Below, one piece after another: positions 1 to 64,000 of a DNA stretch of 64,000 bases; the stretch's first letter is position 1; every line of letters begins with the position of its first letter. Both the position numbers and the translations under genes were made by a program. Source of the DNA: Candidatus Aminicenantes bacterium (GTDB lineage: Bacteria > Acidobacteriota > Aminicenantia > Aminicenantales > Saccharicenantaceae); NCBI GenBank assembly GCA_963719985.1, contig CAVRDU010000005.1, positions 1,156,432 through 1,220,431 of the forward strand. Direction: 5' to 3'. The notes below the pieces were generated by a model. That model was given only the letters and a program-made list of their open reading frames with translations. It had not been told where the DNA came from and did not search any database.

Positions 1-1
1 G

Positions 2-1243
2 CTCGTCGCCGTCTCCTTGGTCGGCCTGGCGGCCAGCCTGTTCGCCGTCGACTACATGGAGCACTACGGGGGCAAGGCCGCCTACCACGCCCTCTACCTG
101 ATCATGATCGCCGGGATGAACGGGCTTCTCCTCTCGACCGACCTCTTCAGCGTCTACCTCTTCCTCGAGGTGGCCGCCGTCGCCTCGTACGCCCTCGTCG
201 CCTTCGGCCTCGGCCACGACGAGCTCGAGGCCGCGTTCAAGTACCTGATGCTCTCGGTCGTCGCCTCGGCGGCGATCCTGGCGGCGATCGCGGTCATCTT
301 CGGCGTGACCGGCAGCCTCGATTTCGCGGCCGTGGCGGCCGCCCTGCCGGAGCTCGACGCGGGCGCGGTCGTGGCCATCGCCTCCGGCCTTTTCCTCATG
401 GGATTCGGGCTCAAGGCGGCCCTCATCCCCTTCCACGCCTGGCTGCCGGACGCGCACCCTTCGGCCCCGGCGCCCATCTCGGCCGTCCTGTCCGGCCTGC
501 TGATCAAGGTCTCCGGCGTTTACGCGCTGGCCCGGATCTTCCTCAACGTCTTCGGCCTCACGCCGGCCCTGTCGGCCGTCCTGATGGTCGTCGGCACGGT
601 GTCGATCGTCGTCGCCGCCTTCCTGGCGCTCGGCCAGAAGGACATCAAGAGGATGCTCGCCTACTCGTCGATCAGCCAGGTCGGCTACGTCGTCCTAGGC
701 ATCGGCCTCGGGACGCCGCTCGGGATCGCCGGCGGCCTCTTCCATCTCTTCAACCACGCCCTGGCCAAGGGGCTGCTGTTCCTGACCAGCGGCTCCGTCC
801 AGCAGGCCACCGGGACGCGCGACCTGGACGAGATGGGCGGGCTGGCCAAGCGCATGCCGGTCACGGCCGCGACGAATCTCGTCGGGGCCCTGTCGATCGC
901 CGGCGTCCCGCCGCTCAACGGCTTCTGGTCCAAGCTCATCATCATCGTGGCCCTCGTCCAGGCCGGGGAGCCCGTGTTCGCCGTGATCGCCGTCCTGGCA
1001 TCGGTCCTGACCCTCTGGTATTACCTCCTCATGCAGCGGAAGGCCTTCTTCGGCAAGCTCGACGAGAAGTGGGCCGCGGTCAAGGAGGCGCCGTTCTGGA
1101 TGACGGCCGCGACCGTCCTCCTGGCCCTCCTCTGCGTGGGGATCGGCATCCTCTTTGCGTCGACCGTCTCGACCTGGATCCAGCCCGCCGCCGACATCCT
1201 CGCGGACGGGGTCCGGGCCGCGGCCGGATCGTGGGGATTTTAG
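2..1243 (+). CDS. Antiporter-like membrane subunit of an Mbh-type group 4 hydrogenase / complex I family (MbhH, NuoL/M/N, MrpD-like); 5' end truncated by the window edge
   Basis: The 408-aa polytopic membrane ORF has the characteristic WLPDAHPSAPAPISAV and SQVGYV motifs of the NuoL/M/N-MrpD family, and the reading frame is open to the window start. It is first in an operon that continues with NuoA/B/C/D/H/I-like genes. Confidence 0.8.
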   Translation, partial: LVAVSLVGLAASLFAVDYMEHYGGKAAYHALYLIMIAGMNGLLLSTDLFSVYLFLEVAAVASYALVAFGLGHDELEAAFKYLMLSVVASAAILAAIAVIFGVTGSLDFAAVAAALPELDAGAVVAIASGLFLMGFGLKAALIPFHAWLPDAHPSAPAPISAVLSGLLIKVSGVYALARIFLNVFGLTPALSAVLMVVGTVSIVVAAFLALGQKDIKRMLAYSSISQVGYVVLGIGLGTPLGIAGGLFHLFNHALAKGLLFLTSGSVQQATGTRDLDEMGGLAKRMPVTAATNLVGALSIAGVPPLNGFWSKLIIIVALVQAGEPVFAVIAVLASVLTLWYYLLMQRKAFFGKLDEKWAAVKEAPFWMTAATVLLALLCVGIGILFASTVSTWIQPAADILADGVRAAAGSWGF

Positions 1244-1246
1244 ACG

Positions 1247-1729
1247 ATGATCGTTCAAACCGCCCTTCTCATCGGTGTCGTGCTCTTCTCCGTCCTGGCC
1301 ATCCTGCTCAAGGACGTGCTCAAGTCGGCCATCTCCCTGGCCGTGTCCAGCCTCCTTCTGGGGATCATCTTCTTCCGGATGGACGCGCCCTACGCGGGTG
1401 TCTTCGAGATCTCCGTCGTCGCCGGGCTGATCACTGTCCTGTTCATCCTGACCATCGCCCTGACCAAGGCCGGCGAGGAGGTCCGCGAGTCCAAGGCCGC
1501 CAACGTGGTCTTCCCGCTCGTTTTCGTGGCCTTCGTCGTCATCGACGCGCTGGTCATGAAGGGCCTGATCGGCAAGGTCCCGGCCCTGGCCGGCGGCGCC
1601 GAGGCCGGGTCGTTCGGCGAAGTCCTCTGGAGGGGCCGGACCTTCGACCTCGTAGGCCAGATCGCGGTCATCCTGGCCGGGGTGTTCGCCGTTCTGGCGC
1701 TATTCCGCAAGAGGGACAAACATGACTAA
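1247..1729 (+). CDS. MrpB/MnhB-like small membrane subunit of the Mbh-type hydrogenase
   Basis: The 160-aa hydrophobic ORF is tightly packed in the operon and is MnhB-domain-like by composition. An RBS lies upstream. Confidence 0.55.
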   Translation: MIVQTALLIGVVLFSVLAILLKDVLKSAISLAVSSLLLGIIFFRMDAPYAGVFEISVVAGLITVLFILTIALTKAGEEVRESKAANVVFPLVFVAFVVIDALVMKGLIGKVPALAGGAEAGSFGEVLWRGRTFDLVGQIAVILAGVFAVLALFRKRDKHD

Positions 1730-2030
1730 TACCTGGTATCTCTACCTGTTCTTCGCGGCCGCCCTCATTTTCGCCGGGCTCCTCGGCCTGCTGGCCCGGC
1801 GCAACCTCATCAAGCTCCTGATCGCCGTCGAGGTCATCGGCAAGGGCATCAGCCTGCTCCTCCTGTCGACCGGCTTCGCCAAGGGCCACATCCTGACAGC
1901 CCAGGCCCTGGTCATCACGTTCATCGTCGTCGAGGTCAGTCTCGTCGCCACGGCGCTGGCCCTGGTCATCAATATCTACCGCCACACGAAGGGCCTGGAC
2001 GTCCGCAAGCTGGCCCACCTGAAAGGGTAA
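1722..2030 (+). CDS. NuoK/MrpC-like membrane subunit (MbhG-like)
   Basis: The 102-aa protein has three TM helices and resembles NADH-quinone oxidoreductase chain 4L (LLIAVEVIGKGISLLLL). Its start overlaps the upstream stop by 8 nt. Confidence 0.6.
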   Translation: MTNTWYLYLFFAAALIFAGLLGLLARRNLIKLLIAVEVIGKGISLLLLSTGFAKGHILTAQALVITFIVVEVSLVATALALVINIYRHTKGLDVRKLAHLKG

Positions 2031-2033
2031 GCC

Positions 2034-2366
2034 ATGAACGGAATCGGCATCCTGCTCTCCCCGCCCGTAGCCTTTCTCTTCTTCCTCGGCGCGGCCTTCG
2101 GCCTTTACGCCCTGGGCCGGGGCATGGCCCCCAAGCTGACCAAGGCCGGCGGGAAGCTCACGACCTACGCCTGCGGCGAGGACATCCCCGGGGTCAAGGT
2201 CCAGTTCGGCTACCGTCTCTTCTTCTTCATCGCTCTCTTCTTCACCATGATGCACGTCGCCGTCCTGGTCATCGCCACCGTGCCGTCCGGCAAGATCGTC
2301 TTCTTCGCCCTGTTCTACCTCGTCATGATCTTCCTGTCCGTCATGGCCCTGGTCACGAGGAGTTAA
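2034..2366 (+). CDS. NuoA-like small membrane subunit (MbhI-like)
   Basis: The 110-aa protein carries a TYACGEDIP motif resembling the NuoA P-Y-E-C-G motif, followed by a FFFIALFFTMMHVAVL helix. Confidence 0.55.
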   Translation: MNGIGILLSPPVAFLFFLGAAFGLYALGRGMAPKLTKAGGKLTTYACGEDIPGVKVQFGYRLFFFIALFFTMMHVAVLVIATVPSGKIVFFALFYLVMIFLSVMALVTRS

Positions 2367-2367
2367 C

Positions 2368-2787
2368 ATGCTCAAAAAGCTCACGCGCTGGTCCAGGATC
2401 AAGTCGCCCTGGATCCTCCACCTCAACTCCGGCGCCTGCAATGCCTGCGACATCGAGATCGTCGCCGCGCTGACGCCGCGTTTCGACGTCGAGCGCTTCG
2501 GCATCCTGCTCAAGGCCACGCCGCGGCACGCCGACGTCATCGTGGCCAGCGGCCCGGTGACCCGCCAGATGAGGGACAGGATCATCCGCATCTACGAGCA
2601 GACGCCCGACCCCAAGTTCGTCATCGCCGTGGGCGCCTGCGCCATGTCCGGCTGCGTCTACCGCGGCGCCTACAACATTCTGGGCGGCATCGACCAGGTC
2701 ATCCCGGTCAACATCTACGTGCCGGGCTGCCCGGCCCGGCCCGACGCCATCGTCGACGGCGTCGTCAAACTTCTGGGAAAACTCTAG
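2368..2787 (+). CDS. [NiFe]-hydrogenase small subunit, NuoB-like (MbhJ-like)
   Basis: The Cys ligands for the proximal 4Fe-4S cluster are present (CNAC, GACAMSGC, VPGCPARP). It is 139 aa with a GAGGAG RBS. Confidence 0.85.
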   Translation: MLKKLTRWSRIKSPWILHLNSGACNACDIEIVAALTPRFDVERFGILLKATPRHADVIVASGPVTRQMRDRIIRIYEQTPDPKFVIAVGACAMSGCVYRGAYNILGGIDQVIPVNIYVPGCPARPDAIVDGVVKLLGKL

Positions 2788-2803
2788 CCATTAAGGAAAT
2801 GTC

Positions 2804-3274
2804 ATGACCGACGCCGAACTCATCGACAAGATCAAGGCCGACCTGGGAGACCGGGTCGAGATCGCCAATCCCGCCCCGCGGCGGCTCTTCCTGAAGGTTT
2901 CGCCGCAGAACCTCGTGGCCGTCACGACGAGGCTCCGGGACGCGTTCGGGGTCGTCTTCCTCTCGACCATCAGCGGGGTAGACCTTGGCGCGACGTTCGA
3001 GATCGTCTACCATTTCTCCACGCCCGAGACGGACTACAACCTCCGGACGGAGATCCCGAGGGACCGTCCCCATGTCGCCAGCATCACGTCCGTCATCCCG
3101 GGCGCCATCCTGTACGAGCGCGAGCTCCAGGACATGTTCGGCATGGTCGTCGACGGCCTCCCCGATCCCCGCCCCCTCGTCCTCCCCGACGACTGGCCGG
3201 CGGGCAACTACCCCCTGCGGAAGGACTGGAAGCACGAGCGGCCCCAGGAAGTCATCCCCGGAGGTAAGTCATGA
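2804..3274 (+). CDS. NuoC-like 30-kDa subunit of the group 4 hydrogenase (MbhK-like)
   Basis: The 156-aa ORF has a NuoC-family fold signature (ERELQDMFG) and sits in operon position between the NuoB- and NuoD-like genes. Confidence 0.8.
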   Translation: MTDAELIDKIKADLGDRVEIANPAPRRLFLKVSPQNLVAVTTRLRDAFGVVFLSTISGVDLGATFEIVYHFSTPETDYNLRTEIPRDRPHVASITSVIPGAILYERELQDMFGMVVDGLPDPRPLVLPDDWPAGNYPLRKDWKHERPQEVIPGGKS

Positions 3275-4476
3275 GTTTCCAGATCCCCATCGGGCCCCAG
3301 CACCCGGCCCTCAAGGAGCCGATCAGCCTGCGCATGACGGTCGAGGGCGAGGTCATCACCGACGTCGACATCCGCCTGGGCTACAACCATCGGGGCGTCG
3401 AGAAGATCGCCGAGGACAGGAACTGGACCCAGAACATCTACCTCGTCGAGCGCATCTGCGGCATCTGCTCCCACTCCCACTCCACCTGCTACGTCCAGGG
3501 CGTCGAGAAGCTCATGGAGCTCGAGCCGCCCAAGCGCGGCATGTACATCCGCTATCTCGTCTCCGAGCTCGAGCGCATCCACAGCCACCTCCTCTGGCTC
3601 GGCGTCGCCGGCCACGAGGCCGGCTTCGACTCCTTCTTCATGTACACCTGGCGGGACCGCGAGATCGTCATGGACCTCCTGGAAATGATCACCGGCAACC
3701 GCGTCCACTACGCCATCAACACGATCGGCGGCGTCCGCCGCGACCTCGACGAAGGCCAGAAGGCCAAGATCCTGGAGGGCATGGCCACGCTGAGGAAGAG
3801 GAGCGAGTACTACTTCCACATCGGCGCGAACGAGCCCAGCTTCGTCGGCCGGATCGCCGGCGTCGGCATCCTGCCCAAGGAGAGGGCCATCGCCCTTTGC
3901 GCCGTCGGCCCGACGGCCCGGGCCTCGGGCTGGCCCCGGGACGTCCGCAAGGAGGATCCCTACGCGGTCTACGACGGAGCTCGAATTCGACGTCGCCACC
4001 GCCGATTCCTGCGACGTCCTCGGCCGCGTCGTCGTCCGGGTCAAGGAGCTCCTGGAGTCCTACAAGCTCTGCGAGCAGATGGTCCGCAACCTCCCGCGCC
4101 GGGGAGATCGCCGTCAAGGCGCCGCGCAAGGCCAAGCCCGGCGAGGTCGTCAGCCGCTACGAAGCCCCCCGCGGCGAGAACATCCACTACATCAAGGCCA
4201 ACGGGACGCGACAAACCCGAGCGGCTCAAGGTCAGGGCCCCGACGCTCGGCAACTACCCGGCTACGGTGGAGATGCTCCGGAAGGGTTTCATCGCCGACA
4301 TCCCGCTCATCTTCGCCGCCATCGACCCCTGCATCTGCTGCGCCGAACGGACCGTGACGCTCGTCGGCGCGCGGACCGGCGAAGAATCCGTCGTCCGGAT
4401 GAGCGACCTGCGCCGGCAGGCGATCGCCCGGCATCAGAACGCCCCCTTGAAAAGGAATGCCGCATGGCCGCTCTGA
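3271..4476 (+). CDS. Group 4 [NiFe]-hydrogenase large subunit (NuoD-like, MbhL-like); the reading frame is interrupted by three +1 indels, likely assembly errors
   Basis: The N-terminal RICGICSHSH motif (RxCGxCxxxH) and the C-terminal DPCICCAER motif (DPCxxCxxR) are both present. The middle of the protein (DELEFDVATADSCDVLGRVVVRVKELLESYKLCEQMVRNLP, then GEIAVKAPRKAKPGEVVSRYEAPRGENIHYIKANG) is only recovered by switching frame 1 to 2 to 3 and back to 1 around 3975, 4100 and 4210. Confidence 0.85.
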   Translation: MSFQIPIGPQHPALKEPISLRMTVEGEVITDVDIRLGYNHRGVEKIAEDRNWTQNIYLVERICGICSHSHSTCYVQGVEKLMELEPPKRGMYIRYLVSELERIHSHLLWLGVAGHEAGFDSFFMYTWRDREIVMDLLEMITGNRVHYAINTIGGVRRDLDEGQKAKILEGMATLRKRSEYYFHIGANEPSFVGRIAGVGILPKERAIALCAVGPTARASGWPRDVRKEDPYAVYDGARIRRRHRRFLRRPRPRRRPGQGAPGVLQALRADGPQPPAPGRSPSRRRARPSPARSSAATKPPAARTSTTSRPTGRDKPERLKVRAPTLGNYPATVEMLRKGFIADIPLIFAAIDPCICCAERTVTLVGARTGEESVVRMSDLRRQAIARHQNAPLKRNAAWPL

Positions 4477-5435
4477 GAACGATCCTTTACCTCGTCGTCT
4501 ATCCCGGGCTGCTGTTCCTTTTCGTCTACTCGACCTTCTGCGAGTGGTTCGACCGCAAGGTCTACGCCCGCCTGCAGAACCGGATGGGGCCGACCCATAC
4601 CGGGCGGTTCGGCCTGCTCCAGCCGATCGCCGATTTCGTCAAGCTCCTGGCCAAGGAGGACGTCGTCCCCGAGGCCGCGGACAAGCGCCTTTTCTCGGTC
4701 CTGCCCGTGGTCGGGCTGGCCGTGGTCATGACGGCCGGTCTCCTCCTCCCCGTCTGGAACTTCGACCTGACCCAGCCGGGCTGGACGTCCTTCTCCGGCG
4801 ACATCATCGTCATCCTGTACCTGCTCAGCCTGCCGACGCTCGTCCTCTTCCTGGCCGCCTGGTCCTCGACCAACCTCTTTTCCACGATCGGCGGCGCCCG
4901 CGTCCTGACCATGCTCTTCGGCTACGAGGTGCCGCTCTTCCTGGCCGTGCTCACCCCGGCCATCCTGGCCGATTCCTGGCGCCTGGCCGAGATCGCGGCC
5001 TTCTATCAGGCCAGGCCGGTCCTCCTCCTGCCGAACCTGCTGGCGTTCGTCATCGCCGTCATCGCCGTCCAGGCCAAGCTCGAGCGGACCCCGTTCGACA
5101 TCCCCCACGCCGAGACGGAGATCGTCGGAGGCACGTTCACGGAATACTCGGGCAAGAAGCTGGCCCTCTTCCGGCTGACCTTCGACATCGAGATGGTCGT
5201 CGCCAGCGGCCTTCTGGCGACCGTTTTCCTCGGCGGCTTCCCCGGCGGGGCGGTCCTGGGCCTCCTCCAGTTCGTCGCCAAGACCCTCTTCATCATCTTC
5301 CTCCTGTCCCTGCTCCGGGCCCTGACGTCGCGGATCCGCGTCGACCAGGTCGTCTCTTTCGCCTGGGGGTACCTGGCCCCGCTGGCGGTCTTCCAGCTTC
5401 TGGCCATCATCCTCCTGAAGGGATTCCTGAAATGA
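4464..5435 (+). CDS. NuoH-like membrane subunit (MbhM-like)
   Basis: The 323-aa polytopic protein matches the NuoH family (GLLQPIADFVKLLAKEDVVP, ERTPFDIPHAETEIVGG). Its ATG at 4464 follows an RBS. Confidence 0.85.
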   Translation: MAALRTILYLVVYPGLLFLFVYSTFCEWFDRKVYARLQNRMGPTHTGRFGLLQPIADFVKLLAKEDVVPEAADKRLFSVLPVVGLAVVMTAGLLLPVWNFDLTQPGWTSFSGDIIVILYLLSLPTLVLFLAAWSSTNLFSTIGGARVLTMLFGYEVPLFLAVLTPAILADSWRLAEIAAFYQARPVLLLPNLLAFVIAVIAVQAKLERTPFDIPHAETEIVGGTFTEYSGKKLALFRLTFDIEMVVASGLLATVFLGGFPGGAVLGLLQFVAKTLFIIFLLSLLRALTSRIRVDQVVSFAWGYLAPLAVFQLLAIILLKGFLK

Positions 5436-5854
5436 AGATCGCCGTCTTTCTCCCCGAGCTCCTCCGCCACCTTTTCAAGAAGCCGGCCACCGTCGACTAT
5501 CCCTTCAAGAAGCTCGAGGTGCCCCCCGACTTCCGCGGGACGCCCTACCTCGACCCCGAGATGTGCATCGTCTGCAAGGCCTGCGAGCGGGACTGCCCGG
5601 CCGAGGCCATCGAGATCACCGACGTCGATCCCGCCGAGAAGCGCTTCAAGATGGTCATCCACAACGACCGCTGCATCCACTGCGCCCAGTGCGTCGATTC
5701 CTGCCCGACGACGCCCAAGGCCATGCGCATGGACAACCTTTTCGAGATCGCGACGGACAGCCGCCACAAGCTCAAGGCCGAGTGGGTGTACGTCCGGGCC
5801 GTGATCAAGCCCAAGGCGCCCGCGCCACCGCCGCCGGTCGCCCCGGCCGCCTGA
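5432..5854 (+). CDS. NuoI-like 2x[4Fe-4S] ferredoxin subunit (MbhN-like)
   Basis: Two CxxCxxCxxxCP motifs are present (CIVCKACERDCP and CIHCAQCVDSCP). The ATG at 5432 overlaps the NuoH-like stop. Confidence 0.85.
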   Translation: MKIAVFLPELLRHLFKKPATVDYPFKKLEVPPDFRGTPYLDPEMCIVCKACERDCPAEAIEITDVDPAEKRFKMVIHNDRCIHCAQCVDSCPTTPKAMRMDNLFEIATDSRHKLKAEWVYVRAVIKPKAPAPPPPVAPAA

Positions 5855-5936
5855 TCGCCTAGCGAATTCCCCTGCCCTTATCCGCCCGCGGATCGAGGGC
5901 TTTCCCCGTTCATCTTCCGGCTCCGCGAGGCCGGCG

Positions 5937-7034
5937 TCAGATCTTCATGGGCATGAGGACGTAGATGTTCGTGATCGCTTCCTCGGCCTCAGGCTTGAGG
6001 AGGACGGCGCTGTTCTCGTCCTTGATCTCGAAAACGACCTTCTCGGAACCGACCGCGGTGAGGAAATCGAGGAGATACTGGGCGTTGAAGCCGATCTCCA
6101 GGTCCTGGCCCTTGTATTCGACCGCCAGGCGGTCGCGGGCCTCTCCGATCTCCGGGTTGGACGAGAAAAGCCTCAGCTTGTTCTTCTCGACCGTGAACTT
6201 GATCCCCTTGGACCGCTCTGCCGACAGGAGCGACACCCGGCGGATGGCCCCGGCGAGCTCCTCTCTTCCGATCGTCAACCGCCCGGGGTTGTCCTTGGGG
6301 ATGACGGCCTGATAATTGGGGAACTTGCTCTCTATGATCCGCGAGATGAGCGTCCGCGGCCCGACCCGGAAGAAGAGGTTGTTCTCGTCGAGATCGAAAG
6401 AGATCGTCTCGTCCTCGAACTTCCTGATCTCGGCCAGGGTCTTCTTGGCGACGATGACGCTCGTCTCCTTGTCGAGCTTCAGGCCGTCCTCGGCTTTGCG
6501 CGTATAGGAGAGCCGGTGCCCGTCGGTGCTGACCAGCTCGATCTGCCTGTTCTTGAGCGACAGGAGCGCCCCGTTGAGATAGTAGCGCTGTTCCTGGGTG
6601 ATCGCGAAAAATACGCGGTCGATCATGTCCTTGAAGGCGGCCAGAGGCAGCTCGATGCCTTTTTCGAACCTGGCGTCCGGCACCTGAGGGTAATCCTCTT
6701 TGGCCAGGCAAAGGACCTTGAACTCGCTTTCGCCGGCCTTGATCTCGATCGTCTCGTCCTTCAGCTCGACCTGGACGGTCTGCCCCTCGGGCAGCGACTT
6801 GACGATCTCGAATATCTTCTTGCCGTTGATCGTTATCGCGCCGGTCCGTTCGATCCCGGCTTCGAGGTGCGTCCTCAGCCCGACCTCGAGGTCCGTCCCC
6901 GTCAGTTCGATGTCCTTCTCGCCGACGTTCATGAGGATATTGGCCAGGATCGGCATCGTGTTCCTCTTCTCGACGATGCCCTGGAGGATCTGGAGCTCGC
7001 TCAGGAACGCTTCTTTCGGTATCGAGAATCTCAT
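5937..7034 (-). CDS. dnaN: DNA polymerase III beta sliding clamp
   Basis: The 365-aa protein has typical DnaN sequence throughout (MRFSIPKEAFLSELQILQGIVEKRNTMPILANILM), with a GAGGTGG RBS 6 nt upstream of the ATG. Confidence 0.95.
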   Translation of the reverse strand: MRFSIPKEAFLSELQILQGIVEKRNTMPILANILMNVGEKDIELTGTDLEVGLRTHLEAGIERTGAITINGKKIFEIVKSLPEGQTVQVELKDETIEIKAGESEFKVLCLAKEDYPQVPDARFEKGIELPLAAFKDMIDRVFFAITQEQRYYLNGALLSLKNRQIELVSTDGHRLSYTRKAEDGLKLDKETSVIVAKKTLAEIRKFEDETISFDLDENNLFFRVGPRTLISRIIESKFPNYQAVIPKDNPGRLTIGREELAGAIRRVSLLSAERSKGIKFTVEKNKLRLFSSNPEIGEARDRLAVEYKGQDLEIGFNAQYLLDFLTAVGSEKVVFEIKDENSAVLLKPEAEEAITNIYVLMPMKI

Positions 7035-7059
7035 AAGACCACCTCTCGCGCCGTTTTCC

Positions 7060-7150
7060 TTGTTCTTCGCTCTTTATTCTTTATTCTTTATTCTTAATAT
7101 TTAATTCAGAATAAGACCTAAATCAAGAAGAGAAATAAGAATGTCCTCTG
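7060..7150. repeat. AT-rich tandem repeat (TTTATTC x3 plus TTAATATTTAAT) in the dnaA-dnaN intergenic region; candidate DNA unwinding element of oriC
   Basis: A roughly 90-bp stretch of below 30% GC sits inside a roughly 70% GC genome. It contains ctttattctttattctttattcttaatatttaattcagaataag, located between the dnaA stop and the dnaN start. Confidence 0.55.
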
Positions 7151-7186
7151 GAAATGTGGGAATCCGCCCGAACTCGTTGATCCGCC

Positions 7187-8530
7187 TCATTGGATGAAGG
7201 CCAGAAGGCTGTTGATCTCTTTGTTGAATTCGGGATCGTCCGTCCTCAATTTCTCTATCTTGCGGATGCTGTGGATCACCGTCGTGTGGTGTTTTCCACC
7301 GAATTTCTTGCCGATCTCCGGGAGAGAGGACTTGGTCAGCTCCTTGGCCAGATACATGGCGATCTGGCGGGGAAAGGCGATCTTGGGGGAATTGTTCTTC
7401 GATTTGAGCTGAGAGGCCTTGATCTTGAACCTGTGACAGATGAGCTTCTGGATCTTTTCCACAGTGACGATGGTCGTCGAGGGGTCCAGAAGCCCCTTGA
7501 GGGCCTCCTTCGTCAAGTCGAGGTCGATGCGCTCCCCCTTGAGCGAGGCGAAGGCGATAACGCGGCGCAAATAGCCTTCGAGCTCGCGGATATTGGTCTG
7601 GACCTTGTCTGCGATATAAAGAGCGACGCTCTCGGGGAGAAGGACGGCCTCGGCTTCGGCCTTCTTCTGGAGGATGGCGATGCGCGTCTCGATGTCCGGG
7701 GGCTTGAGGTCGGCGATCAGGCCCCATTCGAAGCGCGAACGGAAGCGTTCCTCGAGGTGGGGGATCTCCTTTGGTGGGCAATCGCTGGAGATGACGATCT
7801 GCTTCTGGCTGTCGTAAAGATGGTTGAAGGTGTGGAAAAACTCCTCCTTCGTCCGTTCGCGGCCGGAGAGGTAGTGGATATCGTCCATGAGAAGAAGGTC
7901 GACGCTCCGGTATTTCTCCCGGAATTCCAGGATCTTGCCGTACTGGAGGTGATTGACGAGGTCGTTCATGAACTTCTCGGTCGTGACGTAGAGGATCTTG
8001 TTCCGCGGATTCTGCTGGATGGAGAAATGGCCGATGGCGTTCATGAGATGGGTCTTGCCGAGGCCCGCCCCGCCGTAGACGTACAGGGGGTTGTAGGATT
8101 TGGCCGGGTTCTTGGCCACGGCCGAGGCCGCGGCGTGGGCGAATTGATTGCAGCTGCCGACGACGAAGTTCTCGAAAGTGTAATTCGGATTGAGGTTCGG
8201 ATTGACCGCCTGTCCGGGCTTCGTCTTCCTCTCCTCGGGCGACCGCCTCATGAAAGCGGTCGGCGTGTCGTCGTGGATGTAGCGGATGTCGAACGTCTTG
8301 CCGAAGACGTCGCGGGAGCAATCGTTGATGATGTTCGAATAGTGGAACGAGAGCCAGTCGCGGAAGTAGGCGTTCGGGACCTTGACGTACAAGCAGTCCT
8401 GCTCCTGGCCGATGAAGGCCGTCGGATCGAACCAGGTCTCGAAGGAATTGGGATCGACCTTGGTTTCGACCAGCCGGAGGATATCGATCCAAGGGTTTTG
8501 TTTTTCTTTAGGTTCCATGGGAGCCGTCAT
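7187..8530 (-). CDS. dnaA: Chromosomal replication initiator protein DnaA
   Basis: DnaA domain I (NPWIDILRLVETKVDPNSFETWFDP), the AAA+ Walker A motif (GGAGLGKTHL) and a C-terminal DNA-binding domain are all present. The start codon is uncertain (the Met at 8530 or 8518; the ORF is open to 8611). Confidence 0.93.
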   Translation of the reverse strand: MTAPMEPKEKQNPWIDILRLVETKVDPNSFETWFDPTAFIGQEQDCLYVKVPNAYFRDWLSFHYSNIINDCSRDVFGKTFDIRYIHDDTPTAFMRRSPEERKTKPGQAVNPNLNPNYTFENFVVGSCNQFAHAAASAVAKNPAKSYNPLYVYGGAGLGKTHLMNAIGHFSIQQNPRNKILYVTTEKFMNDLVNHLQYGKILEFREKYRSVDLLLMDDIHYLSGRERTKEEFFHTFNHLYDSQKQIVISSDCPPKEIPHLEERFRSRFEWGLIADLKPPDIETRIAILQKKAEAEAVLLPESVALYIADKVQTNIRELEGYLRRVIAFASLKGERIDLDLTKEALKGLLDPSTTIVTVEKIQKLICHRFKIKASQLKSKNNSPKIAFPRQIAMYLAKELTKSSLPEIGKKFGGKHHTTVIHSIRKIEKLRTDDPEFNKEINSLLAFIQ

Positions 8531-8531
8531 T

Positions 8532-8605
8532 TTTTCCACAGAATTTTCCACATCTGTGGAAAATCTCTCCCGGGGGGATGGCAGCCGGAAGAGGCCTGGG
8601 GATAA
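8532..8605. promoter_or_regulatory. Cluster of DnaA-box-like 9-mers upstream of dnaA (oriC / dnaA autoregulatory region)
   Basis: TTTTCCACA occurs at 8532-8540 and 8544-8552, TGTGGAAAA at 8556-8564, and TGGGGATAA (reverse complement TTATCCCCA) at 8597-8605. Each is within one mismatch of TTATCCACA. Confidence 0.6.
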
Positions 8606-8797
8606 TAGCATTCCGGGGGGGCCAATTCAAGCTTTTTTTTAGGGGAAAAAGGCCTTCGTGGGAGGTTCGGGCCGGACGATGGCCAAGGATCGCCGAGCCC
8701 TTCGCGGGAAGGACGAAAAAGCTTGGAAATCGGCCCGCGGCGGGGTCCGGAGGCCGGCTAAAAGGGCCTGTTTTGTCGGGCTTAGAGAGGGTTCGCG

Positions 8798-9421
8798 TCA
8801 GCGTCCGAGGAGGGTCCGCTTCTCGAGCGTCGTCGTCCCAAGAAGGATGGGCAGAAGCCGGGCCCGGAGCCGGGCGGAGAGCTCGGAGAAGGCGAAGTCG
8901 GCGGGCTTTTCGACGTCGGCGTAGTCGCGCTCCTCCCGATACTCTTTGCGGAAGAGCGGCTCGCCGTCGGCCGCCGCGAGGACCGAGACCTCAACGGACA
9001 TCGTCCAACGGCGGACCTCGAGCAGTCCGCGCTCCGCGCGCTTGAACGGTCCGTCGGCGGGGATCGGCTTGTTGTCGAGGGCCTTGCGGACCTCGGTCGA
9101 CAGCCGGACCGAGCCGGTGATAACGACGGCGCGACCGCTCCCACCGGCCGGGGCGTCGGCGGCGCGCTCGAGCCGGGTGACCGGGCCCGTGAAGGCCAGA
9201 TCGATCTCGCCCGCAAGATATTCGGAGAGGGCCCGGCCGGCCGGGAAGCCTTCGACCGGGGAATCCTCTTGAAAATCGGTCACGATGATCGCGTCGAACG
9301 ATCCGGCGGAGAAGGGCGAGACGCCGGGCAGGTCGACGCGGACCTCGATGGGCCCGCCGGACCTGCAGGCCGGAGCGGCGGCCAGGGCGAGGACCAGGGC
9401 GATCGCGGCCGCGGTCCTCAC
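8798..9421 (-). CDS. Hypothetical lipoprotein
   Basis: It has a signal peptide with an LAAAPAC lipobox and is 207 aa. No recognisable catalytic motif was found. Confidence 0.6.
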   Translation of the reverse strand: MRTAAAIALVLALAAAPACRSGGPIEVRVDLPGVSPFSAGSFDAIIVTDFQEDSPVEGFPAGRALSEYLAGEIDLAFTGPVTRLERAADAPAGGSGRAVVITGSVRLSTEVRKALDNKPIPADGPFKRAERGLLEVRRWTMSVEVSVLAAADGEPLFRKEYREERDYADVEKPADFAFSELSARLRARLLPILLGTTTLEKRTLLGR

Positions 9422-9771
9422 GCGCCGCCTGCCCGGCCCGACTCCAGGCGGGCCTTGAAGGACTCGTAGTTGAGCTTGATCGTCCGGTTGGCGGGTTCGA
9501 GGCGGAGGGCCTCCTCGTACTCCCTGCGGGCCTCCTCCCAGGCGCCGCGCTTTTCGTGGGCGATGGCCAGGTTGTTGTGGGCCGCGGCCGAGCCCGGATC
9601 CTGCCGGACGGCCTCGGTCCAGTGGCGGAGCGCCGCGTCCCAGTCGTCGGCGCGGGCCGCCGAGATGCCCGCCTTGAGGGGGCCGATGGCCAACGATCGG
9701 GCGCAGGCCGAGAAGACGACGAGGCCGCCGAGGACGAGGGGGCCGACTGATGCGACGAGGAAGCGTTTCAT
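9418..9771 (-). CDS. TPR-repeat lipoprotein
   Basis: It has an LVVFSAC lipobox and a TPR-like AAHNNLAIAHEKRGAWEEARREYEEALRLEP segment. It is 117 aa and overlaps the downstream lipoprotein gene by 4 nt. Confidence 0.6.
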   Translation of the reverse strand: MKRFLVASVGPLVLGGLVVFSACARSLAIGPLKAGISAARADDWDAALRHWTEAVRQDPGSAAAHNNLAIAHEKRGAWEEARREYEEALRLEPANRTIKLNYESFKARLESGRAGGA

Positions 9772-9837
9772 GCCGGTCTCAGGGAAAGATTACGCCTTTT
9801 GGGACGCTCCGGTCAAGCGGCCGCGGGCCCGGCCCGG

Positions 9838-9866
9838 CTTGCCTGACCGGGGCTTTTGTGGTATAA
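9838..9866 (+). promoter_or_regulatory. Sigma70-like promoter for rpmB (TTGCCT, 17-nt spacer, TATAAA)
   Basis: The -35 element TTGCCT lies at 9838-9843 and the -10 element TATAAA at 9861-9866, about 35 nt upstream of the rpmB ATG. Confidence 0.5.
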
Positions 9867-9901
9867 AATCGGCTCAATCCTCGAACGAGAGAGATGCGAC
9901 C

Positions 9902-10093
9902 ATGCCGAAAGTCTGCGAGATCTGTGAAAAAGGGCCCGTCTTCGGGCATAGCGTCAGCCATTCGCACAAGTCGTCGCCAAAAAAGTGGAAGCCCAATCTC
10001 CAGCGCGTCAGAGCCCAGACCCCCAAGGGTGTCCGCCAGATCTGGGTCTGCGCGCGATGCCTGCGCTCGGGCAAGGTGGCCAAGGCCGCCTGA
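9902..10093 (+). CDS. rpmB: 50S ribosomal protein L28
   Basis: The sequence MPKVCEICEKGPVFGHSVSHSHKSSPKKWKPNLQRV is canonical L28. The upstream in-frame ORF extension is spurious. Confidence 0.9.
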   Translation: MPKVCEICEKGPVFGHSVSHSHKSSPKKWKPNLQRVRAQTPKGVRQIWVCARCLRSGKVAKAA

Positions 10094-10159
10094 CCTGGCC
10101 TATTTATTCGAACGCCCCGCTATTCTCCATCTCTGATCTATAGGCCAGGTCCTCCCCGA

Positions 10160-12301
10160 TCACACCCGTTCGACCGAAAGCACTTCCTTAAGCCCCGCGA
10201 TCCGCTTCACGATCGCCTCGAGGTGGCGGATATCCTTGATGCGCACGTCGAGGCGGATCCGCGCCTTCCCCTCCGAGATCATCGCGGCCTCGGCCTTGAA
10301 GATGTCACCGTCGAGCCCGGCGATGGCCGTGGCCACCTTGGCCAGGACACCGGGGGAGTCCTGCGACTTGACCAGGAGGCGGGCCTTGAAGGGCGCGGAG
10401 AACGACGGGTCCCAGGCGACCTCGACCTGACGCTGGGCGTCGAGCAGCTCCTTCGTCACGAGCGGGCAGCGCAGGGAGTGGACCGTCAAGCCGCGCCCGG
10501 CCGTGATGTACCCGACGACGGGCTCGCCTTTGACCGGCGAGCAGCACTGGGCCAGCTTGACCATCTGACCGTCGAGGTCCTTGATCAGGAAGCCCGGGCC
10601 CGGGGCGAGCCGGGCCTTCGCCTTGCCGAGCAGGGTCGGGCGGCGGGGCTCGACCGGGCCGAAGACGGCCTCGACGAGCTTCGGGTCGACGACGATCCGG
10701 CCGAGGCCGACCCGCCGGTAGAACTCGTCCAACGTCGCGGCCCGGAGGCCGACGACGGCGGCCACGCGCTTGGCCAGGTCCTCATCGCGGCGGAGCTCGG
10801 CCGGCAGGGCGTACTTCCGGACCTCCCGCTCCCAGAGCTTGCGCCCCAGGGAGACGCTCGTCGTCCGGCTCCGGAGGTTGAGCCAGCGCTTGAGATGCTG
10901 GCGGGCGCCGGCCGTGGCGGCCGCGGCGAGCATGGCCCGCGTCGGCGCCCTGTCGGGATCGGTCAGGATCTCGACGATGTCGCCCGTCGCGAGCGGCGTC
11001 TTGAGCGGGGCTGACGTGCCGTTGATCCGGGCGCCCGAGGCGTGCAGCCCGATCTCGGTGTGGATCTTGAAGGCGAAGTCGAGGGCGGTGGCCCCGGGCG
11101 GCAGGTTGACGACCTTGCCCTTGGGCGTGAAGACGTAGACCTCCTCGGGGATGAGGTTCGTCTTGAGGCTCTGGAGGAACTCGCGCGGGGCCTTCTGTTC
11201 CTTGAAGAGGGCGGCCATCTCCCGCAGCCAATGGAGGCGGCGGTCCTCCTTTTGGGGGCCGGGCGGGGCGTCGTCCTTGTAGCGCCAGTGGGCGGCGATG
11301 CCGTTCTCGGCGAGGTCGTGCATCTCCCGCGTCCGGATCTGGATCTCGAACATCTTCCGGTCCTCGGTGATGATCGTGGTATGCAGCGCCTGGTAGAGGT
11401 TCGGCTTGGGCATGGCGACGAAATCCCGGAAGCGCTGGGGCAGGTGAGGCCAGCGCTGGTGGATGATGCCCAAGATGGCGTAGCAGTTCTTGACCGTGTC
11501 GGTGATGACCCGGAGGGCCAGGAAGTCGAAGACCTGGTCGAAGTCGACGTCGCGCCGCTTCATCTTGCTCCAGACGCTGTACGGCCTCTTGACCCGGGAA
11601 TAGATCTCGGCCGGCAGGGCGTTGTCCGAGACGAGCCCGGCCAGGGCCTTGGTCATGGCGGAGAGGTCGGCCTCGGCGGCTTTCCGCTGCGGCTCGACGG
11701 TCGCGGCGATCTTGACGTACTCCTCGGGGGCCACGTAGCGGAACGACAGGTCCTCGAGCTCGGCCCGGATCCGGCCCATGCCGAGGCGGTTGGCGATGGG
11801 CGCGTAGATGTCGAGCGTCTCGCGGGCGATCTGGCGCCGCTTTTCCTCGTCGAGGTGCCTCAGGGTCTTGAGGTTATGGACGCGGTCGGCGAGCTTGATG
11901 AAGATGACCCGGATGTCGTCGGTCATGGCCAGGATGATCTTGCGGAGGGTCTCGGCCCGGCGGACCTCGGGCGATACTTCCTGGACCCGGCTGATCTTGG
12001 TCACGCCCTCGACCAGGTCGGCGACGTCCTTGCCGAAGCTCTCGCGGAGCTCGCCGGGCGTCGTCTCCGTGTCCTCGAGGACATCGTGGAGGAGGGCGGC
12101 GACGAGCGTCGTCCGGTCGAGCTTCATGTCGGCGAGGTAATCGGTCACCTCGAGAGGGTGGCTGAGATAGGGCTCGCCGGAGCGCCGGACCTGGCCCTTG
12201 TGGGCCTGCCCCGAGAAGACGTAGGCCTTGCGGAGGACCGCGACGTCCTTTTCGCTGATGTAGGAGGACGCCTTCTCGAGGATGTCGTCAAAGCGGACCA
12301 T
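10160..12301 (-). CDS. rel: Bifunctional (p)ppGpp synthetase/hydrolase (RelA/SpoT family)
   Basis: The 713-aa protein has an HD hydrolase domain (HPLEVTDYLADM, HDVLEDT), a synthetase domain, and TGS and ACT regions. Confidence 0.93.
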   Translation of the reverse strand: MVRFDDILEKASSYISEKDVAVLRKAYVFSGQAHKGQVRRSGEPYLSHPLEVTDYLADMKLDRTTLVAALLHDVLEDTETTPGELRESFGKDVADLVEGVTKISRVQEVSPEVRRAETLRKIILAMTDDIRVIFIKLADRVHNLKTLRHLDEEKRRQIARETLDIYAPIANRLGMGRIRAELEDLSFRYVAPEEYVKIAATVEPQRKAAEADLSAMTKALAGLVSDNALPAEIYSRVKRPYSVWSKMKRRDVDFDQVFDFLALRVITDTVKNCYAILGIIHQRWPHLPQRFRDFVAMPKPNLYQALHTTIITEDRKMFEIQIRTREMHDLAENGIAAHWRYKDDAPPGPQKEDRRLHWLREMAALFKEQKAPREFLQSLKTNLIPEEVYVFTPKGKVVNLPPGATALDFAFKIHTEIGLHASGARINGTSAPLKTPLATGDIVEILTDPDRAPTRAMLAAAATAGARQHLKRWLNLRSRTTSVSLGRKLWEREVRKYALPAELRRDEDLAKRVAAVVGLRAATLDEFYRRVGLGRIVVDPKLVEAVFGPVEPRRPTLLGKAKARLAPGPGFLIKDLDGQMVKLAQCCSPVKGEPVVGYITAGRGLTVHSLRCPLVTKELLDAQRQVEVAWDPSFSAPFKARLLVKSQDSPGVLAKVATAIAGLDGDIFKAEAAMISEGKARIRLDVRIKDIRHLEAIVKRIAGLKEVLSVERV

Positions 12302-12875
12302 GGCCGGAGAGCCCCTCCCGTTCGAGGATCCAGGCGGCGGCCTCGAGGACGCCCGGGGCCGTGTGCGCCGGGCGGACTCCGAGGGCCGCGAGCGCCGCCG
12401 GCGCCCCTTGTCCGTAGCCGGTGAGGACGAGCACAGGGACGGCCCCGACGTTGAGGCCGAAGAGGACGTCGGCCGGTTTGTCCCCGATCATGTAGGACGC
12501 GCCGAGGTCGAGCCCGAGCTCACGGGAGGCCCGCAGGCCCAGGCCGGGCCGCGGCTTGGCGCATGAACATGCGGCGCAGGCCGGGTCCTCCGGGGCGTGG
12601 GGACAGAAGTACAGGGCGTCGAGCGGCGCGCCGCGACGGGCGAACTCGTCCAGGAAGCTGGCGTGGAGCGCGTCGAGCTCGGCCGCGTCGAAGTAGCCGC
12701 GGCCGAGCCCGGACTGGTGGGTGACGACGACGGTGGCGAACCCGGCCCGGCCGAGGCGGCGGACGGCCTCGAAGGCCTCCGGATAGATGTGGACCTGGCG
12801 GAAGTCGGCCGGGTATCCGGTGTCCTCGTTGAGGGTCCCGTCGCGGTCGAGGAAAACGGCCCGGCGCGTCGTCAT
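12288..12875 (-). CDS. HAD-IIIA phosphatase, GmhB-like (D,D-heptose 1,7-bisphosphate phosphatase / histidinol-phosphatase family)
   Basis: The FLDRDGTLNEDTGYP motif and a Zn-binding CPHAPEDPACAACSCAKP motif are present. The longer ORF reaching 14429 is a spurious high-GC extension. Confidence 0.75.
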   Translation of the reverse strand: MTTRRAVFLDRDGTLNEDTGYPADFRQVHIYPEAFEAVRRLGRAGFATVVVTHQSGLGRGYFDAAELDALHASFLDEFARRGAPLDALYFCPHAPEDPACAACSCAKPRPGLGLRASRELGLDLGASYMIGDKPADVLFGLNVGAVPVLVLTGYGQGAPAALAALGVRPAHTAPGVLEAAAWILEREGLSGHGPL

Positions 12876-12918
12876 GGCATGCGCTCGCCGATGATGGCGA
12901 AGACCTCCGCTCGGTCGA

Positions 12919-13218
12919 TCACGAGGCGGGCTTGTCCGCCTTTTCGGGCTTCGCCGCCGGGGCGTCGGCGGACCCGTCCTTCGTCCCGTCCTTCGGCTCC
13001 GCTTTCTTCCCGGTCTTGGCCCCGGGGTCCGCGGCGCCCTTCTTGGCGTAGTCGGTGATGTACCAGCCGTTCCCCTTGAACTGGATGGCCGGAGTGGAGA
13101 TGAGCTTGACAACGGCGCCGCCGCACTTGGGGCACTTCTCGAGCGGCTTGTCCAAGGCCTTCTGGAGCACCTCGGTCCTCTCCCGGCATTGCTTGCACTG
13201 GTATTCGTAAAGCGGCAT
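12919..13218 (-). CDS. FmdB-family zinc-ribbon protein
   Basis: The N-terminus is MPLYEYQCKQC...CPKCGG, followed by a low-complexity K/A/P-rich tail. Confidence 0.7.
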   Translation of the reverse strand: MPLYEYQCKQCRERTEVLQKALDKPLEKCPKCGGAVVKLISTPAIQFKGNGWYITDYAKKGAADPGAKTGKKAEPKDGTKDGSADAPAAKPEKADKPAS

Positions 13219-13324
13219 CGCGTCTGTCTCCGATGGGACTCGTTCCCCGAAGCGCCCATTATATCAGAATTCCGCCCGATTGGGGGGCTCCTCCGTCTCC
13301 GCGGCCGGCTGGGAACGAGGGGCG

Positions 13325-14827
13325 CTATTCGTGGAAGACGATGGCGTCGAAGACCGAGAGCTTGGCCCCGCGCCTCCAGGCGTCGCGCGGCAGCCCGGCC
13401 TTGAGAGAGGCCTCTTCGAGGAAGGTCTCCCGGTCCCAGCCGTTCTCGACGGGGACCTGCGGCAGGAGCAGGCCCTTCCGCCCGTCCCTTTCGACGATGA
13501 GGCCGTGCGTGCCGACCTTGACGGCCCGGGGGTTGGAGATCTCGCGGGGAGGCGTCAGAACGGAGACCTCGATCCGGATGGAATCGAGCTCGGCGGCGGA
13601 GACCGGCGGGAAGCGGGGGTCCTCGGTGGCCGCCAGGATCGCGGCCTGGATCACGGTCCGGCCCAGCGGCGCGACCGGCTCGGCGTAGCCGATGCAGCCG
13701 CGAAGCCGGCCGGCCTTCCTGAGCGTGACGAACGCTCCCCGCGGCTCCTTGAACGCGCCCCGCCCGGTGCGGTCCTCGATGACGGCCCGCCGGCCGATGA
13801 ATTCCGTCATCGCGGCCCGGGCCAGGCGAAGGAGGTCCTCCCTCTCGTCCGGTCCGAGGGCGAACTCCTCCGGGGCTGACCCCTCGCCGGAGAGGACGGC
13901 GGCGGCGAGATAGCCGACGACGGGGCCGCCGAAGGAGGACGAGTCGGTCCGGTCGAGGATCTCGACCGACGGGCGCCCCGCTTTCTCGGCGAGGAGAAGC
14001 AGGGCGGCGACCGCACCGCCGCCGCACATGATGTTCTCCCCGGCCTCGACCTTGCGGAGGATCGTGTCGACGCGCCTGTCCCGGATGAGCCCGGCCGTCG
14101 CCGCGTCGGTCGCCTCGGCCCGGGCCTTCGGTAGGAAGTGCGACAGGTCGGTCGAAGCGACGACGAGGACCTTCTTCGCCAGACAAGTTTTGGCCAGCGC
14201 GGCCGCGAGGCCCTGGACGGTCGAGCGGTCCGGGAGGCCCATCACGATGGGGACGATGGCCGCCCCGGGCAATGCCCGCTGGATGAAAGGCACCTGGACC
14301 TCGACGGCGTGCTCCTCGGCGAACGCGTCGGCGCGGAACTTCGAGCGGCAGGCCCGGGCGATCTCGCGGGCCAGGTCCTCGTCGACCCGGGCGACGCCGA
14401 GCGGCGTCTCGAAGCCGCCGTCGGGCCATACGGACACTCCCTCGAACGCGACCCGGTGGGACGGGGAGAGGATGACGACCGTCTCGAAGGGCGTCCCGCG
14501 GACCCGGGCGTAGGCCGCGGCCGCCGTCCTCCCCGAATAGACATAGCCCGCGTGGGGAGCGATGAGGCCGACGACGCGGGCGGAGGAAGGGGCGGCCGGG
14601 GCGGCTTCCGCGAGGTAGGCGTCGATCGTCGAGGCCAGCCGGGACGCGTCGTCCGGATAGAACTCGCCGGCGAAGGCCGGCGGCCGGATCCCCTGCCCGC
14701 CGAGGGCTGTGGGGAGGAGCATGGCAGCCGCGGCCATGAGGCCGAGCGCTCTTGTGAACGGGTGGCCGATCATCGCGTCCCTCGCGCCTTCCGAGCCCAT
14801 GATATCGGCGGCGGGACGAAATTGCAA
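13325..14827 (-). CDS. Fusion protein: Memo-like (AmmeMemoRadiSam system protein B) N-terminal domain plus AMMECR1 C-terminal domain
   Basis: The Memo region includes LIAPHAGYVYSG and STDLSHF. The AMMECR1 region includes GAFVTLRKAGRLRGCIGY. An alternative start at 14773 would give a hydrophobic N-terminus. Confidence 0.8.
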   Translation of the reverse strand: MQFRPAADIMGSEGARDAMIGHPFTRALGLMAAAAMLLPTALGGQGIRPPAFAGEFYPDDASRLASTIDAYLAEAAPAAPSSARVVGLIAPHAGYVYSGRTAAAAYARVRGTPFETVVILSPSHRVAFEGVSVWPDGGFETPLGVARVDEDLAREIARACRSKFRADAFAEEHAVEVQVPFIQRALPGAAIVPIVMGLPDRSTVQGLAAALAKTCLAKKVLVVASTDLSHFLPKARAEATDAATAGLIRDRRVDTILRKVEAGENIMCGGGAVAALLLLAEKAGRPSVEILDRTDSSSFGGPVVGYLAAAVLSGEGSAPEEFALGPDEREDLLRLARAAMTEFIGRRAVIEDRTGRGAFKEPRGAFVTLRKAGRLRGCIGYAEPVAPLGRTVIQAAILAATEDPRFPPVSAAELDSIRIEVSVLTPPREISNPRAVKVGTHGLIVERDGRKGLLLPQVPVENGWDRETFLEEASLKAGLPRDAWRRGAKLSVFDAIVFHE

Positions 14828-14846
14828 ATCGGGCCGGGCCGGACGA

Positions 14847-14874
14847 TTGACTTTTCGCCCGATTTGGCTAAAAT
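14847..14874 (+). promoter_or_regulatory. Strong sigma70-like promoter (TTGACT, 16-nt spacer, TAAAAT) ahead of a small ORF and the lolB-like/ispE operon
   Basis: The -35 element TTGACT lies at 14847-14852 and the -10 element TAAAAT at 14869-14874, 18 nt before a GGGAAGG RBS and the ATG at 14893. Confidence 0.5.
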
Positions 14875-14892
14875 TAGAAAGGGAAGGTTGCG

Positions 14893-15027
14893 ATGAAAGG
14901 CTTCTTCAAATTCATGCTCGCGGTCCTGACGCTCGGCGCGGCGTTCTCCCTCGGTCTCCATCTCGGGAAAGAGAAAGAGAAGTCCAAGATCCCTATCTTC
15001 CAGGAAGAGCCGGAAAGCGGCGAGTGA
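14893..15027 (+). CDS. Small (44 aa) membrane protein, hypothetical
   Basis: The peptide MKGFFKFMLAVLTLGAAFSLGLHLGKEKEKSKIPIFQEEPESGE contains one TM helix. A strong promoter and an RBS lie upstream. It is below the ORF-track length cut-off. Confidence 0.4.
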   Translation: MKGFFKFMLAVLTLGAAFSLGLHLGKEKEKSKIPIFQEEPESGE

Positions 15028-15099
15028 TCCTTTGTCTGTCCGGCCGGCCCGGCGCGCGGCGCCCGGCGGAGATCCTGGGGGGAGCGTGAGGATCGAACG

Positions 15100-15297
15100 A
15101 TGAACGCGGGGACGATCGGCATCCTCGTCGTCTTCGCGGCGTTCGTCCTGCTACTCATCATCAATCCCAACATGTCGTGCTTCGGCCGGCGGATCAAATC
15201 CCCTTTCTACCCGCTCTTCCGCAAAAAGCGGCTTAAGGAAGGGGCCGGGGAGGCCCCCAAGAAGGCGCCGAAGACCGAAGATTATGGCTTCCGCTAG
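15100..15297 (+). CDS. Small (65 aa) membrane protein, hypothetical
   Basis: It has one TM helix followed by a basic tail and overlaps the next gene start. Confidence 0.3.
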   Translation: MNAGTIGILVVFAAFVLLLIINPNMSCFGRRIKSPFYPLFRKKRLKEGAGEAPKKAPKTEDYGFR

Positions 15298-15970
15298 GGC
15301 CTCCGCCCGGCACCGGCCGCGAGCGGCCGGGGCGTTCCTCCTGGCCTCTTCCCTGATCGCGTGCTCGGGCCGCACTCCCGTTCTCGTGCCTCCCCCCGGC
15401 GGCGTCGAGGCCGTCGAGGGTTTCGCCTTCGCCTCGGTCGCCGGCGCCGAGGCCTCGGTCAAGGGCCGGTTCGCCTTCCTCTTCCGGCGCCCGGGGCTCG
15501 GCCGGGTCGAAGCCGTCGATCCGCTCGGGAGGACCGTCTTCCGCGTCCATTTCCGCGACGGCCGGGCCTGGTTCGTCCTACCCTCCAGGAAGGTCTATGC
15601 CGAGGCCGAGGCCGAGGTCATGATGGACCGCATCCTCGGCCTCGTCATCCGGCCCGACGACACGCTGGCGCTCCTCTCTGGGACCTGGACGGAAGGCGGC
15701 GCGGCGGGCGGCTGGATCGTCGCCAGGGACGCGCAGGGGCGCGTCGTCCAGGGCGAGCGGGGCGGCTTCTCGTTCGAGGTCAGGGAATTCTTCCGCGGCG
15801 GCGCGGCCCCGCGCGAGATCGCCCTGGCCGGCCCGGAGACGTCGGGGCGGGTGAAGGTCCTCAAGCTCGCTTTCAACCCCGAGCCGCGGGACGAGGCCTT
15901 CGCGGTCGGCTTCCTCGGCCGGTACGCGGCGAAGACGTGGGAGGAGATGCTGGAGCTTCTCGACCGATGA
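15284..15970 (+). CDS. Lipoprotein in the LolB position of the conserved lolB-ispE-prs cluster (putative LolB-like)
   Basis: It has a signal peptide with an LIACSG lipobox and is 228 aa. The functional call is by synteny only. Confidence 0.5.
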   Translation: MASARASARHRPRAAGAFLLASSLIACSGRTPVLVPPPGGVEAVEGFAFASVAGAEASVKGRFAFLFRRPGLGRVEAVDPLGRTVFRVHFRDGRAWFVLPSRKVYAEAEAEVMMDRILGLVIRPDDTLALLSGTWTEGGAAGGWIVARDAQGRVVQGERGGFSFEVREFFRGGAAPREIALAGPETSGRVKVLKLAFNPEPRDEAFAVGFLGRYAAKTWEEMLELLDR

Positions 15971-16833
15971 CCGTCCGATCGTTCGCCAAAATCAACCTCG
16001 GCCTCGAGATCGTCCGCAAAAGGCCCGACGGCTACCACGACATCCGGACGCTCTTCCAGACGATCACCCTGGCCGACGAGCTCATTATCGAGCCGGCCCC
16101 GGCCGGGGCGCTCGAGCTCGAGGGGGACGATCCGGAGGTGGCCTGGGACAAGACGAACCTCGTCCACCGGGCCGCCGCGCTCCTGCGGCGATCGAGCGGG
16201 ACGGAGGCGGGGGTCCGGATCTCCGTCAGAAAAAGCGTCCCGGCCGGCCGCGGCCTCGGCGGGGGGAGCTCGAACGCGGCGGCGACCCTCCTCGCCCTGG
16301 ACGAGATGTGGGGCCTGGGGCTTGGCGCCGCCGGCCTGGCTCCCCTGGCCAGGAGCCTCGGGGCCGATGTCCCCTTTTTTCTCGAAGGCGGCCTCTGCCT
16401 GGGGGAGGAGATCGGCGACAAGCTGACCCCTCTCGCCGACCTCGATCCGTTGGCCTGCCTCCTCGTCGTTCCCCCCTTCCCCATCCCCACGCCGTCGATA
16501 TACGCCGGAGTGGGCCCGTCCTTGACTTCCCCGGGCAAAGACAGTAAAATTGGGCGCTTTCTGGAGTCCCGAGACTTCGGTCTTCTGGAAAACGACCTGG
16601 AGCGCGTCATTTTCCGGGCCCATCCCGAGCTCGAACGCTGGAAGAGCTTTTTGCGGGACGAGGGGGCCCTCGTCGCCCAGGTCAGCGGCTCGGGCTCGGC
16701 GGTCTACGGGCTTTTCCCCGACCCGGCGAGCGGCGAGAAGGCGCGGAGGAGGCTCCCCGGCGCGACGGACGCCCGGCTTGCGGCGACCCTGCCGCGGCGG
16801 GGCTTTAGGGCCCAGCTCGGCGCTGGGGCGTAG
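15967..16833 (+). CDS. ispE: 4-diphosphocytidyl-2-C-methyl-D-erythritol kinase
   Basis: It is a GHMP kinase with the PAGRGLGGGSSNAAATLLAL motif, 288 aa long. Confidence 0.92.
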   Translation: MTVRSFAKINLGLEIVRKRPDGYHDIRTLFQTITLADELIIEPAPAGALELEGDDPEVAWDKTNLVHRAAALLRRSSGTEAGVRISVRKSVPAGRGLGGGSSNAAATLLALDEMWGLGLGAAGLAPLARSLGADVPFFLEGGLCLGEEIGDKLTPLADLDPLACLLVVPPFPIPTPSIYAGVGPSLTSPGKDSKIGRFLESRDFGLLENDLERVIFRAHPELERWKSFLRDEGALVAQVSGSGSAVYGLFPDPASGEKARRRLPGATDARLAATLPRRGFRAQLGAGA

Positions 16834-16894
16834 CCAAGCGGAAAGGCAACGGACTTTGGCTCCGTCATCGGAGGTTCGAATCCTCCCGCCCCAG
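16824..16894 (+). tRNA. tRNA-Gln (anticodon TTG)
   Basis: A manual cloverleaf fit gives acceptor TGGGGCG/CGCCCCA, a D-arm, anticodon stem ACGGA/TCCGT with loop CTTTGGC (anticodon TTG), T-arm GGAGG-TTCGAAT-CCTCC and discriminator G. It is closely similar to E. coli tRNA-Gln including U1-A72. No CCA is encoded. Its 5' end overlaps the ispE stop codon. Confidence 0.85.
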
Positions 16895-16923
16895 TTCGGA
16901 CGATATACGACGAGGTAGGAACG

Positions 16924-17853
16924 ATGAAGATATTCACAGGTTCGTCGAACACGGCCCTGGCCCTGGAGATCGTCGATTTCCTGAAGATCGACCTGGGGCG
17001 CTGCGTCCTGGACCGCTTCAGCGACGGCGAGATCCACTTCTACATCGACGAGAACGTCCGCGGCGAGGACATCTTCATCATCCAGTCGGGATCGTCCGAC
17101 GCGAACAGCCACCTCATGGAGCTGTTCATCATGATCGACGCCTTCAAGCGGGCCTCGGCGGGCCGCATCACCGCCGTCATCCCCTATTTCCCCTACGCCC
17201 GGCAGGACTGGAAAGACCGGCCGCGCGTGCCGATCTCGGCCCGCCTCGTCGCCGATCTCATCGAGACGGCCGGCGCCAACCGCGTCCTGACCATGGACCT
17301 CCACTCGCCGCAGATCCAGGGCTTCTTCTCCATCCCCGTCGACAACCTCATGTCCGCGCCCGTCCTGGCCAACCACATCAAGTCGCTCAAGCTCCAGGAC
17401 CTGACCATCGTCTCGCCGGACGCCGGCGGCGTGGGCCGGGCCCGCTATTTCGCCCAGCGTCTCGACGCCAAGCTGGCCATCATCGACAAGAGGCGGCCGG
17501 CCCCGAACGTGGCCAAGGTCCTCCACGTCATCGGCGAGGTCGCCGGGCAGAACGTCGTCATCTACGACGACATGGTCGACACGGCCGGAACGCTGACCCT
17601 CAGCGTCGAGGCCCTGGCCAAGGAAGGCGCCGAGCGGATCTTCAGCGCCTGCACGCACCCCGTCCTGTCCGGACCGGCCCTCGAGAGGATCGCGCGCTCC
17701 AGGCTCGAGCGCGTCTTCACGACCAACACCATCCCGCTCGGGGAGAAGGCCGTCGGGACCGGGCGGTTCAGCGTCCTGTCCGTGGCCGAGCTCTTCGGGG
17801 AGGCCATCCGGAGGATCAACGAGGGGAGCTCGGTCAGCTCCCTCTTCGCTTAA
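16924..17853 (+). CDS. prs: Ribose-phosphate pyrophosphokinase
   Basis: The 309-aa protein has the PRPP synthetase motifs (DLHSPQIQGFF, VSPDAGGV). Confidence 0.95.
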   Translation: MKIFTGSSNTALALEIVDFLKIDLGRCVLDRFSDGEIHFYIDENVRGEDIFIIQSGSSDANSHLMELFIMIDAFKRASAGRITAVIPYFPYARQDWKDRPRVPISARLVADLIETAGANRVLTMDLHSPQIQGFFSIPVDNLMSAPVLANHIKSLKLQDLTIVSPDAGGVGRARYFAQRLDAKLAIIDKRRPAPNVAKVLHVIGEVAGQNVVIYDDMVDTAGTLTLSVEALAKEGAERIFSACTHPVLSGPALERIARSRLERVFTTNTIPLGEKAVGTGRFSVLSVAELFGEAIRRINEGSSVSSLFA

Positions 17854-17860
17854 GGAGAAC

Positions 17861-18532
17861 ATGATGAACATCGTCGTCAAGAGCGAGAAACGCCAAGGGC
17901 TGGGATCGAACGCCTCGCGCCGCCTGCGGGGGCAGGGCTTCGTGCCGGCCGTGCTTTACGGAGAGACCATGGAGGCGACCTCCCTCGTCCTCAGCAAGAA
18001 GGACATCGTCCAGATCCTGAGGCTCGAATCGGGCGAGAACACCATCTTCAAGGTCGCCGTCGGGGCCGACGCCTACGACGCCATGATCAAGGAGATGCAG
18101 GTCGATCCGTCCACCGACGAGCTCCTCCACGTCGACCTCATCCGCATCTCCATGGACAAGGCCATCCGGGTCACCGTGCCGGTCATCCACCGCGGCGAAC
18201 CCGTCGGGGTCAAGACGGAGGGCGGCTTCATCGACTTCGTCACCCGCGAGGTCGAGGTCGAGTGCCTGCCCCGGGACATCCCCGAAAGCCTGGCGATCGA
18301 CATCTCGGAGCTCCACATCAACCAGTCGATCAAGGTCCAGGCGATGGGAGTCCCGGCCGGGGTCAAGGTCCTCACCGAACCCAATACGGTCCTCGTCCTC
18401 ATCTCCCTGCCGCACAAGGAAGAAGAGGTGTTCCCCGGCGAGAAGCCGGAGGGCGAGGTCGCGGCCGAGGAGCCCCAGGAGCCCGAGGTCATCAAGAAGG
18501 AGCGGGCCGAGAAGGAAGAGCCGGAGAAATAG
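17861..18532 (+). CDS. rplY: 50S ribosomal protein L25 / general stress protein Ctc
   Basis: It is a typical L25 N-terminal domain with an acidic C-terminal tail. Confidence 0.88.
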   Translation: MMNIVVKSEKRQGLGSNASRRLRGQGFVPAVLYGETMEATSLVLSKKDIVQILRLESGENTIFKVAVGADAYDAMIKEMQVDPSTDELLHVDLIRISMDKAIRVTVPVIHRGEPVGVKTEGGFIDFVTREVEVECLPRDIPESLAIDISELHINQSIKVQAMGVPAGVKVLTEPNTVLVLISLPHKEEEVFPGEKPEGEVAAEEPQEPEVIKKERAEKEEPEK

Positions 18533-18535
18533 AGC

Positions 18536-19102
18536 TTGTGGCTGGTCGTGGGGCTGGGTAACCCGGGTGACGAGTACGCGGCGACGCGCCACAACGCCGG
18601 GTTCATGCTGGTCGACCGGCTGGCCGCCGCCTGGGGCGTCGAGCTCCGGGGCCGGCTGTTCAAGGCCCGGACCGCCATGGCCCGGCGCGGCGCGGAGGAT
18701 GTCCTCCTGGTCGAGCCCAAGACCTTCATGAACCGGAGCGGGACGTCCGTGCGGACGGCCCTGGCGGGAAAGGACGTCCCGCCGGAACGCCTCGTCGTCG
18801 CCTACGACGACCTCGACGTCCCCCTCGGCGAGATCCGGGTCCGGAAGCAGGGCGGGCCGGGGACCCACAAGGGCATGATCTCGATCGCCGGCGAGATCGG
18901 GACGGACGGGTTCCCCCGGGTCCGGATCGGCATCGGCCCGCTCCCGGCCGGCCGGGACGCGGCCGAGTACGTCCTCGAGGCCTTCAAGAAGGGCGAGCGC
19001 CGTCAGCTCGACGAGAGCCTCGGGGCGGCCGCCGAGGCCGTGGAGATGATCCTCGACGGGCGGATCGAGCTGGCCATGACCCGTTTCAACCGCCGAGGTT
19101 GA
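18536..19102 (+). CDS. pth: Peptidyl-tRNA hydrolase
   Basis: The N-terminus carries the LVVGLGNPGDEYAATRHNAGF motif. It probably starts at a TTG or GTG codon. Confidence 0.9.
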   Translation: MWLVVGLGNPGDEYAATRHNAGFMLVDRLAAAWGVELRGRLFKARTAMARRGAEDVLLVEPKTFMNRSGTSVRTALAGKDVPPERLVVAYDDLDVPLGEIRVRKQGGPGTHKGMISIAGEIGTDGFPRVRIGIGPLPAGRDAAEYVLEAFKKGERRQLDESLGAAAEAVEMILDGRIELAMTRFNRRG

Positions 19103-19190
19103 TTTTTTCCCAGATTCGTCTAAGATAGGCTTTTCAACTCCTTGTTCCTTCCTTAAGAGAAGGAGCTGTCGAAGCCATAAGGAGGTCCGA

Positions 19191-19568
19191 GTGAGACAGT
19201 ACGAGACGGGGTTCGTTCTCTCCCCCACGCTCTCCGAAGAAGAGACATCCCAGTTCGTCCAGCAGATGGCCGAGATCGTGGCCCAGAAGAAAGGCCAGAT
19301 GGTCAAGCAGGACGTCTGGGGCAAGCGCCGCCTGGCCTTCCCCATCAAGAGGTTCCAGGAAGGCGTCTACGTGTTCTTCACCTACGACGGTCCCGGCGAC
19401 GTCGCCACGGAGCTCGAGCGGCGGTTCAAGCAGACCGAAGCCGTGATCCGGTTCATGACCGTCCTCAAGGACCCGCGGGACCTCGTCCGGCGGAAGAAGA
19501 AGAAGAGGCGGGCCGACGAGGCCGCCCCGGCCGGCGAGCCCAAAGAGGAGAAGTCCCATGCCGCGTGA
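19191..19568 (+). CDS. rpsF: 30S ribosomal protein S6
   Basis: It has a GTG start after an AAGGAGG RBS, and the N-terminus [18 protein letters not shown] is canonical S6. Confidence 0.9.
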
Positions 19569-19824
19569 CGACAGGCCCGAACGCAGCGAGCGCGGCGGCT
19601 ACCGCAGGTATTTCGCGCCCAAGAGGAAGTTCTGCCGGTTCTGCCAGCGGGACGTCCGGGGCATCGACTACAAGGCCTTCGACATCCTGAAGAAGTACAT
19701 CCCGGACCGGGGCAAGATCACGCCGCGCCGGATCACGGGGACGTGCGCCTTCCATCAGAGAAAGCTGGCCCTGGCCATCAAGAGGGCCCGGCTCATGGCC
19801 CTGCTGCCCTACGTCGAGGACTGA
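19558..19824 (+). CDS. rpsR: 30S ribosomal protein S18
   Basis: The S18 motif [12 protein letters not shown]...[26 protein letters not shown] is present. Confidence 0.92.
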
Positions 19825-19825
19825 G

Positions 19826-20329
19826 ATGAAGGTCATCCTGAAACAGGACGTGGAGAAGCTGGGCCGACGCGGCGACGTCGTCAACGTCGCCCCCGGATAC
19901 GGGCGGAACTACCTCCTCCCCCGGAAGATGGCCCTGGCCGTCACGGCGACGAACATGAAGACGATCGAGATCGAGCGCCAGGCCCAGAAGAAGAAGCTCG
20001 AGGTCGAGCGCAAGTCCTTCAAGTCGCTCGTCGAGAAGCTCAACGAGGTCACTCTGACCTTCACCCGTCGGGCCGGCGACAAGGACGTCATCTTCGGCTC
20101 CGTGTCCTCGGGCGACATCCGGGACGGCCTGGCCGGGCTGGGATACGACATCGACAAGAAGAAGATCCTGCTCGAGGAGCCGATCAAGCGGCTCGGGAAT
20201 TTCGCGGTGCCCGTCAAGATCAGCATGGACGACCGGGCCGAGGTCAAGATCGTCGTGGCCCGGGAGGAGACCGAGGGTGTCGGCGAGGCCGGCGGGCCCG
20301 CGGAGGAACCGGAAGCGGGCGAGAGCTGA
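19826..20329 (+). CDS. rplI: 50S ribosomal protein L9
   Basis: The N-terminus is MKVILKQDVEKLGRRGDVVNVAPGYGRNYLLP. Confidence 0.92.
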   Translation: MKVILKQDVEKLGRRGDVVNVAPGYGRNYLLPRKMALAVTATNMKTIEIERQAQKKKLEVERKSFKSLVEKLNEVTLTFTRRAGDKDVIFGSVSSGDIRDGLAGLGYDIDKKKILLEEPIKRLGNFAVPVKISMDDRAEVKIVVAREETEGVGEAGGPAEEPEAGES

Positions 20330-20360
20330 GCGTTCCCGGCCGGAATAAGGCCGGACAGAG

Positions 20361-21722
20361 GTGGCTATGGAACTCGACCTGATGTTCCTGAAGAAGACGC
20401 CGCCGCACAGCCTCGAGGCCGAACGGACGGTCCTGGGGGGGATCCTCGTCCAGAACGAGAGCCTCAACGTCGTCCTCTCGACGATCTCCCCGGAGGACCT
20501 CTACAAGGACGCCCACCGCAAGATCCTCGAGCGGATCGTCGCCCTCGTCGACAAGGGCCTCGCGGTCGACCTCCTGACCCTGACCGAGGACGCCGTGCGG
20601 GCCGGCATCCTCGAGGAGATCGGCGGGGCCTCCTACCTGTCCTCCCTCCTCGACGGCGTGCCCCGCAACCTCAACGTCGAGTACTACGCCCAGATCATCA
20701 AGGAGAAGGCCCTCCTCCGCCGGCTGATCGTCTCGTCGACGCGGATCATCCAGGAGAGCTACGAGCAGAAGGAAGACGCAGACGAGCTTCTCAACGCCGC
20801 CCAGGCGGCCATCATCGAGGTGGCCGAGCAGCGCATCAAGCCCGGCTTCCGGCCCATGAACCAGCTGACCGGGCCGACCCTGGAGTCCATCCGGATCATG
20901 GCCGCGCGCAAGGAGGCCGTCACGGGCGTGCCCTCCGGCTTCCGCTATCTCGACGGCCTGACCGCGGGATTCCATCCTTCGGAGCTCGTCATCCTGGCGG
21001 CCCGCCCATCCATGGGCAAGACCGCCCTGGCCCTGAACATCTCCCACCACGTCGGCCTCAAGACGGACAAGGCCGTCGGCTTCTTCTCCATGGAGATGGC
21101 CGAGGCCCAGATCGTCATCCGGCTCCTCTGCGCCGAGGCCCAGATCGACATCAAAAAGACCCGGACCGGCTTCATCAGCGATCGCGAGTTCGAGAAGCTC
21201 AAGCTCGCCGGGGAAGCCCTTTCCCAGGCCCGCATCTTCATCGACGAGTCGCCGGCCCTGACGGTCATGGAGATGAAGGCCAAGTGCCGGCGCCTGAAGA
21301 TGGAGCAACGCCTCGACGTCGTCTTCGTCGACTACATCCAGCTCATGCGAACGGCCGGCCGGTTCGAGAACCGCAACCAGGAGATGTCGTTCATCTCCCG
21401 GTCGCTCAAGGAGCTGGCCAAGGAGCTGCGCATCCCCGTCGTCGGCATCTCCCAGCTCAGCCGGGCCCCGGAGAAGGGGCGGCGCGAGCCCAAGCCCATG
21501 CTCTCGGACCTGCGTGAGTCGGGGGCCATCGAGCAGGACGCCGACCTCGTCATCTTCATCTACCGGCCCGAGTTCTACCACCCCGACGACGAGACGCTCA
21601 AGGGCGTCGCCGAGGTCAGCATCGCCAAGCAGCGGAACGGCCCGATCGGGAACATCCGGCTGGCCTTCATCCGCGAGTACGCCCGCTTCGCCGACATGGA
21701 GCAATTCGCTCCGGAGTACTGA
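20361..21722 (+). CDS. dnaB: Replicative DNA helicase
   Basis: It has a DnaB N-terminal domain and a RecA-like core with Walker A (ARPSMGKTALALN). It is 453 aa and lies directly after rplI. Confidence 0.95.
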   Translation: MAMELDLMFLKKTPPHSLEAERTVLGGILVQNESLNVVLSTISPEDLYKDAHRKILERIVALVDKGLAVDLLTLTEDAVRAGILEEIGGASYLSSLLDGVPRNLNVEYYAQIIKEKALLRRLIVSSTRIIQESYEQKEDADELLNAAQAAIIEVAEQRIKPGFRPMNQLTGPTLESIRIMAARKEAVTGVPSGFRYLDGLTAGFHPSELVILAARPSMGKTALALNISHHVGLKTDKAVGFFSMEMAEAQIVIRLLCAEAQIDIKKTRTGFISDREFEKLKLAGEALSQARIFIDESPALTVMEMKAKCRRLKMEQRLDVVFVDYIQLMRTAGRFENRNQEMSFISRSLKELAKELRIPVVGISQLSRAPEKGRREPKPMLSDLRESGAIEQDADLVIFIYRPEFYHPDDETLKGVAEVSIAKQRNGPIGNIRLAFIREYARFADMEQFAPEY

Positions 21723-21734
21723 ACGAAGGGAGCG

Positions 21735-23093
21735 ATGAAGGACAAGACGGTCTTCATCTGCCAGGGCTGCGGCGCCCGCTCGCCGAAGTGGATGGGCCGC
21801 TGCCACGCCTGCGGCGAGTGGAACACGCTGATCGAGGAGATCGAGGAGGAGACCCCGTCCGGCGGCCTCGTCTTCGCCCCGGCCGAGCCCGTCCTCTACA
21901 AGGACGTCCAGGACATCCCGCGCCAGCGGATCGCCGTCGGCATCAAGGACTTCAACGAGGTCCTCGGCGGCGGTCTCGTCCCGGGCTCGGTCGTCCTCCT
22001 GGGAGGCGAGCCGGGCATCGGGAAGTCGACCCTCCTGCTCCAGGTGGCCCGGGACATGGCCGGCGGCGAGGCCACGGTCCTCTACGTTTCGGGCGAGGAA
22101 TCGCTGGAGCAGATCAAGCTCCGGGGCGACCGGCTCGGCGTCCGGGACGGCCGTCTCTTCCTCCTCGCCGAGACCAATCTCGAGCGCATCCTGGCCCAGG
22201 CCGACCGGCTGCAGCCGGGGATGATCATCGTCGACTCCATCCAGACCGTGTTCTCGGCCAAGATGAGCTCGGGGCCGGGGACGATCAGCCAGGTCCGGGA
22301 GGCGGCCAACCAGATCTTCCGCTTCGCCAAGACCCGGCAGGTCCCCACGTTCCTCGTCGGGCACATCACCAAGGACGGCACCCTGGCCGGGCCGAAGTCG
22401 CTCGAGCACATCGTCGACGTCGTCCTGCTCTTCGAGGGAGAGAGGGACCACAGCCAGCGCGTCCTCCGGGCCATGAAGAACCGCTTCGGCCCGGTCTCCG
22501 AGCTGGCCGTCTTCGAGATGACGGCGGCCGGCCTCCAGCCGGTCCTCAATCCCTCGGCCTTCTTCCTCCGCGAGCGGCCCCGCGAGGAGGCCGGAAGCGC
22601 CGTCGTCTGCACGCTCAAGGGCACCCGGCCGCTCCTCGCCGAGATCCAGGCCCTGGTTTCCTCGACGCTGTTCTCGGGCAATCCCCGGCGCATGACCATC
22701 GGCCTCGACCACCACCGCACGGCCATGCTCCTGGCCCTGGTCGAGAAGAAAGCGGGCTACAGCTTCGCCGGGGAGGACATCTACGTCAACGTCGCCGGGG
22801 GGATGTCGATCGACGAGCCGGCGGTCGACCTCGGCGTCGTCATGGCCGTCGTCTCCTCGCTCAAGAACGCGCCCCTACCCTCGGACATGGCTTTTTTCGG
22901 CGAGGTCGGCCTGAGCGGCGAGATCCGCTCCGTCGGCCAGCCGGTCGTCCGGATCAAGGAGGCCCAGGCCCTGGGGTTCGGGACGGTCCTCGTGCCGGCG
23001 GGCAACCTGGCCGGGCTCGACCGGAAGGACCTCCCGGCGATCGAGTGCCTGGGGGCGCGGACCGTCCGCGAGGCCCTGCAGCGCGTTTTTTGA
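21735..23093 (+). CDS. radA: DNA repair protein RadA (Sms)
   Basis: It has a Zn ribbon (CQGCGARSPKWMGRCHACGEWNT), a RecA-like ATPase with Walker A (GGEPGIGKST), a KNRFG motif and a Lon-like C-terminal domain. Confidence 0.95.
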   Translation: MKDKTVFICQGCGARSPKWMGRCHACGEWNTLIEEIEEETPSGGLVFAPAEPVLYKDVQDIPRQRIAVGIKDFNEVLGGGLVPGSVVLLGGEPGIGKSTLLLQVARDMAGGEATVLYVSGEESLEQIKLRGDRLGVRDGRLFLLAETNLERILAQADRLQPGMIIVDSIQTVFSAKMSSGPGTISQVREAANQIFRFAKTRQVPTFLVGHITKDGTLAGPKSLEHIVDVVLLFEGERDHSQRVLRAMKNRFGPVSELAVFEMTAAGLQPVLNPSAFFLRERPREEAGSAVVCTLKGTRPLLAEIQALVSSTLFSGNPRRMTIGLDHHRTAMLLALVEKKAGYSFAGEDIYVNVAGGMSIDEPAVDLGVVMAVVSSLKNAPLPSDMAFFGEVGLSGEIRSVGQPVVRIKEAQALGFGTVLVPAGNLAGLDRKDLPAIECLGARTVREALQRVF

Positions 23094-23133
23094 CCGGGCA
23101 TCCCTTGAAACGCTATATATAAGGAACGGACCC

Positions 23134-24126
23134 ATGGGCATCTGGATCTTCCGCGTCTTCGTCATCAGCCTCATCACGATCGGCGGCTATTTCTACCCGC
23201 CGTTCAAGCTCGGCCCGACCCCGGGGGCCGGGGCGGCCTTCCTGGCCGGCGCCCTGATGATGTTCCTCGAGACCCGCATCCGCCGGGTCCCGTTCCGGGT
23301 CCTTTGGAGCGCCGGGTGGGGCCTCATCGCCGGGCTCCTCCTCGGCTGGCTGCTCGGCGCGATCTACCGCTCCGTCGTCCACACCAGCGAGATGGCCTCG
23401 TTCATCCGCATCTTCTTCCTGATCATCATGCCCTACATCGGGCTCCTCTTCGGGACCAAGAAGCCCGAGTGGCTCGAACCGGCACACCTCGCCTCGCTGT
23501 TCCGGGAGAAGCGGTCCGGCCGAAGCCACAAGGTCCTCGACACGAGCGTCATCATCGACGGCCGCATCGCCGACCTCTGCGACACGGGCTTCATCGAGGG
23601 GACGCTCGTCGTCCCCCGCTTCGTCGTCAAGGAACTCCAGCTCGTCGCCGATTCGCCCGACGCGCTGAAGCGGCAGAGGGGCCGCCGCGGCCTCGACGTC
23701 GTCGACCACCTCCAGAAGTCGTCCCAGGTCGCGGTCGACCTCTCCGATATGGACTTTCCCGAGGCCCAGGACGTCGATTCCAAGATCATCGAGTGCGCCA
23801 AGGCCATGGACGCCCAGATCGTCACCACCGACTTCAACCTCAACAAGGTCGCCCGCATCCACGGCATCAAGGTCCTGAACATCAACGACCTGGTCAACGC
23901 CCTCCGGCCGGTCGCCCTGCCTGGCGAGATCATGAGCGTCTTCATCCTCAAGGAGGGCAAGGAGAAGGAGCAGGGCGTCGCCTACCTCGAGGACGGGACG
24001 ATGGTCGTCGTCGACAACTCGCGGCGGATGATCGGACAGACGGTCGACATCACGGTCACCTCGGTCCTCCAGACGACGGTCGGCAAGATGATCTTCGGCC
24101 GATTCAGCGACGGGGAGACGACATGA
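23134..24126 (+). CDS. Membrane-anchored PIN plus TRAM domain protein (YacL family)
   Basis: It has N-terminal TM helices, a PIN-like domain (KVLDTSVIIDGRIADL) and a C-terminal TRAM-like domain. It shows radA-yacL-ispD-ispF synteny. Confidence 0.75.
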   Translation: MGIWIFRVFVISLITIGGYFYPPFKLGPTPGAGAAFLAGALMMFLETRIRRVPFRVLWSAGWGLIAGLLLGWLLGAIYRSVVHTSEMASFIRIFFLIIMPYIGLLFGTKKPEWLEPAHLASLFREKRSGRSHKVLDTSVIIDGRIADLCDTGFIEGTLVVPRFVVKELQLVADSPDALKRQRGRRGLDVVDHLQKSSQVAVDLSDMDFPEAQDVDSKIIECAKAMDAQIVTTDFNLNKVARIHGIKVLNINDLVNALRPVALPGEIMSVFILKEGKEKEQGVAYLEDGTMVVVDNSRRMIGQTVDITVTSVLQTTVGKMIFGRFSDGETT

Positions 24127-24788
24127 GCCGGACCGCGGCCCTCGTCGTCGCCGCCGGGGCGGGCAAGCGCTTCGGCGAGCCGAAGCAGTTCGCCTACCTG
24201 AGGGGCAAGCCGGTCCTCGAGTGGACCCTGGAGAGGTTCGAGGCCCATGCCGAGGTGGACGCCATCGTCCTCGTCCTCCCCGACGAGCGCGACCGGAAGC
24301 ACTACCGGATGCGCTACTCCAAGATCGTCGACATCGTGCGCGGCGGCGCGAGGCGGCAGGATTCGGTCTGGCAGGGGTTCCGCCTGCTCGACACCGCGTC
24401 GCCCGAGATCGTCCTCGTCCACGACGGGGCCCGGCCCCTGGTCGGGGCGGACCTCATCAGCCGGGTCATCGCCGCGGCCCGGGCCGAGGGGGCGGTCGTG
24501 CCGGTCCTGGCGATCGACGACACCCTCAAGGAGGTCCGCGACGGCCGGGTCGCCGGGACGGTCGACCGGACCTTCCTCGCCCGGGCCCAGACGCCCCAGG
24601 GGTTCCGCTTCGAGGTGCTCAAGAAAGCCCTGGAGGCGGCCCGGCGCGACCGGATCTACGGGACCGACGAAGCGGCCCTGGCCGAACGGCTCGGCATTCC
24701 CGTGGCCACGGTCCCGGGCGACCCGCGGAACATCAAGATCACGACCCCGGTCGACATCGACCTGGCGGAGGCGCTCCTCGATGCATAA
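24123..24788 (+). CDS. ispD: 2-C-methyl-D-erythritol 4-phosphate cytidylyltransferase
   Basis: The N-terminus carries VVAAGAGKRFG. It is 221 aa and its start overlaps the yacL stop. Confidence 0.92.
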   Translation: MSRTAALVVAAGAGKRFGEPKQFAYLRGKPVLEWTLERFEAHAEVDAIVLVLPDERDRKHYRMRYSKIVDIVRGGARRQDSVWQGFRLLDTASPEIVLVHDGARPLVGADLISRVIAAARAEGAVVPVLAIDDTLKEVRDGRVAGTVDRTFLARAQTPQGFRFEVLKKALEAARRDRIYGTDEAALAERLGIPVATVPGDPRNIKITTPVDIDLAEALLDA

Positions 24789-25260
24789 GATCGGCTTCGG
24801 CTACGACATCCACAGGCTCGAGGCCGGGCGCCGGCTCGTCCTGGGCGGGACCGACATCCCTCACGGAGCCGGTCTCCTAGGGCACTCCGACGGCGACGCG
24901 CTCGTCCACGCCGTCATCGACGCCCTGCTCGGGGCCCTCGGCGAAGGCGACATCGGGACGCTTTTCCCCGACACGGACGAGCGCTACCGGGGGGCGCGCA
25001 GCGCGGACCTTCTCGAGACCGTCGTGGGGCGGGTCCGGGAGCGCGGCGGCGAGATCGTCAACGTCGACGCGGTCGTCGTCGCCGAGGAGCCGAAGATCGG
25101 CCCCCACGCCGCGGCGATCAAGGCGGCCCTGGCGCCCGTCCTCGGCGTCCCGGAAGGCGCCCTGGGCATCAAGGCCAAGACGAACGAGGGGTTGGGGCCC
25201 GTCGGCGAGAAGCGGGCCATCGCCTGTTACGCCGTCGCCCTGGTCCGCTTTCAGGACTGA
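24781..25260 (+). CDS. ispF: 2-C-methyl-D-erythritol 2,4-cyclodiphosphate synthase
   Basis: The motifs GFGYDIHRL, GHSDGDALVHAV and FPDTDERYRGA are present. Confidence 0.93.
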   Translation: MHKIGFGYDIHRLEAGRRLVLGGTDIPHGAGLLGHSDGDALVHAVIDALLGALGEGDIGTLFPDTDERYRGARSADLLETVVGRVRERGGEIVNVDAVVVAEEPKIGPHAAAIKAALAPVLGVPEGALGIKAKTNEGLGPVGEKRAIACYAVALVRFQD

Positions 25261-25287
25261 GCGTTTCTGTCGGTTCGGCCGTGGAGC

Positions 25288-25555
25288 GACTCGGAGGTCA
25301 GCCTCCCCGGCCGGGAAAGTCCTTCACGCCGGTCCGTGCGCCGGACTCGGCGGCAAAACAACTCGCTCGGCTTACGCTAAGCCTCGCTCAAACACGTTTT
25401 GCCGGTTTGCAGGCAAACTCCCCTTGTCCGGCACGCGTCCCGACTAGACTTCCCCTACACCGAGTTCGGCTGACCTCCTCGCCGGTTAGGGCGGCCTCCC
25501 TTGGGAGAACGGCAGGCTGACGAGGCCCTGCCGCGGCCTGTTCGATGGAGACGGG
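25288..25555 (+). repeat. Copy A of a roughly 210-270 nt element with terminal inverted repeats. It is a candidate structured ncRNA (sense strand +) or MITE-like repeat, and is about 90% identical to an inverted copy at 46325-46600.
   Basis: It is intergenic between ispF and the carboxypeptidase gene. It has terminal inverted repeats GGAGGTCAGCC and GGCTGACCTCC and internal hairpins (GGCAAAAC/GTTTTGCC, GGCTTA-CGC-TAAGCC, GTTTGC/GCAAAC). Compensatory changes relative to copy B preserve the pairings. Confidence 0.55.
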
Positions 25556-25614
25556 CGGTTGACTCGGCGCAGCGTTCCGGCTATCCTCGGCGTATTCACC
25601 GACGAGGAGGCCAC

Positions 25615-27531
25615 ATGGACAAGCGCGCGCGGAAAGTCATCGTTCCGGCGATCTTCGCGGCCGCGGGCGTTATCGCCCTGACGGCGCAGGATCAGGGCCT
25701 GCGGGGCCGGGAGAGCTTCGAGCCGAGGCCGACGAAAGCGTACATCGTCGGGGGCGTCCGTCACGGCGCGAGCTTCTTCCCCCGGGCCGGCTACGAGTTC
25801 ACCAAGCCCAAGGCCGCCGGGGAGATGGACTTCCTCCACTACCACACCTACGACGAGGTCAACGGCTTCCTCGAGAAGTGGGCCGCGGACCACCCCGACA
25901 TCGTCGAGCTCTATTCGGTCGGGAAATCCTACGAGGGCCGGGAGATCTGGCAGATCACCATCACCAACAAGACGACCGGCAAGGACACCGACAAGCCGGC
26001 CATGTTCATCGAGGGCAACCGGCACTCCGGCGAGGTCACGGCGGCCGAGTGCGCGCTCTGGTTCGCCGACCACATCATCCGGGGCTACGGCAAGGACCCG
26101 GGGCTGACGAAGCTCGTCGATACCAAGGCGATCTACGTCCGGGTCAAGAACAATCCCGACGGCTCGATGCTCTACCTGAACACGGCCCAGTCGAACCGGA
26201 GCACGGTCCGGCCCTACGACGACGACCGCGACGGCCTTCTCGACGAGGACCCGCCCGAGGACCTCGACGGCGACGGCTTCATCCTCCAGGTCCGCAAGAA
26301 GGTCGAGCCCGGGAAGGGCACGATGGTCGTCGATCCCGACGACCCTTCGGGCCGGCTCATGAAGCGGGCCGAGCCGGGCAAGGGCGACTATGTCGTCTCC
26401 TCCGAGGGCGTCGACAACGACGGCGACGGCCGGACGAACGAGGACGGCATCGGCGGCCTGGACCTCCACCGCAACTACCCGGAGAACTGGCGGCCCATGC
26501 CCGGCCGCGACCTGACCGGACGCGGCTGGACCCAGGGCGGGGCCGGCGAGTATCCGCTCTCCGAAACCGAGACGCGGGCCGTCTTCACTTTCCTCCTCGA
26601 GCACCCCAACGTCAGCGTCGTCCAGACGATGGACACGACCGTGCCCATGCTGCTCCACGGCCCGTCGACCAGCCGGATGAGCGAGTCGATGTTCCCCGAG
26701 GACATGAAGATCTACCAGTACTTCGACGAGCAGGGCAAGAAGATCACCGGCTACGCCAGCGCCGGGGACACCTATTGGGACTACGCCAACATGGGCCGCG
26801 GCGACCGCGAGATGAGGGCCCGGGCCGCGGAGATGGGCTTCGAGGTCCCCGACGAGCCCCAGGGCAGGCCGCTCTTCGGCCACTCCCCCGACTTCGGCTA
26901 CCTCTATTACGGCGCCGTCTGGTACGGCGACGAGCTCTGGAACGGCGGCCGGCTCAAGGACTACGACGGCGACGGCCGCGTGACCGAGCTCGAGAGCCTG
27001 CGCTTCATCGACGAGGAGCTCGGCGGCCGCTATTTCAAGCCCTGGACGAAGGCCCACCACCCGGTCCTCGGCGAGGTCGAGATCGGCGGCTTCAACCCCA
27101 AGTTCTGGCGTCAGAACCCGCCCGTCGAGCTCCTCGAGGAATGGATCAAGAAGGAGGCCCTGTTCAATCTCCTCCTGGCCCAGTCGCTGCCGCAGGTGCA
27201 GGTCCTCTCCGCGGAGATGAAGCCGGTCCGGAAGGAAGCGGACACGTACGAGATCGTGGCCGTCTTCACGAACGAAGGCTTCCTGCCGACGGCCCTCAAG
27301 ATGGCCGAGCGGGTCAAGATCGTCCGGCCGGACGCGGTCTCGGTCCGGCTCCCGGCCGGGGCCGAGCTCGTCGGCGGCCGGGCCCGCCAGGAGATCGGCC
27401 ACCTCAAATCGAACGAGCGCAAAGAGGTCCGGTGGAAGATCAAGGTCAAGCCGGGCACGGCCGGCGAGGCCGAGGTCTCGATCCAGTCGACGCGGGGCGG
27501 CGTGGCCCGCAAGACTGTCAAGATCGGCTAG
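25615..27531 (+). CDS. Secreted M14-family zinc carboxypeptidase
   Basis: It has a signal peptide and an M14 core (HYHTYDEVNGFLEKWAADHPD, GNRHSGEV). It is 638 aa. Confidence 0.8.
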   Translation: MDKRARKVIVPAIFAAAGVIALTAQDQGLRGRESFEPRPTKAYIVGGVRHGASFFPRAGYEFTKPKAAGEMDFLHYHTYDEVNGFLEKWAADHPDIVELYSVGKSYEGREIWQITITNKTTGKDTDKPAMFIEGNRHSGEVTAAECALWFADHIIRGYGKDPGLTKLVDTKAIYVRVKNNPDGSMLYLNTAQSNRSTVRPYDDDRDGLLDEDPPEDLDGDGFILQVRKKVEPGKGTMVVDPDDPSGRLMKRAEPGKGDYVVSSEGVDNDGDGRTNEDGIGGLDLHRNYPENWRPMPGRDLTGRGWTQGGAGEYPLSETETRAVFTFLLEHPNVSVVQTMDTTVPMLLHGPSTSRMSESMFPEDMKIYQYFDEQGKKITGYASAGDTYWDYANMGRGDREMRARAAEMGFEVPDEPQGRPLFGHSPDFGYLYYGAVWYGDELWNGGRLKDYDGDGRVTELESLRFIDEELGGRYFKPWTKAHHPVLGEVEIGGFNPKFWRQNPPVELLEEWIKKEALFNLLLAQSLPQVQVLSAEMKPVRKEADTYEIVAVFTNEGFLPTALKMAERVKIVRPDAVSVRLPAGAELVGGRARQEIGHLKSNERKEVRWKIKVKPGTAGEAEVSIQSTRGGVARKTVKIG

Positions 27532-28909
27532 ATCGACCGGAGCCCGGCTTTCCGGCCGAGAGGCCGTAGGTCTTGACCTTGTAGGCGAGCATCCGCTCGG
27601 TGATGCCCAGCGCGCGGGCGGCCCGGCTCTTGACCCCGCCGGCCTCCCGGAGGGCCATACGGATCTCCTGCGTCTCGAGGCGGCGGACCTTGTCGACCAG
27701 GGAATCGCCGGCCGTTCCGGGATCCTCGTAGGCGGCTTCCGTGAGGCTGAGGGGAAGGTCGGCGACGCCGAGGACGTCCCGCTCGGCGAATACGACCGCC
27801 CGCTCGACGACGTTCTCGAGCTCGCGGACGTTGCCGGGATAGGCGTGGCCCACGAGGGCGCCCAGGGCCTCCCGCGTGATCCCCTGGATCTTCTTTCCCT
27901 CCCGCTCGGCGAATTTCCTGAGGAAGAGGTCGGCCAGGAGCGGGATGTCCTCCTTCCTCTTGCGGAGCGGAGGCACGGCGATGGGGATGACGTTCAGGCG
28001 GTAGAAGAGGTCGGCCCGGAACCGGCCGCCTTTCATCTGGGTTTCGAGGTCCCGGTTGGTCGCGGCGATGATCCTGACGTCGGCCCGGAGCGCCTGGCTC
28101 GAGCCGAGCCTGTAGTACTCCCGGTCCTGGAGGAAGCGCAGCAGCTTGACCTGGGCCTCGGGGGCGAGGTCGCCGATCTCGTCGAGGAAGACGGTCCCGC
28201 CGGAGGCGGCCTCGAACTTGCCGATCTTCCGCTCGTGGGCGCCGGTGAAAGACCCTTTCTCGGCCCCGAAGAGCTCCGCCTCGATGAGGGTCTCGGGGAG
28301 GGAAGGGATGTTCAGCGCGACGTACGGGCCTTTCTTTCGCGCCGAGGACTGGTGGATCATCCGGGCCACGAGGTCCTTGCCGGTCCCCGTCTCCCCGGTG
28401 ACGAGGACCGTGGCCTCGCTCCGCGCGGCCTTGAGGACAAGGCGGGCGACGTCCTCCATGAGCGGGGAGGCGAAGACGAAGTTCCGGACGCTGAGCTTCT
28501 CCTCCAGGCGCTCCTGGAGGGACGAGATCTCTTTCTTGAGCTTCTGCCGCTCCGCGGCCCGCTCGAGGACGAGGAGGAACCTCTCGAAGTCGAGCGGCTT
28601 GACGATGTAGTCGTAGGCCCCGGCGCGGACGGCCTCGACGGCCCGCTCGATGTTCCCGTAGGCGGTGACCATGATCGGCGTCACCAGGGGATTGGCCGCG
28701 AGCACGTCCCGGATGACGTCGATGCCCGTTTCGTCGCCGAGCTTGTAGTCGACGACGGCCACGTCGACCGGGTTGCGGAGCACGGCCTCGAGGGCCTCCT
28801 TCCGGGAAGCGGCCTCGACGACCGGGAAGCCGCGCGCCTCCAGGTTCTTCCGGATGAGCTGGCGCTGGACGGGATCGTCCTCGACGATCAGGATGAGGGG
28901 CTCGTTCAT
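27518..28909 (-). CDS. Sigma54-dependent response regulator (NtrC family enhancer-binding protein)
   Basis: It has a REC domain (LIVEDD...D54), an AAA+ sigma54-interaction domain (GETGTGKDL, GAFTGA-like GSFTGA, ESELFGAEKG) and a C-terminal HTH. The probable start MNEPLIL is at 28909. Confidence 0.92.
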   Translation of the reverse strand: MNEPLILIVEDDPVQRQLIRKNLEARGFPVVEAASRKEALEAVLRNPVDVAVVDYKLGDETGIDVIRDVLAANPLVTPIMVTAYGNIERAVEAVRAGAYDYIVKPLDFERFLLVLERAAERQKLKKEISSLQERLEEKLSVRNFVFASPLMEDVARLVLKAARSEATVLVTGETGTGKDLVARMIHQSSARKKGPYVALNIPSLPETLIEAELFGAEKGSFTGAHERKIGKFEAASGGTVFLDEIGDLAPEAQVKLLRFLQDREYYRLGSSQALRADVRIIAATNRDLETQMKGGRFRADLFYRLNVIPIAVPPLRKRKEDIPLLADLFLRKFAEREGKKIQGITREALGALVGHAYPGNVRELENVVERAVVFAERDVLGVADLPLSLTEAAYEDPGTAGDSLVDKVRRLETQEIRMALREAGGVKSRAARALGITERMLAYKVKTYGLSAGKPGSGRSSRS

Positions 28910-28910
28910 G

Positions 28911-30152
28911 TCACGCTCCAGGAAGCTCGATCCGGAATTCCGTCCCGTGGCCTTCGCGGCCGCGGACATCGATCGTTCCGCCGTGCGCTTCGATGATCCT
29001 TCTGGTCAGGTACAGGCCTATCCCCATCCCTTTCTCCTTGGTCGTGTAGAACGGCTCGAAGACACGGGCCGCGGCTTCAGGCGGCAGGCCGGGCCCGCCG
29101 TCGTGGACGATGACCTCGACCTTCTTGCCGATCCGCCGGCCGCGGGCCCGTACGGGCGCGTCCGGCGAGGCCTCGATGGCGTTCTTCAGGACGTTGAGGA
29201 AGGCCTGGACCAGGAGGTCCCGATCGCCGGACAGGAGGACACCCGGAGCGGGCTCGACCTCGAGGCGCGACGGCGCGCCAGGGACCTCGGCGGCCAGGCT
29301 CTCCGCGGCCTGTCGCAGAACGTCGTCGAGCGACAGGGCCTCGAGGTCCGGCCGGACGGCCTTAACGACGCGCGAGAACCGGTCGACGATGCGGGCGATC
29401 GTCCGGACCTGGGCCTTTCCGAGATCGACGTCGCTCTTGGCCTCCGGGGGGGACTTGCGGCCCAGGAGCTCGAGGGCGAGGGCCAGGCTGTTGAGGGGGT
29501 TCTTGATCTCGTGGGCGACGCCCGATGTGAACGCCGAGATCTCCCGGAACCTCTCTTTCTCGAGCCGCTCGGTCTCGGCCTCGCGGGCCTTGGCCACGTA
29601 ATCCGACTGGAGCCGGTAGAGGCCCCGGAAGAAGATGGCGCCGGCGAGAAGGATGAGCCCGGCGATGAGGTAGGAGGTTCGCCGGGACGAGGCGATCATC
29701 TCCTCCATCCCCGCCAGGGCATAGCCCAGGTAGAGGAAGTACGCGCGGCCGCCAGCGGCCGAGAAGGCCGAAAGAGAGCTGTAGATCTTGCCGGCGGGGG
29801 ACTCGATGACGCTCGATCCCCCGGACCGGGCGTCCCTGAGGGAGATCGGGAGGTAGCCCTCGTATCGGGAGTTCCAGGCCAGGACGTTCTTCTCCGCGTC
29901 GAGGAGGGCGACGAAATAGATGTTCTCCCCGGACAGGATGGCCTCGAGGACCTCCTCGGGGGCCCTGCCCTCGTCGAGGAAGTGGGAAGCCGTCGTCCGG
30001 AGGATGCCCGACGTGGCCTCGAGCTGATCGTGGACGAGCCCTTCCGTCCGGCGCTTCAGGTCGGCCTGGGCGAGGACGGACGACAGGGCGAAGAAGACGA
30101 GCACGCCCAGGAAGGGGAGGACGAAGAAAAGGAGGACGCTGCGCCGCTTCAA
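28911..30152 (-). CDS. Sensor histidine kinase with periplasmic sensing domain
   Basis: It has two TM helices flanking a roughly 140-aa periplasmic domain, a HisKA domain (SGVAHEIKNPLNSL) and a HATPase_c domain (HDGGPGLP, GMGIGL). Confidence 0.9.
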   Translation of the reverse strand: MKRRSVLLFFVLPFLGVLVFFALSSVLAQADLKRRTEGLVHDQLEATSGILRTTASHFLDEGRAPEEVLEAILSGENIYFVALLDAEKNVLAWNSRYEGYLPISLRDARSGGSSVIESPAGKIYSSLSAFSAAGGRAYFLYLGYALAGMEEMIASSRRTSYLIAGLILLAGAIFFRGLYRLQSDYVAKAREAETERLEKERFREISAFTSGVAHEIKNPLNSLALALELLGRKSPPEAKSDVDLGKAQVRTIARIVDRFSRVVKAVRPDLEALSLDDVLRQAAESLAAEVPGAPSRLEVEPAPGVLLSGDRDLLVQAFLNVLKNAIEASPDAPVRARGRRIGKKVEVIVHDGGPGLPPEAAARVFEPFYTTKEKGMGIGLYLTRRIIEAHGGTIDVRGREGHGTEFRIELPGA

Positions 30153-30583
30153 ATGCCGCCGAACCTCTTGATGCCCCGTTTCCGCTGTCCGCCCTGCCAG
30201 CGGGGGAAGCCCCGCTTGTCCCGGAGCGTGAGCGTTTCGCCCCGGAACTGGAGCTCGCGGGCGATGATGGTCGCCTTCCCGTCGGGGGTCTCCGAGAGGG
30301 AGCCTATGCCCTTCACCCTCTCGCCGCCGTGGATGTCCTCTTGGAAGAACCAGGACGGGCTGACCTCGACGCTGACCATCTTCTCCCGTCCGGGCGCCTC
30401 GATGCGGAGGACGAGAAAGGGGGCCGTCCCCTGGTAGCGGGGTTCGAGGACGATCTCCCGGACCGTCCCTTCGAAGCGGACCTCCTTGTCGACGTCGTAG
30501 AAGTGTCCGGCGGCCGTCTGCCCCGCGGCCGGGACCGCGGCGAGCGCCGCGAGCAACGGGATGAGCCAGGCCGTGCGTTTCAT
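30149..30583 (-). CDS. Small periplasmic protein (signal peptide), hypothetical
   Basis: The 144-aa protein starts MKRTAWLIPLLAALAAVPAAGQ. The longer ORF extension to 30988 is spurious. Confidence 0.6.
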   Translation of the reverse strand: MKRTAWLIPLLAALAAVPAAGQTAAGHFYDVDKEVRFEGTVREIVLEPRYQGTAPFLVLRIEAPGREKMVSVEVSPSWFFQEDIHGGERVKGIGSLSETPDGKATIIARELQFRGETLTLRDKRGFPRWQGGQRKRGIKRFGGI

Positions 30584-31833
30584 GAGAGTCCTCCCTTCCG
30601 CCGGATCGGCAGGTTCCACTGGAACCCGCCCATGATGTAGCCGCTGCTCCATTCGAACAGCGGGTCGGTCGAGGCGTTGTCGATGTGGGAATAGGCCAGG
30701 AAGACCGTGAATCGCCGGAAGTTCTTCTCCAGGCGGGCCTCGAAGAGATGCCGGACGTCGTTCCGGACGATGCCGAGGGGCAGGCCGTCGAGGCCCATGC
30801 TTTCGACGCCGGGATAGGTCTTGTCGGAATAGGTGTATCCGGCCCTGACCTCGACGCTCCCCGGCAGGCTCAGGGTGATCCGGCCGGTGAGCTGGTCGCC
30901 CTCCCAGGAAAAGGCGTCCGCGCTCGGGTTCGGCACGAGGTAGAACTCCTCGATCGACATGAACGGGTTCTCCCCGGAGACGACCCACTGCCTCATGGCC
31001 GAAGCGCTCAAGCCGACGACGTCGGCGACGCCCTGGGCCACGAGGAAGGACGCGGAAACGTGCCCGATGCCGGCGCCTCCCTCCCCCGGCCGCGGGATGA
31101 AGCCGTAGCCGCCCTCGTAATCGCGGCCGCCCCAGCCCCCGCCGCCCCCCGAGCCCGCGCCCATGCCGCCGCCCCCGGCGGCGGCCAGGGAGGCCGTCCC
31201 GGACGGCTCCGTCATGGGAACGTAGGCCTCAGGCACGAACGGATGGAGAAAATACTTGTACCCGTATTCCGCCTCCGCCTTCAGGGTCGTCCGGGTCGGG
31301 AAGTACTTGTCGATGGAGAGGAGCGCGGCGTGGCTGAAGAAGTCGAACAGGCTGTCCGCGTACGAGGAGTAGGTCCCCTGCCATTGGACCCTGAGGATAG
31401 AGGACGGGGCCAGGTAGGTCTTGAAAGCGCCGGTCAGGCTTCCGCCGATCGCGCTGAAGGCCTCGTATCCCCGGCCATAGAAGGCCCCGGCCCCGCCGGC
31501 GGCGAAATAGAAGGCGCTCTTGCCTCCGGCCGGAACGAGGTAATCGAGACCGAGCCCGGCCGAGAGGAAGCTCAGCCCGCTCGTCTGATGAAAGGCCGAG
31601 TAATCCACATTGGCCATGAGGGTGAGGGCCGAGATGTCGTGGTCGACGGCGAGCGAGAAGGCCGTGATCTGATCCGCCACGGCGTCGCGCGTCTGGAACA
31701 GGTTCTGAGTGGCGTGCTGGTTGAAGGTCAAGTCGAGCGTGGCCCCATGGGCCGAGACGGCCGCGACGAGGAGGACCAGGGCGATTTGCCGCATCTGCCT
31801 CATTATCATGATGTAAAACCCCCGATCAATCAA
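30580..31833 (-). CDS. Putative outer-membrane beta-barrel protein, hypothetical
   Basis: It has a signal peptide (MRQMRQIALVLLVAAVSAHG) and alternating aromatic/hydrophobic beta-strand-like segments separated by Gly-rich loops. The start is probably internal, near 31803. Confidence 0.55.
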   Translation of the reverse strand: MIDRGFYIMIMRQMRQIALVLLVAAVSAHGATLDLTFNQHATQNLFQTRDAVADQITAFSLAVDHDISALTLMANVDYSAFHQTSGLSFLSAGLGLDYLVPAGGKSAFYFAAGGAGAFYGRGYEAFSAIGGSLTGAFKTYLAPSSILRVQWQGTYSSYADSLFDFFSHAALLSIDKYFPTRTTLKAEAEYGYKYFLHPFVPEAYVPMTEPSGTASLAAAGGGGMGAGSGGGGGWGGRDYEGGYGFIPRPGEGGAGIGHVSASFLVAQGVADVVGLSASAMRQWVVSGENPFMSIEEFYLVPNPSADAFSWEGDQLTGRITLSLPGSVEVRAGYTYSDKTYPGVESMGLDGLPLGIVRNDVRHLFEARLEKNFRRFTVFLAYSHIDNASTDPLFEWSSGYIMGGFQWNLPIRRKGGLS

Positions 31834-31885
31834 GAATAAAGGGCCTCCCCCCCGCGCCGGCGGAGGGGAGGCCTCGGATAACGGG

Positions 31886-32515
31886 TCAGCGGCCGCCCTT
31901 TTTCTGCGTGCCGCCCTTGGGCCCGGCGCCGTTGCCGGCCCCGGCCGCCTTTCCGGCGCCCTGGATGCCGGCGCGGAAAGAGCCCTTGCCGAAGCTGGAC
32001 TTGGTCACCTTGCCGGCCTTCTGCCCCTGGGTCATCTCGGTCTCGTCCGGCTGGCCGATCTTGTGCTGGCCTTGGTAGCCGGATCCGTCCTCGGGCTTGA
32101 CCCAGTCGGGGTCTTGGCCGTTGGGGACTCCGTCGCCGTCGTCGTCGCGCGCGAGCTGGTAGGCGTAGCCCTCAGCCGTGCCGGCCGCGGCGCCCTTCTT
32201 GTTCTGGGCCTTGTCGCCGGTCCCGTCCCCGGGCTTGGCCCAGTCGGGGTCCTGGCCGTTGGGGACGCCGTCCCCGTCGTGGTCCTTGGCGCGGTCGTTG
32301 ATCCCGTCGCCGTTCTCGTCGATGAAGGCGACGCGATTGCGATGCTGGAACTCCGGCTTCGCCTGGACCTTGTTCTGCTGGGTCTCGCCCTTGGCCTTCA
32401 GCCCGGTCTTGATCTGGGCCTTCTCCTGGGCCTTGGTCGCGGTCTGGTCCTGAGCGGCCGCGAAGAGCATGCCGACCATCAGGATCCCGACCATGATCGT
32501 GAACATCTTTTTCAT
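31886..32515 (-). CDS. Secreted protein with thrombospondin type 3-like Ca-binding repeats (DGDGVPNGQDPDW x2)
   Basis: It has a signal peptide (MKKMFTIMVGILMVGMLFAAA) and a GGAGG RBS. It is 210 aa, with Asp/Gly-rich Ca-binding repeat motifs. Confidence 0.7.
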   Translation of the reverse strand: MKKMFTIMVGILMVGMLFAAAQDQTATKAQEKAQIKTGLKAKGETQQNKVQAKPEFQHRNRVAFIDENGDGINDRAKDHDGDGVPNGQDPDWAKPGDGTGDKAQNKKGAAAGTAEGYAYQLARDDDGDGVPNGQDPDWVKPEDGSGYQGQHKIGQPDETEMTQGQKAGKVTKSSFGKGSFRAGIQGAGKAAGAGNGAGPKGGTQKKGGR

Positions 32516-32551
32516 CTTATGACCTCCTAAGTCATGGATGCCAGACATATA

Positions 32552-32569
32552 TGCGAAAGGCGTGCCAAC
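32552..32569 (-). promoter_or_regulatory. Sigma54 (-24/-12) promoter TTGGCACGCCTTTCGCAT driving the 31886-32515 gene and the downstream operon
   Basis: The minus-strand sequence TTGGCACG-N4-TCGCAT is one mismatch from the TTGGCACG-N4-TTGCA consensus. It lies about 35 nt upstream of the start codon. An AT-rich tract and palindromes further upstream could be IHF or EBP binding sites. Confidence 0.65.
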
Positions 32570-32680
32570 ATGGATATATAAGAAAACAAAAAAGATATAA
32601 AAATCTGCGGAGCCGCGGACCGACAAAAATGTCGGACCGAACGACATTTTCGGCATCCGATGCCCGCGTCGGCGGATTCC

Positions 32681-32688
32681 TGTATAAT
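32681..32688 (+). promoter_or_regulatory. Extended -10 element TGTATAAT upstream of the ECF sigma gene
   Basis: TGTATAAT lies 80 nt upstream of the ATG at 32770. Confidence 0.35.
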
Positions 32689-32769
32689 GGAGTGGATCGC
32701 CAGGCCCTTCGGAAGATTTCAACCCTCCCCCCGTCTAATAGGGTGCGGAGGACGAGTGAGAATATCCGC

Positions 32770-33348
32770 ATGGAAGAGAAACAGCTGGTCCGACTGGCCC
32801 AGGAAGGAAGCGCGGAGGCTTTCGAGGAGCTGGTCAGGAGATTCCAGCCCAAGGTGTTCAGCATGGCATTGAGCTTCACGCGCAACCGGCAGGCGTCCGA
32901 CGACCTGGCCCAGGAGGTCTTCCTGAAGGCCTATCTCGCCCTGCCCCGGTTCCACGGGAAGTCGGAGTTCGGGACCTGGCTCTACCGCATATCGGTCAAC
33001 CACATCAAGGACTTTCTGCGCAAGAAGGGCCGGGCCAAGGAAGTCTCGCTCGACGACGTCCGCGAGATCTCCTTCTCGGACCGGGAACAGACGGAGCGCG
33101 CGGAGGAAGAGAGGGAGATCGAGGACCGCCGGACGCTCGTGCGGAGGTTCGTCGAGGCCCTGCCCGAGAAGTACCGGGTCATCCTGACGCTCCGGGACAT
33201 CCAGGGCCTGGCCTACGAGGACATCTCCCGGGTCCTCAAGCTCTCGCCCGGGACGGTCGACTCGCGGCTCCACCGGGCGCGCCGGATGCTCCGCGTCAAG
33301 CTGGCTCCGCATCTCGCCGGCGAAGGAGGGACACATGAACTGTCGTAA
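32770..33348 (+). CDS. ECF-subfamily RNA polymerase sigma factor
   Basis: It has sigma70 regions 2 and 4 (LAQEVFLKAYLALPRF and YRVILTLRDIQGLAYEDISRVLKLSPGTVDSRLHRAR) and is 192 aa. Confidence 0.9.
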   Translation: MEEKQLVRLAQEGSAEAFEELVRRFQPKVFSMALSFTRNRQASDDLAQEVFLKAYLALPRFHGKSEFGTWLYRISVNHIKDFLRKKGRAKEVSLDDVREISFSDREQTERAEEEREIEDRRTLVRRFVEALPEKYRVILTLRDIQGLAYEDISRVLKLSPGTVDSRLHRARRMLRVKLAPHLAGEGGTHELS

Positions 33349-33823
33349 GGCCGAAAAACGGCTCCTGCAGTCCCTCGACGGGCGCCTCGACGGGCCCGCC
33401 GCGGGCCTCCTCGGCAAGCACCTCGAGTCCTGCCCGGCCTGCCGGAAAGCCGCGAGGGAATACCGGTCCATGCTCGGCCTCCTGCGGGACCGCGGCGAAG
33501 CCGAACCTCTCCCCCGGTTCTGGGAGCGGTTCGAGCCCCGGCTTCGGGAGGAGAAAGAGATCGCCCCGTTCCTCTTCTGGGAGCGCTGGAGCCTGAGGGC
33601 CATCCCCGTGTTCCTGGCGCTCGTCGTCATGATGGGCGGGTTCCTCTTCCTGACCCCCCAGGCCGGCGAGCTGAGCCAGTCGGCGGCCCTGCTCCTCGAG
33701 AACCGCGATCCCCTCTCGGAGACCCACGCCCTCCTCGAGGTGGACAAGCCCGAGACGAGGACCATGATGCTCCTGTTCGCGTCGCTGGACGAGAAAACGC
33801 CCCTAAGGAGGCCGACGCCATGA
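33335..33823 (+). CDS. Membrane-anchored zinc-finger anti-sigma factor
   Basis: It carries an HLESCPACR motif (the HxxxCxxC zinc-binding anti-sigma motif) and a TM helix. It is translationally coupled to the sigma factor gene. Confidence 0.75.
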   Translation: MNCRKAEKRLLQSLDGRLDGPAAGLLGKHLESCPACRKAAREYRSMLGLLRDRGEAEPLPRFWERFEPRLREEKEIAPFLFWERWSLRAIPVFLALVVMMGGFLFLTPQAGELSQSAALLLENRDPLSETHALLEVDKPETRTMMLLFASLDEKTPLRRPTP

Positions 33824-34275
33824 AGACGAAATACAGGATCCTCGTCGCCCTGACCCTGCTCGTCGTCTTCGGCCTCGGTGTCGCCGCCGGCGTCCTCGGT
33901 GAACGGTATGTCCTGCAGAAGAGGAACCGGCGCACGACCGCCGTGCGGTCGCACCCGCCGTCCCCCGAGAGCTGGGCCAAGGAGCTCGGCCTGACCGAGG
34001 AGCAGCAGGCCGCGATGCGCGGGATCTTCGAGAAGAACGAAGAGCGGATGAAGACCTACCGGGGCGAGAGCCGGGCCCGGCTCGGCGAGCTCCGCAAGAT
34101 GCTCTGGGACGAGACCAACGCGGTCCTCACGCCGGAGCAGAAGAAGAAGAACGACGAGATGATCCGCCGCTTCGAGGAGCGGCGAAAACAGGAATCCGGC
34201 CGTTCCGGATCGGATCGGAACAACACGCGCGACCGGCGCGGCGACGACCCGCCATCACCGGACCGCGAGCGATAA
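33820..34275 (+). CDS. Periplasmic CpxP/Spy-family (LTxxQ motif) protein
   Basis: It has a signal peptide and two LTxxQ motifs (LGLTEEQQAAM, LTPEQKKKNDEM). Confidence 0.7.
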   Translation: MKTKYRILVALTLLVVFGLGVAAGVLGERYVLQKRNRRTTAVRSHPPSPESWAKELGLTEEQQAAMRGIFEKNEERMKTYRGESRARLGELRKMLWDETNAVLTPEQKKKNDEMIRRFEERRKQESGRSGSDRNNTRDRRGDDPPSPDRER

Positions 34276-34287
34276 AGGAGACACGCC

Positions 34288-35708
34288 ATGAAAAAGAAGG
34301 TCATCTGGATCATCGTCGCCCTGGTCGTCGTGGCCGGGGCCATCCTCGGCCTGACCGTCTTCCGCAACGGGAAGGACGGCAAGGTCGAATATCGGACCGA
34401 GGCCGTCAGCCGGGGCGACATCGAGGCCCTGGTCGTCACGTCCGGGACGCTCAATCCTCTCGAGACGGTCGACGTCGGGGCCCAGGTCTCGGGCAAGATC
34501 GTCGAGCTCTACGCCGACTTCAACTCCCAGGTCACCAAGGGCCAGGTCGTGGCCGAGCTCGACCAGGAGCCCCTGAAGATGAAGATCGACCAGAACGAGG
34601 CCAACTACAAGAGCCGCGTCGCTTCTCTGGACCGGTCCAAGGTCAACCTGCAGACCGCCGAGAAGAACCTCGAGCGGGCCAAGTCGCCTCTTCGCCAAGG
34701 ACCTCATCTCGATCGAGGAGATGGACGCCGCCGAGGCGAACTACCTCAACGCCAAGAGCGACCTCGTCTCCGCCGAGGCCAGCCTGGCCCAGGCCAAGAG
34801 CACGCTCGACCTGAGCAAGGTCGACCTCGGATACGCCGTCATCAAGGCGCCGGTCGACGGGGTCGTCATCACCCGGAAGGTCAACATCGGCCAGACCCTC
34901 CAGTCGAGCTACCAGGCCCCGGTCCTGTTCCAGGTGGCCACCGACCTGACCAAGATGAAGGTCGAGTGCAGCGTCGACGAGTCCGACATCGGCAAGGTCA
35001 AGGAAGGGCAGAAGGTCCGGTTCACGGTCGAAGCTTACCCCACCGAGAACTTCAACGGCATCGTCCAGCAGGTCCGCTTCTCGCCCGAGACCGTCCAGAA
35101 CGTCGTCACGTACACGACGATCGTCAGCGTCGAGAACCCCGCGAAGAAGCTCCTCCCCGGCATGACGGCGACGGTGTCCATCATCGTCGGCGAGGCCAAG
35201 AACGTCCTCCGGGTCCCCAACGCCGCCCTCCGGTTCACGCCCATCCTCACTCCCGAGGAGATGGAGAAGCTGCTGACGGAGATGCGGGACAAGCTGATGG
35301 CCCAGCGACAGGCCGAAGGCGGCCAGCCGGCCGGCGCCCAGCCGGGCGCCAAGGTCAGCGGCGGGGCCGCTCCGGCCGCGGCCCGGCCGCAAGGCCAGGG
35401 CGGGCGCGATGATGTTTCCGGGCCAGGGCGGCGGCGAAGGCCAGGCCGGCCGGGCCCGCCAGCAGGCGCCCCGGATCTGGATCAAGGGAGAGAACGGGAA
35501 GCTCCTGCCGGTCATGGTCCGGACGGGCGTCGCGGACACAAGCTACACGGAGATCGCCCGGGCCATCGGCGCCGAGCTCAAGGAGGGCGATGTCCTCGTC
35601 ACCGGAACGCTGACGGCGTCGTCCAGGACAACGAACACCGGCATGAACCAGATGATGTTCATGGGCGGCCCGGCGCCGGCGGTAGGCTCGGCCCGGCTGA
35701 GGAGAACG
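34288..35708 (+). CDS. macA: MacA/HlyD-family efflux periplasmic adaptor; two +1 frameshifts (near 34683 and 35398), likely assembly indels
   Basis: The N-terminal part is in frame 1, the middle in frame 2 (from 34721) and the C-terminal part in frame 3 (from about 35400). No in-frame stop separates it from the macB ATG. Confidence 0.8.
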
Positions 35709-35711
35709 ACC

Positions 35712-36397
35712 ATGCCCGGAAACGTCATAGAGCTGCAGAACCTGATCAAGACCTATCACATCGGCGAGACCCAGGTCAGAGCCCTGCGCGGCGTATCCTA
35801 CTCGATCGCCGCGGGGGAGTTCCTGGCCATCATGGGCCCGTCGGGATCGGGCAAGTCGACCTTGATGAACATCCTCGGCTGCCTGGACCGCCCGACCTCG
35901 GGAGAGTACATCCTCGACGGCGAGGAGGTCTCCACGTTCGACAAGAACAAGCTGGCCCGCGTCCGGAACCGTAAGATCGGATTCGTGTTCCAGAGCTACA
36001 ACCTCCTGGCCCGGACGACGGCCCTCGAGAACACCGAGCTGCCGCTTCTCTATTCGACCACGAACGGCCAGGACGTGACGAAGCGGGCCCTGGCCTCTCT
36101 CGCCGCCGTCGGCCTCAGCGACCGGGCCCACCACAAGACGAACCAGCTCTCGGGGGGCGAGCAGCAGCGGGTGGCCATCGCCCGGGCCCTGCTCAACAAC
36201 CCGACCCTGATCCTGGCCGACGAGCCGACGGGGAACCTGGACAGCAAGACGTCGTCGGAGGTCATGAACATCTTCAAGACCCTCAACGAGGACAAGGGCA
36301 TGACCATCGTCATGGTCACCCACGAGCCCGACATCGCCGCCTGGGCCCGGGCCCGGATCTACCTCAAGGACGGGCTCATCGTCGGGGAGGAGCGGTC

Positions 36398-36401
<4 letters not shown>
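35712..36401 (+). CDS. macB: ABC transporter ATP-binding protein (MacB/LolD family)
   Basis: Walker A (GPSGSGKST), the ABC signature (LSGGEQQRVAIARAL) and Walker B (ILADEPTGNLD) are present. Confidence 0.93.
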
Positions 36402-37642
<1,241 letters not shown>

Positions 37643-37693
37643 GCGCCGCCGGTCCCGCCGAGGGGCCGCCGGATGACGTTAAGGAGTATGACC

Positions 37694-39268
37694 ATGATGA
37701 AAAAGCTGATCCTGCCTATCATAGCCGTTTCCCTCGCCCTGGCCCCGGCCGTTCCGGCCCAGGAGGCCCAGGGCCCGACGCTGTCGATCTCTCTCGACGA
37801 GTGCATCGCCAGGGCCCTCAAGGACAACCTGGGCGTCGCCATCCAGGTGCTCGGGCCCCAGATCTCGTCGGAAGGGCTCAACCAGGCCCAGGCCAAGTAC
37901 ATCCCGACCCTGAGCATGAGCCTCAGCACGAGGAAATCGGAGAACGCCTCCTATTCCTATCTGGACGCGACCGACAGCCTCATCGACAAGACCCAGAACT
38001 TCACCTTCATGAACGCCAGCCAGAGCCTGCCGACCGGCGGGACCATGACACTGGACTTCACCGGATACCGGACGACGACGAACCGGAGAGGGACGACGAT
38101 CGACCCCCGCTACAGCACGACCCTGAGGTTCAGCCTCAGCCAGCCGTTGCTCAGGAACTTCGGCTTCAAGACGGCCCGGCGAGAGATCCTCGTGGCCACG
38201 AACAACCTCGGCGTTTCCGAGGAGACCCTCAAGAGGACCCTGCAGGAGACCGTCTACAGCGTCGAGAGCGCCTACTGGAACCTCGTCTACAGCATCGAGA
38301 ACCTGGAGGTACGGCGCCAGTCCCTGGCGCTGGCCAAGGACCTCCTCGAGAAGAACCAGCGATCGGTCGAGGTCGGGACCCTGGCCCCGATAGAGGTTCT
38401 GAGCGCCCGGGCCGAGGTGGCCACCCGCGAGGCCGACCTCATCCAGGCGGAGACCCAGATCCAGAGCAGCGAGGACGCCCTCCGGCTGCTCCTCAACCTC
38501 ACCGAGGGCGAGGGCCAGCCCGTGACAGCGCTCGTGCCCAAGGACAAGCCGACGTACCTCGCGAGAGAGGTCGACCTCGAGGAAGCCCTGGCCGCCGCCG
38601 TCCAGAACCGGACCGACCTCGAGATCTCCCGGATCGGCCTCGAGACGGAGAAGATCAACCTCAGCTACGCCAAGAACCAGGTCCTGCCCGACCTCAACCT
38701 GTCGGCGTCCTACTCCAGCCCGGGCATCGACGGGACCCAGATCGTCTACATCGGCAACCCTCTCGACGGGATCATCGACTACACCATTCCCGGAGATATC
38801 AGCGGCGCCCTGAAGCAGACCGCCAGGTTCCAATACCCGAACTGGAACCTCGGGCTGACCCTGAACATCCCTCTGGCCAACGTCTTCTCCCGGGCCTCTC
38901 TGGCCCAGGCCCGGCTGAACATGCGCCAGGCTATGCTCGAGATCGAGAACCAGAAGGAGCAGGTCTACGTCGAGATCAAGAACGCCGTCCGCGCCGTCCA
39001 GGCCAACTATAAAAGGATCCTCGCCTTCGGCACGGCCCGGCAGCTCGCCGAGCAGAAGCTCGCGGCCGAGGAGGAGAAGCGCCGGGTCGGCATGAGCACG
39101 AACTACATGGTCCTGTCCTATCAGAGGGACCTGGCCAACGCCCGGATCTCCGAGCTCAACGCCATCATCTCCTACAACGTCTCCCTCGCCTCGCTGGAGA
39201 GGTCGATGGGGACGAACCTCAAGTCGAAGAACATCAACCTGTCCGGAATCGCCCCGGGCCTCGATTGA
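37694..39268 (+). CDS. TolC-family outer membrane efflux protein
   Basis: It has a signal peptide, two repeat halves with outer membrane efflux protein motifs, and an AGGAG RBS. Confidence 0.85.
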   Translation: MMKKLILPIIAVSLALAPAVPAQEAQGPTLSISLDECIARALKDNLGVAIQVLGPQISSEGLNQAQAKYIPTLSMSLSTRKSENASYSYLDATDSLIDKTQNFTFMNASQSLPTGGTMTLDFTGYRTTTNRRGTTIDPRYSTTLRFSLSQPLLRNFGFKTARREILVATNNLGVSEETLKRTLQETVYSVESAYWNLVYSIENLEVRRQSLALAKDLLEKNQRSVEVGTLAPIEVLSARAEVATREADLIQAETQIQSSEDALRLLLNLTEGEGQPVTALVPKDKPTYLAREVDLEEALAAAVQNRTDLEISRIGLETEKINLSYAKNQVLPDLNLSASYSSPGIDGTQIVYIGNPLDGIIDYTIPGDISGALKQTARFQYPNWNLGLTLNIPLANVFSRASLAQARLNMRQAMLEIENQKEQVYVEIKNAVRAVQANYKRILAFGTARQLAEQKLAAEEEKRRVGMSTNYMVLSYQRDLANARISELNAIISYNVSLASLERSMGTNLKSKNINLSGIAPGLD

Positions 39269-39300
39269 GCCCCGGCGTCTCCTGTCGTTGGACCCCGTCC

Positions 39301-39355
39301 GCCGGGGCGCCGCGAGGCGGCCTCCCGGACGGGGTCTTCTCTTCGCCCGCCGCCT
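39301..39355 (+). terminator. Hairpin (GACCCCGTCCG ... CGGACGGGGTC) followed by a TTCTCTTCG tract downstream of tolC
   Basis: An 11-bp inverted repeat with a structured 24-nt loop is followed by a pyrimidine-rich tract. Confidence 0.35.
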
Positions 39356-39451
39356 CGGCCGGCGGGTCTCCTTGCGTTCGCGGCGCGGCTGTGCTATGCT
39401 CGGATCAAAGGGTGATCGAGCCAGCCCAAACCAGCTTTGGGAGAATCTTCC

Positions 39452-39796
39452 ATGAACAGAAGGCTGATACGGCCTAACCTCACCGAGATCAAGGAACGGA
39501 TGAGCCAGGACAAGGACCGGGAGAAGGAGGCCTCGCGGAAGCGGATGCATCCGCCGACCGACACTTTCGCCGAGAGCTACTACTACCTCAAGCAGATGAA
39601 CAAGAAGACCCCGGTGGCCGTCGTCTACACGAGCGGCGAGGCCGTCGAGGGCTACATCGAGTGGTACGACCGCAACTGCATCAAGCTCAACCGGGACGAC
39701 GCTCCGAACCTCCTCATCTACAAGGCCAGCATCCGCTGCGTCTACAAGGTCGGCGAGGCCCCCGAGCCCGAAGGCGAGCCCTCCGGCGGGAAATGA
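39452..39796 (+). CDS. Sm-like (Hfq-like) protein with an N-terminal extension
   Basis: The segment VAVVYTSGEAVEGYIEWYDRNCIKLNRDDAPNLLIYKASI parallels the Hfq Sm1/Sm2 pattern ([39 protein letters not shown]). The stop overlaps the pdxA start. Confidence 0.55.
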   Translation: MNRRLIRPNLTEIKERMSQDKDREKEASRKRMHPPTDTFAESYYYLKQMNKKTPVAVVYTSGEAVEGYIEWYDRNCIKLNRDDAPNLLIYKASIRCVYKVGEAPEPEGEPSGGK

Positions 39797-40770
39797 CGGT
39801 CCCCAGGATCGGGCTCGCCGCCGGCGATCCCGGCGGCGTCGGGCCTGAGATCGTCGTCAAGACCCTGGCCCGTTCCGACCTCCTCCCTTCGGCCGCCTAT
39901 GTCCTGTTCGCGGACCCCCGAAGCGTCGAAGCCGAAGAGCGCCGCCTCGGCCTCCGGCTCGAGCTCCTCCCCTGGCGCCCCGCAGAGCCGGCCGAAGCGG
40001 GACTGTTCCTAGCTCCCGTACCCGGGCCGGCCGGCCCCTTCGAACGCGGCCGCGTTTCGGCGGCGAACGGCGAGGCCTCCTTCCGGTCGTTCGAGGCGGC
40101 CGTCGCCGAGGCCCGAGGCGGCCGGCTCGATGCCTTGGTCACCGCGCCGGTCTCGAAGGCGGCTTGGAACCTGGCCGGACACCCCTTCCAGGGGCACACG
40201 GACTACCTGGCCCGGCTCTACCCGGGCGCCCTCATGACCTTTTGGTCGGAACGGCTCAGGATCGCCCTGTTCAGCCACCACCGACCCCTCGGCGAGGCCG
40301 TCGCGGCCGTCCGCAAGGACGCGCTCCTCGCCTTTTTCCGGGCTCTCCACCGGGCACTCGGAAAAGTCCCCGGGGGCCCGTTCCGGCTGCTGGTAGCCGG
40401 GCTGAACCCGCACGCCGGCGAGGAGGGCGGGCTCGGCCGGGAGGAGATCGAGGAGATCGGGCCGGCCGTGGCTGCCGCGGCGGCCGAGGGGATCCCGGTA
40501 AGCGGCCCGTTCCCGCCGGACGCCGTCTTCCTGAGAGCGTTGGGGAAAGCCGGAACCGTCGTCGTCGCCCTCTACCACGACCAGGGGCTCATCGCCTTCA
40601 AGCTCGAGGCCTTCGCCACGGGGGTCAACGCGACCCTCGGGCTGCCGTTCGTCCGGACGTCCCCGGACCATGGGACGGCCTTCGACATCGCCGGGCGTGG
40701 GGTGGCCGATACCCGCAGCCTGGAGGAGGCGGTCCGCCTGGCGGCGGCCTTCAGCGCGACCGGTGCTTGA
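39793..40770 (+). CDS. pdxA: 4-hydroxythreonine-4-phosphate dehydrogenase
   Basis: PdxA family motifs are present (GDPGGVGPEI, TAPVSKAAW, GHTDYLA). Confidence 0.88.
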   Translation: MTVPRIGLAAGDPGGVGPEIVVKTLARSDLLPSAAYVLFADPRSVEAEERRLGLRLELLPWRPAEPAEAGLFLAPVPGPAGPFERGRVSAANGEASFRSFEAAVAEARGGRLDALVTAPVSKAAWNLAGHPFQGHTDYLARLYPGALMTFWSERLRIALFSHHRPLGEAVAAVRKDALLAFFRALHRALGKVPGGPFRLLVAGLNPHAGEEGGLGREEIEEIGPAVAAAAAEGIPVSGPFPPDAVFLRALGKAGTVVVALYHDQGLIAFKLEAFATGVNATLGLPFVRTSPDHGTAFDIAGRGVADTRSLEEAVRLAAAFSATGA

Positions 40771-41203
40771 GCGCGGCCCGGATCTCCCGGTCCGCGTCCC
40801 TCTTCTTGATGGCCTCGCGCTTCTCGTGCTCGCGCTTTCCCCGGGCGAGGGCGAGCTCCAGCTTGATCCGTCCCCTGTCGCCGACGAAGACGCGCGTCGG
40901 GACGATGGTCAGGCCGCGCTCCTGGGTCTTCCCGGCCAGCCGCTTGATCTCGCGGCGGTGGAGCAGGAGCTTGCGGTCGCGGAGAGGATCGTGGTTGAAG
41001 ATGTTGGCCGCCTCGTAGGGGCTGATGTGGCACTTGACCAGGAAGACCTCGGTCCCGCGGACTTCGGCGTAGCTCTCCTTGAGCGAGACCCGGCCGGCCC
41101 GGACCGATTTGACCTCGCTGCCGACGAGGGCCATCCCGGCCTCGAAGGTCTCGAGCACGAGGTAGTCGTGGGAGACGGACTTGTTGACGGCCAGCGTCTT
41201 CAT
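40751..41203 (-). CDS. smpB: SsrA-binding protein
   Basis: The 150-aa protein has the SmpB signature (NKSVSHDYLVLETFEAGMALVGSEVKS) throughout. Confidence 0.93.
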   Translation of the reverse strand: MKTLAVNKSVSHDYLVLETFEAGMALVGSEVKSVRAGRVSLKESYAEVRGTEVFLVKCHISPYEAANIFNHDPLRDRKLLLHRREIKRLAGKTQERGLTIVPTRVFVGDRGRIKLELALARGKREHEKREAIKKRDADREIRAALKHRSR

Positions 41204-42474
41204 TTCAAGACCGATCCGCCGCCTGCCACGGGAGCGATCTCGATGAGGCTGATGTGCCGCTTGGACATCTTCTCGACGGTCAGCCGGAAACCGCCGAACT
41301 CCAGGGAATCCTTCTCGCGGGGCAGGCGCCCGAACGCGTAGAGGAAGAACCCGGCGATGGTCGTGTAGTCCCGCTTCTCGGGGGCGCCCAGGGCGAAGAG
41401 GGCGTTGACGTCCTTGACCGGCGCGGCGCCGGCGACGACGACGCGGCCGCCGTCGCGGCGGGAGTACCAGTCCTCGGACTGCCCGTCGTGCTCGTCCTGG
41501 ATCTCGCCGACGATCTCCTCGATGATGTCCTCGAGGGTCACAAGCCCGTCGACGTTGCCGAACTCGTCGACGACGAGGGCCATGTGGACGGCCTTCTCCT
41601 GCATCTGGAGCAGGACCTTCTCGAGCGAAGCGAGCTCGGGGACGAAGAACGGCTTGCGCAGGATGTCCTGCACGGAAAACTCTTTGTTGTCAATTAGATG
41701 GCCGATGACGTCCTTGCTGTGGACGACCCCCTCGATGTTGTCGAGGCGGCCCCGGTAGACCGGATAGCGCGAGTAGCCGCTCGACCGGACGGCCTCGATG
41801 ACCGCCGCGCGGCCGGATTCGATCTCGATGGCTTTGACCTCGGGGCGCGGGACCATGACCTCCTTGACCGGCCGGGAGCCGATGTCGAGCGCGCCGGAAA
41901 CGATCCGGCGCCGGAGCGCGGACAGGCCGCGCGTCCCGGCGTGGATGGCGATGCGCGTCTCCTCTTCGTTGAGGGAGCGGCCGGCGGTGTCCTTGGCCGT
42001 CCTCGACGAAGGCATGAGGATCCCGGTCAGGAGCGAGAAGAGCTTGACCACGGGGGCGAGCAGGAACATCGCCGCCCGGAGCGGATAGGCGAACAGGGTG
42101 GCCGTCCTGACCGCGTTGTGGGCGGCGAAGGTCTTGGGATTGATCTCGGCGAACACGAGCAACAGGAGCGTCGTCGCGACGGTGGCGTAGATGACCGACC
42201 GGCTCCGGTGCTCCTCCGGCAGGACGCTGGCGAACAGGGTCGTGGCCAGGGAGGCCGCGGCCGCGTTGACCAGGGTGTTCCCGATGAGGATCGTGGCCAG
42301 GAGATCGTTCGTCCTGGCCCGGATCCTCCGGGCCAGGCCGGCCGGCTTCGAGCCCTTCTTGTCGCGGTATTCGAGGGAGTAGGGATTGGCCGCGATATAG
42401 GCCGTCTCGGAGGAGGAGAAGAAGGCGCTCAGGACGAGGCACAGGATGAAAAGAAGGATCCCCGGCAGGATCAT
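41200..42474 (-). CDS. HlyC/CorC-family transporter (DUF21 plus CBS pair plus CorC_HlyC domains)
   Basis: It has an N-terminal DUF21 membrane domain, two CBS domains and a C-terminal transporter-associated domain. It is 424 aa. Confidence 0.88.
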   Translation of the reverse strand: MILPGILLFILCLVLSAFFSSSETAYIAANPYSLEYRDKKGSKPAGLARRIRARTNDLLATILIGNTLVNAAAASLATTLFASVLPEEHRSRSVIYATVATTLLLLVFAEINPKTFAAHNAVRTATLFAYPLRAAMFLLAPVVKLFSLLTGILMPSSRTAKDTAGRSLNEEETRIAIHAGTRGLSALRRRIVSGALDIGSRPVKEVMVPRPEVKAIEIESGRAAVIEAVRSSGYSRYPVYRGRLDNIEGVVHSKDVIGHLIDNKEFSVQDILRKPFFVPELASLEKVLLQMQEKAVHMALVVDEFGNVDGLVTLEDIIEEIVGEIQDEHDGQSEDWYSRRDGGRVVVAGAAPVKDVNALFALGAPEKRDYTTIAGFFLYAFGRLPREKDSLEFGGFRLTVEKMSKRHISLIEIAPVAGGGSVLK

Positions 42475-42484
42475 GGGCGTCGGA

Positions 42485-43003
42485 TCAGGCGGCGGCGCGG
42501 GCCTTGGCCGTCTTGAAGCAGCGGGAGAGGGTGTCCAGGAGCTTCTCCTCGACCTTGGACGACGGCGAGGCGGCTGCGAGCGAGATCTCGGACACGATGA
42601 GCTCCTTGGCCTTCTCCATCATCTTTTTCTCGCGGAACGAGAGGGGCTTGTGGAGGCTGAGGTAGTACAGGCTCTTCAGGACGGTGGCCATGTCGTAGAG
42701 CGTGCCCGACTTCATCAGGTTGAGGTGCTCCTTGTAGCGCCCCTTCCAGTCCGTCGTGACGTCGATATCGCCGTTCCCCATGAACTCGTAGATCTTCCGG
42801 ATGGACCCCTCCGTCACCGGGCGGCGGATGCCGATCTCGAAGGCCGTCGCGCTCGGCACGGTGACCAGGGTGTTGTTGGAGATGATCCGGAGGTGGAAGA
42901 CCATGAAGCTCTGGCCGTCGAAGGCCTGCTCGCGGATGCCTTCGATGACGCCCAGGCCCTGATTGGGATAAATGATCTTATCGCCGATCTTGAGAGATTT
43001 CAT
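42485..43003 (-). CDS. CarD/CdnL-family RNA polymerase-binding transcription factor
   Basis: It has a CarD N-terminal Tudor-like domain (KIGDKIIYPNQGLGVIEGI). Confidence 0.85.
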   Translation of the reverse strand: MKSLKIGDKIIYPNQGLGVIEGIREQAFDGQSFMVFHLRIISNNTLVTVPSATAFEIGIRRPVTEGSIRKIYEFMGNGDIDVTTDWKGRYKEHLNLMKSGTLYDMATVLKSLYYLSLHKPLSFREKKMMEKAKELIVSEISLAAASPSSKVEEKLLDTLSRCFKTAKARAAA

Positions 43004-43063
43004 GCCCGCCCATTATAACCGAAGCGGGGGGCCTGAGTCAACGCGAATTCCAGGCGGGCGGCC

Positions 43064-43092
43064 TTGACAGGCCCCTGGGCTTCGGGTAACAT
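43064..43092 (+). promoter_or_regulatory. Sigma70-like promoter for rpmH-rnpA (TTGACA, 17-nt spacer, TAACAT)
   Basis: The -35 element TTGACA lies at 43064-43069 and the -10 element TAACAT at 43087-43092. Confidence 0.5.
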
Positions 43093-43118
43093 ACTCCCTC
43101 CATAGGTACCCAAAGATC

Positions 43119-43256
43119 ATGAAGAGAACGTTTCAGCCGAACAACCGCAAGCGAAAGAAAACACATGGTTTCCGAGTCCGCATGAAGACCAAGGGCGGCC
43201 AGGAAGTCATCAAGAGCAGAAGGCGCAAAGGGAGAAAGCGCGTTTCTGTCGGATGA
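43119..43256 (+). CDS. rpmH: 50S ribosomal protein L34
   Basis: The sequence [28 protein letters not shown] is canonical L34. It is 45 aa and below the ORF-track cut-off. Confidence 0.9.
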
Positions 43257-43609
43257 ATGAGCGCCTGACCCCTGTCGAGAGAATCCGTAAGAAAGGCGAT
43301 TTTGCCGGCCTTTACAGACGGGGCAGCCGCTTCAGGGGAGGGTTTTTCACCCTGGTCTTCCTGAGAAACGGGCTCGGCCACAGCCGGTTGGCGGTCGTCG
43401 CCAGCCGGAAGGTCGGGTCCGCGGTCGTCAGGAACAGGGTCAAACGGAGGTTCCGGGAGCTCTTCCGGAGGGAAAAGGGGCTCCTGGGGGAACCGCTCGA
43501 TCTTATCGTCATAGCCCGGCCGGAGTCGGGCGGGGCCGCCTGGGCCGAGCTCCGGGACGCTTACACCTCGGCGTTGACAACGATAGGTCGTAAACGGATA
43601 TCATCGTGA
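43253..43609 (+). CDS. rnpA: RNase P protein component
   Basis: The RnpA RNR motif region ([19 protein letters not shown]) is present. The start overlaps the rpmH stop. Confidence 0.9.
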
Positions 43610-43815
43610 AAGCTGTCGCGCTCCTCCTGATCAGGGCGTACCAAATGACTCTGTCCCCCCTTATCGGCAGCCATTGCCGGTACCACCCCACCTGCTCCGC
43701 CTACGCCCGGGAGGCCATCGAGAGACACGGCCTCCTCCGGGGCGTGTCCCTGGGCCTCCGCAGGCTCCTCAGATGCCATCCCTTCCACGCGGGCGGGATC
43801 GACCCCGTCCCCTGA
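43606..43815 (+). CDS. yidD: Membrane protein insertion efficiency factor YidD
   Basis: The motif [33 protein letters not shown] is present. Confidence 0.9.
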
Positions 43816-43827
43816 GAGTGAGAGATC

Positions 43828-45489
43828 ATGGAGAAACGACTCGTCCTGGCCATCGTGCTGTCGTTCCTGGTGCTGATGGGCTATCAGTACCTGTTCAACA
43901 AGCCGGATAAGGCCGCCGTCAAACCGGCCGTTACGGCCGGCGACGTGCCCGCCGCGCCCATACCGGGGACCGCGGGCGAAGCCCGCACCGAAACGAATCC
44001 GGCCGCCTCCGAGGCCAAACCGGCCCCCGTCGAGCCCTCCCCGGCGCCGGCCACGGCCGCGGTGGCCGTCGAGGCCGAGGCCGAGGTCGTCGTCGAGACC
44101 AGCCTCTATCGGGCCGTCTGGTCCAACAAGGGCGGTGTCCTCAGGAGCTGGCAGCTCAAGGAGCACGAGGACAGCCGCAAGGAGCCGCTCGAGCTCGTCC
44201 CCGACCTGGCCCGCGAGATCGGCCGCTTTCCCTTTTCGCTGGGCCTCGACGACGCCGAGCTCGCCGGGCTCCTCAACTCGGCGCTGTTCGAGGCCTCGAC
44301 GGCCTCTCTCGACCTCGCGGACGGGGCGGGCGGAGAGCTCCGCTTCGCCTTCTCCGACGGCGCCTCGGTCCAGGCCGAGAAGGTCTTCCGCTTCACCGGA
44401 GGGAGCTACGCCTTGGATACCGAGGTCAGGGTCTGGAAGGACGGCCGCCCGGTCTCCCCTTCGGTCCTTTGGGGGCCGGGGATCAGCAACCTCACCGCCG
44501 CCGACATGAAGCAGAGCTTCAGCGCGGCCAGGGGTTCCGCGGTCTACACGGGCGGGAAGGTCTTCCGGATGAACGAACGGAAATTCAAACCCGGAGAGAA
44601 CACGTACAACTTCGTCGACTGGGCCGCCTACGAGGAGAACTACTTCGTCGCTCTGTTCGTGCTGCCCTCCCAGAAGGGCCAGGCGGCCTTCCTCCGCGAA
44701 TCGGCCGAAGGCCAGGCCCCGGTCCATTTCCTCTACGTGACCGAGCCGCGGCGGGCCTTCATCGGGCCCAAATCGGCCGACGTCCTCAAGGCCTTCGGTT
44801 CCGACGCGAAGAAGGTCGTCAACTTCGGGATGTTCGGCAGCATCGCCGAGATCCTCCTCGTGGCCGTCAAGTTCTTCCACAAGCTCGTCCCGAACTGGGG
44901 CGCCGCCATCATCCTCCTGACGATCGTCATCAAGATCCTGTTCTTCCCGCTGACCTACAGCTCGACGAAGTCGATGGCCAAGATGGCCGACCTCCAGCCG
45001 AAGATCAAGGCCATCCGGGCGAGATACAAGAAGTCCAAGACCGACATCGAGCAGCGCAAGCAGATGAACGAGGAGATGATGCGGCTCTACAAGGAGCAGG
45101 GCGTCAATCCGGCCGGCGGCTGCCTGCCCCTCCTCATCCAGCTGCCTGTGTTCTGGGGCGTCTTCCGGATGCTCGTCGTCGCCGTCGAGTTCCGCCACGC
45201 CCCCTTCGCCCTCTGGATCACCGACCTCTCCGTGAAGGACCCCTACTACGTGACGCCCATCCTCATGGGCATCACCCAGTTCATATCGCAGAAGATGACG
45301 CCGACCTCGGCCGACCCGTCGCAGGCCAAGATGATGCTCGTCATGCCCTTCATAATGACCATATTTTTCATCAACTTCCAGAGCGGCCTGGTCCTCTACT
45401 GGCTGACCACCAACGTCCTCCAGATCGGGCAGCAGGCCCTCATGAACAAGATGATGCACCGTCAGCCGGCCACCGCCAAAGCGAGATGA
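43828..45489 (+). CDS. yidC: Membrane protein insertase YidC
   Basis: It has an N-terminal TM helix, a periplasmic domain and a conserved C-terminal 5-TM core (LPLLIQLPVFWGVF). It is 553 aa. Confidence 0.95.
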   Translation: MEKRLVLAIVLSFLVLMGYQYLFNKPDKAAVKPAVTAGDVPAAPIPGTAGEARTETNPAASEAKPAPVEPSPAPATAAVAVEAEAEVVVETSLYRAVWSNKGGVLRSWQLKEHEDSRKEPLELVPDLAREIGRFPFSLGLDDAELAGLLNSALFEASTASLDLADGAGGELRFAFSDGASVQAEKVFRFTGGSYALDTEVRVWKDGRPVSPSVLWGPGISNLTAADMKQSFSAARGSAVYTGGKVFRMNERKFKPGENTYNFVDWAAYEENYFVALFVLPSQKGQAAFLRESAEGQAPVHFLYVTEPRRAFIGPKSADVLKAFGSDAKKVVNFGMFGSIAEILLVAVKFFHKLVPNWGAAIILLTIVIKILFFPLTYSSTKSMAKMADLQPKIKAIRARYKKSKTDIEQRKQMNEEMMRLYKEQGVNPAGGCLPLLIQLPVFWGVFRMLVVAVEFRHAPFALWITDLSVKDPYYVTPILMGITQFISQKMTPTSADPSQAKMMLVMPFIMTIFFINFQSGLVLYWLTTNVLQIGQQALMNKMMHRQPATAKAR

Positions 45490-46178
45490 TCATGAACAAC
45501 GAGACAAAACCCGAGACCCCGCAGCCGGCGGAAATCCAACCGGACGATACGAAGGCCGCTGACTCAAAGCCGGCCGAAGAGCGTCCGGAGTACTCCGGCC
45601 GAAACCTCGAGGAGGCGATCAGCCTGGCCGAGCACCGGCTGAAGCTGCCGCGCGAAAATTTCAACTACGAGATCGTCACGGAAAAGACGAGGCTCTTCGG
45701 CCTGAAGAGCAAGGAGATCGTCATCCGCGCCTGGGCCAAGGACGAGGCCGCCGGCGACGCCGCCGAGCGCTTTCTCGCCGAGCTCATGACCGTGTTCCCG
45801 CTGGACCTGACCTACCAGGTCAAGCGGCGCCCGGACATCGTCTTCGTCGTCTTCGACGGTCCGGACAAGGCCATGCTCCTGCGAAACGACGGCTCGCTCC
45901 TCCTCTCCCTGCAGCACGTCCTGAACAAGCTCTCGCCGGTCAAGGTCCAGGTGGACTGCGAGTTCTACCGTAAGCGCAAGGAGAAGAGGCTCAAGGAGTA
46001 CGGGCAGCGCGTCGCCCGGCAGGTCGCCGAGACCGGCCGCGAGGAGGTCCTCGACCTCATGAACCCGTACGAGCGTCGGATCATCCATATCGTCGCCAAC
46101 GAAGTTCCCGGCGTCACCAGCGAGAGCATCGGCGACGGGTTCCTCAAAAAGGTCAAGATCTTCAAGGCCCCTCGCTAG
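45486..46178 (+). CDS. jag: Jag/KhpB-family RNA-binding protein (KH and R3H domains)
   Basis: It has a C-terminal R3H motif (NPYERRIIHIVANEVPGVTSESIGDG) and lies directly after yidC. Confidence 0.85.
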   Translation: MIMNNETKPETPQPAEIQPDDTKAADSKPAEERPEYSGRNLEEAISLAEHRLKLPRENFNYEIVTEKTRLFGLKSKEIVIRAWAKDEAAGDAAERFLAELMTVFPLDLTYQVKRRPDIVFVVFDGPDKAMLLRNDGSLLLSLQHVLNKLSPVKVQVDCEFYRKRKEKRLKEYGQRVARQVAETGREEVLDLMNPYERRIIHIVANEVPGVTSESIGDGFLKKVKIFKAPR

Positions 46179-46324
46179 CCCGGCCGCGGAGGGGCCTCGG
46201 GGATCCGCTCCGTTCGCTGCGGCCATTCTTCACGCCGTCCCGGTCCGGAGCCCCTTCTTAGGTCTCCGTCCCGATGACGGCTAAATGGCCGCTTTATGCT
46301 CACACCGGGATGCCCCTCAACCCC

Positions 46325-46600
46325 TCATCCGCGGCCTCGTCGATTTGTCGTTTTTCCGAGGGAGGCCGCCCCAAGTGGCGAGGAGGTCAGTCGAATCCGG
46401 TGTAGGGAGAGTTTAGGCGGGCCGCGTGGCGGACGAGGGCAGTTTGCCTGCAAACCGCCAAAACGTGTTTGAGCGAGGCTTAGCGCAAGCCGAACGAGTT
46501 GTTTTGGCGCCGAGTCCGGCGCACGGACCGGCGTCAAGAACTCTCCCGGCCGGGGAGGCTGACCTCCGAACCGCTCAGCGGCCTCCCTCGCTACTAAAAA
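46325..46600 (-). repeat. Copy B (inverted orientation) of the structured element seen at 25288-25555; candidate ncRNA transcribed on the minus strand
   Basis: The reverse complement aligns to copy A at about 90% identity over roughly 205 nt, with further similarity in the flanks. It sits between jag and mnmE, divergent from the mnmE promoter. Confidence 0.55.
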
Positions 46601-46629
46601 TAGTATGCAGTCGAACTGATCGACGGCTA

Positions 46630-46658
46630 TTGTCAACGGGGACGGCGTCCCTTAGAAT
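46630..46658 (+). promoter_or_regulatory. Sigma70-like promoter for mnmE (TTGTCA, 17-nt spacer, TAGAAT)
   Basis: The -35 element lies at 46630-46635 and the -10 element at 46653-46658. This implies that the real mnmE start is the ATG at 46683. Confidence 0.45.
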
Positions 46659-46682
46659 GGATTGCCAGACGACAGTACGCCC

Positions 46683-48053
46683 ATGCTCGAAGACACGATC
46701 ATCGCCATAGCGACGCCGCCGGGGTTCGGCGGGCTGGGCGTCGTCCGGATAAGCGGCCCGAAGGCGCTGGCCGTGGCCGGGCGCGTATTCGAGGCCAAGC
46801 GGGCGGTGAAGAGACCCTTCCCGGTAGGGCGGCCGGTCTTCGGGACCATCCGTGACCCGGAGAGGGATTCGGCCCTCGACGAAGCTTTTTTGACCTATTT
46901 CAAGGCGCCCCGGTCTTATACGCGGGAGGACGTCGTCGAGCTCAGCGCCCACGGCAGCCCGGCGGTCCTCGAGACGATCCTCCGGGGTGGCGCGAAGGCC
47001 GGCGCCCGCATCGCTCGGCCAGGGGAATTCACCCTCAGGGCCCACCTGAACGGCCGCCTGGACATCATCCAAGCCGAGGCCGTCAACGACCTCATCCGGG
47101 CCGTTTCCCTGCCTCAGGCGCGAATATCGTACGGCCAGCTCGGCGGCAGCCTATCGCGCCGGGTCGCGGGCCTGCGCGGCCGGCTGGTCGCGCTGCTCGC
47201 GGCGGTCGAGGCCGGACTGGAGTTCCCCGAGGAGGGCCTCCGGTCGGACCCCCGGACCTGGAGGCGCTCTCTCGCCTCGGTCATCTCCGACATCGAGCGT
47301 CTCGTCGTGAGCCACGAGGCGGGTCGGGCCCTCGGCCTGGGTGTCACGCTGGCCATAGCCGGCCGGACCAACGTCGGAAAATCGACCTTGTTCAACGCCC
47401 TCCTCGAGGAGGACCGGGCCATAGTCACGCCGTTCCCGGGAACGACCAGGGATTTCCTGCGGGAGCGGTTGGTCATCGACGGCTTCATCTTCAATCTGGT
47501 GGACATGGCCGGACTGGGGCGGGCCGCCCACCCTGTCGAAAAGCGCGGGGTCGCCAGGGGCCGGAGGCTCGCCGGACAGGCGGACGGCCTGATCGTCGTC
47601 TTCGACGCCTCGAGAAGATGGAGCGGCGAGGACGAAGAGCTCGTGTGGCGCTTCCGTAGGAAGAGAGCCGTTTTCGTTCTGAACAAGTCCGACCTGCCGG
47701 CAAAGACCGACAGGGAGAAGCTCCGCGAGGTCGCCGGCGAGAGCCCGGCCGTCGAGGTCTCCGCGCTCAGGGGAAAGAACATCGGCGCCCTCCGCGAGGC
47801 CATCCGGGTCCACTTCGTCCCCCGGACCCCGGCCGAGGAAGAGACGATCGTACACGCCCGCCAGAAGGACCGCCTCGAGGAGGCCCTGGAAGCCCTGCGC
47901 CGGGCGGACACCCTCCTGGCCAGGCGGCATTCCGAGGAGGTCCCGGCCGAGGAGATCCGGGCCGCCATCGGCTTCATCTGCGAGCTCACCGGGGAGGTCC
48001 GGGCCGAGGAGGTCCTGGACGAGATCTTCGGCCGCTTCTGCGTCGGTAAATAG
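46683..48053 (+). CDS. mnmE: tRNA modification GTPase MnmE (TrmE)
   Basis: The N-terminus reads [22 protein letters not shown], the G-domain has [12 protein letters not shown] and DMAGL, and the C-terminus ends in CVGK. Confidence 0.93.
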
Positions 48054-48060
48054 GGACGAT

Positions 48061-49938
48061 ATGGCCAGTAGAAATGGCTTCGATATCGTCGTCGTCGGGG
48101 CCGGCCACGCCGGCTGCGAGGCGGCCGCGGCTGCGACGGCCCTAGGGCTGCGGACCTGCCTTGTGACCATCCATCTCGAGACGATCGCCCAGATGTCCTG
48201 CAATCCGGCCATCGGCGGTCTGGCCAAGGGCCATCTCGTCCGGGAGATAGACGCTTTGGGTGGCCTGATGGGCGTCCTGGCCGACGAGACCGGCATCCAG
48301 TTCCGCCTGTTGAACAGGAGCCGGGGCGGGGCCGTCCAAGCCCCCCGGGCCCAGTGCGACAAGGCGGCCTACAGGTTGGCGATGAAGCATCGCCTCGAGA
48401 AGCTGGCTGGATTGACGGTCTTTCAAGGCATCGTCGCCGAAGTTGTCGTCAAAAAGGGCGCGGCCGCGGGTGTCCGGACGATAGATGGGATGACGATCCC
48501 GGCCAAGGCCGTGATCCTTACGCCCGGGACCTTCCTCAACGGCCTGATCCACATCGGTCTCGGCAGCTATCCGGCAGGCAGGGCGAACGAACCCCCGTCG
48601 GTCGACCTCGCGGACCAGCTCAAGAAACTCGATCTGAGGGTTTTCCGCCTGAAAACGGGCACGCCGATGCGCCTCGACAGGGAAACGATCGACTGGGCGG
48701 CGTTCACCCCACAACCGGGGGACGAAGATCCCGTGCCTTTCTCCTATCGGACGCGCGGCCCCCTTCACAACAAGGTCCTCTGCCATCTCGGCTACACCAA
48801 CGCCGCCACTCACGCCGTGATCAGGCGGAATCTCGACAAGTCCCCGCTTTACGGGGGCCGGATCAAAGGGATCGGGCCCCGGTACTGCCCTTCGATCGAG
48901 GACAAGGTGGTCAAGTTCCCGGAACGGGCCCGCCACCAGTTCTTCCTCGAGCCGGAGGGGACCGAGACTACTGAGGTTTATGCCAACGGCCTGTCCTCGA
49001 GCCTGCCCTACGAGGTCCAGCGGGAGCTCCTGGACACGATACCCGGGCTCGAGAAGGCCAAGATCCTGAGGCCGGCCTACGGCATCGAATACGACGCCGT
49101 CTCCCCCACCGAGCTTTTTCCCACGCTCGAGACACGAAAGATCAAGCGGCTCTATCTGGCCGGCCAGATCAACGGAACCTCCGGATATGAGGAGGCGGCC
49201 GCCCAGGGGCTCATGGCCGGGATCAACGCCGCCCTGGCCATCGAGAAGCGGCCGCCCTTCGTCCTGCGCCGGGACGAAGCGTATATCGGCGTCCTCATCG
49301 ACGACCTCGTTTCAACGGGCGTCGATGAGCCATATCGGCTGTTCACCTCGAGGGCGGAATACCGGCTGCTGCTGAGGATCGACAACGCCGACCGCCGCCT
49401 GATGGGCCACGGAAGGGAGCTGGGACTCATCCCCGATGCCCTATGGGCCGGATTCAGGGAGAAACAGGACCGGATCGAAAGGGCCTCGGTCTTTCTAAGG
49501 AAAACCCGCATAAAGACCGATTCGGGCGACCGCGTGACTTTGGCGGAGCACTTAAAAAAACCTGAAATAGGCCTTAGGGATGTGCTAGAATGGGGCAAGT
49601 TCCCAGGCGGGCTGAGCGAAGAAGAAGCGAGATTCCTCGAGTCGGAAACGAAATACGAAGGATATATCAGGAAACAGGAACGGGAGATCGCCAAGGCCGT
49701 GAGGACCGATTCTCTGAAGATCCCGGGCGGATTCGATTTCGGCAGGGTCCCCGGCTTGACCAGGGAAGTGACCGAGAAGCTCGAAAAGAGGAGACCGTCG
49801 AGCCTGGGCGAAGCCAGGAAGATCCCCGGGGTGACCCCGGCCGCGGTCCAGAACGTTGGGCTTTACCTCGAGATATGGCGAAGAAAGAGAGAGCCGAAGC
49901 CCCCGGTTCCACGTGAAACAGGGTCTGACGATGAATAA
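48061..49938 (+). CDS. mnmG: tRNA uridine 5-carboxymethylaminomethyl modification enzyme MnmG (GidA)
   Basis: It has an FAD-binding N-terminus ([15 protein letters not shown]) and is 625 aa. Confidence 0.95.
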
Positions 49939-50686
49939 GATCATCGCTGTCGCCAATCAGAAGGGCGGCGTCGGGAAGACGACGACGGCCATCAACCTGG
50001 CCGCATCCCTGGCCCTCAAGAACCGGCGGACGCTCCTCATCGACTTGGACCCGCAAGGCATGTCGACCCTGGGGCTGGCCAAGCCCAAGGAAGCCGGCAA
50101 GGGGATCTATCAGGCCATGATGAACGGCCGGAACCTCATGGACTGCATTGTGGGGACCGAGCTCGAAAATTTCTATCTCTCCCCCTGTTCGCCCGAGCTC
50201 TCCGGGGTCGAGGCCGAGCTCTACGCGTCCGAGCGCAGGGAGAAGCGGCTCGTCGACGCCGTCGAAAAGGCGCGCCGGTACTTCAATTTCATCCTGATCG
50301 ATTGTCCGCCTTCGCTTGGCTTCCTGACGATCAACGCGCTTTCCGCGGCGGATTCCCTGGTCATCCCCGTCCAAACGGAGTTCTTCTGCATGGAAGGCAT
50401 CCCCGACCTCTTCCAGGCTCTCGAGACGGTCCGGACCTACTTCAACCCCAGGCTGGCCATCGAAGGGATCCTGCTGACCATGTTCGACGAGCGGACGAAC
50501 CTCTCCAAACAGGTCGCCGAGGAGATCCGCAAATCCTTGAAGCACATCATGTTCGACGCCGTCATCCCGAGAAGCGTCCGCTTGGCCGAGGCGCCGAGCT
50601 TCGGCAAGCCCATCGTCCTCTACGACATCAAGTCCAAAGGGGCCGAAGCCTATCTCAATCTGGCCGAGGAGATCATCCGCCGATGA
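49931..50686 (+). CDS. parA: Chromosome partitioning ATPase ParA (Soj)
   Basis: It has the deviant Walker A motif KGGVGKTTT and is 251 aa. Confidence 0.93.
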
Positions 50687-51531
50687 GCAAGAAAGCCCTG
50701 GGAAAAGGTCTGGGGGCGTTCATCCCCGAGGAGTTCAGCATCCTGAAGGACGAGAGGTTCGCCGAACTCGACCTCGAGGACGTCAAGCCCAATCCCTTTC
50801 AACCGAGGATGAAGTTCGACGACAAAACCATCGAGGAGTTGGCCCAATCGATCCGGGAGACAGGAATAGTGCAGCCGGTCATCGTGGCCCCCGAGGAAGA
50901 CCACTACAAGATCATCGTCGGAGAAAGGCGGTGGAGGGCCGCCCAGAAGGCCGGCCTGCGCAAGATCCCCGTCCTCATCCGGAACATCCCCAAGGAGAAA
51001 CAGCTCGAGGTCTCGCTCATCGAGAACATCCATCGCGAAGAGCTCAACGCCTTGGAGATCGCCCAGGCCTATCAGCGGCTCATCGACGACCACGGCTACG
51101 CCCAGCACGAGCTGGCCGACAAGGTCGGCAAGGACAGGAGCTCGGTAGCGAACTACCTCCGGCTCCTCAAGCTGCCCCAGGAGATCCAGGACCGCCTGAC
51201 GGGCGGCGAGATCACCATGGGGCACGCCCGGGCCCTTCTCGCTTTGGAGGACACGGCGACGCAGCTCTACTGCTGCCGTCAGATCATCGACCGCAGCCTG
51301 TCCGTCCGCAACGCCGAGGCCCTGGTCAATCGGCTCAAGAAAAGGGCCCCGAGGACGCAGAGGAGCCTCTCCGATCCAGACCTCCACGCCCTGCAGGAAG
51401 AGATGCTCAAGATCCTGGGGACGAAAGTCCTGGTCGCGGGCAGCCGAAGCAAAGGCGTCGTCAAGATATTTTATTTCTCGCTGGACGACCTCAACCGGAT
51501 CTATGACCGGATCAAAGGAGAAAGCCCATGA
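50683..51531 (+). CDS. parB: Chromosome partitioning protein ParB (Spo0J)
   Basis: The ParB box (IVGERRWRAAQKAGL) and an HTH are present. Confidence 0.93.
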   Translation: MSKKALGKGLGAFIPEEFSILKDERFAELDLEDVKPNPFQPRMKFDDKTIEELAQSIRETGIVQPVIVAPEEDHYKIIVGERRWRAAQKAGLRKIPVLIRNIPKEKQLEVSLIENIHREELNALEIAQAYQRLIDDHGYAQHELADKVGKDRSSVANYLRLLKLPQEIQDRLTGGEITMGHARALLALEDTATQLYCCRQIIDRSLSVRNAEALVNRLKKRAPRTQRSLSDPDLHALQEEMLKILGTKVLVAGSRSKGVVKIFYFSLDDLNRIYDRIKGESP

Positions 51532-51923
51532 AAGACAGGCCGCGGGAGCTCAACGAGACCAAGCTGGCCGGACTGATCGACATGGAGTCGGAGTTCAACG
51601 GCGATCTCACCTTCAGGGGATCGTTCCGGATCGAGGGGAGCTTCAAGGGCACGATCAACTCGGACTCCCTGCTCGTCGTCGGCGAGCGGGGCAAGGTCGA
51701 GGCCGACGTCAAAGTCGGCCAGCTCGTCATCAACGGCGAGATCCGCGGCACCCTCCAGGCCGCCGAAAGGATCGAGGTCCACAACAAGGGCCGCGTCTTC
51801 GGGACGCTTCTCACGCCGACTCTCGTCGTCGAAGAGGGGGCCTATCTCGAAGCGAGCTGCCAGACCAAGGGCGCGGCCAAGCCGTCGGCCGCGCCGCCGG
51901 CCAAGGAGCCGGGTCAGTCCTGA
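51528..51923 (+). CDS. Bactofilin (DUF583 polymer-forming cytoskeletal protein)
   Basis: It has the repetitive beta-helical pattern of bactofilins ([46 protein letters not shown]). Confidence 0.8.
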
Positions 51924-51974
51924 GTCGTTCATCTTCTCGGCTGCGCAACGGATATCGCTCACTGCTTTTCTCCG

Positions 51975-52003
51975 CTTGAGCCCGGCGCGGCGGCGGGATA
52001 TAA
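51975..52003 (+). promoter_or_regulatory. Sigma70-like promoter for pyrG (TTGAGC, 17-nt spacer, TATAAT) with a GC-rich discriminator
   Basis: The -35 element TTGAGC lies at 51975-51980 and the -10 element TATAAT at 51998-52003, followed by CGGGGCG. Confidence 0.5.
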
Positions 52004-52035
52004 TCGGGGCGAATCGATCCAAGGACCTTACGTTC

Positions 52036-53678
<1,643 letters not shown>

Positions 53679-53699
53679 CTCCCGGCCAAGGAGGAAGAC

Positions 53700-55067
53700 G
53701 TGGACATCAACGCCAAGATCTTCCGGGAATACGACATCCGCGGCATCGTCGGCCAGGACCTGGACGAAGAGGCCGTCGAGGTCCTCGGCCGGGCCATGGG
53801 CACGTTCTTCCTCGGCCGCGGCCAGAAGACGGTCTCTCTCGGCCAGGACTGCCGCCTGAGCTCGCCCGGCTTCGCCCGGGCCCTGACGACAGGCCTTCTT
53901 TCCACGGGCTGCGACGTCGCGCCGCTCGGCGTCGTCCCCACGCCGCTCCTCTACTTCTCCGTGTTCCACAAGGGGATGCCGGCCGGGGTCATGATCACCG
54001 GATCGCACAATCCGCCCGAGCACAACGGCTTCAAGATGATGTCCGGCCACGACACGCTCTACGGCAAGACGATCCAGGCCCTCTACGAGATCGTCCGCAA
54101 GGGCGTCTTCCCGAGGGGCGAGGGCCGGGTCGTGCCGCTCGACGTCGTGCCCGAATACATGGACTACGTCGCCGCGAACGTCAGCTTCGCCCGGCCTGTC
54201 AAGGTCGTCGTCGACTCGGGCAACGGCACGGGCGGGGCCGTGGCCGTGCCGCTCTTGCGGCGGATGGGCGCCGAGGTCATCGACATCTTCACCGAGCCGG
54301 ACGGCCGGTTCCCCAACCACCATCCGGATCCGACGCTCCCCGAGGCCATGGAGAAGCTCATCGCCAAGGTCCGCGAGAGCCGGGCCGAGCTCGGCATCGC
54401 CTATGACGGCGACGCCGACCGGATCGGCGTCGTCGACGACGAGGGCCGGATCATCTGGGGCGACCAGCTCCTCATCGTCTTCGCCCGGGACATCCTGCCG
54501 TCGCGCCCCGGCGCCGCCGTCATCTCGGAGGTCAAGGCCTCCCAGGTGCTCTACGACGAGGTCGCCAGGCTCGGCGGGAAGCCGATCATGTGGCGGACGG
54601 GCCACTCGCTGATCAAGAAGAAGATCAAGGAGGAGGACGCGCCGCTCGCCGGGGAGATGAGCGGGCATATCTTCTTCAACGACCGCTGGTTCGGCTTCGA
54701 CGACGCCATCTACGCCTCGGCCCGGCTGCTCGAGATCCTGTCCCGCTCGAAGGACAGGCTGTCGACGATGATGGCCGGGCTGCCCAAGACCTATTCGACC
54801 CCGGAGATCCGCATCTACGCCTCCGACGAGGTCAAGTTCAAGATCGTCGACGAGGTCCGCCGCGAGCTCGCCGCCCGCGTCCCGGTCATCGACATCGACG
54901 GCGTCCGGGCCAACTTCCCCAAGGGCTGGGGCCTCGTCCGGGCCTCGAACACCCAGGCCGTCATCGTCATGCGCTTCGAGGCCGCGACCGAAGCCGACCT
55001 GGCCGCGATCCAGAAGGAGGTCCGGGGCGTTCTCCAGAAGGTCATCAACCGGCTCGGGGCGGCATGA
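53700..55067 (+). CDS. Phosphomannomutase/phosphoglucomutase
   Basis: It has the active-site TGSHNPPEHNGFK motif and is 455 aa. Confidence 0.9.
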   Translation: MDINAKIFREYDIRGIVGQDLDEEAVEVLGRAMGTFFLGRGQKTVSLGQDCRLSSPGFARALTTGLLSTGCDVAPLGVVPTPLLYFSVFHKGMPAGVMITGSHNPPEHNGFKMMSGHDTLYGKTIQALYEIVRKGVFPRGEGRVVPLDVVPEYMDYVAANVSFARPVKVVVDSGNGTGGAVAVPLLRRMGAEVIDIFTEPDGRFPNHHPDPTLPEAMEKLIAKVRESRAELGIAYDGDADRIGVVDDEGRIIWGDQLLIVFARDILPSRPGAAVISEVKASQVLYDEVARLGGKPIMWRTGHSLIKKKIKEEDAPLAGEMSGHIFFNDRWFGFDDAIYASARLLEILSRSKDRLSTMMAGLPKTYSTPEIRIYASDEVKFKIVDEVRRELAARVPVIDIDGVRANFPKGWGLVRASNTQAVIVMRFEAATEADLAAIQKEVRGVLQKVINRLGAA

Positions 55068-56152
55068 AGGCGCGGGACGTTCGGGCCGTCATCCTGGCCG
55101 GGGGCCGGGGCACGCGGTTCTGGCCCCTGGGCCGGGAGTCCAGGCCGAAGCAGTTCCTCCGCATCGCCGGCCGCGATCCCATGGTCGTCGAGACCGTCCG
55201 CCGCATCCGGCCGCTCGTCCCGTCCCGGCGGGTGACGCTCGTTGCCGATGCCGCCCAGACCCGCCTGGCCCGAAAGCTCCTGCCGCGCCTTCCCAAGTCG
55301 AGCTTTCTCGTCGAGCCCCTGGCCCGCAACACGGCCCCGGCGCTCATGCTGGCGACGGCCCGCGTCTGGCTCGACGATCCCGAGGCCGTCGTGGCCGTGC
55401 TGCCCGCCGATCACCTCATCCGTGACGAACCGCGGTTCCTGCGGGCGCTCCGGGCCGCCGTCGAGGCGGCCGCGCGCGAGGACGCCCTGGTCACCTTCGG
55501 CATCCCGCCGACCTATCCCGCGACGGGATACGGATACATCCGCCACGACCGGGACAAGGGCCGCCGGATCGGCGGGGCCGTCTTCTATCCCGTCAGAGCG
55601 TTCAAAGAGAAACCGAACCTGGCCCAGGCCGACGAATACCTGGCCTCAGGCGACTACGCCTGGAACTCCGGCATGTTCGTCTGGCGGGCCGAGGTCTTCG
55701 CCGAGACGCTGGCCGTCTCGGCCCCCGAGCTCAGGCCGGCCTGGAACGCGATGGTCAAGGCCCTGCGCTCGGGCGGGGCGCCGAAGCTTCGGGCGGCCTT
55801 CGCCCTGGCCCCGGCCCTGTCCATCGACTACGCCCTCATGGAAAAGGCCCGCCGGGTCCTCGTCGCCGACGGGAACTTCGGCTGGTCGGACGTCGGCGCC
55901 TGGTCGACGCTCCTCGAGGTCTGGCCCCGGGACCGCGACGGCAACGCCGTCCGAGGCGAGACGCTGGCCGTCGACGCCAAGAACTGCCTCGTCTGGAACC
56001 CGGGCCGGCTGACGGCGCTCGTCGGCGTCCGCGACCTCATCGTCGTCGACACCGGGGACGCCCTGCTCGTCTGCGACGCGGCCCTCGACCAGAGGGTCAA
56101 AGAGGTCGTCGAAGCCCTGAAGAGAAAGAAAAAGCTCGGGAGATACGTCTAA
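55064..56152 (+). CDS. Mannose-1-phosphate guanylyltransferase
   Basis: The N-terminus carries the nucleotidyltransferase motif ILAGGRGTRFWPL. It is 362 aa. Confidence 0.88.
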   Translation: MKARDVRAVILAGGRGTRFWPLGRESRPKQFLRIAGRDPMVVETVRRIRPLVPSRRVTLVADAAQTRLARKLLPRLPKSSFLVEPLARNTAPALMLATARVWLDDPEAVVAVLPADHLIRDEPRFLRALRAAVEAAAREDALVTFGIPPTYPATGYGYIRHDRDKGRRIGGAVFYPVRAFKEKPNLAQADEYLASGDYAWNSGMFVWRAEVFAETLAVSAPELRPAWNAMVKALRSGGAPKLRAAFALAPALSIDYALMEKARRVLVADGNFGWSDVGAWSTLLEVWPRDRDGNAVRGETLAVDAKNCLVWNPGRLTALVGVRDLIVVDTGDALLVCDAALDQRVKEVVEALKRKKKLGRYV

Positions 56153-56180
56153 AACCCAGAATCCCTAGGAGGTGCCGGAG

Positions 56181-57702
56181 ATGAAAAAGCGTATCCTGGT
56201 TCTCGCCCTGGCGGCGGCCGTCGTCGCGGCCTTCGCCCTGGCCGGCGACGTCACCCTGGACGTCAAGGAACATGTGCTCGGGAACGGCATGAAGATCCTG
56301 ATGATCCCCAAGCCGGGCGTCCCCCGCGTCGTCTGTCACATCTACTTCAAGGTCGGCTCGATCAACGAGCGCCCGGGCATCACCGGGAGCGCCCACGTCC
56401 ACGAACACCTGATGTTCAAGGGCACCGAGGTCATGGGAGTCACGGACTACGCCGCGGAATCCAGGATCGACGCCGAGATCGACAAGCTGATGGGCCAGAT
56501 CTACCGCGAGCGGTTCTGGAAGGGGAACGGACGACGAGGCCAAGATCGCGGCCTGGCAGAAGAAGGTCGACGAGCTGGTCCAGGCCCAGAAGGCCTACAT
56601 CATCAAGGACGACCTCTGGACCCAGTACATGAAGAACGGCGGCACCGGCCTCAACGCCTCGACCAGCCAGGAGACGACCGGCTACTACGTCACCCTGCCC
56701 TCGAACAAGGTCGAGCTCCAGATGCTGATGGAGTCCGACCGGATGATGAACGCCCGCTTCCGCGAGTTCTACTCCGAGAAGGACGTCATCATGGAGGAGA
56801 GGCGCCTCAGCGAGAACCAGCCCGGCTTCTTCTTCAGCGAACAGGTCCAGGCCGCCTTCTACACGGCCTCGCCCTACCACTGGGGCGTCATCGGCTGGAT
56901 GGACGATCTCAGAAAGATGACGAAGGAGGACCTCGTCGCGTTCCACGACACCTACTACGTCCCGAACAACGCCGTGGCCATCTACGTCGGCGACTTCGAT
57001 CCCGCGGCGATCACGGCCATGGCCGAGAAGTACTTCGGCCGCATCCCCAAGGGCCCGGACCTCGAGCCCGTCCGGACGGGCGTCCCGGCCCAGTTCAGCG
57101 AGAAGAGGTTCTACGGCGAGGGACCGGCGCCGACGAGCCTGCAGATGATGTTCCACATCCCGCCGGACGGCGACCCGGACACGGCCGCCCTCGGTGTCCT
57201 GGCCAGCACGCTGGGGTCGGGCGGAGGCGGCGGCTTCCGCGGTGGCCGGGGCGGCGGCGGCGGATCGGGCCGGCTTTACAACAGCCTCGTCCGCGACAAA
57301 CAGCTGGCCGTCAGCGCCTCGGCCTCGAGCCGGGCCCAGTGGTACGTCGGCGCGTTCCAGTTCAGCGCGACGCCGCGCTTGGACAAGGGTGTCAAGCCCG
57401 AGGACCTGGAGAAGGAGATCTGGGCCGAGATCGAGAAGGTCAAGAAAGAGGGCCTGACCGACGAAGAGATCCAGATGGCCAAGAACAGAGGCGAGGCCGC
57501 CTTCATCCGTAGTCTGGCCAGCGCTTCGGGCCTGGCCAGCCGGGTCGGCCGGGCCGACCTCATGCGCGGCTGGCGGTCCATCCTGACCGACCTCGAGGAC
57601 CTCCAGAAGGTCACGACCGACGACATCAAACGGGTCGCGGCTAAGTACTTCGTCAAGGACAACAGCCTGGCGGCCATCTATACCCGGAAATCGGGCCGGT
57701 AA
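56181..57702 (+). CDS. M16-family zinc peptidase (active HxxEH subunit); one +1 frameshift near 56527, likely an assembly indel
   Basis: It has a signal peptide and the HVHEHLMFKGT zinc motif. An extra G in WKGG shifts the frame. The downstream part is recovered in the ORF that starts at 56629. Confidence 0.85.
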
Positions 57703-57712
57703 GGAGGACGAC

Positions 57713-59179
57713 ATGAAAAAGACCGTCATCGCCATCCTGGCGCTCGCCTTCGTCTGCGCCGGCCTGGGCTTCGGCCAGGCTAAACATCCCTCCGAGCTCA
57801 AATACCCGGCCCTCAAGTACGATCCGCCCGATCCGAAGGAGTTCCGGACCGTTTACGCCGGCGGGCTCCGCGCGTATGTCCAAGAGGACCGCGACCTCCC
57901 TCTCTTCAACATCACGGCCATCGTCAATTGCGGGGACCTCAATATCCCCAAGGAAAAAGCCGGGTTGGGGACCGTCCTCGGCGACCAGCTGATCAAGGGA
58001 GGGACCGGGACGCGCGAAGGCTCGACCATTCAGGAGAGGCTCGATTTCCTCGGCGGCTCGCTCAGCTTCAATGTGGGCGAGAGGACCTCGACCCTGAGCT
58101 TATCGGTCCTGAGCAAGGACTTCGACGAGGGCCTGGCCCTCTTCTTCGACGTCCTCAGGAACCCGGCTTTCCGCGAGGAGCCGCTGCAGCTGGCCAAGGC
58201 CCGGTTCGTCGAACAGCTCCGGCAGGCCAACGACAACCCCGGCACGGTGCTCAGCCGGGAATACGAGAAGCTCCTCTACGGGGACAACGTCCTGACCTGG
58301 CAGCCGACCAAGGCCACGTACGAGGGCATAACGGCGGGCAACCTCAAGGCCTTCCATCTTCACTACTTCTTCCCCGAGAACATCATCCTGGCTGCTTCAG
58401 GCGATTTCTCCAAGGCCGACCTCAAGGCCAAGATCAATAAGATCGCCGCCAGCTGGAAGAATACGAAGGCCCTTCCCCCCGCCCTGCCGAAGAGCTTCCC
58501 CGAGTCCGAGCCGGGCGTCTACTTCATCCAGAAGGCCATCAACCAGGGCTATATCAGCCTGGGCCATCTCGGCCTCGAGGACACGAGCCCCGATTACTTC
58601 GCCGTCCAGGTCATGAACTTCATTCTCGGCGGCGGCAGCTTCACCTCGCGGATCACGACCAAGGTCCGATCGGACGAGGGGCTGTCCTACAGCCAGGGCA
58701 GCCGGTTCAGCTATCGCTGGGGCTTCCCGGGCACGTTCTCCGGCTACGTCCAGACGAAATCGTCGACCGTCGGCTACGCCATCTCGCTCATCCTGGCCGA
58801 GTTCGACCGCATCCGCAAGGAGCCGGTGTCGGACGCCGAGATGGAAACGGCCATCAACTACTATCTCGAGAGCTTCGCCGACGGCTTCCAATCGCCGCTC
58901 CAGACCATGATGAGCTTCGCCAACCTGGAGATGACCGGCAAGCCGATGGACTACTACAAGACCTACCGGTCGAAGATCCAGGCCGTCACCAAGGCCCGGA
59001 TCCAGGAGGTGGCGCGGAAATACATCCGCCCGGACAAGGCCGTCATTTCGATCGTCGGCGACTTCGAGCCTTGTAACAAGGGAGGGGACAAGTGGGCCGG
59101 TCCGCTCGAAAGACTGGGCAAGCTCCACCGGATCAGCCTGACCGACCCGATGACCGGACAGGAGATCAAGACCCCGTAG
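57713..59179 (+). CDS. M16-family peptidase-like protein (no HxxEH; probable non-catalytic partner subunit)
   Basis: It has a signal peptide and an M16 fold-like sequence. It is 488 aa. Confidence 0.8.
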   Translation: MKKTVIAILALAFVCAGLGFGQAKHPSELKYPALKYDPPDPKEFRTVYAGGLRAYVQEDRDLPLFNITAIVNCGDLNIPKEKAGLGTVLGDQLIKGGTGTREGSTIQERLDFLGGSLSFNVGERTSTLSLSVLSKDFDEGLALFFDVLRNPAFREEPLQLAKARFVEQLRQANDNPGTVLSREYEKLLYGDNVLTWQPTKATYEGITAGNLKAFHLHYFFPENIILAASGDFSKADLKAKINKIAASWKNTKALPPALPKSFPESEPGVYFIQKAINQGYISLGHLGLEDTSPDYFAVQVMNFILGGGSFTSRITTKVRSDEGLSYSQGSRFSYRWGFPGTFSGYVQTKSSTVGYAISLILAEFDRIRKEPVSDAEMETAINYYLESFADGFQSPLQTMMSFANLEMTGKPMDYYKTYRSKIQAVTKARIQEVARKYIRPDKAVISIVGDFEPCNKGGDKWAGPLERLGKLHRISLTDPMTGQEIKTP

Positions 59180-59195
59180 CTCTCATAGAGAACAA

Positions 59196-61787
59196 ATGAC
59201 CGATCCCGAATATTCCGGCGGCGTCGTCCGCGAGCTGGAGCGGCGCTTCCGCGTCGCGGCGCTCTTCCGGCGCTTCCGCGTTCGGCGGCACGAGCCGATG
59301 CAGGTCCTCGAGTACGACGCCCGGGGCGTCTGGCCGCCGCGCCCGGCCCGGCTCAATCTGTCCGTCGAACGGCACGTCGGCGGAGGATTCGCGGGCCAGG
59401 TCTACAAAGTCCGGGTCCTCGATATAGACGCGCCGGAGGGGCCCCTCGTGGGCCTCGAGCGGGGAGGGACGTATGCCCTGAAGGTCCTGGTCCCCGTTTC
59501 GGGCTTCGGGCGCTTCATCCGGAACCTCCTCTACGGCCTCGGCTTCCAGGCCGCCTTCGCCCCCCAGGTCAATCCGGACGCGGCCCGGGCGGGGGCCCTG
59601 TGGCAGAAGCTCATCCGCCGCGGGGCGCGGGAGCGGCTGGGATCGGAGCGGGCCGTGGTCGACGTCCTGGCCACCCTGGTCGACCCGATACTCGGCAGCT
59701 GCGGCGAGATCAGCGAGTGGGTGGACGGCCGGCTCTGGCGCTACGAGGTCGACGACGACCTCTTCGCCCGGCTCGGCTGGAAGCCCGGCCGGCCCGCCAA
59801 GGGCCTGGGCTCGCCGGAGTACAGGGCCAAGCGGGCCTTCATGAGGGACCTCGTCGGGCTCATGCGCGACATGGGCGCCGAGGAGCTCGCCCGCCAGTAC
59901 GAATGGTGGACGATGAAGAGCCAGCCGAACGCCCTCAAGCGACTGGAACACGACGGAGATCCGGACCTCGGACTTGTTGCCGTCGACTTCCGGGCCGGGA
60001 TGGCCCTGTTGCCCTTCCTGCCCCAATGCCCCGCCGACTTCAAGCTGATCCTCCGGGGCATCGGCCGCGGCAGCCTGGTCCAGTTCGACCGGGGCGACCT
60101 ACGCAAGCTCGAGGCGTACGCCGCCGCGCGGCCGGGGCTTTTCGGCGACATGACCGCCACTATCGAGGAGCTTAAAAAAGCCGACGGAGCCTATCGGGAC
60201 TCACTGCCCGACGTCGCCCATCACCATGTGCGGCTCCTCGCGGCGCCGCGGCTCTGGACGGCCATCCACGCCGCCTGGGTCCGGGGGTGGGAGATCCGGA
60301 ACATGGCCGACGAGCGAGCGGCGGCGGCCCTCGGCCGGAGCCGCCTCGCGGCGCTCCTCTTCGTCGGCCTCGGGCTCCTGCCTCTCCTCACGCCTGTCCT
60401 GTTCCTGCTCCGCTTCCCCGGCCGGTCGGCCGGCCTCTGGCTTCTGTGGCTCGCGCCCCTCCTGGGCCCCTTCGTCCGCCGGCTCTGGGGCCGGGGGGAC
60501 GTCAGGCGGCATGTCGCCGCCATCGTTACGAAGGGCGGCTATGTCGGCCGGGCCTTCCGCGGCCACGTGGCCGAGGCCCTGGTCGGGTGGCACAGGTCGG
60601 GCCGGGTGAACGACAAGAGGACCCTGGCCATCGCCGAAAGGCCCTGGCTCTACCTGCTCAACCGGCCGTTGGCGCTCCTCCCGCCGGGCCTGCACCGATT
60701 CCTGACGGACAAGGCCTATTTCAAAGAACGGCTCCACAGCATGTTCGTCAAGCCGTTCCTGCTCTACTTCAAGCCGTCGGTCCGCGCCGAGTGGCTCCGC
60801 GACATGGTCGAAGAGGGCCGCAAGAACCGCATGCTGAGCCCGGAGGAGGCGGAGCGGATCCTGGCCCAGATCGGCGAGCCCTACATCCAGAAGTACCTGA
60901 AGAGCCTGGCCGTCCACATGGCCACGCTGTTCGTCTCGGAGACGGTCTTCCTGACGATCGCCGCGATCTATGTCCTGGGACACCCCGAGTTCGGCTGGGC
61001 CGAGGCGACGGCCCGGGCCGCGCTCATCATCGGCGCGTTCAACCTCCTCCCGGTCTCTCCGGGCTCGCTCATCCGGGGATTCTATGTGCTGGGCCTGGGC
61101 GTCAAGGAGAGGAGCTTCAAGGACTACCGGCTGGCCCTGCCGGTCAGCTTCTTCAAGATCATCGGCTACCTGGCCTTCCCGCTCCAGATGGCCTATCGCT
61201 TTCCCGAGCTGGCCCGGTTCATGGCCGCCCATTGGGCCACGGAAGCCGTCCACATCATCCCCGTCTTCGGCGAGCGGGGCGCCTGGCTCGAACATGCCGT
61301 CTTCGACGCCTTCTACAACTATCCGCTGAGCCTCGGCATAAGGATCAGGAAGCGGGACGACCTCGCGGCGGCGAACAAACCCCGGTGGTGGGCCGTCCCG
61401 GCGACCGCGATCATCGGCGCGCTCTTCGTCACGCTGGCCGACTTTCTCTTCGTCCGGTCCGCCGGGAGGGTCCCGGCCCTCAAGGACATCTGGTGGGCCG
61501 TCTTCCTGGCCCCGATCGGGGCGGGGTTCCTGGCCTCGCTCTGGTCGCGGCGGAAAAAGATGGGGAGGAGGGTCGCGGCCGGGATCCTGGCCGGCGCGCT
61601 CGTCGGCCTAGGCTACGGTCTCGTCAACGCCTTCCTGACGCCCCTCGTCCCCGGCCTGGCCGCCGCGGCCGGAGAGACCGTAGCGAACGGCTCCCCGGCC
61701 CTGGCCATCCTCTGGAAGACCTTCATCTTCGCCCTGCTGGCCATCCCCGGCGCCTTCGTCGCCGAGACCCGCCCGCCAGGTGGATAA
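59196..61787 (+). CDS. Large membrane protein with an N-terminal UbiB/ABC1-like atypical kinase domain
   Basis: It has a GGGFAGQVYKV Gly-rich loop, YALKVL (a VAVK-like motif), an EISEWVDGRLW motif resembling the ABC1 E-W-I-D-G motif, and then more than 10 predicted TM helices. It is 863 aa. Confidence 0.7.
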   Translation: MTDPEYSGGVVRELERRFRVAALFRRFRVRRHEPMQVLEYDARGVWPPRPARLNLSVERHVGGGFAGQVYKVRVLDIDAPEGPLVGLERGGTYALKVLVPVSGFGRFIRNLLYGLGFQAAFAPQVNPDAARAGALWQKLIRRGARERLGSERAVVDVLATLVDPILGSCGEISEWVDGRLWRYEVDDDLFARLGWKPGRPAKGLGSPEYRAKRAFMRDLVGLMRDMGAEELARQYEWWTMKSQPNALKRLEHDGDPDLGLVAVDFRAGMALLPFLPQCPADFKLILRGIGRGSLVQFDRGDLRKLEAYAAARPGLFGDMTATIEELKKADGAYRDSLPDVAHHHVRLLAAPRLWTAIHAAWVRGWEIRNMADERAAAALGRSRLAALLFVGLGLLPLLTPVLFLLRFPGRSAGLWLLWLAPLLGPFVRRLWGRGDVRRHVAAIVTKGGYVGRAFRGHVAEALVGWHRSGRVNDKRTLAIAERPWLYLLNRPLALLPPGLHRFLTDKAYFKERLHSMFVKPFLLYFKPSVRAEWLRDMVEEGRKNRMLSPEEAERILAQIGEPYIQKYLKSLAVHMATLFVSETVFLTIAAIYVLGHPEFGWAEATARAALIIGAFNLLPVSPGSLIRGFYVLGLGVKERSFKDYRLALPVSFFKIIGYLAFPLQMAYRFPELARFMAAHWATEAVHIIPVFGERGAWLEHAVFDAFYNYPLSLGIRIRKRDDLAAANKPRWWAVPATAIIGALFVTLADFLFVRSAGRVPALKDIWWAVFLAPIGAGFLASLWSRRKKMGRRVAAGILAGALVGLGYGLVNAFLTPLVPGLAAAAGETVANGSPALAILWKTFIFALLAIPGAFVAETRPPGG
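61667..61777 (+). repeat. Direct repeat DR1 (111 bp): the functional 3' end of the 59196-61787 gene
   Basis: It is 108/111 identical to 62655-62765. Confidence 0.8.
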
Positions 61788-61980
61788 ACGTTCGTCGCGG
61801 AGAAGCCGCCACCGGATCTCAATTTCTTGATTCTCGTCCCCGGCCGGGGCCAGCGATCTCAAGCCGAGCGCGAAAAGGAAATTCCTTTCGTGAACGCCAA
61901 AGGGCGGATGTCCCGCGAGGGGCCCCCGTCCTTTTTTATTTTCGGGGGATTTCCATTATAATCGGGGCGGACCGACCTCC

Positions 61981-62487
61981 ATGGAAAAGGCGCTTCTGAT
62001 CATCGAGGAGATGACCCGCCTGGGGGTCATCAGGGCCTATGCCATCGGAGGGGGGGTCGCCGCCACGTACTATATCGAGCCCGTCTTGACCTACGATCTC
62101 GACATCTTCTTCATTCCGGTCAAGTCGGGGTTCGACGAGCTGAGCCCGGTTTATGACTTCGCCCGCAGCCGTGGTTATGTCGAAGAGGCCGAGGCCCTGG
62201 TCATCGAAGGGTTCCCCGTCCAGTTCATCCCGGCCTACAACGATCTCGTTCGGGAGGCCGTCACGAACGCGGCGACACTGGCCTACCGCGGCGTCCTGGC
62301 CAAGGTCGTCAGAGCCGAATACCTGGCCGCCATCGCCATGCAGACGGGGCGAGCCAAGGACCGGGAACGGGTCGTACGCCTCCTGGACGGCGACGCCGTC
62401 GACAGGGGCATGCTGGCCGACCTTCTTGAGAGACATGGCCTGGCGGAAAAGCTCAAAAAGCTCGAAGGCGGGACCGATGAAAAGTGA
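61981..62487 (+). CDS. Nucleotidyltransferase-fold protein (minimal NTase motif hG[GS]-x9-13-DhDh), hypothetical
   Basis: The segment AIGGGVAATYYIEPVLTYDLDIFF matches the minimal NTase G[GS] ... D-x-D pattern. It is 168 aa, with its own TATAAT promoter and a GGACCGACCTCC RBS region. Confidence 0.5.
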   Translation: MEKALLIIEEMTRLGVIRAYAIGGGVAATYYIEPVLTYDLDIFFIPVKSGFDELSPVYDFARSRGYVEEAEALVIEGFPVQFIPAYNDLVREAVTNAATLAYRGVLAKVVRAEYLAAIAMQTGRAKDRERVVRLLDGDAVDRGMLADLLERHGLAEKLKKLEGGTDEK

Positions 62488-62638
62488 GTCGGCAGAAGCC
62501 GCATTCGAGAAGAAGCGCCGCCGCCGCCGCCAGTTGGCCCGATTGCCGTTCGAGAAAAAGATCGAGATCGTCGTCGAACTCCAAAAGGCCGCCGCTGGCA
62601 TCCGCAAGAACTCCGCGCATCGGATCTGGCCGCTCTAG
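62477..62638 (+). CDS. Small basic protein (53 aa) with an R-x4-H (HEPN-like) motif, hypothetical
   Basis: The peptide is MKSESAEAAFEKKRRRRRQLARLPFEKKIEIVVELQKAAAGIRKNSAHRIWPL. It overlaps the NTase stop by 11 nt. Confidence 0.35.
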   Translation: MKSESAEAAFEKKRRRRRQLARLPFEKKIEIVVELQKAAAGIRKNSAHRIWPL

Positions 62639-62654
62639 CGCCTATTCCGGGGAC

Positions 62655-62765
62655 GGCCGGAGAGACCGTAGCGAACGGCTCCCCGGCCCTGGCCATCCTC
62701 TGGAAGACCTTCATCTTCGCCCTGCTGGTCATCCCCGGCGCCTTCGTCGCCGAGATCCGTCCGCC
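62655..62765 (+). repeat. Direct repeat DR2 (111 bp): a displaced duplicate of the gene 3' end
   Basis: It is the partner of DR1 and encodes an alternative C-terminus (...LLVIPGAFVAEIRPPYS). Confidence 0.8.
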
Positions 62766-62790
62766 CTATAGCTGACTCGAAGCTTCGGCT

Positions 62791-63945
62791 TTATCTCATC
62801 CGCCAGACGACCAGCTCCTTGTAGCCGTCCTGTCGTTCTGCGAGATGATAGATATGACCCCTTTTGGCCAGCGCGAAGAGGATGCCTTTGGATCTGCCGT
62901 AGGTCCCGTAATTGCCGAGGCTGACCCGCCCGGCGAAACCGCCGTCCTTCTCGAAAACATCGTACCAGTAATGGCCTTGCTCTCCTGATCCCTCGTAAGT
63001 CATTACGAACAGTCGGTCTTCATCATCGGCGAAGCCCATCTGAAACGGCGGGAACACCGTCGGGTATTCCACGTTGTCCCTGAACTCCTGCGGGAAATTT
63101 TCATACACCTTGACCAGGTCCTTCCGATCCTCCACCGACAGAGATACGGCCTGAAAGACTTTGCGGATGATCTTCTTCAGCTTGCCGCTCTTTTCGAAGC
63201 ACGCGACCTCATAGCCGGCCTCGCTGTTCCCATAAAAGACGTAATTTCTCGAGATGGCAAGGAGGATCGGCGCCTGAAGCGCTGGGAACCTCCGTCCGGG
63301 ACCTGGCCAAGTGCCCTTCCTTCGGCCGATCTCCTTCACGATCTCTAGATCAGGACCGCAGATGAGGATCCTCGAAATGGTCAGGCGTTCCACTGGATCT
63401 GGTTCCTGCTCGTGGGTGACGTAACGGCCGTCTCCCAGAGGGACGATCAAATAGGGCCGCCGAGATAGGGTTTTTTGCCGCAGAAAGACGCCGCTCCCGC
63501 CGAAGAACACCACCTTGCTCTGGGCACTATCCCAGGCCATGAGCTCGCCGCTCGTTTCGAAATAGGCACTGGTCAAGAGCCGGACCTCACCGGGCCCCTG
63601 GCCGGAGCGTCCGAAAGCGGACAGAAAGACGCCGGCCGGGCTGAACTTGAAGAAGTGGGCATCGTTGGACGATTGGCTCCAGACGAGGATGTTGCCGGCC
63701 GCGTCGACGTCGAAGGCCGCCGGATCGGAGAGACCACGCTGGACGAGGTCGGTTGAAGAAAGGTCGATCACCGCTTCCCGCCGCAATTCGAAGATGCGCG
63801 GAGGTGACGAATGATCGAGCCCCGGATCGTTCAAGACGATCTCGACGCCATCCTCCACGGAACGCACGACCGAGCTCTCTTTTTGCCGGCAACTGGTGAT
63901 CGCGAGGATCAGGACGAGGGGAATAACGCGGGCCAAACGTTTCAT
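62791..63945 (-). CDS. Lipoprotein, predicted beta-propeller (6-bladed TolB-like), hypothetical
   Basis: It has a signal peptide with an LAITSC lipobox and is 384 aa. Confidence 0.6.
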   Translation of the reverse strand: MKRLARVIPLVLILAITSCRQKESSVVRSVEDGVEIVLNDPGLDHSSPPRIFELRREAVIDLSSTDLVQRGLSDPAAFDVDAAGNILVWSQSSNDAHFFKFSPAGVFLSAFGRSGQGPGEVRLLTSAYFETSGELMAWDSAQSKVVFFGGSGVFLRQKTLSRRPYLIVPLGDGRYVTHEQEPDPVERLTISRILICGPDLEIVKEIGRRKGTWPGPGRRFPALQAPILLAISRNYVFYGNSEAGYEVACFEKSGKLKKIIRKVFQAVSLSVEDRKDLVKVYENFPQEFRDNVEYPTVFPPFQMGFADDEDRLFVMTYEGSGEQGHYWYDVFEKDGGFAGRVSLGNYGTYGRSKGILFALAKRGHIYHLAERQDGYKELVVWRMR

Positions 63946-64000
63946 GGTGACACACTTTCCGCGGGACGGGTTCCCTACTCGATGTGCGGGCCCCTTTCGG

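Follow-up and report, generated by a model that had tools for sequence, protein, structure and literature searches.

A conserved Aminicenantes operon predicted to encode a group 4 [NiFe]-hydrogenase with an Mbh-like core and a complex-I-like membrane arm

We found that positions 2-5854 of a 64-kb window of Candidatus Aminicenantes DNA (the window being the whole stretch that was analyzed) contain nine genes, which form the 3′ part of an 11-gene operon conserved across Aminicenantes (Acidobacteriota). The operon probably encodes an intact group 4 [NiFe]-hydrogenase with an Mbh-like core and a complex-I-like membrane arm, the single-base insertions seen in its large-subunit gene being artefacts.

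ORF calling shows nine co-directional genes that fill this region (Table 1). Their products match the Pfam and NCBIfam profiles Proton_antipo_M, Oxidored_q3/MbhD, Oxidored_q2 (NuoK), Oxidored_q6 (NuoB), Complex1_30kDa (NuoC), Complex1_49kDa with NiFeSe_Hases (NuoD/large subunit), NADHdh (NuoH) and 2x[4Fe-4S] proteins, with E-values from 1e-9 to 1e-84. The translation of the NuoI-like gene contains the motifs CIVCKACERDCP and CIHCAQCVDSCP. The 110-aa ORF has no match in Pfam or NCBIfam, and a gene in this position is kept in place in all related operons. Among solved structures, the 160-aa NuoJ/MbhD-like protein matches chain 6CFW_D with an E-value of 2e-8 and NuoJ with one of about 1e-3. The gene for the NuoH-like anchor shares its first 13 nt with the 3′ end of the large-subunit gene. 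This single operon encodes the anchor together with one or more antiporter-like subunits and the 2x[4Fe-4S] subunit, a combination typical of group 4.

Table 1. Positions of the operon genes and of neighbouring features, counted from the first nucleotide of the window
Feature	Position	Strand	Evidence
Antiporter-like subunit, third of operon (NuoL/M/N, MrpD, MbhH-type)	2..1243	+	Proton_antipo_M 1.7e-73; top NCBIfam model "monovalent cation/H+ antiporter subunit D"
NuoJ-like/MbhD-like small membrane subunit, 160 aa	1247..1729	+	Oxidored_q3 1.7e-9; MbhD 5.4e-7
NuoK/MbhG/MrpC-like subunit, 102 aa	1722..2030	+	Oxidored_q2 2.5e-18; NCBIfam matches MrpC, NuoK
110-aa membrane protein in NuoA/MbhI position	2034..2366	+	Weak ND3/NuoA match, E 0.15; common Y-x-CG-x-D loop
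Hydrogenase small subunit (NuoB/MbhJ-like), 139 aa	2368..2787	+	Oxidored_q6 3.8e-31; 6CFW_J 171 bits
NuoC/MbhK-like subunit, 156 aa	2804..3274	+	Complex1_30kDa 3.4e-30
[NiFe] large subunit (NuoD/MbhL-like), 400 aa after removal of three 1-nt insertions	3271..4476	+	
Out-of-frame stretch of large-subunit gene, about 78 codons, includes EAPRGE	3973..4207	+	Reading frame moves from 1 to 2, then to 3 and back to 1
NuoH/MbhM-like membrane anchor, 323 aa	4464..5435	+	NADHdh 1.1e-83
NuoI/MbhN-like 2x[4Fe-4S] subunit, 140 aa	5432..5854	+	Fer4 families; NCBIfam HyfH, HycF, NuoI
Spacer, 82 bp	5855..5936		Possible hairpin, -32.3 kcal/mol, z -1.13 (not significant)
dnaN (context)	5937..7034	-	ORF; L001 orthologue with DNA_pol3_beta domains
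dnaA (context)	7187..8611	-	ORF; L001 orthologue of 443 aa with DnaA domains

We scanned genome contigs for the large subunit and obtained 80 loci, the best match being 89% identical; the source genome was not in the set. About 64 of the Aminicenantes loci share the 11-gene order and its flanks, with large subunits that are 75-89% identical. The order is three antiporter-like genes, followed by genes for the NuoJ/MbhD-like, NuoK-like and NuoA/MbhI-like proteins, the small subunit, the NuoC-like protein, the [NiFe] large subunit, the NuoH-like anchor and the 2x[4Fe-4S] protein. On the upstream side, the relatives have polA and a divergent acetyltransferase gene, and on the downstream side dnaN and dnaA. 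In the related locus L001, the three Proton_antipo_M genes encode 476, 622 and 493 aa, and the arrangement in other relatives is alike.

These loci revise the original prediction, which regarded the operon as complete and placed Mrp E/F/G-like genes and any sigma54 promoter beyond the window. The first gene is in fact cut at the window edge, with roughly 80 codons of its 5′ end missing by comparison with the 493-aa L001 orthologue, and in the relatives another two antiporter-like genes precede it. Among the related loci, 64 reach far enough to show that neither the operon nor the region upstream of it has MrpE/F/G (MbhA-C) genes; the upstream side is instead occupied by the two antiporter-like genes, the divergent acetyltransferase gene and polA. 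A sigma54 -24/-12 element is present in 0 of the 64 upstream regions, where a TATACT box resembling a -10 element is kept instead.

The metal ligands of the enzyme were predicted correctly. Both cysteine pairs of the large subunit, in RICGICSHSH (Cys63/66, at nucleotides 3457-3468) and DPCICCAER (Cys codons at 4330-4332 and 4339-4341), lie in one frame and correspond in alignments to the cysteines that bind NiFe in MbhL and HycE. In the small subunit, C24, C27, C91 and C121 align with the cysteines of P. furiosus MbhJ that bind the single proximal [4Fe-4S] cluster. Given these alignments with MbhL and MbhJ, the cluster is, on the evidence of its sequence, one that encodes a true group 4 [NiFe]-hydrogenase, and not an Ehr complex or complex I. 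The retained ligands set it apart from both, as had been proposed. A complex I, Ehr or Mbx-type oxidoreductase that has given up both production and use of H2 is thus very improbable, although NuoD scores best among the NCBIfam models for the large subunit (336 bits, under its cut-off of 360 bits) and the subunit set matches the complex I core of 11 subunits (NuoA, B, C, D, H, I, J, K, L, M and N, including three antiporter-like subunits and no N-module). In complex I, NuoD has no NiFe cysteines and forms a quinone site; its homologue here retains all four cysteines, and the gene order differs. EAPRGE is conserved along with both CxxC motifs, and against solved structures MbhL (293 bits, 43% identity) and HycE (272 bits) outscore every NuoD (about 209 bits). 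Ehr/Mbx complexes, represented by MBS (6U8Y), have homologous subunits, of which MbsL scores 170 bits, but by definition lack NiFe cysteine ligands (PMC6349859).

The corrected large subunit also has a 41-aa C-terminal extension after DPCICCAER. Residues 360-393 align with the extension that follows DPCxxCxxR in HycE, which likewise argues against loss of hydrogenase function. HycI cuts this extension off HycE as the protein matures, and the Aminicenantes large subunit would probably be matured by cleavage at the corresponding place. A hycI gene occurs in the operon of distant relatives. In the 64-kb window, we found neither hyp genes nor hycI (ORFs at 15-33 kb and 37-64 kb were scanned, and 8.8-14.9 kb was judged from the Pfam matches of the syntenic L001 genes).

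The best solved match is the P. furiosus MBH (6CFW; HydDB group 4d), with all of whose NiFe and FeS ligands the Aminicenantes enzyme agrees and with which it presumably shares its ferredoxin-to-H2 chemistry. The comparison of the large subunit by subgroup covered 4d (MbhL) and 4a (HycE). The predicted Mbh gene order holds for the last six genes, which are arranged like MbhI-J-K-L-M-N, but not for the membrane arm. Unlike MBH, the operon has no MbhA-C (MrpE/F/G, the "Na module") and no MbhF, and a single NuoJ-like protein of 160 aa replaces separate MbhD and MbhE. The host is a bacterium, unlike P. furiosus. There are three antiporter-like subunits, encoded first in the operon, whereas MBH has only one, MbhH (PMC8165549). 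A canonical P. furiosus-type, Mrp-linked Mbh of group 4d with its MbhA-C/MrpEFG genes just beyond the window would agree with the order of the last six genes, with MbhL, MbhJ and MbhD being the best solved matches, and with the name "membrane-bound hydrogenase subunit alpha" that JGI gives to many orthologues. We nevertheless consider it improbable, given the upstream genes of the 64 related loci, the number of antiporter-like subunits and the position of their genes before the J/K-like genes.

HycE of the E. coli formate hydrogenlyase Hyc (7Z0S) is the second-best solved match. Unlike Hyc/Hyf, the Aminicenantes operon has no formate dehydrogenase, HycB-like or HyfA-like genes in or beside it, NuoC and NuoD are unfused, and the gene order is different. 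Three antiporter-like subunits are also found in hydrogenase-4 (Hyf, group 4a). Ech (group 4e) has six subunits, one of them antiporter-like, in contrast to the eleven genes and three antiporter-like subunits here. The nearest large subunits outside Aminicenantes (47-52% identity) come from Methanoregula (L085), Anaerolineales (L086) and a metagenome lineage (L083). Their operons share the A-B-C-D-H-I module and the J/K-like genes, contain two or more antiporter-like genes and lack MrpEFG. In L083 the antiporter genes are placed as in Aminicenantes, but in L085 and L086 they lie between the K-like and A-like genes. All three have hycI directly downstream, where Aminicenantes has dnaN.

The operon is an ordinary membrane-bound [NiFe]-hydrogenase operon of a known, well-populated and already annotated family: hundreds of near-identical database entries are called "nickel-dependent hydrogenase large subunit" or "membrane-bound hydrogenase subunit alpha". 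Searches of the literature gave nothing informative on the enzyme in Aminicenantes or on its HydDB subgroup. [quoted passage not shown] If so, the ion-to-electron stoichiometry or the direction would differ from those of MBH. The conserved layout with three antiporter-like subunits and without Mrp-E/F/G could interest those who study the evolution of complex I, although the window adds nothing on this layout beyond what the relatives already show. Hydrophobicity suggests that the 622-aa antiporter-like subunit of the relatives ends in a NuoL-like tail of a TM segment, an amphipathic helix and a second TM segment (lateral helix); a phmmer search with its C-terminal 140 aa gave no significant PDB match.

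The original prediction overlooked frameshifts in the large-subunit gene. Three-frame translation, alignment with relatives (L001 and L002) and a codon-position GC frame plot reveal three 1-nt insertions, at about 3973-3976, 4097-4098 and 4206-4207, which put about 78 codons between the two cysteine motifs out of frame. An uninterrupted frame through EAPRGE, absent here, is present in all 80 genome relatives. After correction, the protein is identical to the relative P0001 at 396 of 400 positions (99%) and is full length in comparison with the 80 genome loci. The three insertions are the only indels relative to a short-read contig of 99.0% identity. In a 5.8-kb alignment at 94.5% identity, they and a 1-nt indel near 5826 are the only ones. 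That fourth indel falls where the nuoI-like gene is divergent, in its 3′ tail. Searches of the protein collection with corrected and uncorrected 260-aa C-terminal fragments (n = 7) gave no match, nor did metagenome DNA scans using patterns that admit both states, base inserted or not, at sites 2 and 3. The short-read run ERR12037370 encodes a NuoH identical to that of the window.

Single-base insertions of this kind also break other genes of the window: the essential pyrG at two sites, a MacA-like gene at two and an M16 peptidase gene at one. Every shift that we detected is +1. Because such insertions recur in these other genes and the source contig is 1.7 Mb long, consensus errors of a long-read-type assembly are the most likely explanation, and the organism's own enzyme is therefore probably intact. 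Six of the seven mapped insertion sites are at most 6 nt from CGAC/GTCG, compared with a background of 17.7% (a post hoc observation). The three insertions in the large-subunit gene jointly restore the frame, which could also resemble compensation under selection. We rejected programmed frameshifting, which would need three consecutive +1 events at sites that share no slippery motifs; moreover, the same lesion leaves pyrG and the M16 peptidase gene permanently out of frame.

A genuine and very recent pseudogene or inactive allele, leaving the strain without a functional hydrogenase, would account for the out-of-frame codons of the deposited sequence, EAPRGE included, and for its uncorrected product of 401 aa, which comes from a contig of 1,699,221 bp, being a singleton cluster among about 15 billion proteins. 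We regard this as unlikely, given that the shifted segments are about 99% identical in nucleotides to an intact relative without further decay, the remaining eight genes of the operon are intact, identical insertions affect pyrG and two unrelated genes of the window, and the gene is intact in 80 of 80 genome relatives and in 120 protein clusters. With assembly error as the preferred reading, a catalytic gene that looks intact by its motifs yet is disrupted in the assembly is a practical caution. Since this gene, pyrG and others are affected, pseudogene or gene-content calls on the source contig need to be checked against the reads.

As to function, we infer an electron donor, a direction and an ion specificity as follows. 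Reduced ferredoxin would donate electrons to the NuoI-like subunit, whose two clusters would pass them to the small-subunit cluster and on to the NiFe site, where protons would be reduced to H2. Through the NuoH-like anchor, the Mbh-like catalytic module would be coupled to the complex-I-like arm, whose three antiporter-like subunits, with no MrpE/F/G Na module, would translocate ions, probably H+. Such a hydrogenase is in keeping with the proposal that Aminicenantes live by fermentation and produce H2. Three antiporter-like subunits are, however, hard to square energetically with the small driving force from ferredoxin to H+, so direction and stoichiometry are uncertain.

The Eha, Ehb and Ech enzymes of methanogens have been proposed to run in reverse. 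For the Aminicenantes enzyme, this would mean that oxidation of H2 drives the reduction of ferredoxin and consumes the ion gradient, with the three antiporter-like subunits as ion-influx drivers. On thermodynamic grounds their number exceeds what ferredoxin-to-H+ transfer can pay for, and the closest relatives outside Aminicenantes include the methanogen Methanoregula. However, the sequence gives no indication of direction, no ferredoxin-consuming or CO2-fixation genes adjoin the operon in L001 and the related loci, and published work describes Aminicenantes as fermenters that putatively produce H2 (PMC5459899). We therefore see reverse operation as a minor possibility and H2 production as the preferred direction.

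The position of the operon, convergent with dnaN beside the origin region, is as originally predicted. The stop codons of the nuoI-like gene (5854) and dnaN (5937) are separated by an 82-bp gap, and dnaN follows the operon in most of the related loci that are long enough to show it. An intrinsic terminator in this spacer is unsupported, the possible hairpin having a z of only -1.13 and no consensus site having been reported in 5855-5936. The true start of dnaA is probably near 8518. We found 11 DnaA-box-like sites, where 2.1 are expected, and four of them cluster within 74 bp upstream of dnaA (8532-8605).

The operon is predicted to encode a real [NiFe]-hydrogenase. Among solved structures, the large subunit is closest to P. 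furiosus MbhL (293 bits, 43% identity), followed by E. coli HycE (272 bits), and every NuoD scores at most 209 bits. The RICGICSHSH and DPCICCAER motifs match the NiFe ligands of MbhL and HycE column for column, so the two cysteine pairs of the original prediction were correctly placed. The small subunit is nearest to MbhJ (171 bits), with which all four of the cluster cysteines claimed for it align. Because these cysteines are retained, and because MbhL and HycE outscore NuoD, a reading as Cys-less Ehr, Mbx or NuoD is excluded, and the proposed separation from Ehr and complex I relatives holds. Beyond DPCICCAER, the large subunit has 41 more residues; they align with the C-terminal extension that the endopeptidase HycI cuts from HycE during maturation. 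The kind of enzyme is already known and annotated, since sources name such proteins “nickel-dependent hydrogenase large subunit” or “membrane-bound hydrogenase subunit alpha”. The feature is an ordinary member of this kind, with its 5′ part beyond the window edge; the earlier observation was largely right and its interpretation partly right.

Nine tightly packed or overlapping ORFs, assigned to families with Pfam and NCBIfam, fill the stretch between the window edge and 5854. Their order is as originally listed, according to these assignments, a weak match of the 110-aa protein to ND3/NuoA (E 0.15; a Y-x-CG-x-D loop is common to both), and a match of the 160-aa protein to MbhD (E 2e-8), its full-length match to NuoJ being weaker. 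Translation shows two CxxCxxCxxxCP motifs, both complete, in the NuoI-like protein. In the antiporter-like subunit, the charged residues retained in LFLE, GLKAALIPFHAWLPDAH and NGFWSK presumably resemble the usual channel residues.

Features in the window (positions are window-based)
Feature	Position	Strand	Evidence or remark
Antiporter-like subunit	2-1243	+	Proton_antipo_M 1.7e-73
NuoJ/MbhD-like	1247-1729	+	Pfam/NCBIfam
NuoK/MrpC-like	1722-2030	+	Pfam/NCBIfam
Membrane protein, 110 aa	2034-2366	+	no Pfam or NCBIfam family match
NuoB-like	2368-2787	+	Pfam/NCBIfam
NuoC-like	2804-3274	+	Pfam/NCBIfam
NuoD-like, N-terminus NiFeSe_Hases	3271-4476	+	Pfam/NCBIfam
NuoH-like	4464-5435	+	Pfam/NCBIfam
2x[4Fe-4S] protein	5432-5854	+	Pfam/NCBIfam
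dnaN	5937-7034	-	ORF; convergent with operon, 82 bp downstream
dnaA	7187 to about 8518 or 8611	-	ORF
Sigma54-dependent response regulator and histidine kinase	27518-30152	-	regulator: Response_reg + Sigma54_activat + HTH_8
Three consecutive ORFs, about 137, 417 and 278 aa	30149-32722	-	good coding signal; no Pfam match at E <= 1e-4
MacA/HlyD-like efflux adaptor	~34285-35900	+	three successive frames; two +1 shifts, about 34687 and 35370
CTP synthase (pyrG)	51976-53678	+	split into two ORFs (Pfam); single-base insertions 52398, 52471
M16 peptidase (pitrilysin-type, HxxEH)	56172-57702	+	one +1 insertion, ~56530
ORF, 863 aa	59196-61787	+	good coding signal; no Pfam match at E <= 1e-4

The operon had been called complete, but relatives show that the window is short of two genes and part of a third. 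In L001, a close Aminicenantes relative (96% identical) that has the entire operon, three Proton_antipo_M genes (476, 622 and 493 aa) precede eight smaller genes, and tblastn recovered the order ant1-ant2-ant3-J-K-A-B-C-D-H-I in essentially all sufficiently long loci among 80 from Aminicenantes genomes. Upstream, where MrpE/F/G-like genes had been predicted, relatives have two antiporter-like genes. The layout is therefore not that of P. furiosus Mbh, having three antiporter-like subunits and no MrpE/F/G. Nor does any of 64 related upstream regions contain the −24/−12 element of a sigma54 promoter; they have in common a TATACT −10-like box. The last part of the 622-aa subunit consists of two TM segments separated by about 80 hydrophilic or amphipathic residues. 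This tail may resemble the lateral-helix tail of NuoL, although phmmer with the tail gave no support for the likeness.

In Aminicenantes loci, the operon is flanked upstream by polA and a divergent acetyltransferase and, in most loci of enough extent, downstream by convergent dnaN-dnaA; the predicted spacing to dnaN of about 80 bp was accurate. This synteny holds across species with large-subunit identities of 75-89% (L001 and the 80 loci). Throughout the class, the operon thus has a constant place beside the origin region.

The number of antiporter-like subunits is one in MBH, two in MBS and three in complex I and NDH (PMC8165549). The Aminicenantes enzyme differs from MBH in having three, and its inventory is that of the 11-subunit core of complex I, plus the NiFe site. 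When 1.84 billion cluster representatives were scanned in full with HMMER, the nearest non-Aminicenantes lineages were at 47-52% identity. One of these, a metagenome lineage (L083), has the Aminicenantes gene order plus hycI, whereas in Methanoregula (L085) and Anaerolineales (L086) J and K are followed by two antiporter-like genes and then by A, B, C, D, H, I and hycI. MrpEFG occur in none of the three operons. The remaining novelty is the conserved three-antiporter, Mrp-E/F/G-less architecture. In these three relatives, the gene for a HycI-type maturation endopeptidase lies directly 3′ of the nuoI-like gene (L083 6858-7340, L085 12506-13015, L086 12483-13019). In Aminicenantes, by contrast, dnaN fills this position, so hycI must be located elsewhere. 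Neither hyp genes nor hycI were found in the window (ORFs scanned at 15-33 kb and 37-64 kb; 8.8-14.9 kb via syntenic L001 genes).

In the proposed mechanism, electrons from reduced ferredoxin would enter at the NuoI-like subunit and reach the NiFe site by way of three [4Fe-4S] clusters, there reducing protons to H2. The NuoH-, NuoA-, NuoJ- and NuoK-like subunits would couple this reaction, conformationally and electrostatically, to ion translocation by the antiporter-like subunits. As there is no Na module, H+ is probably the ion moved. Three pumping units are puzzling given the small driving force. A live alternative is that the enzyme works in reverse, using H2 and the gradient to reduce ferredoxin.

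Straight translation of the large-subunit gene gives an Arg/Pro-rich run at residues about 236-313. The homologous sequence passes from frame 2 (ELEFDVATADSCDV...NLP) to frame 3 (GEIAVKAP...EAPRGENIHYIKANG) and then to frame 1, and a codon-position GC frame plot switches identically. Alignment to two close relatives locates three single-base insertions, at about 3973-3976, 4097-4098 and 4206-4207. They are the sole indels relative to L002, a 99.0%-identical short-read contig; the 5.8-kb alignment to L001 (94.5% identity) adds just one, a 1-nt indel close to 5826, where the nuoI-like gene diverges towards its 3′ end. As written, the gene would lose some 78 residues, the conserved EAPRGE motif among them; the Cys motifs had seemed intact because both sit in frame 1. 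With the insertions removed, the protein has 400 aa, is identical at 396 of these to the protein P0001, and aligns over its full length with 120 protein clusters and the 80 loci, every one intact. The uncorrected 401-aa product is a singleton in the public protein collection, from a 1,699,221-bp contig.

Window-wide frame analysis found further +1 shifts in the MacA/HlyD-like and M16 peptidase genes. The peptidase has its first 120 aa in one frame and the rest in the next. The last MacA-like frame has no stop before the MacB-like ATPase (start MPGNVIELQ), which may mean that a stop was lost or that there is one more error. Insertions also leave pyrG, normally essential, out of frame (HVTD|IKSAF...GGTVG|DIESLPF), which is strong evidence for local insertion errors in the assembly. 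Each of the eight lesions inserts a single base, and most of them are paired or tripled within about 80-690 nt. Consensus error in the long-contig assembly is quite likely the cause, and we judge it the likeliest source of the errors in the catalytic gene, because single-base insertions recur, including in pyrG, and the shifted segments of the large-subunit gene are otherwise undecayed. That the large-subunit gene is instead a genuine recent pseudogene is improbable: its shifted segments are free of further decay, and like insertions break three other genes in the window. CGAC/GTCG lies within 6 nt of six of the seven mapped sites (3976, 4098, 4207, 34687, 52398, 52471 and 56530), compared to 17.7% of window positions (binomial p about 2e-4, for a motif chosen post hoc), and might point to a context-dependent base-calling or consensus error.

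The window has 11 DnaA-box-like sites against 2.1 expected. Four of these (TTTTCCACA or TTATCCCCA) cluster within 8532-8605, immediately upstream of where dnaA probably starts; at its longest (474 aa), the dnaA ORF runs over the cluster, and the L001 orthologue has 443 aa. The 8.5-8.8 kb intergenic region probably holds oriC, in which case transcription of the hydrogenase operon would meet the leftward replication fork head-on. The response regulator and kinase pair is about 22 kb from the hydrogenase, and we see no link between them. The rest of the window carries origin-proximal housekeeping genes (rpsF-rpsR-rplI-dnaB, radA, ispD, ispF and yidC-jag-mnmE-mnmG-parA-parB). The G+C content is 56.6% in 6001-8000 (dnaN/dnaA) and 62-71% elsewhere in the window.

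Follow-up and report, generated by a model that had tools for sequence, protein, structure and literature searches.

The question raised by this locus is whether the sharply AT-rich DNA between dnaA and dnaN in a Candidatus Aminicenantes genome belongs to the replication origin and, if so, which of its bases matter. In a 64,000-nucleotide stretch of this genome (the window), a preliminary description had singled out tandem TTTATTC repeats in an AT-rich island between the two genes as a candidate DNA unwinding element. The features of the region are listed in Table 1.

Table 1. Positions of genes and sequence elements at the dnaA-dnaN locus (numbering of the window)
Feature	Position	Strand	Sequence, evidence or remark
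dnaN, DNA polymerase III beta clamp, 365 aa	7034..5937	minus	TIGR00663, 315 bits
dnaN ribosome-binding site	7039..7047	minus	GAGAGGTGG; 5 nt before ATG
AT-rich region, putative easily melted unwinding module	7061..7124		GC 0.23; composition, stability, predicted opening
Perfect tandem repeat (TTTATTC)x3	7073..7093	plus	(GAATAAA)x3 on the dnaA-sense strand; TRF and sequence
Six DnaA-trio-like trinucleotides, putative single-strand DnaA-binding module	7125..7142	plus	
4-nt G+C-rich spacer	7143..7146	minus	GGAC
DnaA box 2, 8-mer abutting box 1	7147..7154	minus	TTTCCAGA; putative counterpart of B. subtilis box 7
DnaA box 1	7155..7163	minus	ATTCCCACA (TGTGGGAAT on the plus strand); putative counterpart of B. 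subtilis DnaA-box 6
Copy of the conserved (G)AATCA(A) motif	7176..7183	minus	GGATCAAC; just past the dnaA stop codon
dnaA coding sequence, 443 aa	8518..7187	minus	TIGR00362, 547 bits
Three strong DnaA boxes	8532..8563		TTTTCCACA; -22, -34 and -45 from the dnaA start
dnaA promoter-like site	8602..8630	minus	TTGAAT, 17-nt spacer, TATTAT, TG before the second hexamer; promoter scan

The TIGR00362 match begins at residue 41 of a longer, mechanically called ORF that extends to 8611, and the true start of dnaA is the ATG at 8518. The resulting 443 residues are the called DnaA length in most relatives, and tblastn covered residues 1-443 in 80 loci. From the coordinates of the two minus-strand genes, the AT-rich island therefore falls within the 152-bp dnaA-dnaN spacer (7035-7186), and the TTTATTC triplet was found there as described (7073-7093). 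The GC content of positions 7060-7150 was 0.264, below 30% as had been stated, while the surroundings, said to be roughly 70% GC, are really 66% (window mean 0.661, sd 0.065; the island is about 6 sd lower). The minimum-GC 90-bp segment of the whole 64 kb was 7055-7144 (GC 0.244), and the island was also its least stable 30-, 50- and 100-bp stretch in terms of nearest-neighbour free energy. The GC skew across the window tracked gene orientation, with no clean V at 7.1 kb. There was a local sign change near 6-7 kb, with negative skew again beyond 16 kb; since this sign change tracks gene orientation, it was not counted as origin evidence. No Rfam family matched between 5800 and 10200 at E<=1, and the spacer folded no better than shuffled sequences, whether treated as DNA (z = -0.64) or as RNA (z = +0.74), so that no hairpin or structured RNA was detected in it. 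No match to the IHF-site consensus was seen by eye in the island.

We compared the locus with those of 80 genomes (72-95% DnaA identity; locus GC 0.37-0.66) and of 20 metagenomic relatives; the sequence used covered about 7 kb per relative. In all 80 genomes dnaA is followed by dnaN, with a spacer of 104-146 bp and the same architecture: a DnaA box is abutted by a second box of 8 nt, and after a G+C spacer of 4 nt come six trinucleotides in phase, an AT-rich stretch and the dnaN ribosome-binding site. The AT-rich element was kept at this position in 80/80 relatives, even at 60-66% genomic GC; the minimum GC of any 40-bp segment of the spacer was 0.00-0.25 in every one of them, including 27 anchored spacers with a locus GC of at least 0.60. 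What is conserved in this region is its composition; its sequence is conserved among close relatives only, which share TTCTGAATTAAATAATAAGAATA. An imperfect palindrome at about 7088-7114 was common to the nearest relatives only.

Helix opening under superhelical stress was predicted with our own simplified single-bubble approximation of Benham's model, not with WebSIDD. The destabilization peak expected of an unwinding element was obtained: in this single-bubble, Benham-type model, a sharp peak at 7070-7144 opened at sigma -0.055, and the best single state was 7073-7142. In the same model the dnaA-dnaN spacer dominated opening in 78 of the 81 loci, and it was the top site in 15/16 genomes with a locus GC below 45%. 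When a genome is GC-rich, a stress-opening peak is to be expected from any intergenic DNA that is AT-rich, whatever its function. The generic features of a DNA unwinding element were all found here: the lowest stability, predicted opening and an AT-rich element conserved in relatives.

The same calculation bears on the idea that the real unwinding element lies upstream of dnaA, beside the three strong boxes, which would leave the dnaA-dnaN island with the role of a passive, AT-rich spacer. The origin is upstream of dnaA in many bacteria, and the strongest DnaA boxes of the window are found there: one-mismatch boxes numbered 11 in the 64 kb versus 2.1 expected, four of them upstream of dnaA, and these upstream boxes keep their position in almost all 80 relatives. 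Yet the opening probability of the upstream region was about 1e-8 at sigma -0.055 in the single-bubble model, and the median opening share of the 400 bp upstream of dnaA was 0.0 across loci. Furthermore, this region consists of a conserved promoter (consensus in relatives cTTGAAA, N17, TGCTATGAT) and a 5' leader in which a run of A8 is the only AT-rich stretch, and none of the three boxes precedes a phased NTN array. An unwinding element upstream of dnaA was therefore rejected, on the lack of predicted opening and on the promoter and leader character of the sequence, and we consider this location very unlikely. The upstream boxes probably repress dnaA. The two conserved sets, three boxes upstream and two downstream of dnaA (7147-7163), may correspond to a two-part origin flanking dnaA, such as incAB/incC of B. 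subtilis or oriC1/oriC2 of Helicobacter pylori, and the upstream set may be an autoregulatory operator of dnaA, the second half of such an origin, or both; because it is part of the dnaA 5' leader and is preceded by a conserved promoter, it may serve autoregulation only.

We then considered the tandem repeat on which the preliminary description had centred. TRF called it at 7071-7095 (period 7, 3.6 copies, 100% match), and it is directly followed by TTAATATTTAAT (7094-7105, 0% GC). Even at the composition of the island, a perfect 3x7 tandem is expected by chance at about 1e-5 per island. The heptamer was present in 3 copies here, in 2 in the closest relative and in at most 1 in the 98 others compared, and the tandem array was missing from 79/80 genome relatives and from 20/20 metagenomic relatives (at most 1 copy in the latter). 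In an alignment of 11 close relatives, 10 had a gap at the heptamer site, the exception being the closest relative with its 2 copies. The triplet looks like a recent, lineage-specific expansion by slippage, from 1 to 2 and then 3 copies, within the AT-rich module, to which it would add 14 bp; the expansion is 83% complementary to the trinucleotide array described below. Conservation of the repeat, which had been proposed as a check, was accordingly not observed.

The heptamers might still be a specific protein-binding iteron, or a 13-mer-like repeat to which DnaA binds as a single strand. Each unit contains TTATT, a motif bound by DnaA in the E. coli unwinding element (PMC10316083). In both strand and polarity relative to the TGTGG-oriented boxes, the three copies of TTATT agree with the T-rich 13-mers (L, M and R; GATCTnTTnTTTT) in the oriC of E. 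coli. With these the heptamers also share the character of short T-rich direct repeats near a DnaA box, and relatives usually retain one or two AATAA/TTATT motifs in the area. However, E. coli-type 13-mers are three conserved 13-nt repeats resembling GATCTnTTnTTTT, whereas the units here are 7 nt long, lack GATC, and are perfect, recent copies that are not conserved in relatives, so that the 13-mer-like character suggested for them did not hold; E. coli oriC, moreover, is not adjacent to dnaA. In addition to the lack of the array in nearly all relatives, there was no position-specific conservation of the region across the class, and TTATT carries little information in AT-rich DNA. This reading appears improbable to us. 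Judged from the alignments, the heptamers are not the conserved, specifically recognized or defining part of the candidate unwinding element. The repeat itself is of little import; it shows that changes in length are tolerated by the AT-rich module.

A different picture emerged for the DNA between the repeats and dnaA, which we studied in 76 spacers anchored on box 1. The site TGTGGGAAT near 7155 had been noted as a weak DnaA-box candidate, and this proposal gained strength, as its position (7155-7163) is conserved class-wide and it is followed by the second box, the 4-nt spacer and the phased array. In nearly all relatives a 9-mer wTwTsCACA was present 21-24 nt past the dnaA stop codon, its CAC core being 99-100% conserved. 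Box 1 differs from TTATCCACA at 3 positions and from the box of the clade, TTTTCCACA, at 2. The position of box 2 is also kept in relatives, with T at offsets 1-3 in 88-100%, C at offset 5 in 78% and A at offset 6 in 71%; read as a 9-mer (ATTTCCAGA), it has 2 mismatches to TTTTCCACA. On the other side of box 1, the (G)AATCA(A) motif was conserved at offsets -27 to -23 (58-95% for A/A/T/C/A), as was TT at offsets -17/-16 (89-95%). If the copy of this motif in the present genome is a third DnaA box at all, it is a very weak one.

The array begins 12 nt after box 1. Read 3' to 5' from 7142 on the plus strand, its six trinucleotides are TAA GAA TAA AGA GAA GAA, one of the six having a central G rather than A. 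On the dnaA-sense strand, the corresponding central T was 96-99% conserved at offsets 14, 17, 20 and 26, and 64-67% conserved at offsets 23 and 29. The central positions carried 1.7-1.9 bits of information versus 0.3-1.0 bits at their neighbours. At least 5 of the 6 central Ts were present in 72/76 spacers, and there were 57 distinct 18-mers among the relatives. By this comparative measure, it is the trinucleotides at 7125-7142, between the repeats and the box, that make up the sequence-specific part of the putative unwinding element.

A period of three could also betray a small gene, with the NTN triplets as codons for Leu, Ile, Phe and Val of a hydrophobic peptide and the tandem repeat in its 3' region. 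Some ORF running from ATG, GTG or TTG to a stop did cover the array in that frame in 59 of 76 relatives, but its boundaries were unconserved (starts at -1350 to 0, stops at +28 to +100) and there is no start codon inside the spacer of this genome. The GC content of the 'third codon position' of the array was 0.05 in the 27 high-GC genomes, versus 0.86 in dnaA, which makes coding incompatible with the sequence in these genomes. A small hydrophobic ORF in the spacer was therefore rejected on codon composition and unconserved boundaries, and a peptide gene seems to us extremely unlikely.

The arrangement of boxes, trinucleotides and AT-rich DNA is that of the basal unwinding system (BUS), which consists of DnaA boxes, DnaA-trios and AT-rich DNA (PMC6669920, PMC8287927, PMC10721633). 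In the incC region of the B. subtilis oriC, between dnaA and dnaN, these are DnaA-box 6, DnaA-box 7, a GC spacer, the DnaA-trios and an AT-rich 27-mer (PMC6669920, PMC8287927, PMC10721633). The published entry for this BUS reads TTATCCACA, AATCCACA, GGCC, CTA..., with a box-to-trio spacing of 12 (PMC8287927 supplement). The Aminicenantes module shares with it the location between dnaA and dnaN, the orientation relative to dnaA, the 9-mer box with its abutting 8-mer box, the 4-nt G+C spacer, the distance of 12 nt between box 1 and the trios, and about six phased trios with a conserved central A on the 5'-TGTGG-3' strand, beyond which the DNA is AT-rich. Both organisms also have another cluster of DnaA boxes upstream of dnaA, and six is the number of trios engaged in the cryo-EM structure, in which seven DnaA protomers sit on six trios (PMC10721633). 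Unlike that of B. subtilis, the spacer has 3'-(T/G)AA-5' trios instead of 3'-GAT-5' and a weaker box 1, with 3 mismatches to TTATCCACA. Furthermore, the whole Aminicenantes module, known here from sequence, fits within 104-152 bp directly next to the dnaN ribosome-binding site, and the helicase-loading partners DnaD and DnaB of Bacillus are not expected in Aminicenantes.

We also applied the search rule for BUS modules. It asks for a box that departs from the species motif at no more than 2 positions, a second tandem box with at most 4 mismatches within 3 bp, at most 16 bp from the better box to the first trio (published peak 10-13 bp) and at least 3 consecutive 3'-NAN-5' on the 5'-TGTGG-3' strand. 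Box 1 is within the limit when the clade motif TTTTCCACA is used (2 mismatches) and outside it with TTATCCACA (3 mismatches), and the published rule therefore fails here with the general consensus. The second box abuts the first, the box-to-trio distance is 12 nt if trios are counted in the conserved frame and 13 nt in the +1 frame, where the run is longest (7 consecutive NAN), while in the conserved frame three NAN trios precede the single AGA and two follow it. With the clade motif, the rule recognized this site (2 mismatches, spacer 13, 7 consecutive NTN) and in all 63 of 81 spacers, failing in 18. The trio motif has been described as 3'-GAT-5', with 3'-GA-5' preferred, and called degenerate (PMC8287927). 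Of the 6 trios here, 3 start with 3'-GA-5', T never occupies the third position, and across the class the consensus reads 3'-nAA-5'. NTN runs as such are not uncommon. A relaxed box-plus-NTN scan of the 64-kb window gave 7 hits, versus 2.2 in shuffled sequences; the 6 hits other than this site are probably inside genes. As such a scan discriminates poorly on a single genome, the argument rests on the conservation of phase across species.

Two other published modules are informative. Candidatus Koribacter versatilis Ellin345, which belongs to the same phylum, has a BUS (DoriC ORI20010193, positions 1616-1658) that is a computational prediction only (PMC8287927); the entry reads TTTTCCACT, TTTCCGCA, AGAC, CTA..., with a spacing of 12 (PMC8287927 supplement). 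The published table gives Koribacter the box motif TTTTCCACA, as here, the box-to-trio spacing is the same, and the second box and spacer are nearly so (TTTCCGCA and AGAC there, TTTCCAGA and GGAC here), whereas its trios are canonical CTA/CTG (3'-GAT/GAC-5') and those of the present array are nTT. In the oriC of Thermotoga maritima, a two-module unwinding element has been established experimentally, in which trinucleotides bind DnaA and the AT-rich DNA only aids melting (PMC10316083). The same division of labour is proposed for 7125-7142 and 7061-7124, although T. maritima has TAG repeats, five DnaA boxes, another genomic context and biochemical proof, where we have sequence inference.

Further evidence was provided by the DnaA protein itself. 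In B. subtilis DnaA the trios are bound by E183, N187, R202, E223, E228, R264, I190 and K222, and in an alignment with this protein (PDB 8btg) the first six were identical while the other two were substituted (I190V, K222R). A further difference concerns Asn196, which contacts the third trio base in B. subtilis; its equivalent here is Gly. This raised the idea that Aminicenantia use a variant, mirror-symmetric module, in which 3'-NAA-5' trios go with Gly in place of the third-base-contacting Asn196, and a second phased (AAN)n array on the opposite strand near the dnaN ribosome-binding site allows filaments on both strands. The heptamer expansion would, if this were true, make the second array longer and thereby adjust the firing of the origin. 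The ribosome-binding site of low-GC relatives (GGTGGAAAA) is indeed one mismatch from TGTGGAAAA, the reverse complement of TTTTCCACA. A second, inverted box/trio module anchored on this site was nonetheless rejected: the period-3 signal was only weak, the site of the high-GC clade is GGTGA/GGTGC, which is no DnaA box, and the fixed distance of 5 nt to the ATG fits a ribosome-binding site. We hold the mirror-symmetric variant to be rather improbable.

The spacer must also carry the signals for dnaN expression, and part of its conservation may for this reason be transcriptional or translational. Taken to the extreme, the island would be a dnaN expression region only, with TTGATT as -35, an AT-rich -10, an A-rich leader and the ribosome-binding site, while the boxes would be an operator coupling dnaN to DnaA, and no replication unwinding would take place. 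TTGATT is conserved in the high-GC clade, with the block TTCTGAATTAAATAATAAGAATA conserved downstream of it, and the A-rich leader is followed by an invariant GAAAGGTG 5 nt before the ATG; when scored in the relatives, this motif was conserved at 79-100%, and at a distance of 5 nt in 63/80. DnaA is a known transcription factor at box clusters (for example, PMC13438810 and PMC3245932), and AT-rich promoters also give stress-opening peaks. On the other hand, the promoter scan, which detected the dnaA promoter, returned no sigma-70-like site in the spacer. TTGATT lacks a workable -10, the best candidates (AATAAT/AATATT) needing a 19-21 nt spacer, and no -10 was conserved in position across the 76 anchored relatives. 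No intrinsic terminator was found after dnaA in the spacer, and dnaN can therefore be co-transcribed with dnaA. Finally, an expression region leaves unexplained the period-3 invariance and the box/box/4-nt/trio geometry of published origin modules. We consider it unlikely that the spacer serves dnaN expression only; expression and unwinding functions could coexist in it, as in B. subtilis.

Taken together, the anatomy and conservation of the spacer, the predicted instability of its helix and the conserved trio-contacting residues of DnaA point to the conclusion that the unwinding part of the replication origin is probably located in the 152-bp dnaA-dnaN spacer and built like the BUS of B. subtilis. 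We infer from them that DnaA would bind and unwind this DNA and that it would have origin activity. DnaA would bind double-stranded DNA at the two tandem boxes (7163..7147, minus strand), and an ATP-DnaA oligomer would extend from there over the 4-nt spacer onto the six plus-strand trios, from 7142 down to 7125, and capture their central adenines. The AT-rich stretch from 7124 down to about 7061, the easiest-melting DNA of the region, would then open and provide single strands for helicase loading. The candidate unwinding element of the preliminary description is in this way supported by predicted opening, conservation and a BUS-like layout. The island is most likely the site at which this chromosome begins to open for replication, with a construction like that of the already known Bacillus-type origin module, and the finding is sound but ordinary.

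No paper linking Aminicenantes to oriC or DnaA was found in a literature search. The present analysis offers a concrete model of the origin of replication for Aminicenantia, an uncultured class of Acidobacteriota, with the exact bases of the proposed DnaA boxes, single-strand binding array and melting region, conserved over genomes of 37% to 66% GC. The near invariance of the central trio base, while its neighbours drift, provides independent comparative support for the box/trio/AT-rich module as ancestral and widespread. In practice, the module may serve as an anchor to orient MAG assemblies and for coverage-based estimates of growth rate.

The preliminary description had placed a sharply AT-rich island between dnaA and dnaN, and had proposed it as a candidate DNA unwinding element. 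Family models identified both genes and delimited a 152-bp spacer between them. Its GC content is 0.264 over 7060-7150, and the stretch 7055-7144 (0.244) is the minimum of the 64-kb window in 90-bp windows (mean 0.661, sd 0.065) and also the least stable at 30, 50 and 100 bp by nearest-neighbour free energy. The perfect tandem of three TTTATTC heptamers described there was found both in the sequence and by TRF (7071-7095, period 7, 3.6 copies, 100% match), directly followed, as described, by TTAATATTTAAT; three of the five copies of this 7-mer in the window lie in the island.

Features of the dnaA-dnaN region and of other sites in the window
Feature	Position	Strand	Details
dnaN	5937..7034	minus	TIGR00663, 315 bits
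dnaA-dnaN spacer	7035-7186
AT-rich melting module (candidate)	7061-7124
TTTATTC x3	7073-7093	plus
TTAATATTTAAT	7094-7105	plus
DnaA-trio-like array	7125-7142		six trinucleotides
Box 2 (8-mer abutting box 1)	7147-7154	minus
Box 1 (first 9-mer)	7155-7163	minus	candidate DnaA box
(G)AATCA(A) motif	7176-7183		~3 nt past dnaA stop codon
dnaA (mechanical ORF)	7187..8611	minus	TIGR00362, 547 bits
One-mismatch DnaA boxes in dnaA	7270-7278, 7455-7463, 7831-7839
463-aa alternative-frame ORF	7101-8492	minus
Three strong DnaA boxes, TTTTCCACA	8532-8563		-22, -34, -45 from dnaA start; in 5' leader behind promoter
Sigma-70-like dnaA promoter	8630..8602		TTGAAT, N17, TG-TATTAT, preceded by A8 run; promoter scan
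Two ORFs between dnaA and rpmB	8798..9421, 9418..9771	minus
rpmB	~9902-10093	plus
relA/spoT gene	10160..12301	minus	next after rpmB
Second-lowest-GC island	32517-32606		GC 0.34

Because the dnaA family model matches the long ORF from residue 41 onward only, and DnaA is called with a length of 443 aa in most relatives, the ATG at 8518 is the true start. That leaves 31 surplus codons in the mechanical ORF (8519-8611), which run across DnaA boxes and the promoter and probably go untranslated. The closest DnaA proteins (77-95% identity) came from Candidatus Aminicenantes or Acidobacteriota metagenome-assembled genomes. The GC content of dnaA and dnaN (5937-8518) is about 0.57, versus 0.65-0.70 elsewhere in the window, and their first- and second-codon-position GC is below that of neighbouring genes. 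The usual neighbours of dnaA, rpmH-rnpA, are absent next to it in this window. The two ORFs preceding rpmB have a coding-like GC3 and no NCBIfam match. The one-mismatch boxes within dnaA recur at matching gene positions in 33-49 relatives, and may be merely conserved codons (e.g. TVEKIQ) or functional internal boxes. The second-lowest-GC island lies directly upstream of a minus-strand gene (start at 32515, ribosome-binding site GGAGGT), and is therefore probably an ordinary promoter region.

For helix opening we used our own single-bubble version of Benham's model of stress-induced duplex destabilisation, at its standard parameters (a 10.84 kcal/mol, b_AT 0.256, b_GC 1.303, C 3.6, K 2220RT/N, 310 K, 5-kb domain). 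Opening started at 7072-7116 at sigma -0.045, and 7070-7144 was fully open at sigma -0.055, where the best single open state (7073-7142) ran from the first heptamer through the last trinucleotide of the array. The absence of a destabilisation peak, which had been named as an objection to an unwinding element, is therefore not what this model gave. Such a peak is necessary rather than sufficient evidence, because GC-rich DNA shows one at any AT island. The most probable opening site fell in the spacer in 78 of 81 loci (median spacer share of opening, 0.98), including 15 of the 16 genomes with a locus GC below 45%, despite many competing AT-rich sites.

The second objection was that relatives might lack an AT-rich element here. 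Scanning species-representative genomes gave 80 relative loci, almost all of them carrying an Aminicenantes or Acidobacteria label (DnaA identity 72-95%, locus GC 0.37-0.66). All 80 have dnaN after dnaA, at a spacing of 104-146 bp, and a 40-bp window with a GC content of 0.00-0.25 in the spacer, so that this objection fails as well. Another 20 metagenomic spacers with this layout were recovered by searching with a 16-mer taken from the conserved part.

Taken along dnaA (minus strand of the window), the spacer reads GGCGGATCAACGAGTTCGGGCGG / ATTCCCACA / TTTCCAGA / GGAC / ATT CTT ATT TCT CTT CTT / GATTTAGGTCTTATTCTGAATTAAATATTAA (GAATAAA)x3 GAGCGAAGAACAAGGAAAACGGCGC / GAGAGGTGG / TCTT / ATG. Conservation was counted in 76 spacers anchored on box 1. 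This 9-mer is the TGTGGGAAT that had been called a weak DnaA-box candidate; its CAC core is 99-100% conserved, and relatives are often nearer to consensus (e.g. TTATGCACA, ATATCCACA). The three bases after it are T in 88-100%, and a sharp period-3 signal begins 13 nt past it: T occupies offsets 14, 17, 20, 23, 26 and 29 in 99, 97, 96, 67, 96 and 64%, while the preceding base is freely A, C or T. Offsets 14, 17, 20 and 26 carry 1.7-1.9 bits of information, versus 0.3-1.0 bits at flanking positions. The array comprises 57 distinct 18-mers among relatives, with at least five of six central T in 72 of the 76 spacers. The (G)AATCA(A) motif is conserved too (relatives' offsets -27 to -16 from box 1), with a conserved TT six bases beyond; it matches a DnaA box poorly (3-4 mismatches).

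That the period-3 pattern is a small hydrophobic ORF is hardly credible, since ORF bounds over the array vary between relatives and its 'third position' GC is 0.05, versus 0.86 in dnaA (high-GC genomes). The 463-aa ORF covers nearly the whole of dnaA and enters the spacer through the array, where the composition of its 'codons' does not suit this genome; it is therefore probably an artefact of high GC. A structured RNA or hairpin in the spacer was also considered and rejected (no Rfam match, shuffle-like folding energies). A rather unlikely alternative is that the spacer serves only as a dnaN promoter and DnaA operator: the scan that recovered the dnaA promoter (TTGAAT-17-TATTAT) detected neither a promoter in the spacer nor a terminator following dnaA, a TTGATT in the spacer lacks a suitably spaced -10 hexamer, and the phase-conserved array would be left unexplained. 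Such a role could nevertheless coexist with origin function.

The array is best compared with the basal unwinding system (DnaA boxes, DnaA-trios and AT-rich DNA) laid out as box / box / spacer / trios in the supplementary table of Pelliciari et al. 2021 (PMC8287927), whose entries we converted to the box-sense strand. The module is TTATCCACA / AATCCACA / GGCC / CTA CTA TTA CTT CTA CTA ... in B. subtilis and TTTTCCACT / TTTCCGCA / AGAC / CTA CTG TTA CTA CTG ... in Candidatus Koribacter versatilis (Acidobacteria) (PMC8287927); here it is ATTCCCACA / TTTCCAGA / GGAC / ATT CTT ATT TCT CTT CTT. All part sizes, the 12-nt distance from box 1 to the first trio, strand and polarity agree, and box 2 and spacer are nearly identical to those of Koribacter. 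The published search rule takes a box with at most 2 mismatches, a spacer of at most 16 and at least 3 NAN. With the clade box TTTTCCACA as reference, we found 2 mismatches, a spacer of 13 and 7 trios; with TTATCCACA, the 3 mismatches fall outside the rule. Of the 81 spacers, it retrieved 63 when the clade motif was the reference and 50 when the general motif was. The trios differ, being 3'-(T/G)AA-5' rather than 3'-GAT-5', and the fourth has a central G in this genome. Six trios, the length of the conserved run, are also what seven DnaA protomers engage in a cryo-EM structure, in which Asn187 reads the central adenine (PMC10721633). Alignment with 8btg DnaA showed E183, N187, R202, E223, E228 and R264 to be kept, with I190V, K222R and N196G. 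Asn196 is the residue that touches each trio's third base (T) in the B. subtilis structure (8btg); in this genome the aligned residue is Gly and that base A. This may be meaningless, given that Thermotoga DnaA also has Gly there.

The heptamers behave differently. By chance, an island of such composition would hold a perfect 3x7 tandem about 1e-5 times, so that this one arose by duplication. When the 11 closest relatives are aligned, the array falls in a gap, with three copies here, two in the closest relative (95% DnaA identity) and at most one AAGAATAAA in the rest; the 20 metagenomic spacers each have one at most. At this site, other lineages have short purine-rich repeats of their own (e.g. 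AAGAAT, AAGAAG, ATAAAGATA), and anchoring the relatives on their ribosome-binding sites shows that this half of the spacer keeps its composition (50-70% A, almost no C), not its sequence. This argues for a recent slippage product, within a region apparently selected for AT-richness and tolerant of length change, and not for the 13-mer-like recognition element to which the repeats had been likened. It also makes it improbable that they are specific DnaA single-strand sites of the TTATT type (a motif named in PMC10316083), even if their polarity fits E. coli. The heptamer array (7076-7094) and the trio array (7131-7142) are 83% complementary; when relatives are anchored on the ribosome-binding site, a weak period-3 (AAn) signal emerges in the A-rich half; and in low-GC relatives this site reads GGTGGAAAA, one mismatch from TGTGGAAAA, the reverse complement of the clade box. 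A mirror symmetry of the spacer, at which there are hints, could not be substantiated.

Upstream of dnaA, the promoter and boxes keep their positions in nearly all 80 relatives and look like a dnaA autoregulatory region; possibly, the boxes are the second half of a two-part origin. Unwinding there is very unlikely: the region, a conserved promoter and leader that includes three DnaA boxes, lacks an AT tract and a phased array, and the single-bubble model predicts no opening in it (probability about 1e-8). GC skew was not counted as origin evidence: its sign change near 6-7 kb tracks gene orientation, and it is negative again after 16 kb of the window.

The conserved box/box/spacer/trio plan and the predicted opening thus support the proposal of an unwinding element. 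Judged from sequence, the candidate module consists of the two boxes (7147-7163), the DnaA-trio-like array and the AT-rich melting module, within which the heptamer expansion appears incidental and lineage-specific. We infer that DnaA binding, unwinding and origin activity take place at the spacer. Within the literature searched, we found no paper connecting Aminicenantes with oriC or DnaA. We regard the candidate as a new member, from a new clade, of an already known type of origin module, useful as an origin model for an uncultured class.

Follow-up and report, generated by a model that had tools for sequence, protein, structure and literature searches.

The 64-kb window, the whole stretch of Candidatus Aminicenantes DNA analysed here, contains two inverted copies (A and B) of an element that was initially annotated as an unannotated structured RNA family. 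We asked what kind of element this is, which strand folds, and whether the copies behave as RNA genes, as repeats or as something else.

Copies A and B and a third relative in the window

Copy A, a full element, occupies positions 25266-25535 on the minus strand, which is its best-folding strand (R1 covariance-model match of 214.1 bits, E 3.5e-52, model positions 1-270). Copy B, also full, occupies 46325-46594 on the plus strand (R1 match of 227.7 bits, E 1.5e-55). The copies are indeed inverted relative to one another, although their identity, first put at about 90%, is 86.9% across the 251 aligned nt (E 2e-78). No further copy at this level of similarity was identified within the window. Copy B is not the sole close relative of A there, as had been thought: a third, core-less relative, here termed a mini, is located at 46172-46384 on the minus strand (R1 match of 32.1 bits, E 5.9e-07, using a model built without minis). 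The window thus holds three family members in 64 kb.

The rod of copy A, from helix P2 inward (P2, P3, P4 and P5), was placed at 25293-25478 (minus strand) using the column-to-coordinate map of alignment A6. Helix P2 is formed by GGAGGTCAGCC (25293-25303) paired with GGCTGACCTCC (25468-25478). The initial annotation described these two sequences as terminal inverted repeats; they are present and they pair, but they constitute a helix that covaries freely across the family. The apex of copy A is a three-way junction at 25347-25425 (minus strand; alignment A6). It comprises hairpin H1 at 25405-25418 (GUUUG-CCUG-CAAAC) and hairpin H2 at 25352-25403, with a CAAAACG/UGUUUUG stem, tandem G.A and the loop UAGCGU, both on the minus strand. 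In copy B the three-way junction lies at 46435-46513 on the plus strand, with H1 at 46442-46455 and H2 at 46457-46508. Also present in copy B is an extra outer helix on the plus strand (46357-46369 with 46578-46590, CGAGGGAGGCCGC/GCGGCCUCCCUCG).

A large family absent from catalogues

A search of the whole window against Rfam 15 at the gathering score returned nothing but a tRNA at 16824-16894. At E<=10, both element regions gave only sub-threshold chance matches (asR3, MEG3_2, mir-375, Scr2736 and DLG2-AS1_2), of which mir-375 reached 24 bits against a threshold of 46.7. Thus the cmscan comparison proposed initially assigns no family at either level. No match to the element was identified in plasmid and viral collections, and a literature search for a described Acidobacteria or Aminicenantes RNA motif or repeat found nothing relevant.

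Relatives are numerous in metagenomes, where a search with a core 20-mer retrieved at least 120 loci. There are 77 family sequences with pairwise identity below 88%, and 22 of the 121 retrieved copies are cut by the end of a contig or locus. The genome-collection search used a 20-mer from the arm (helix P2) rather than from the core, and yielded one true relative (L010), one chance mini (L008) and eight chance matches. The true relative is an orthologue of copy A in a syntenic Acidobacteriota metagenome-assembled genome; it is 92% identical to copy A, compared with 76-84% at four-fold sites of the flanking genes. A 2.27 Mb contig carries two matches among those listed. Across ~620 kb of loci there is no second full copy except for one core fragment (L048). 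Core-only and arm-only fragments adjoin full copies, and chimeric cores occur at L093, L116, L071 and L053. Additional minis or fragments were identified at ~8 loci, and the family occurs in more than 30 gene contexts.

We conclude that A and B are members of a large, uncatalogued family of ~270-nt hairpins in Acidobacteriota/Aminicenantes-type bacteria, and that the family is dispersed and at least low-multicopy in such genomes. The initial proposal of an unannotated family with covariation is borne out by its absence from Rfam 15, a single-strand fold and extensive compensatory change.

Consensus structure and compensatory change

The full element is ~270 nt long, or up to ~320 nt with the outer helix P0. 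Its consensus fold is an imperfect rod of ~75-95 bp (P0/P1-P5), at the tip of which sits a three-way junction of ~80 nt that is nearly invariant. The consensus of H1 is GUUUC-N4-GAAAC and that of H2 is CCAAAACG...GC-GA-GGCUU-AGCGY-AAGCC-GA-GC...UGUUUUGG. The consensus of 36-83 homologues is a nearly continuous rod in which the largest internal loop is ~7 nt. Mean pairwise identity is 92% in the apex, for a sample biased by a search pattern that fixed 20 apex columns as invariant, versus 64% in the arms, and the termini are the least conserved part.

The 76-pair structure was evaluated over 83 homologues in the covariance-model alignment (A6), where 86% of cells are paired, versus 35-43% with slid partners. 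Double changes affect 52 of the 76 pairs and 635 cells, versus 216+-16 cells in shuffles. In the MAFFT alignment (A3), 39 of the 76 pairs have double changes, with 249 cells versus 91+-7.5 in shuffles (0/500). On all five measures the observed value is reached by none of 500 shuffles and exceeds the slid controls 2- to 5-fold. Every helix, the small apex hairpins included, covaries strongly. Helix P2 (A6 columns 68-82/263-275) is 90.5% paired, with double changes in 11 of its 11 pairs, and the stems of H1 and H2 switch from C-G to G-C and from U-A to G-C among homologues. G-U pairs are fixed and tandem G.A motifs kept in the family. Copies in the same gene context differ mainly by compensated double changes (198 kept versus 51 broken). 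Thus, pairing of the element is upheld by compensatory change; the apex is constrained in sequence and the arms chiefly need pairing.

Three differences between A and B had been offered initially as compensatory, and they fared differently. The change from GGCAAAAC/GTTTTGCC to GCCAAAAC/GTTTTGGC involves a real covarying pair family-wide (CG in 58 and GC in 8), for which the L010 orthologue carries a C-C intermediate. The second (the cG-C-acgc-G-Tc hairpin) is not a compensated pair, because both changes sit in the same arm of the consensus rod: they fall in the P5 5' strand and the 3' partner is identical in A and B. The third (GGCTTA/TAAGCC) lies in the apical loop.

A transposase-type MITE with conserved terminal inverted repeats was rejected, as the supposed repeat is P2, which is doubly changed at every pair, and the termini are less conserved than any other part. 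A MITE without covariation, raised initially as the contrary outcome, is not what was found, because covariation is strong. Repeat-like or MITE-like behaviour is nevertheless present in the family. Also rejected was H1 as a parS-like ParB site (GTTTC-N4-GAAAC); its central bases vary and its stem covaries (GTTTG...CAAAC), which indicates a hairpin.

The G-rich strand as the probable folding strand

The reverse strand (A minus, B plus), which is G-rich, has the lower minimum free energy in all 84 homologues. The values are -135.9 (minus strand, z -4.4) versus -111.1 (plus strand, z -1.5) for copy A, and -151.4 (plus strand, z -8.6) versus -123.2 (minus strand, z -4.0) for copy B. G-U cells on the G-rich strand outnumber A-C cells (437 versus 168), as do pairs with G-U excess those with A-C excess (38 versus 15). 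The folding strand is therefore most likely the G-rich one, A minus and B plus. Both the folding of the homologues and the G-U excess contradict the initial argument from G-U wobbles, which had assigned the structure to A plus and B minus.

As elements lie in no fixed orientation to their flanking genes, read-through transcription cannot account for the G-U asymmetry. Element orientation has no link to the coding-strand majority of the locus (41 versus 37 loci) or to its GC skew (positive in 35 of 78), a lack that weakens lagging-strand models of the IS200/IS605 type. The GC-skew profile of the window has no clear switch. With respect to a possible oriC between A and B, the window encodes a yidD-yidC-jag-mnmE-mnmG-parA cluster and no dnaA.

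Minis and rearrangement at orthologous loci

The arms of the mini at 46172-46384 are of type II, as in many full elements, and the invariant apex is replaced by a short CGGGACGGAGAC-N9-GGCUCCGGACCGGGACGGCGUG segment. The mini begins a few nucleotides past the jag stop codon (46176-46178) and is arranged head-to-head with copy B, the bases of the two rods being ~17 nt apart. Like the full copies it folds better on one strand (minus -118.8, z -4.6, versus plus -105.5, z -2.7). It aligns with minis of three other loci (L059, L013 and L054) and with full type-II elements. A mini HMM gives matches of 115-144 bits at loci outside its training set, and minis were identified at 10 further loci, including one of Ca. 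Aminicenantes RBG_16_66_30. A gapless inverted-repeat scan of the window for more rods was uninformative, as bulged rods are missed by this method.

Adjoining copy A is a mini remnant at 25497-25535, which retains only the outer end (GACGAGGCCCTGCCGCGGCC). The orthologous locus in L010 has a complete mini at 2781-3011, and in the pairwise alignment ~300 nt of L010 are absent from the window. This sole case of presence versus absence is an imprecise deletion that left a remnant.

In five genomes with MnmE identities of 68-80%, the spacer between jag and mnmE contains a full element, so presence at a locus can be old. The arrangements in these five spacers, with strand indicated, are mini- full+; remnant- full+; full- remnant+; full- mini+; and full- mini- mini-. 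Both the number and the orientation of rods thus differ between related genomes at this locus, and the same gene context bears different arm types in different genomes.

Gene neighbourhood and promoters

Downstream genes are diverse housekeeping genes, many of them translation-related (ileS, leuS, asnS, efp, fusA-like, ffh, nusA and mnmE), and in 48 of 66 cases they point in the same direction as the G-rich strand. The commonest neighbour gene is common to at most 11 of ~120 loci. Inspection of neighbour ORF clusters revealed no obvious transposase, Y1/HUH or integrase gene, and family loci showed neither conserved terminal inverted repeats nor a target-site duplication or an accompanying transposase.

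Sigma-70-like promoters directed inward were identified for one of 88 copies, and outward promoters just downstream for 34 of 85. In the modal class of the latter the -35 box begins at the end of the rod, and TTGAC occurs at a fixed offset past the 3' end in at least six contexts. Often the -35 box of the next gene, or a stop codon, lies directly at the 3' end. Elements fill the space from stop codon to next promoter, or sit between divergent promoters. In the window, promoter scans at the elements identified only the outward promoters of the M14 peptidase gene (25559-25587, plus strand, TTGACT-17-TATCCT) and of mnmE (46630-46658, plus strand, TTGTCA-17-TAGAAT, ~40 nt past the end of copy B). 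The peptidase promoter is outside the element and does not transcribe copy A. No U-tract terminator was identified 3' of A, B or their homologues, and 110 nt of flank on each side show no position-specific conservation or conserved motif.

The discrete "twin" small RNA genes pictured initially are at odds with the near-lack of inward promoters, the unconserved flanks and the missing U-tract terminator. A stable single gene also fits poorly with the many contexts, the truncated and core-less variants and the shifts in rod number and orientation at one locus.

Nature of the element

We tentatively favour, at a little under an even chance, a dispersed, recombining structured hairpin repeat that resembles ERIC, BIME and Correia elements in behaviour. 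The family might be spread and reshuffled by recombination, or by an unknown factor, acting in trans, that recognises the single-stranded fold and mobilises the element, with the apex as the factor's sequence-specific recognition module and the arms as scaffold. Where a copy enters RNA via read-through from a neighbour, the rod could act in cis as a very stable hairpin, perhaps blocking read-through and 3' exonucleases or serving as an RNase III substrate, and it would insulate the promoter so often adjacent to its 3' end. In keeping with a repeat are the three members in the window, the fragments and chimeras, the shifting rod number, the diverse contexts and the lack of an own transcription unit. 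Several observations count against it. A transposase-driven MITE would show the opposite of an invariant centre with variable termini, and no conserved terminal repeat, target-site duplication or transposase was seen. Full elements seem to be low in copy number, four-fold sites diverge more than the orthologue does, same-context copies differ mostly by compensated changes and presence at a locus can be old. These points fit a host-selected function, possibly a genuine RNA.

A family of trans-acting structured ncRNA genes with several paralogues per genome is possible but unlikely. Here the functional RNA would be the apex, with a conserved protein or RNA as its binding partner, the covarying rod would be a stability or processing stalk (e.g., an RNase III stem like those flanking rRNAs), and promoters would be non-consensus or distant. 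Such genes would account for the covariation in every helix down to the small apex hairpins, the fixed G-U pairs and conserved tandem G.A motifs typical of RNA, the apex far more conserved than the arms, and the persistence of copies at orthologous loci with compensated changes and conservation above four-fold sites. The G-U excess on one element strand regardless of neighbour orientation also agrees, as does an orientation unrelated to coding strand or GC skew, as expected of an autonomous gene. However, the scan that recovers so many downstream-gene promoters finds almost none upstream of the element, neither flank carries a position-specific signal, and the 3' end lacks a U-tract and is often abutted by the next -35 box or a stop codon. 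Head-to-head rod bases ~17 nt apart leave no room for two promoters, apex-less minis persist and are at least as frequent, and gene contexts are very diverse. On a broader formulation, which we regard as doubtful to a like degree, full elements would be either a new ~270-320 nt multi-copy RNA class with a protein-binding or catalytic apex module and minis as a sister class, or a hairpin mobile element recognised via its apex. Function as single-stranded DNA, either as a priming or "single-strand origin"-like site or as a hairpin substrate in the style of IS200/IS605, RAYT or attC, appears improbable. A strand-specific fold with neither promoter nor terminator would suit it, and CS-6, the 6-nt motif TAGCGT of ssoA loops, is matched by UAGCG(U/C) in the apical loop (PMC5703833; PMC4598088). 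The TTGAC at fixed offset could be a target motif, but a simpler account is that it belongs, as the -35 box, to complete promoters with 17-nt spacers. The ssoA RSB motif TTATGCCGAGAAAATTT is absent (only TTATGC occurs, on the other strand), there are no plasmid or viral relatives in the collections searched, and inspection of the neighbouring ORFs brought up no Y1/HUH or integrase gene. Elements of the lagging-strand template are expected to be replication-oriented, but orientation here follows neither coding strand nor skew.

The co-orientation of downstream genes with the G-rich strand and their frequent roles in translation would be expected of a cis-regulatory 5' leader (a riboswitch, T-box-like element or attenuator), which we nevertheless consider very improbable. 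A complete sigma-70 promoter between element and gene places the element upstream of the transcription start, downstream functions are heterogeneous, orientation flips at one locus (jag-mnmE) and there is no expression platform. That the element encodes a small protein is scarcely credible. ORFs of 79 and 103 aa on the strand proposed initially do keep an open frame in the same register across both copies, but differences between A and B are distributed 12/8/8 by codon position, with 6 synonymous versus 20 non-synonymous codons. A search with the translated ORF found a single resembling protein among 5.8 billion called proteins, and the nucleotide invariance of the core has no third-position pattern. 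The initial statement that no ORF explains the conservation is thus upheld. A tmRNA tag or small ORF in the core was likewise rejected, as ARAGORN finds no tmRNA and the codon-position pattern is non-coding.

Comparison with known systems

Known bacterial repeats include size variants, are co-transcribed, carry promoters and affect mRNA stability (PMC3184786). ERIC (IRU) elements of Enterobacteriaceae, imperfect palindromes of ~127 bp, share with the present family an intergenic location in either orientation, a long imperfect hairpin, a sequence conserved across species at differing locations, and size variants with internal insertions or deletions. They are co-transcribed with neighbours and affect mRNA fate, and ERIC-type repeats carry terminal inverted repeats, target duplications and flanking TA (PMC3184786). 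In contrast, none of these three features was seen in the present element, which is two to three times longer, occurs in another phylum, has no sequence similarity to ERIC, has a three-way junction as its apex and seems to have few full copies.

REP units are ~35 nt and REPINs ~100 nt long, with copy numbers into the hundreds. In these it is the arm, the RAYT recognition sequence, that is conserved, and their apex is variable. Conservation in the present family is inverted, with a constant apex and variable arms. Shared with REP, BIME and REPINs of E. coli and Pseudomonas are intergenic hairpins, head-to-head clusters, variable number and orientation, and compensatory upkeep (in part, PMC3184786). 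Full-length and internally deleted forms, here full elements and minis, are shared with the Correia elements (CREE/NEMIS) of Neisseria (~157 and ~104 bp). Correia elements have conserved 26-bp terminal inverted repeats, a TA duplication, an IHF site and a high copy number, features that the present family has not displayed. Correia elements are found 5' of genes, where they can bring outward promoters with them or give rise to new ones (PMC3184786); similarly, in the modal class of the present element a -35 box begins at the rod 3' end.

Like 6S and rod-shaped regulatory RNAs, the element is a rod closed by its 5' and 3' ends (~200 nt in those RNAs), with two paralogues in some genomes. 6S RNA has a large central bubble, an open-promoter mimic, between its closing and terminal stems. 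6S RNA was rejected as an identity, as there is no Rfam 6S match at E<=10 and the centre is a three-way junction of two hairpins with no bubble. The present element also differs in being multi-copy, in having core-less variants and in lacking an own promoter or terminator. The ssoA origins of rolling-circle plasmids are long, orientation-specific single-stranded DNA hairpins recognised by RNA polymerase, with CS-6 in the loop (PMC5703833; PMC4598088). The long strand-specific imperfect hairpin and the TAGCG(T) loop motif are shared; unlike ssoA, the present element is chromosomal, lacks RSB, occurs in neither a rep nor a plasmid setting, and has no relatives among plasmids.

Implications

This is a large, strongly covarying family that is missing from Rfam and derives from mostly uncultured Aminicenantes/Acidobacteriota, a lineage common in anoxic sediments and digesters. 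It can readily serve to track genome plasticity in these organisms and accounts for contig breaks in their assemblies. On either reading, annotation pipelines should mask the spurious ORFs over the element. If it is an RNA gene, it represents a new class of large structured RNA that merits experiments. Should it instead be a repeat, it would be a long-hairpin family with unusual inside-out conservation, an invariant apex on free arms, a pattern that suggests recognition of the apex by an unknown factor.

Location and coding status

Two inverted copies of a full ~270-nt element, copy A and copy B, are present in the window (66% G+C), where they align over ~250 nt (25270-25530 and 46333-46583; 86.9% identity, E 2e-78). 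The motifs quoted for copy A in the initial annotation, which described these inverted twins, were found in place (GGAGGTCAGCC at 25293-25303 and GGCTGACCTCC at 25468-25478). That annotation took copy B to be the only close relative of copy A in the window. No comparable similarity occurs elsewhere in the window, but a core-less relative with the same arms and a short apex (the mini, 46172-46384) had been overlooked.

The genes flanking copy A are ispF (YgbB domain, end 25260) and an M14 peptidase gene (start 25615), and those flanking copy B are jag (R3H/Jag_N, end 46178) and mnmE (start 46683); each of the four is encoded on the plus strand. The overlapping ORFs, dismissed initially as artefacts, were rejected as genes by a non-coding substitution pattern: differences between the copies are spread 12/8/8 over codon positions, and the codons affected are synonymous in 6 cases and non-synonymous in 20. 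Rfam 15, the comparison suggested at the outset, gave nothing at gathering score and nothing credible at E<=10, and no tmRNA was found by ARAGORN. The element is real, non-coding and uncatalogued in Rfam 15.

Also present in the window are a tRNA-Gln (anticodon TTG; 16823-16895, plus strand), the sole RNA gene identified there by Rfam and ARAGORN, and an Hfq-family ORF of 119 aa (39437-39796, plus strand) whose Hfq domain starts at about residue 50, leaving an N-terminal extension. Genes yidD, yidC, jag, mnmE, mnmG and parA form a cluster of origin-proximal type (43606-50686), with carD divergent from it (42485-43003). None of the window ORFs scanned was identified as dnaA, and the window has no clear GC-skew switch.

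Relatives outside the window

Species-representative genomes scanned with one arm 20-mer yielded a single true relative, in an Acidobacteriota MAG (L010). This locus is syntenic with 23121-30510 of the window (84-86% identity) and includes an orthologue of copy A that matches it at 91.9% identity over 209 nt; four-fold degenerate sites in the flanking genes of copy A are 84% and 76% identical. The core 20-mer CCTCGCTCAAACACGTTTTG matches at least 120 metagenome contigs and no viral contigs, and no plasmid relatives of the element were found. By BLAST, the element occurs at 121 loci (99 complete copies, 90 distinct), and 77 homologues are below 88% pairwise identity; retrieval by CCTCGCTCAAACACGTTTTG forces those 20 core positions to be invariant, a caveat on all homologue statistics. 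Contig or locus edges cut 22 of the 121 copies, ~3 times the chance expectation (e.g., L015, L035, L036, L044, L056, L057, L076, L082, L085, L098, L100, L104, L129 and L130), which suggests that assemblies break at this repeat.

Secondary structure and covariation

The best fold is on the strand opposite to that proposed initially (plus for copy A, minus for copy B). Copy A has a minimum free energy of -135.9 kcal/mol (z -4.4) on the minus strand vs -111.1 (z -1.5) on the plus strand, and copy B -151.4 kcal/mol (z -8.6) on the plus strand vs -123.2 (z -4.0) on the minus strand. This strand also folds better in 84/84 homologues (means -121.8 vs -104.0).

Mapping individual folds onto 36 diverse sequences aligned structure-blind with MAFFT gave a 76-pair consensus. 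Here, 83% of cells are paired, vs 37-46% with partners slid by 1-3 columns. Double changes occur at 39 pairs (shuffles 29.0±2.1) and in 249 cells (shuffles 91±7.5), and on each of five measures 0/500 shuffles reached the observed value. Values from a second alignment, of 83 full copies, are from sequences fitted to the structure by R1, a covariance model of the full element: 86% of cells are paired (35-43% slid), with double changes at 52/76 pairs (shuffles 33.9±2.2) and in 635 cells (shuffles 216±16). The covariation proposed initially is thus upheld on both alignments. Of the three compensatory examples put forward with it, the first is borne out as a covarying pair (CG:58, GC:8), for which L010 has a C-C intermediate; both changes of the second fall within a single arm of the consensus rod; the third is located in the apical loop. 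The element folds as a single strand, and its structure is under selection.

G-U/U-G cells outnumber A-C/C-A cells in the R1-fitted alignment (437 vs 168, or 271 vs 168 when two fixed G-U pairs are removed) and in the MAFFT alignment (202 vs 90). In the former, G-U predominates at 38 pairs and A-C at 15. Unpaired and mismatched positions of the better-folding strand are purine-rich and include conserved tandem G.A. Together with the fold energies, the G-U excess and these purine-rich positions indicate that the folding strand is probably minus for copy A and plus for copy B.

The arms form a rod of helices P1 to P5 (~75 bp), lengthened in many members by an outer helix P0 (e.g., GGGGUGUUCC/GGAAUACCCC covarying with GGGGCGAUGCC/GGCACGCCCC; in copy B, 46357-46369 with 46578-46590). 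The rod ends in a three-way junction with hairpins H1 (GUUUC-N4-GAAAC, alternatively GUUUG...CAAAC) and H2 (CCAAAACG/UGUUUUGG, an internal loop, then GC-GA-GGCUU-AGCGY-AAGCC-GA-GC), the apical stem of the latter switching between U-A and G-C. Mean pairwise identity is 92% in the apex and 64% in the arms. There are 47 invariant columns, 20 of them forced by the search pattern; 23 of the remaining 27 are in the apex. Among the arms, two types recur, I (GGGAAAGUU/AACUUUCCC) and II (GCGGUGAUU/AAUCACCGC), and one 2.27 Mb contig has one of each among the matches listed (L032, L084).

Minis, fragments and chimeras

The window mini (minus strand; R1 match at 46172-46374, 32 bits, E 6e-7) has type-II arms and a short apex that replaces the three-way junction. 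It aligns with weak R1 matches beside full copies in L059, L013 and L054/L010, and its better fold is that of the minus strand (z -4.6 vs -2.7 for the plus strand). An HMM built from five minis scored 115-144 bits at loci outside its training set (L008, from Ca. Aminicenantes RBG_16_66_30, L053, L029 with two, L048, L063 and L118). The window mini begins a few nt past the jag stop codon and is head-to-head with copy B, the rod bases being ~17 nt apart. A complete mini (2781-3011) is likewise head-to-head with the copy-A orthologue in L010, as seen when L010 2640-3060 is compared with 25497-25600 of the window; at the window locus ~300 nt of it are gone by imprecise deletion, and the remnant (~25497-25535) is its outer end.

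Also identified were a fragment consisting of the core alone (L048, 422-496), pieces of arms adjoining full copies (L108, L052, L087, L128) and chimeric cores (L093, L116, L071, L053). Variant elements at L093 (5402-5785), L116 (7032-7407), L111 (4721-5099), L071 and L053 either exceed the usual element length by ~100 nt or have unrelated sequence in place of half of the invariant core. The element is a member of a large modular family.

The jag spacer and other shared contexts

The yidC-jag-mnmE region was found in the window, L087, L115 and L029, and L059 has jag with no mnmE match (identity to window proteins 82-88% for Jag and 68-80% for MnmE). Read in gene direction, jag is followed in the window by an antisense mini and a sense full element, in L087 (993-3455) by an antisense mini remnant and a sense full element, in L115 (1-4109) by an antisense full element and a sense mini remnant, in L059 (2-1063) by an antisense full element and a sense mini, and in L029 (5811-8568) by a full element and two minis, all antisense. 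Thus, the full element is kept at this spacer, while its orientation, partners and partner number vary; the spacer is a local rearrangement hotspot in five related genomes.

Across all shared gene contexts, element pairs are 56-89% identical. Double changes in these pairs are mostly compensated (198 vs 51 uncompensated), single changes comprise 154 breaking and 107 conservative, and arm type differs between genomes in several contexts. The differences reflect either in-situ compensatory evolution or replacement/conversion from other copies.

Gene context and possible function

Gene contexts are very diverse: 23 were seen in at least two loci and many others once, and the most widespread neighbour family occurs at no more than 11 of ~120 loci. 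Among the genes downstream are ffh, mnmE, a fusA-like gene, accA, accB, efp, ileS, leuS, asnS, nusA and purC. Crude GC3-based gene calls, taken relative to the folding strand, gave flank combinations (+,+) 25, (-,+) 23, (-,-) 12 and (+,-) 6; the nearest gene downstream shares the orientation of the folding strand in 48/66 cases. No position was conserved in flank profiles covering 110 nt each way. A divergent FmdB-type zinc-ribbon gene (MPLYEYxCxKCGKRFE...) adjoins the element upstream on the opposite strand in at least three distinct sequences (L120/L016, L058, L033), with differing arm types.

One uniform sigma-70 scan across copies placed an inward promoter upstream of the element in 1/88 copies and an outward promoter just downstream in 34/85; another 16 outward promoters are on the upstream side. 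In the modal downstream class the -35 box begins at the last paired base of the element (an outward example is TTGACT-17-TAGAAT ahead of accA). Promoters of this lineage match TTGACA-17 nt-TAGAAT very well (many loci, e.g., L103, L106, L107, L081, L038 and L079, and the mnmE promoter of the window, 46630-46658). The -35 box starts within a few nt of the last paired base in at least six gene contexts, and some elements might supply an outward promoter or have TTGAC as their target. Within the window itself, the only promoters identified by the tool scan were those of mnmE and the M14 peptidase gene (25559-25587), with no terminator fitting the element. A 5' leader of the downstream gene is excluded because promoters intervene between element and gene.

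We tentatively favor a dispersed, recombining, structured hairpin repeat, similar in behaviour to ERIC, BIME and Correia repeats (PMC3184786). The apex would be a recognition module, and the rod may act in cis once transcribed. Inside-out conservation (invariant apex, free ends) speaks against a purely selfish MITE, as do the seemingly low number of full copies and the fact that neither a TIR nor a target duplication nor a transposase was seen. Presence at a locus can also be old, and the L010 orthologue exceeds four-fold sites in conservation.

The reading ranked second, and less likely than the hairpin repeat, is a trans-acting RNA, present in several copies and equipped with a processing stalk. 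Against a classical sRNA gene are the diverse contexts, the lack of a promoter or terminator signal, neighbour promoters or stop codons that abut the element 3' end (the stop codon of an opposite-strand downstream gene abuts the rod in 11/18), head-to-head pairs without room for promoters, and the persistence of core-less minis. The strand-specific fold and an apical loop resembling CS-6 (TAGCGT) of ssoA origins would suit a single-stranded DNA element. We consider this improbable, as the RSB motif of those origins is missing, plasmid relatives are lacking, and orientation is unlinked to replication proxies (coding-strand majority of the locus, 41 vs 37; locus GC skew, positive in 35/78). All other readings have a small probability. 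Structured intergenic repeats and structured non-coding RNAs are both known kinds; the present family is new, shows an unusual pattern of conservation and comes from an under-studied lineage.
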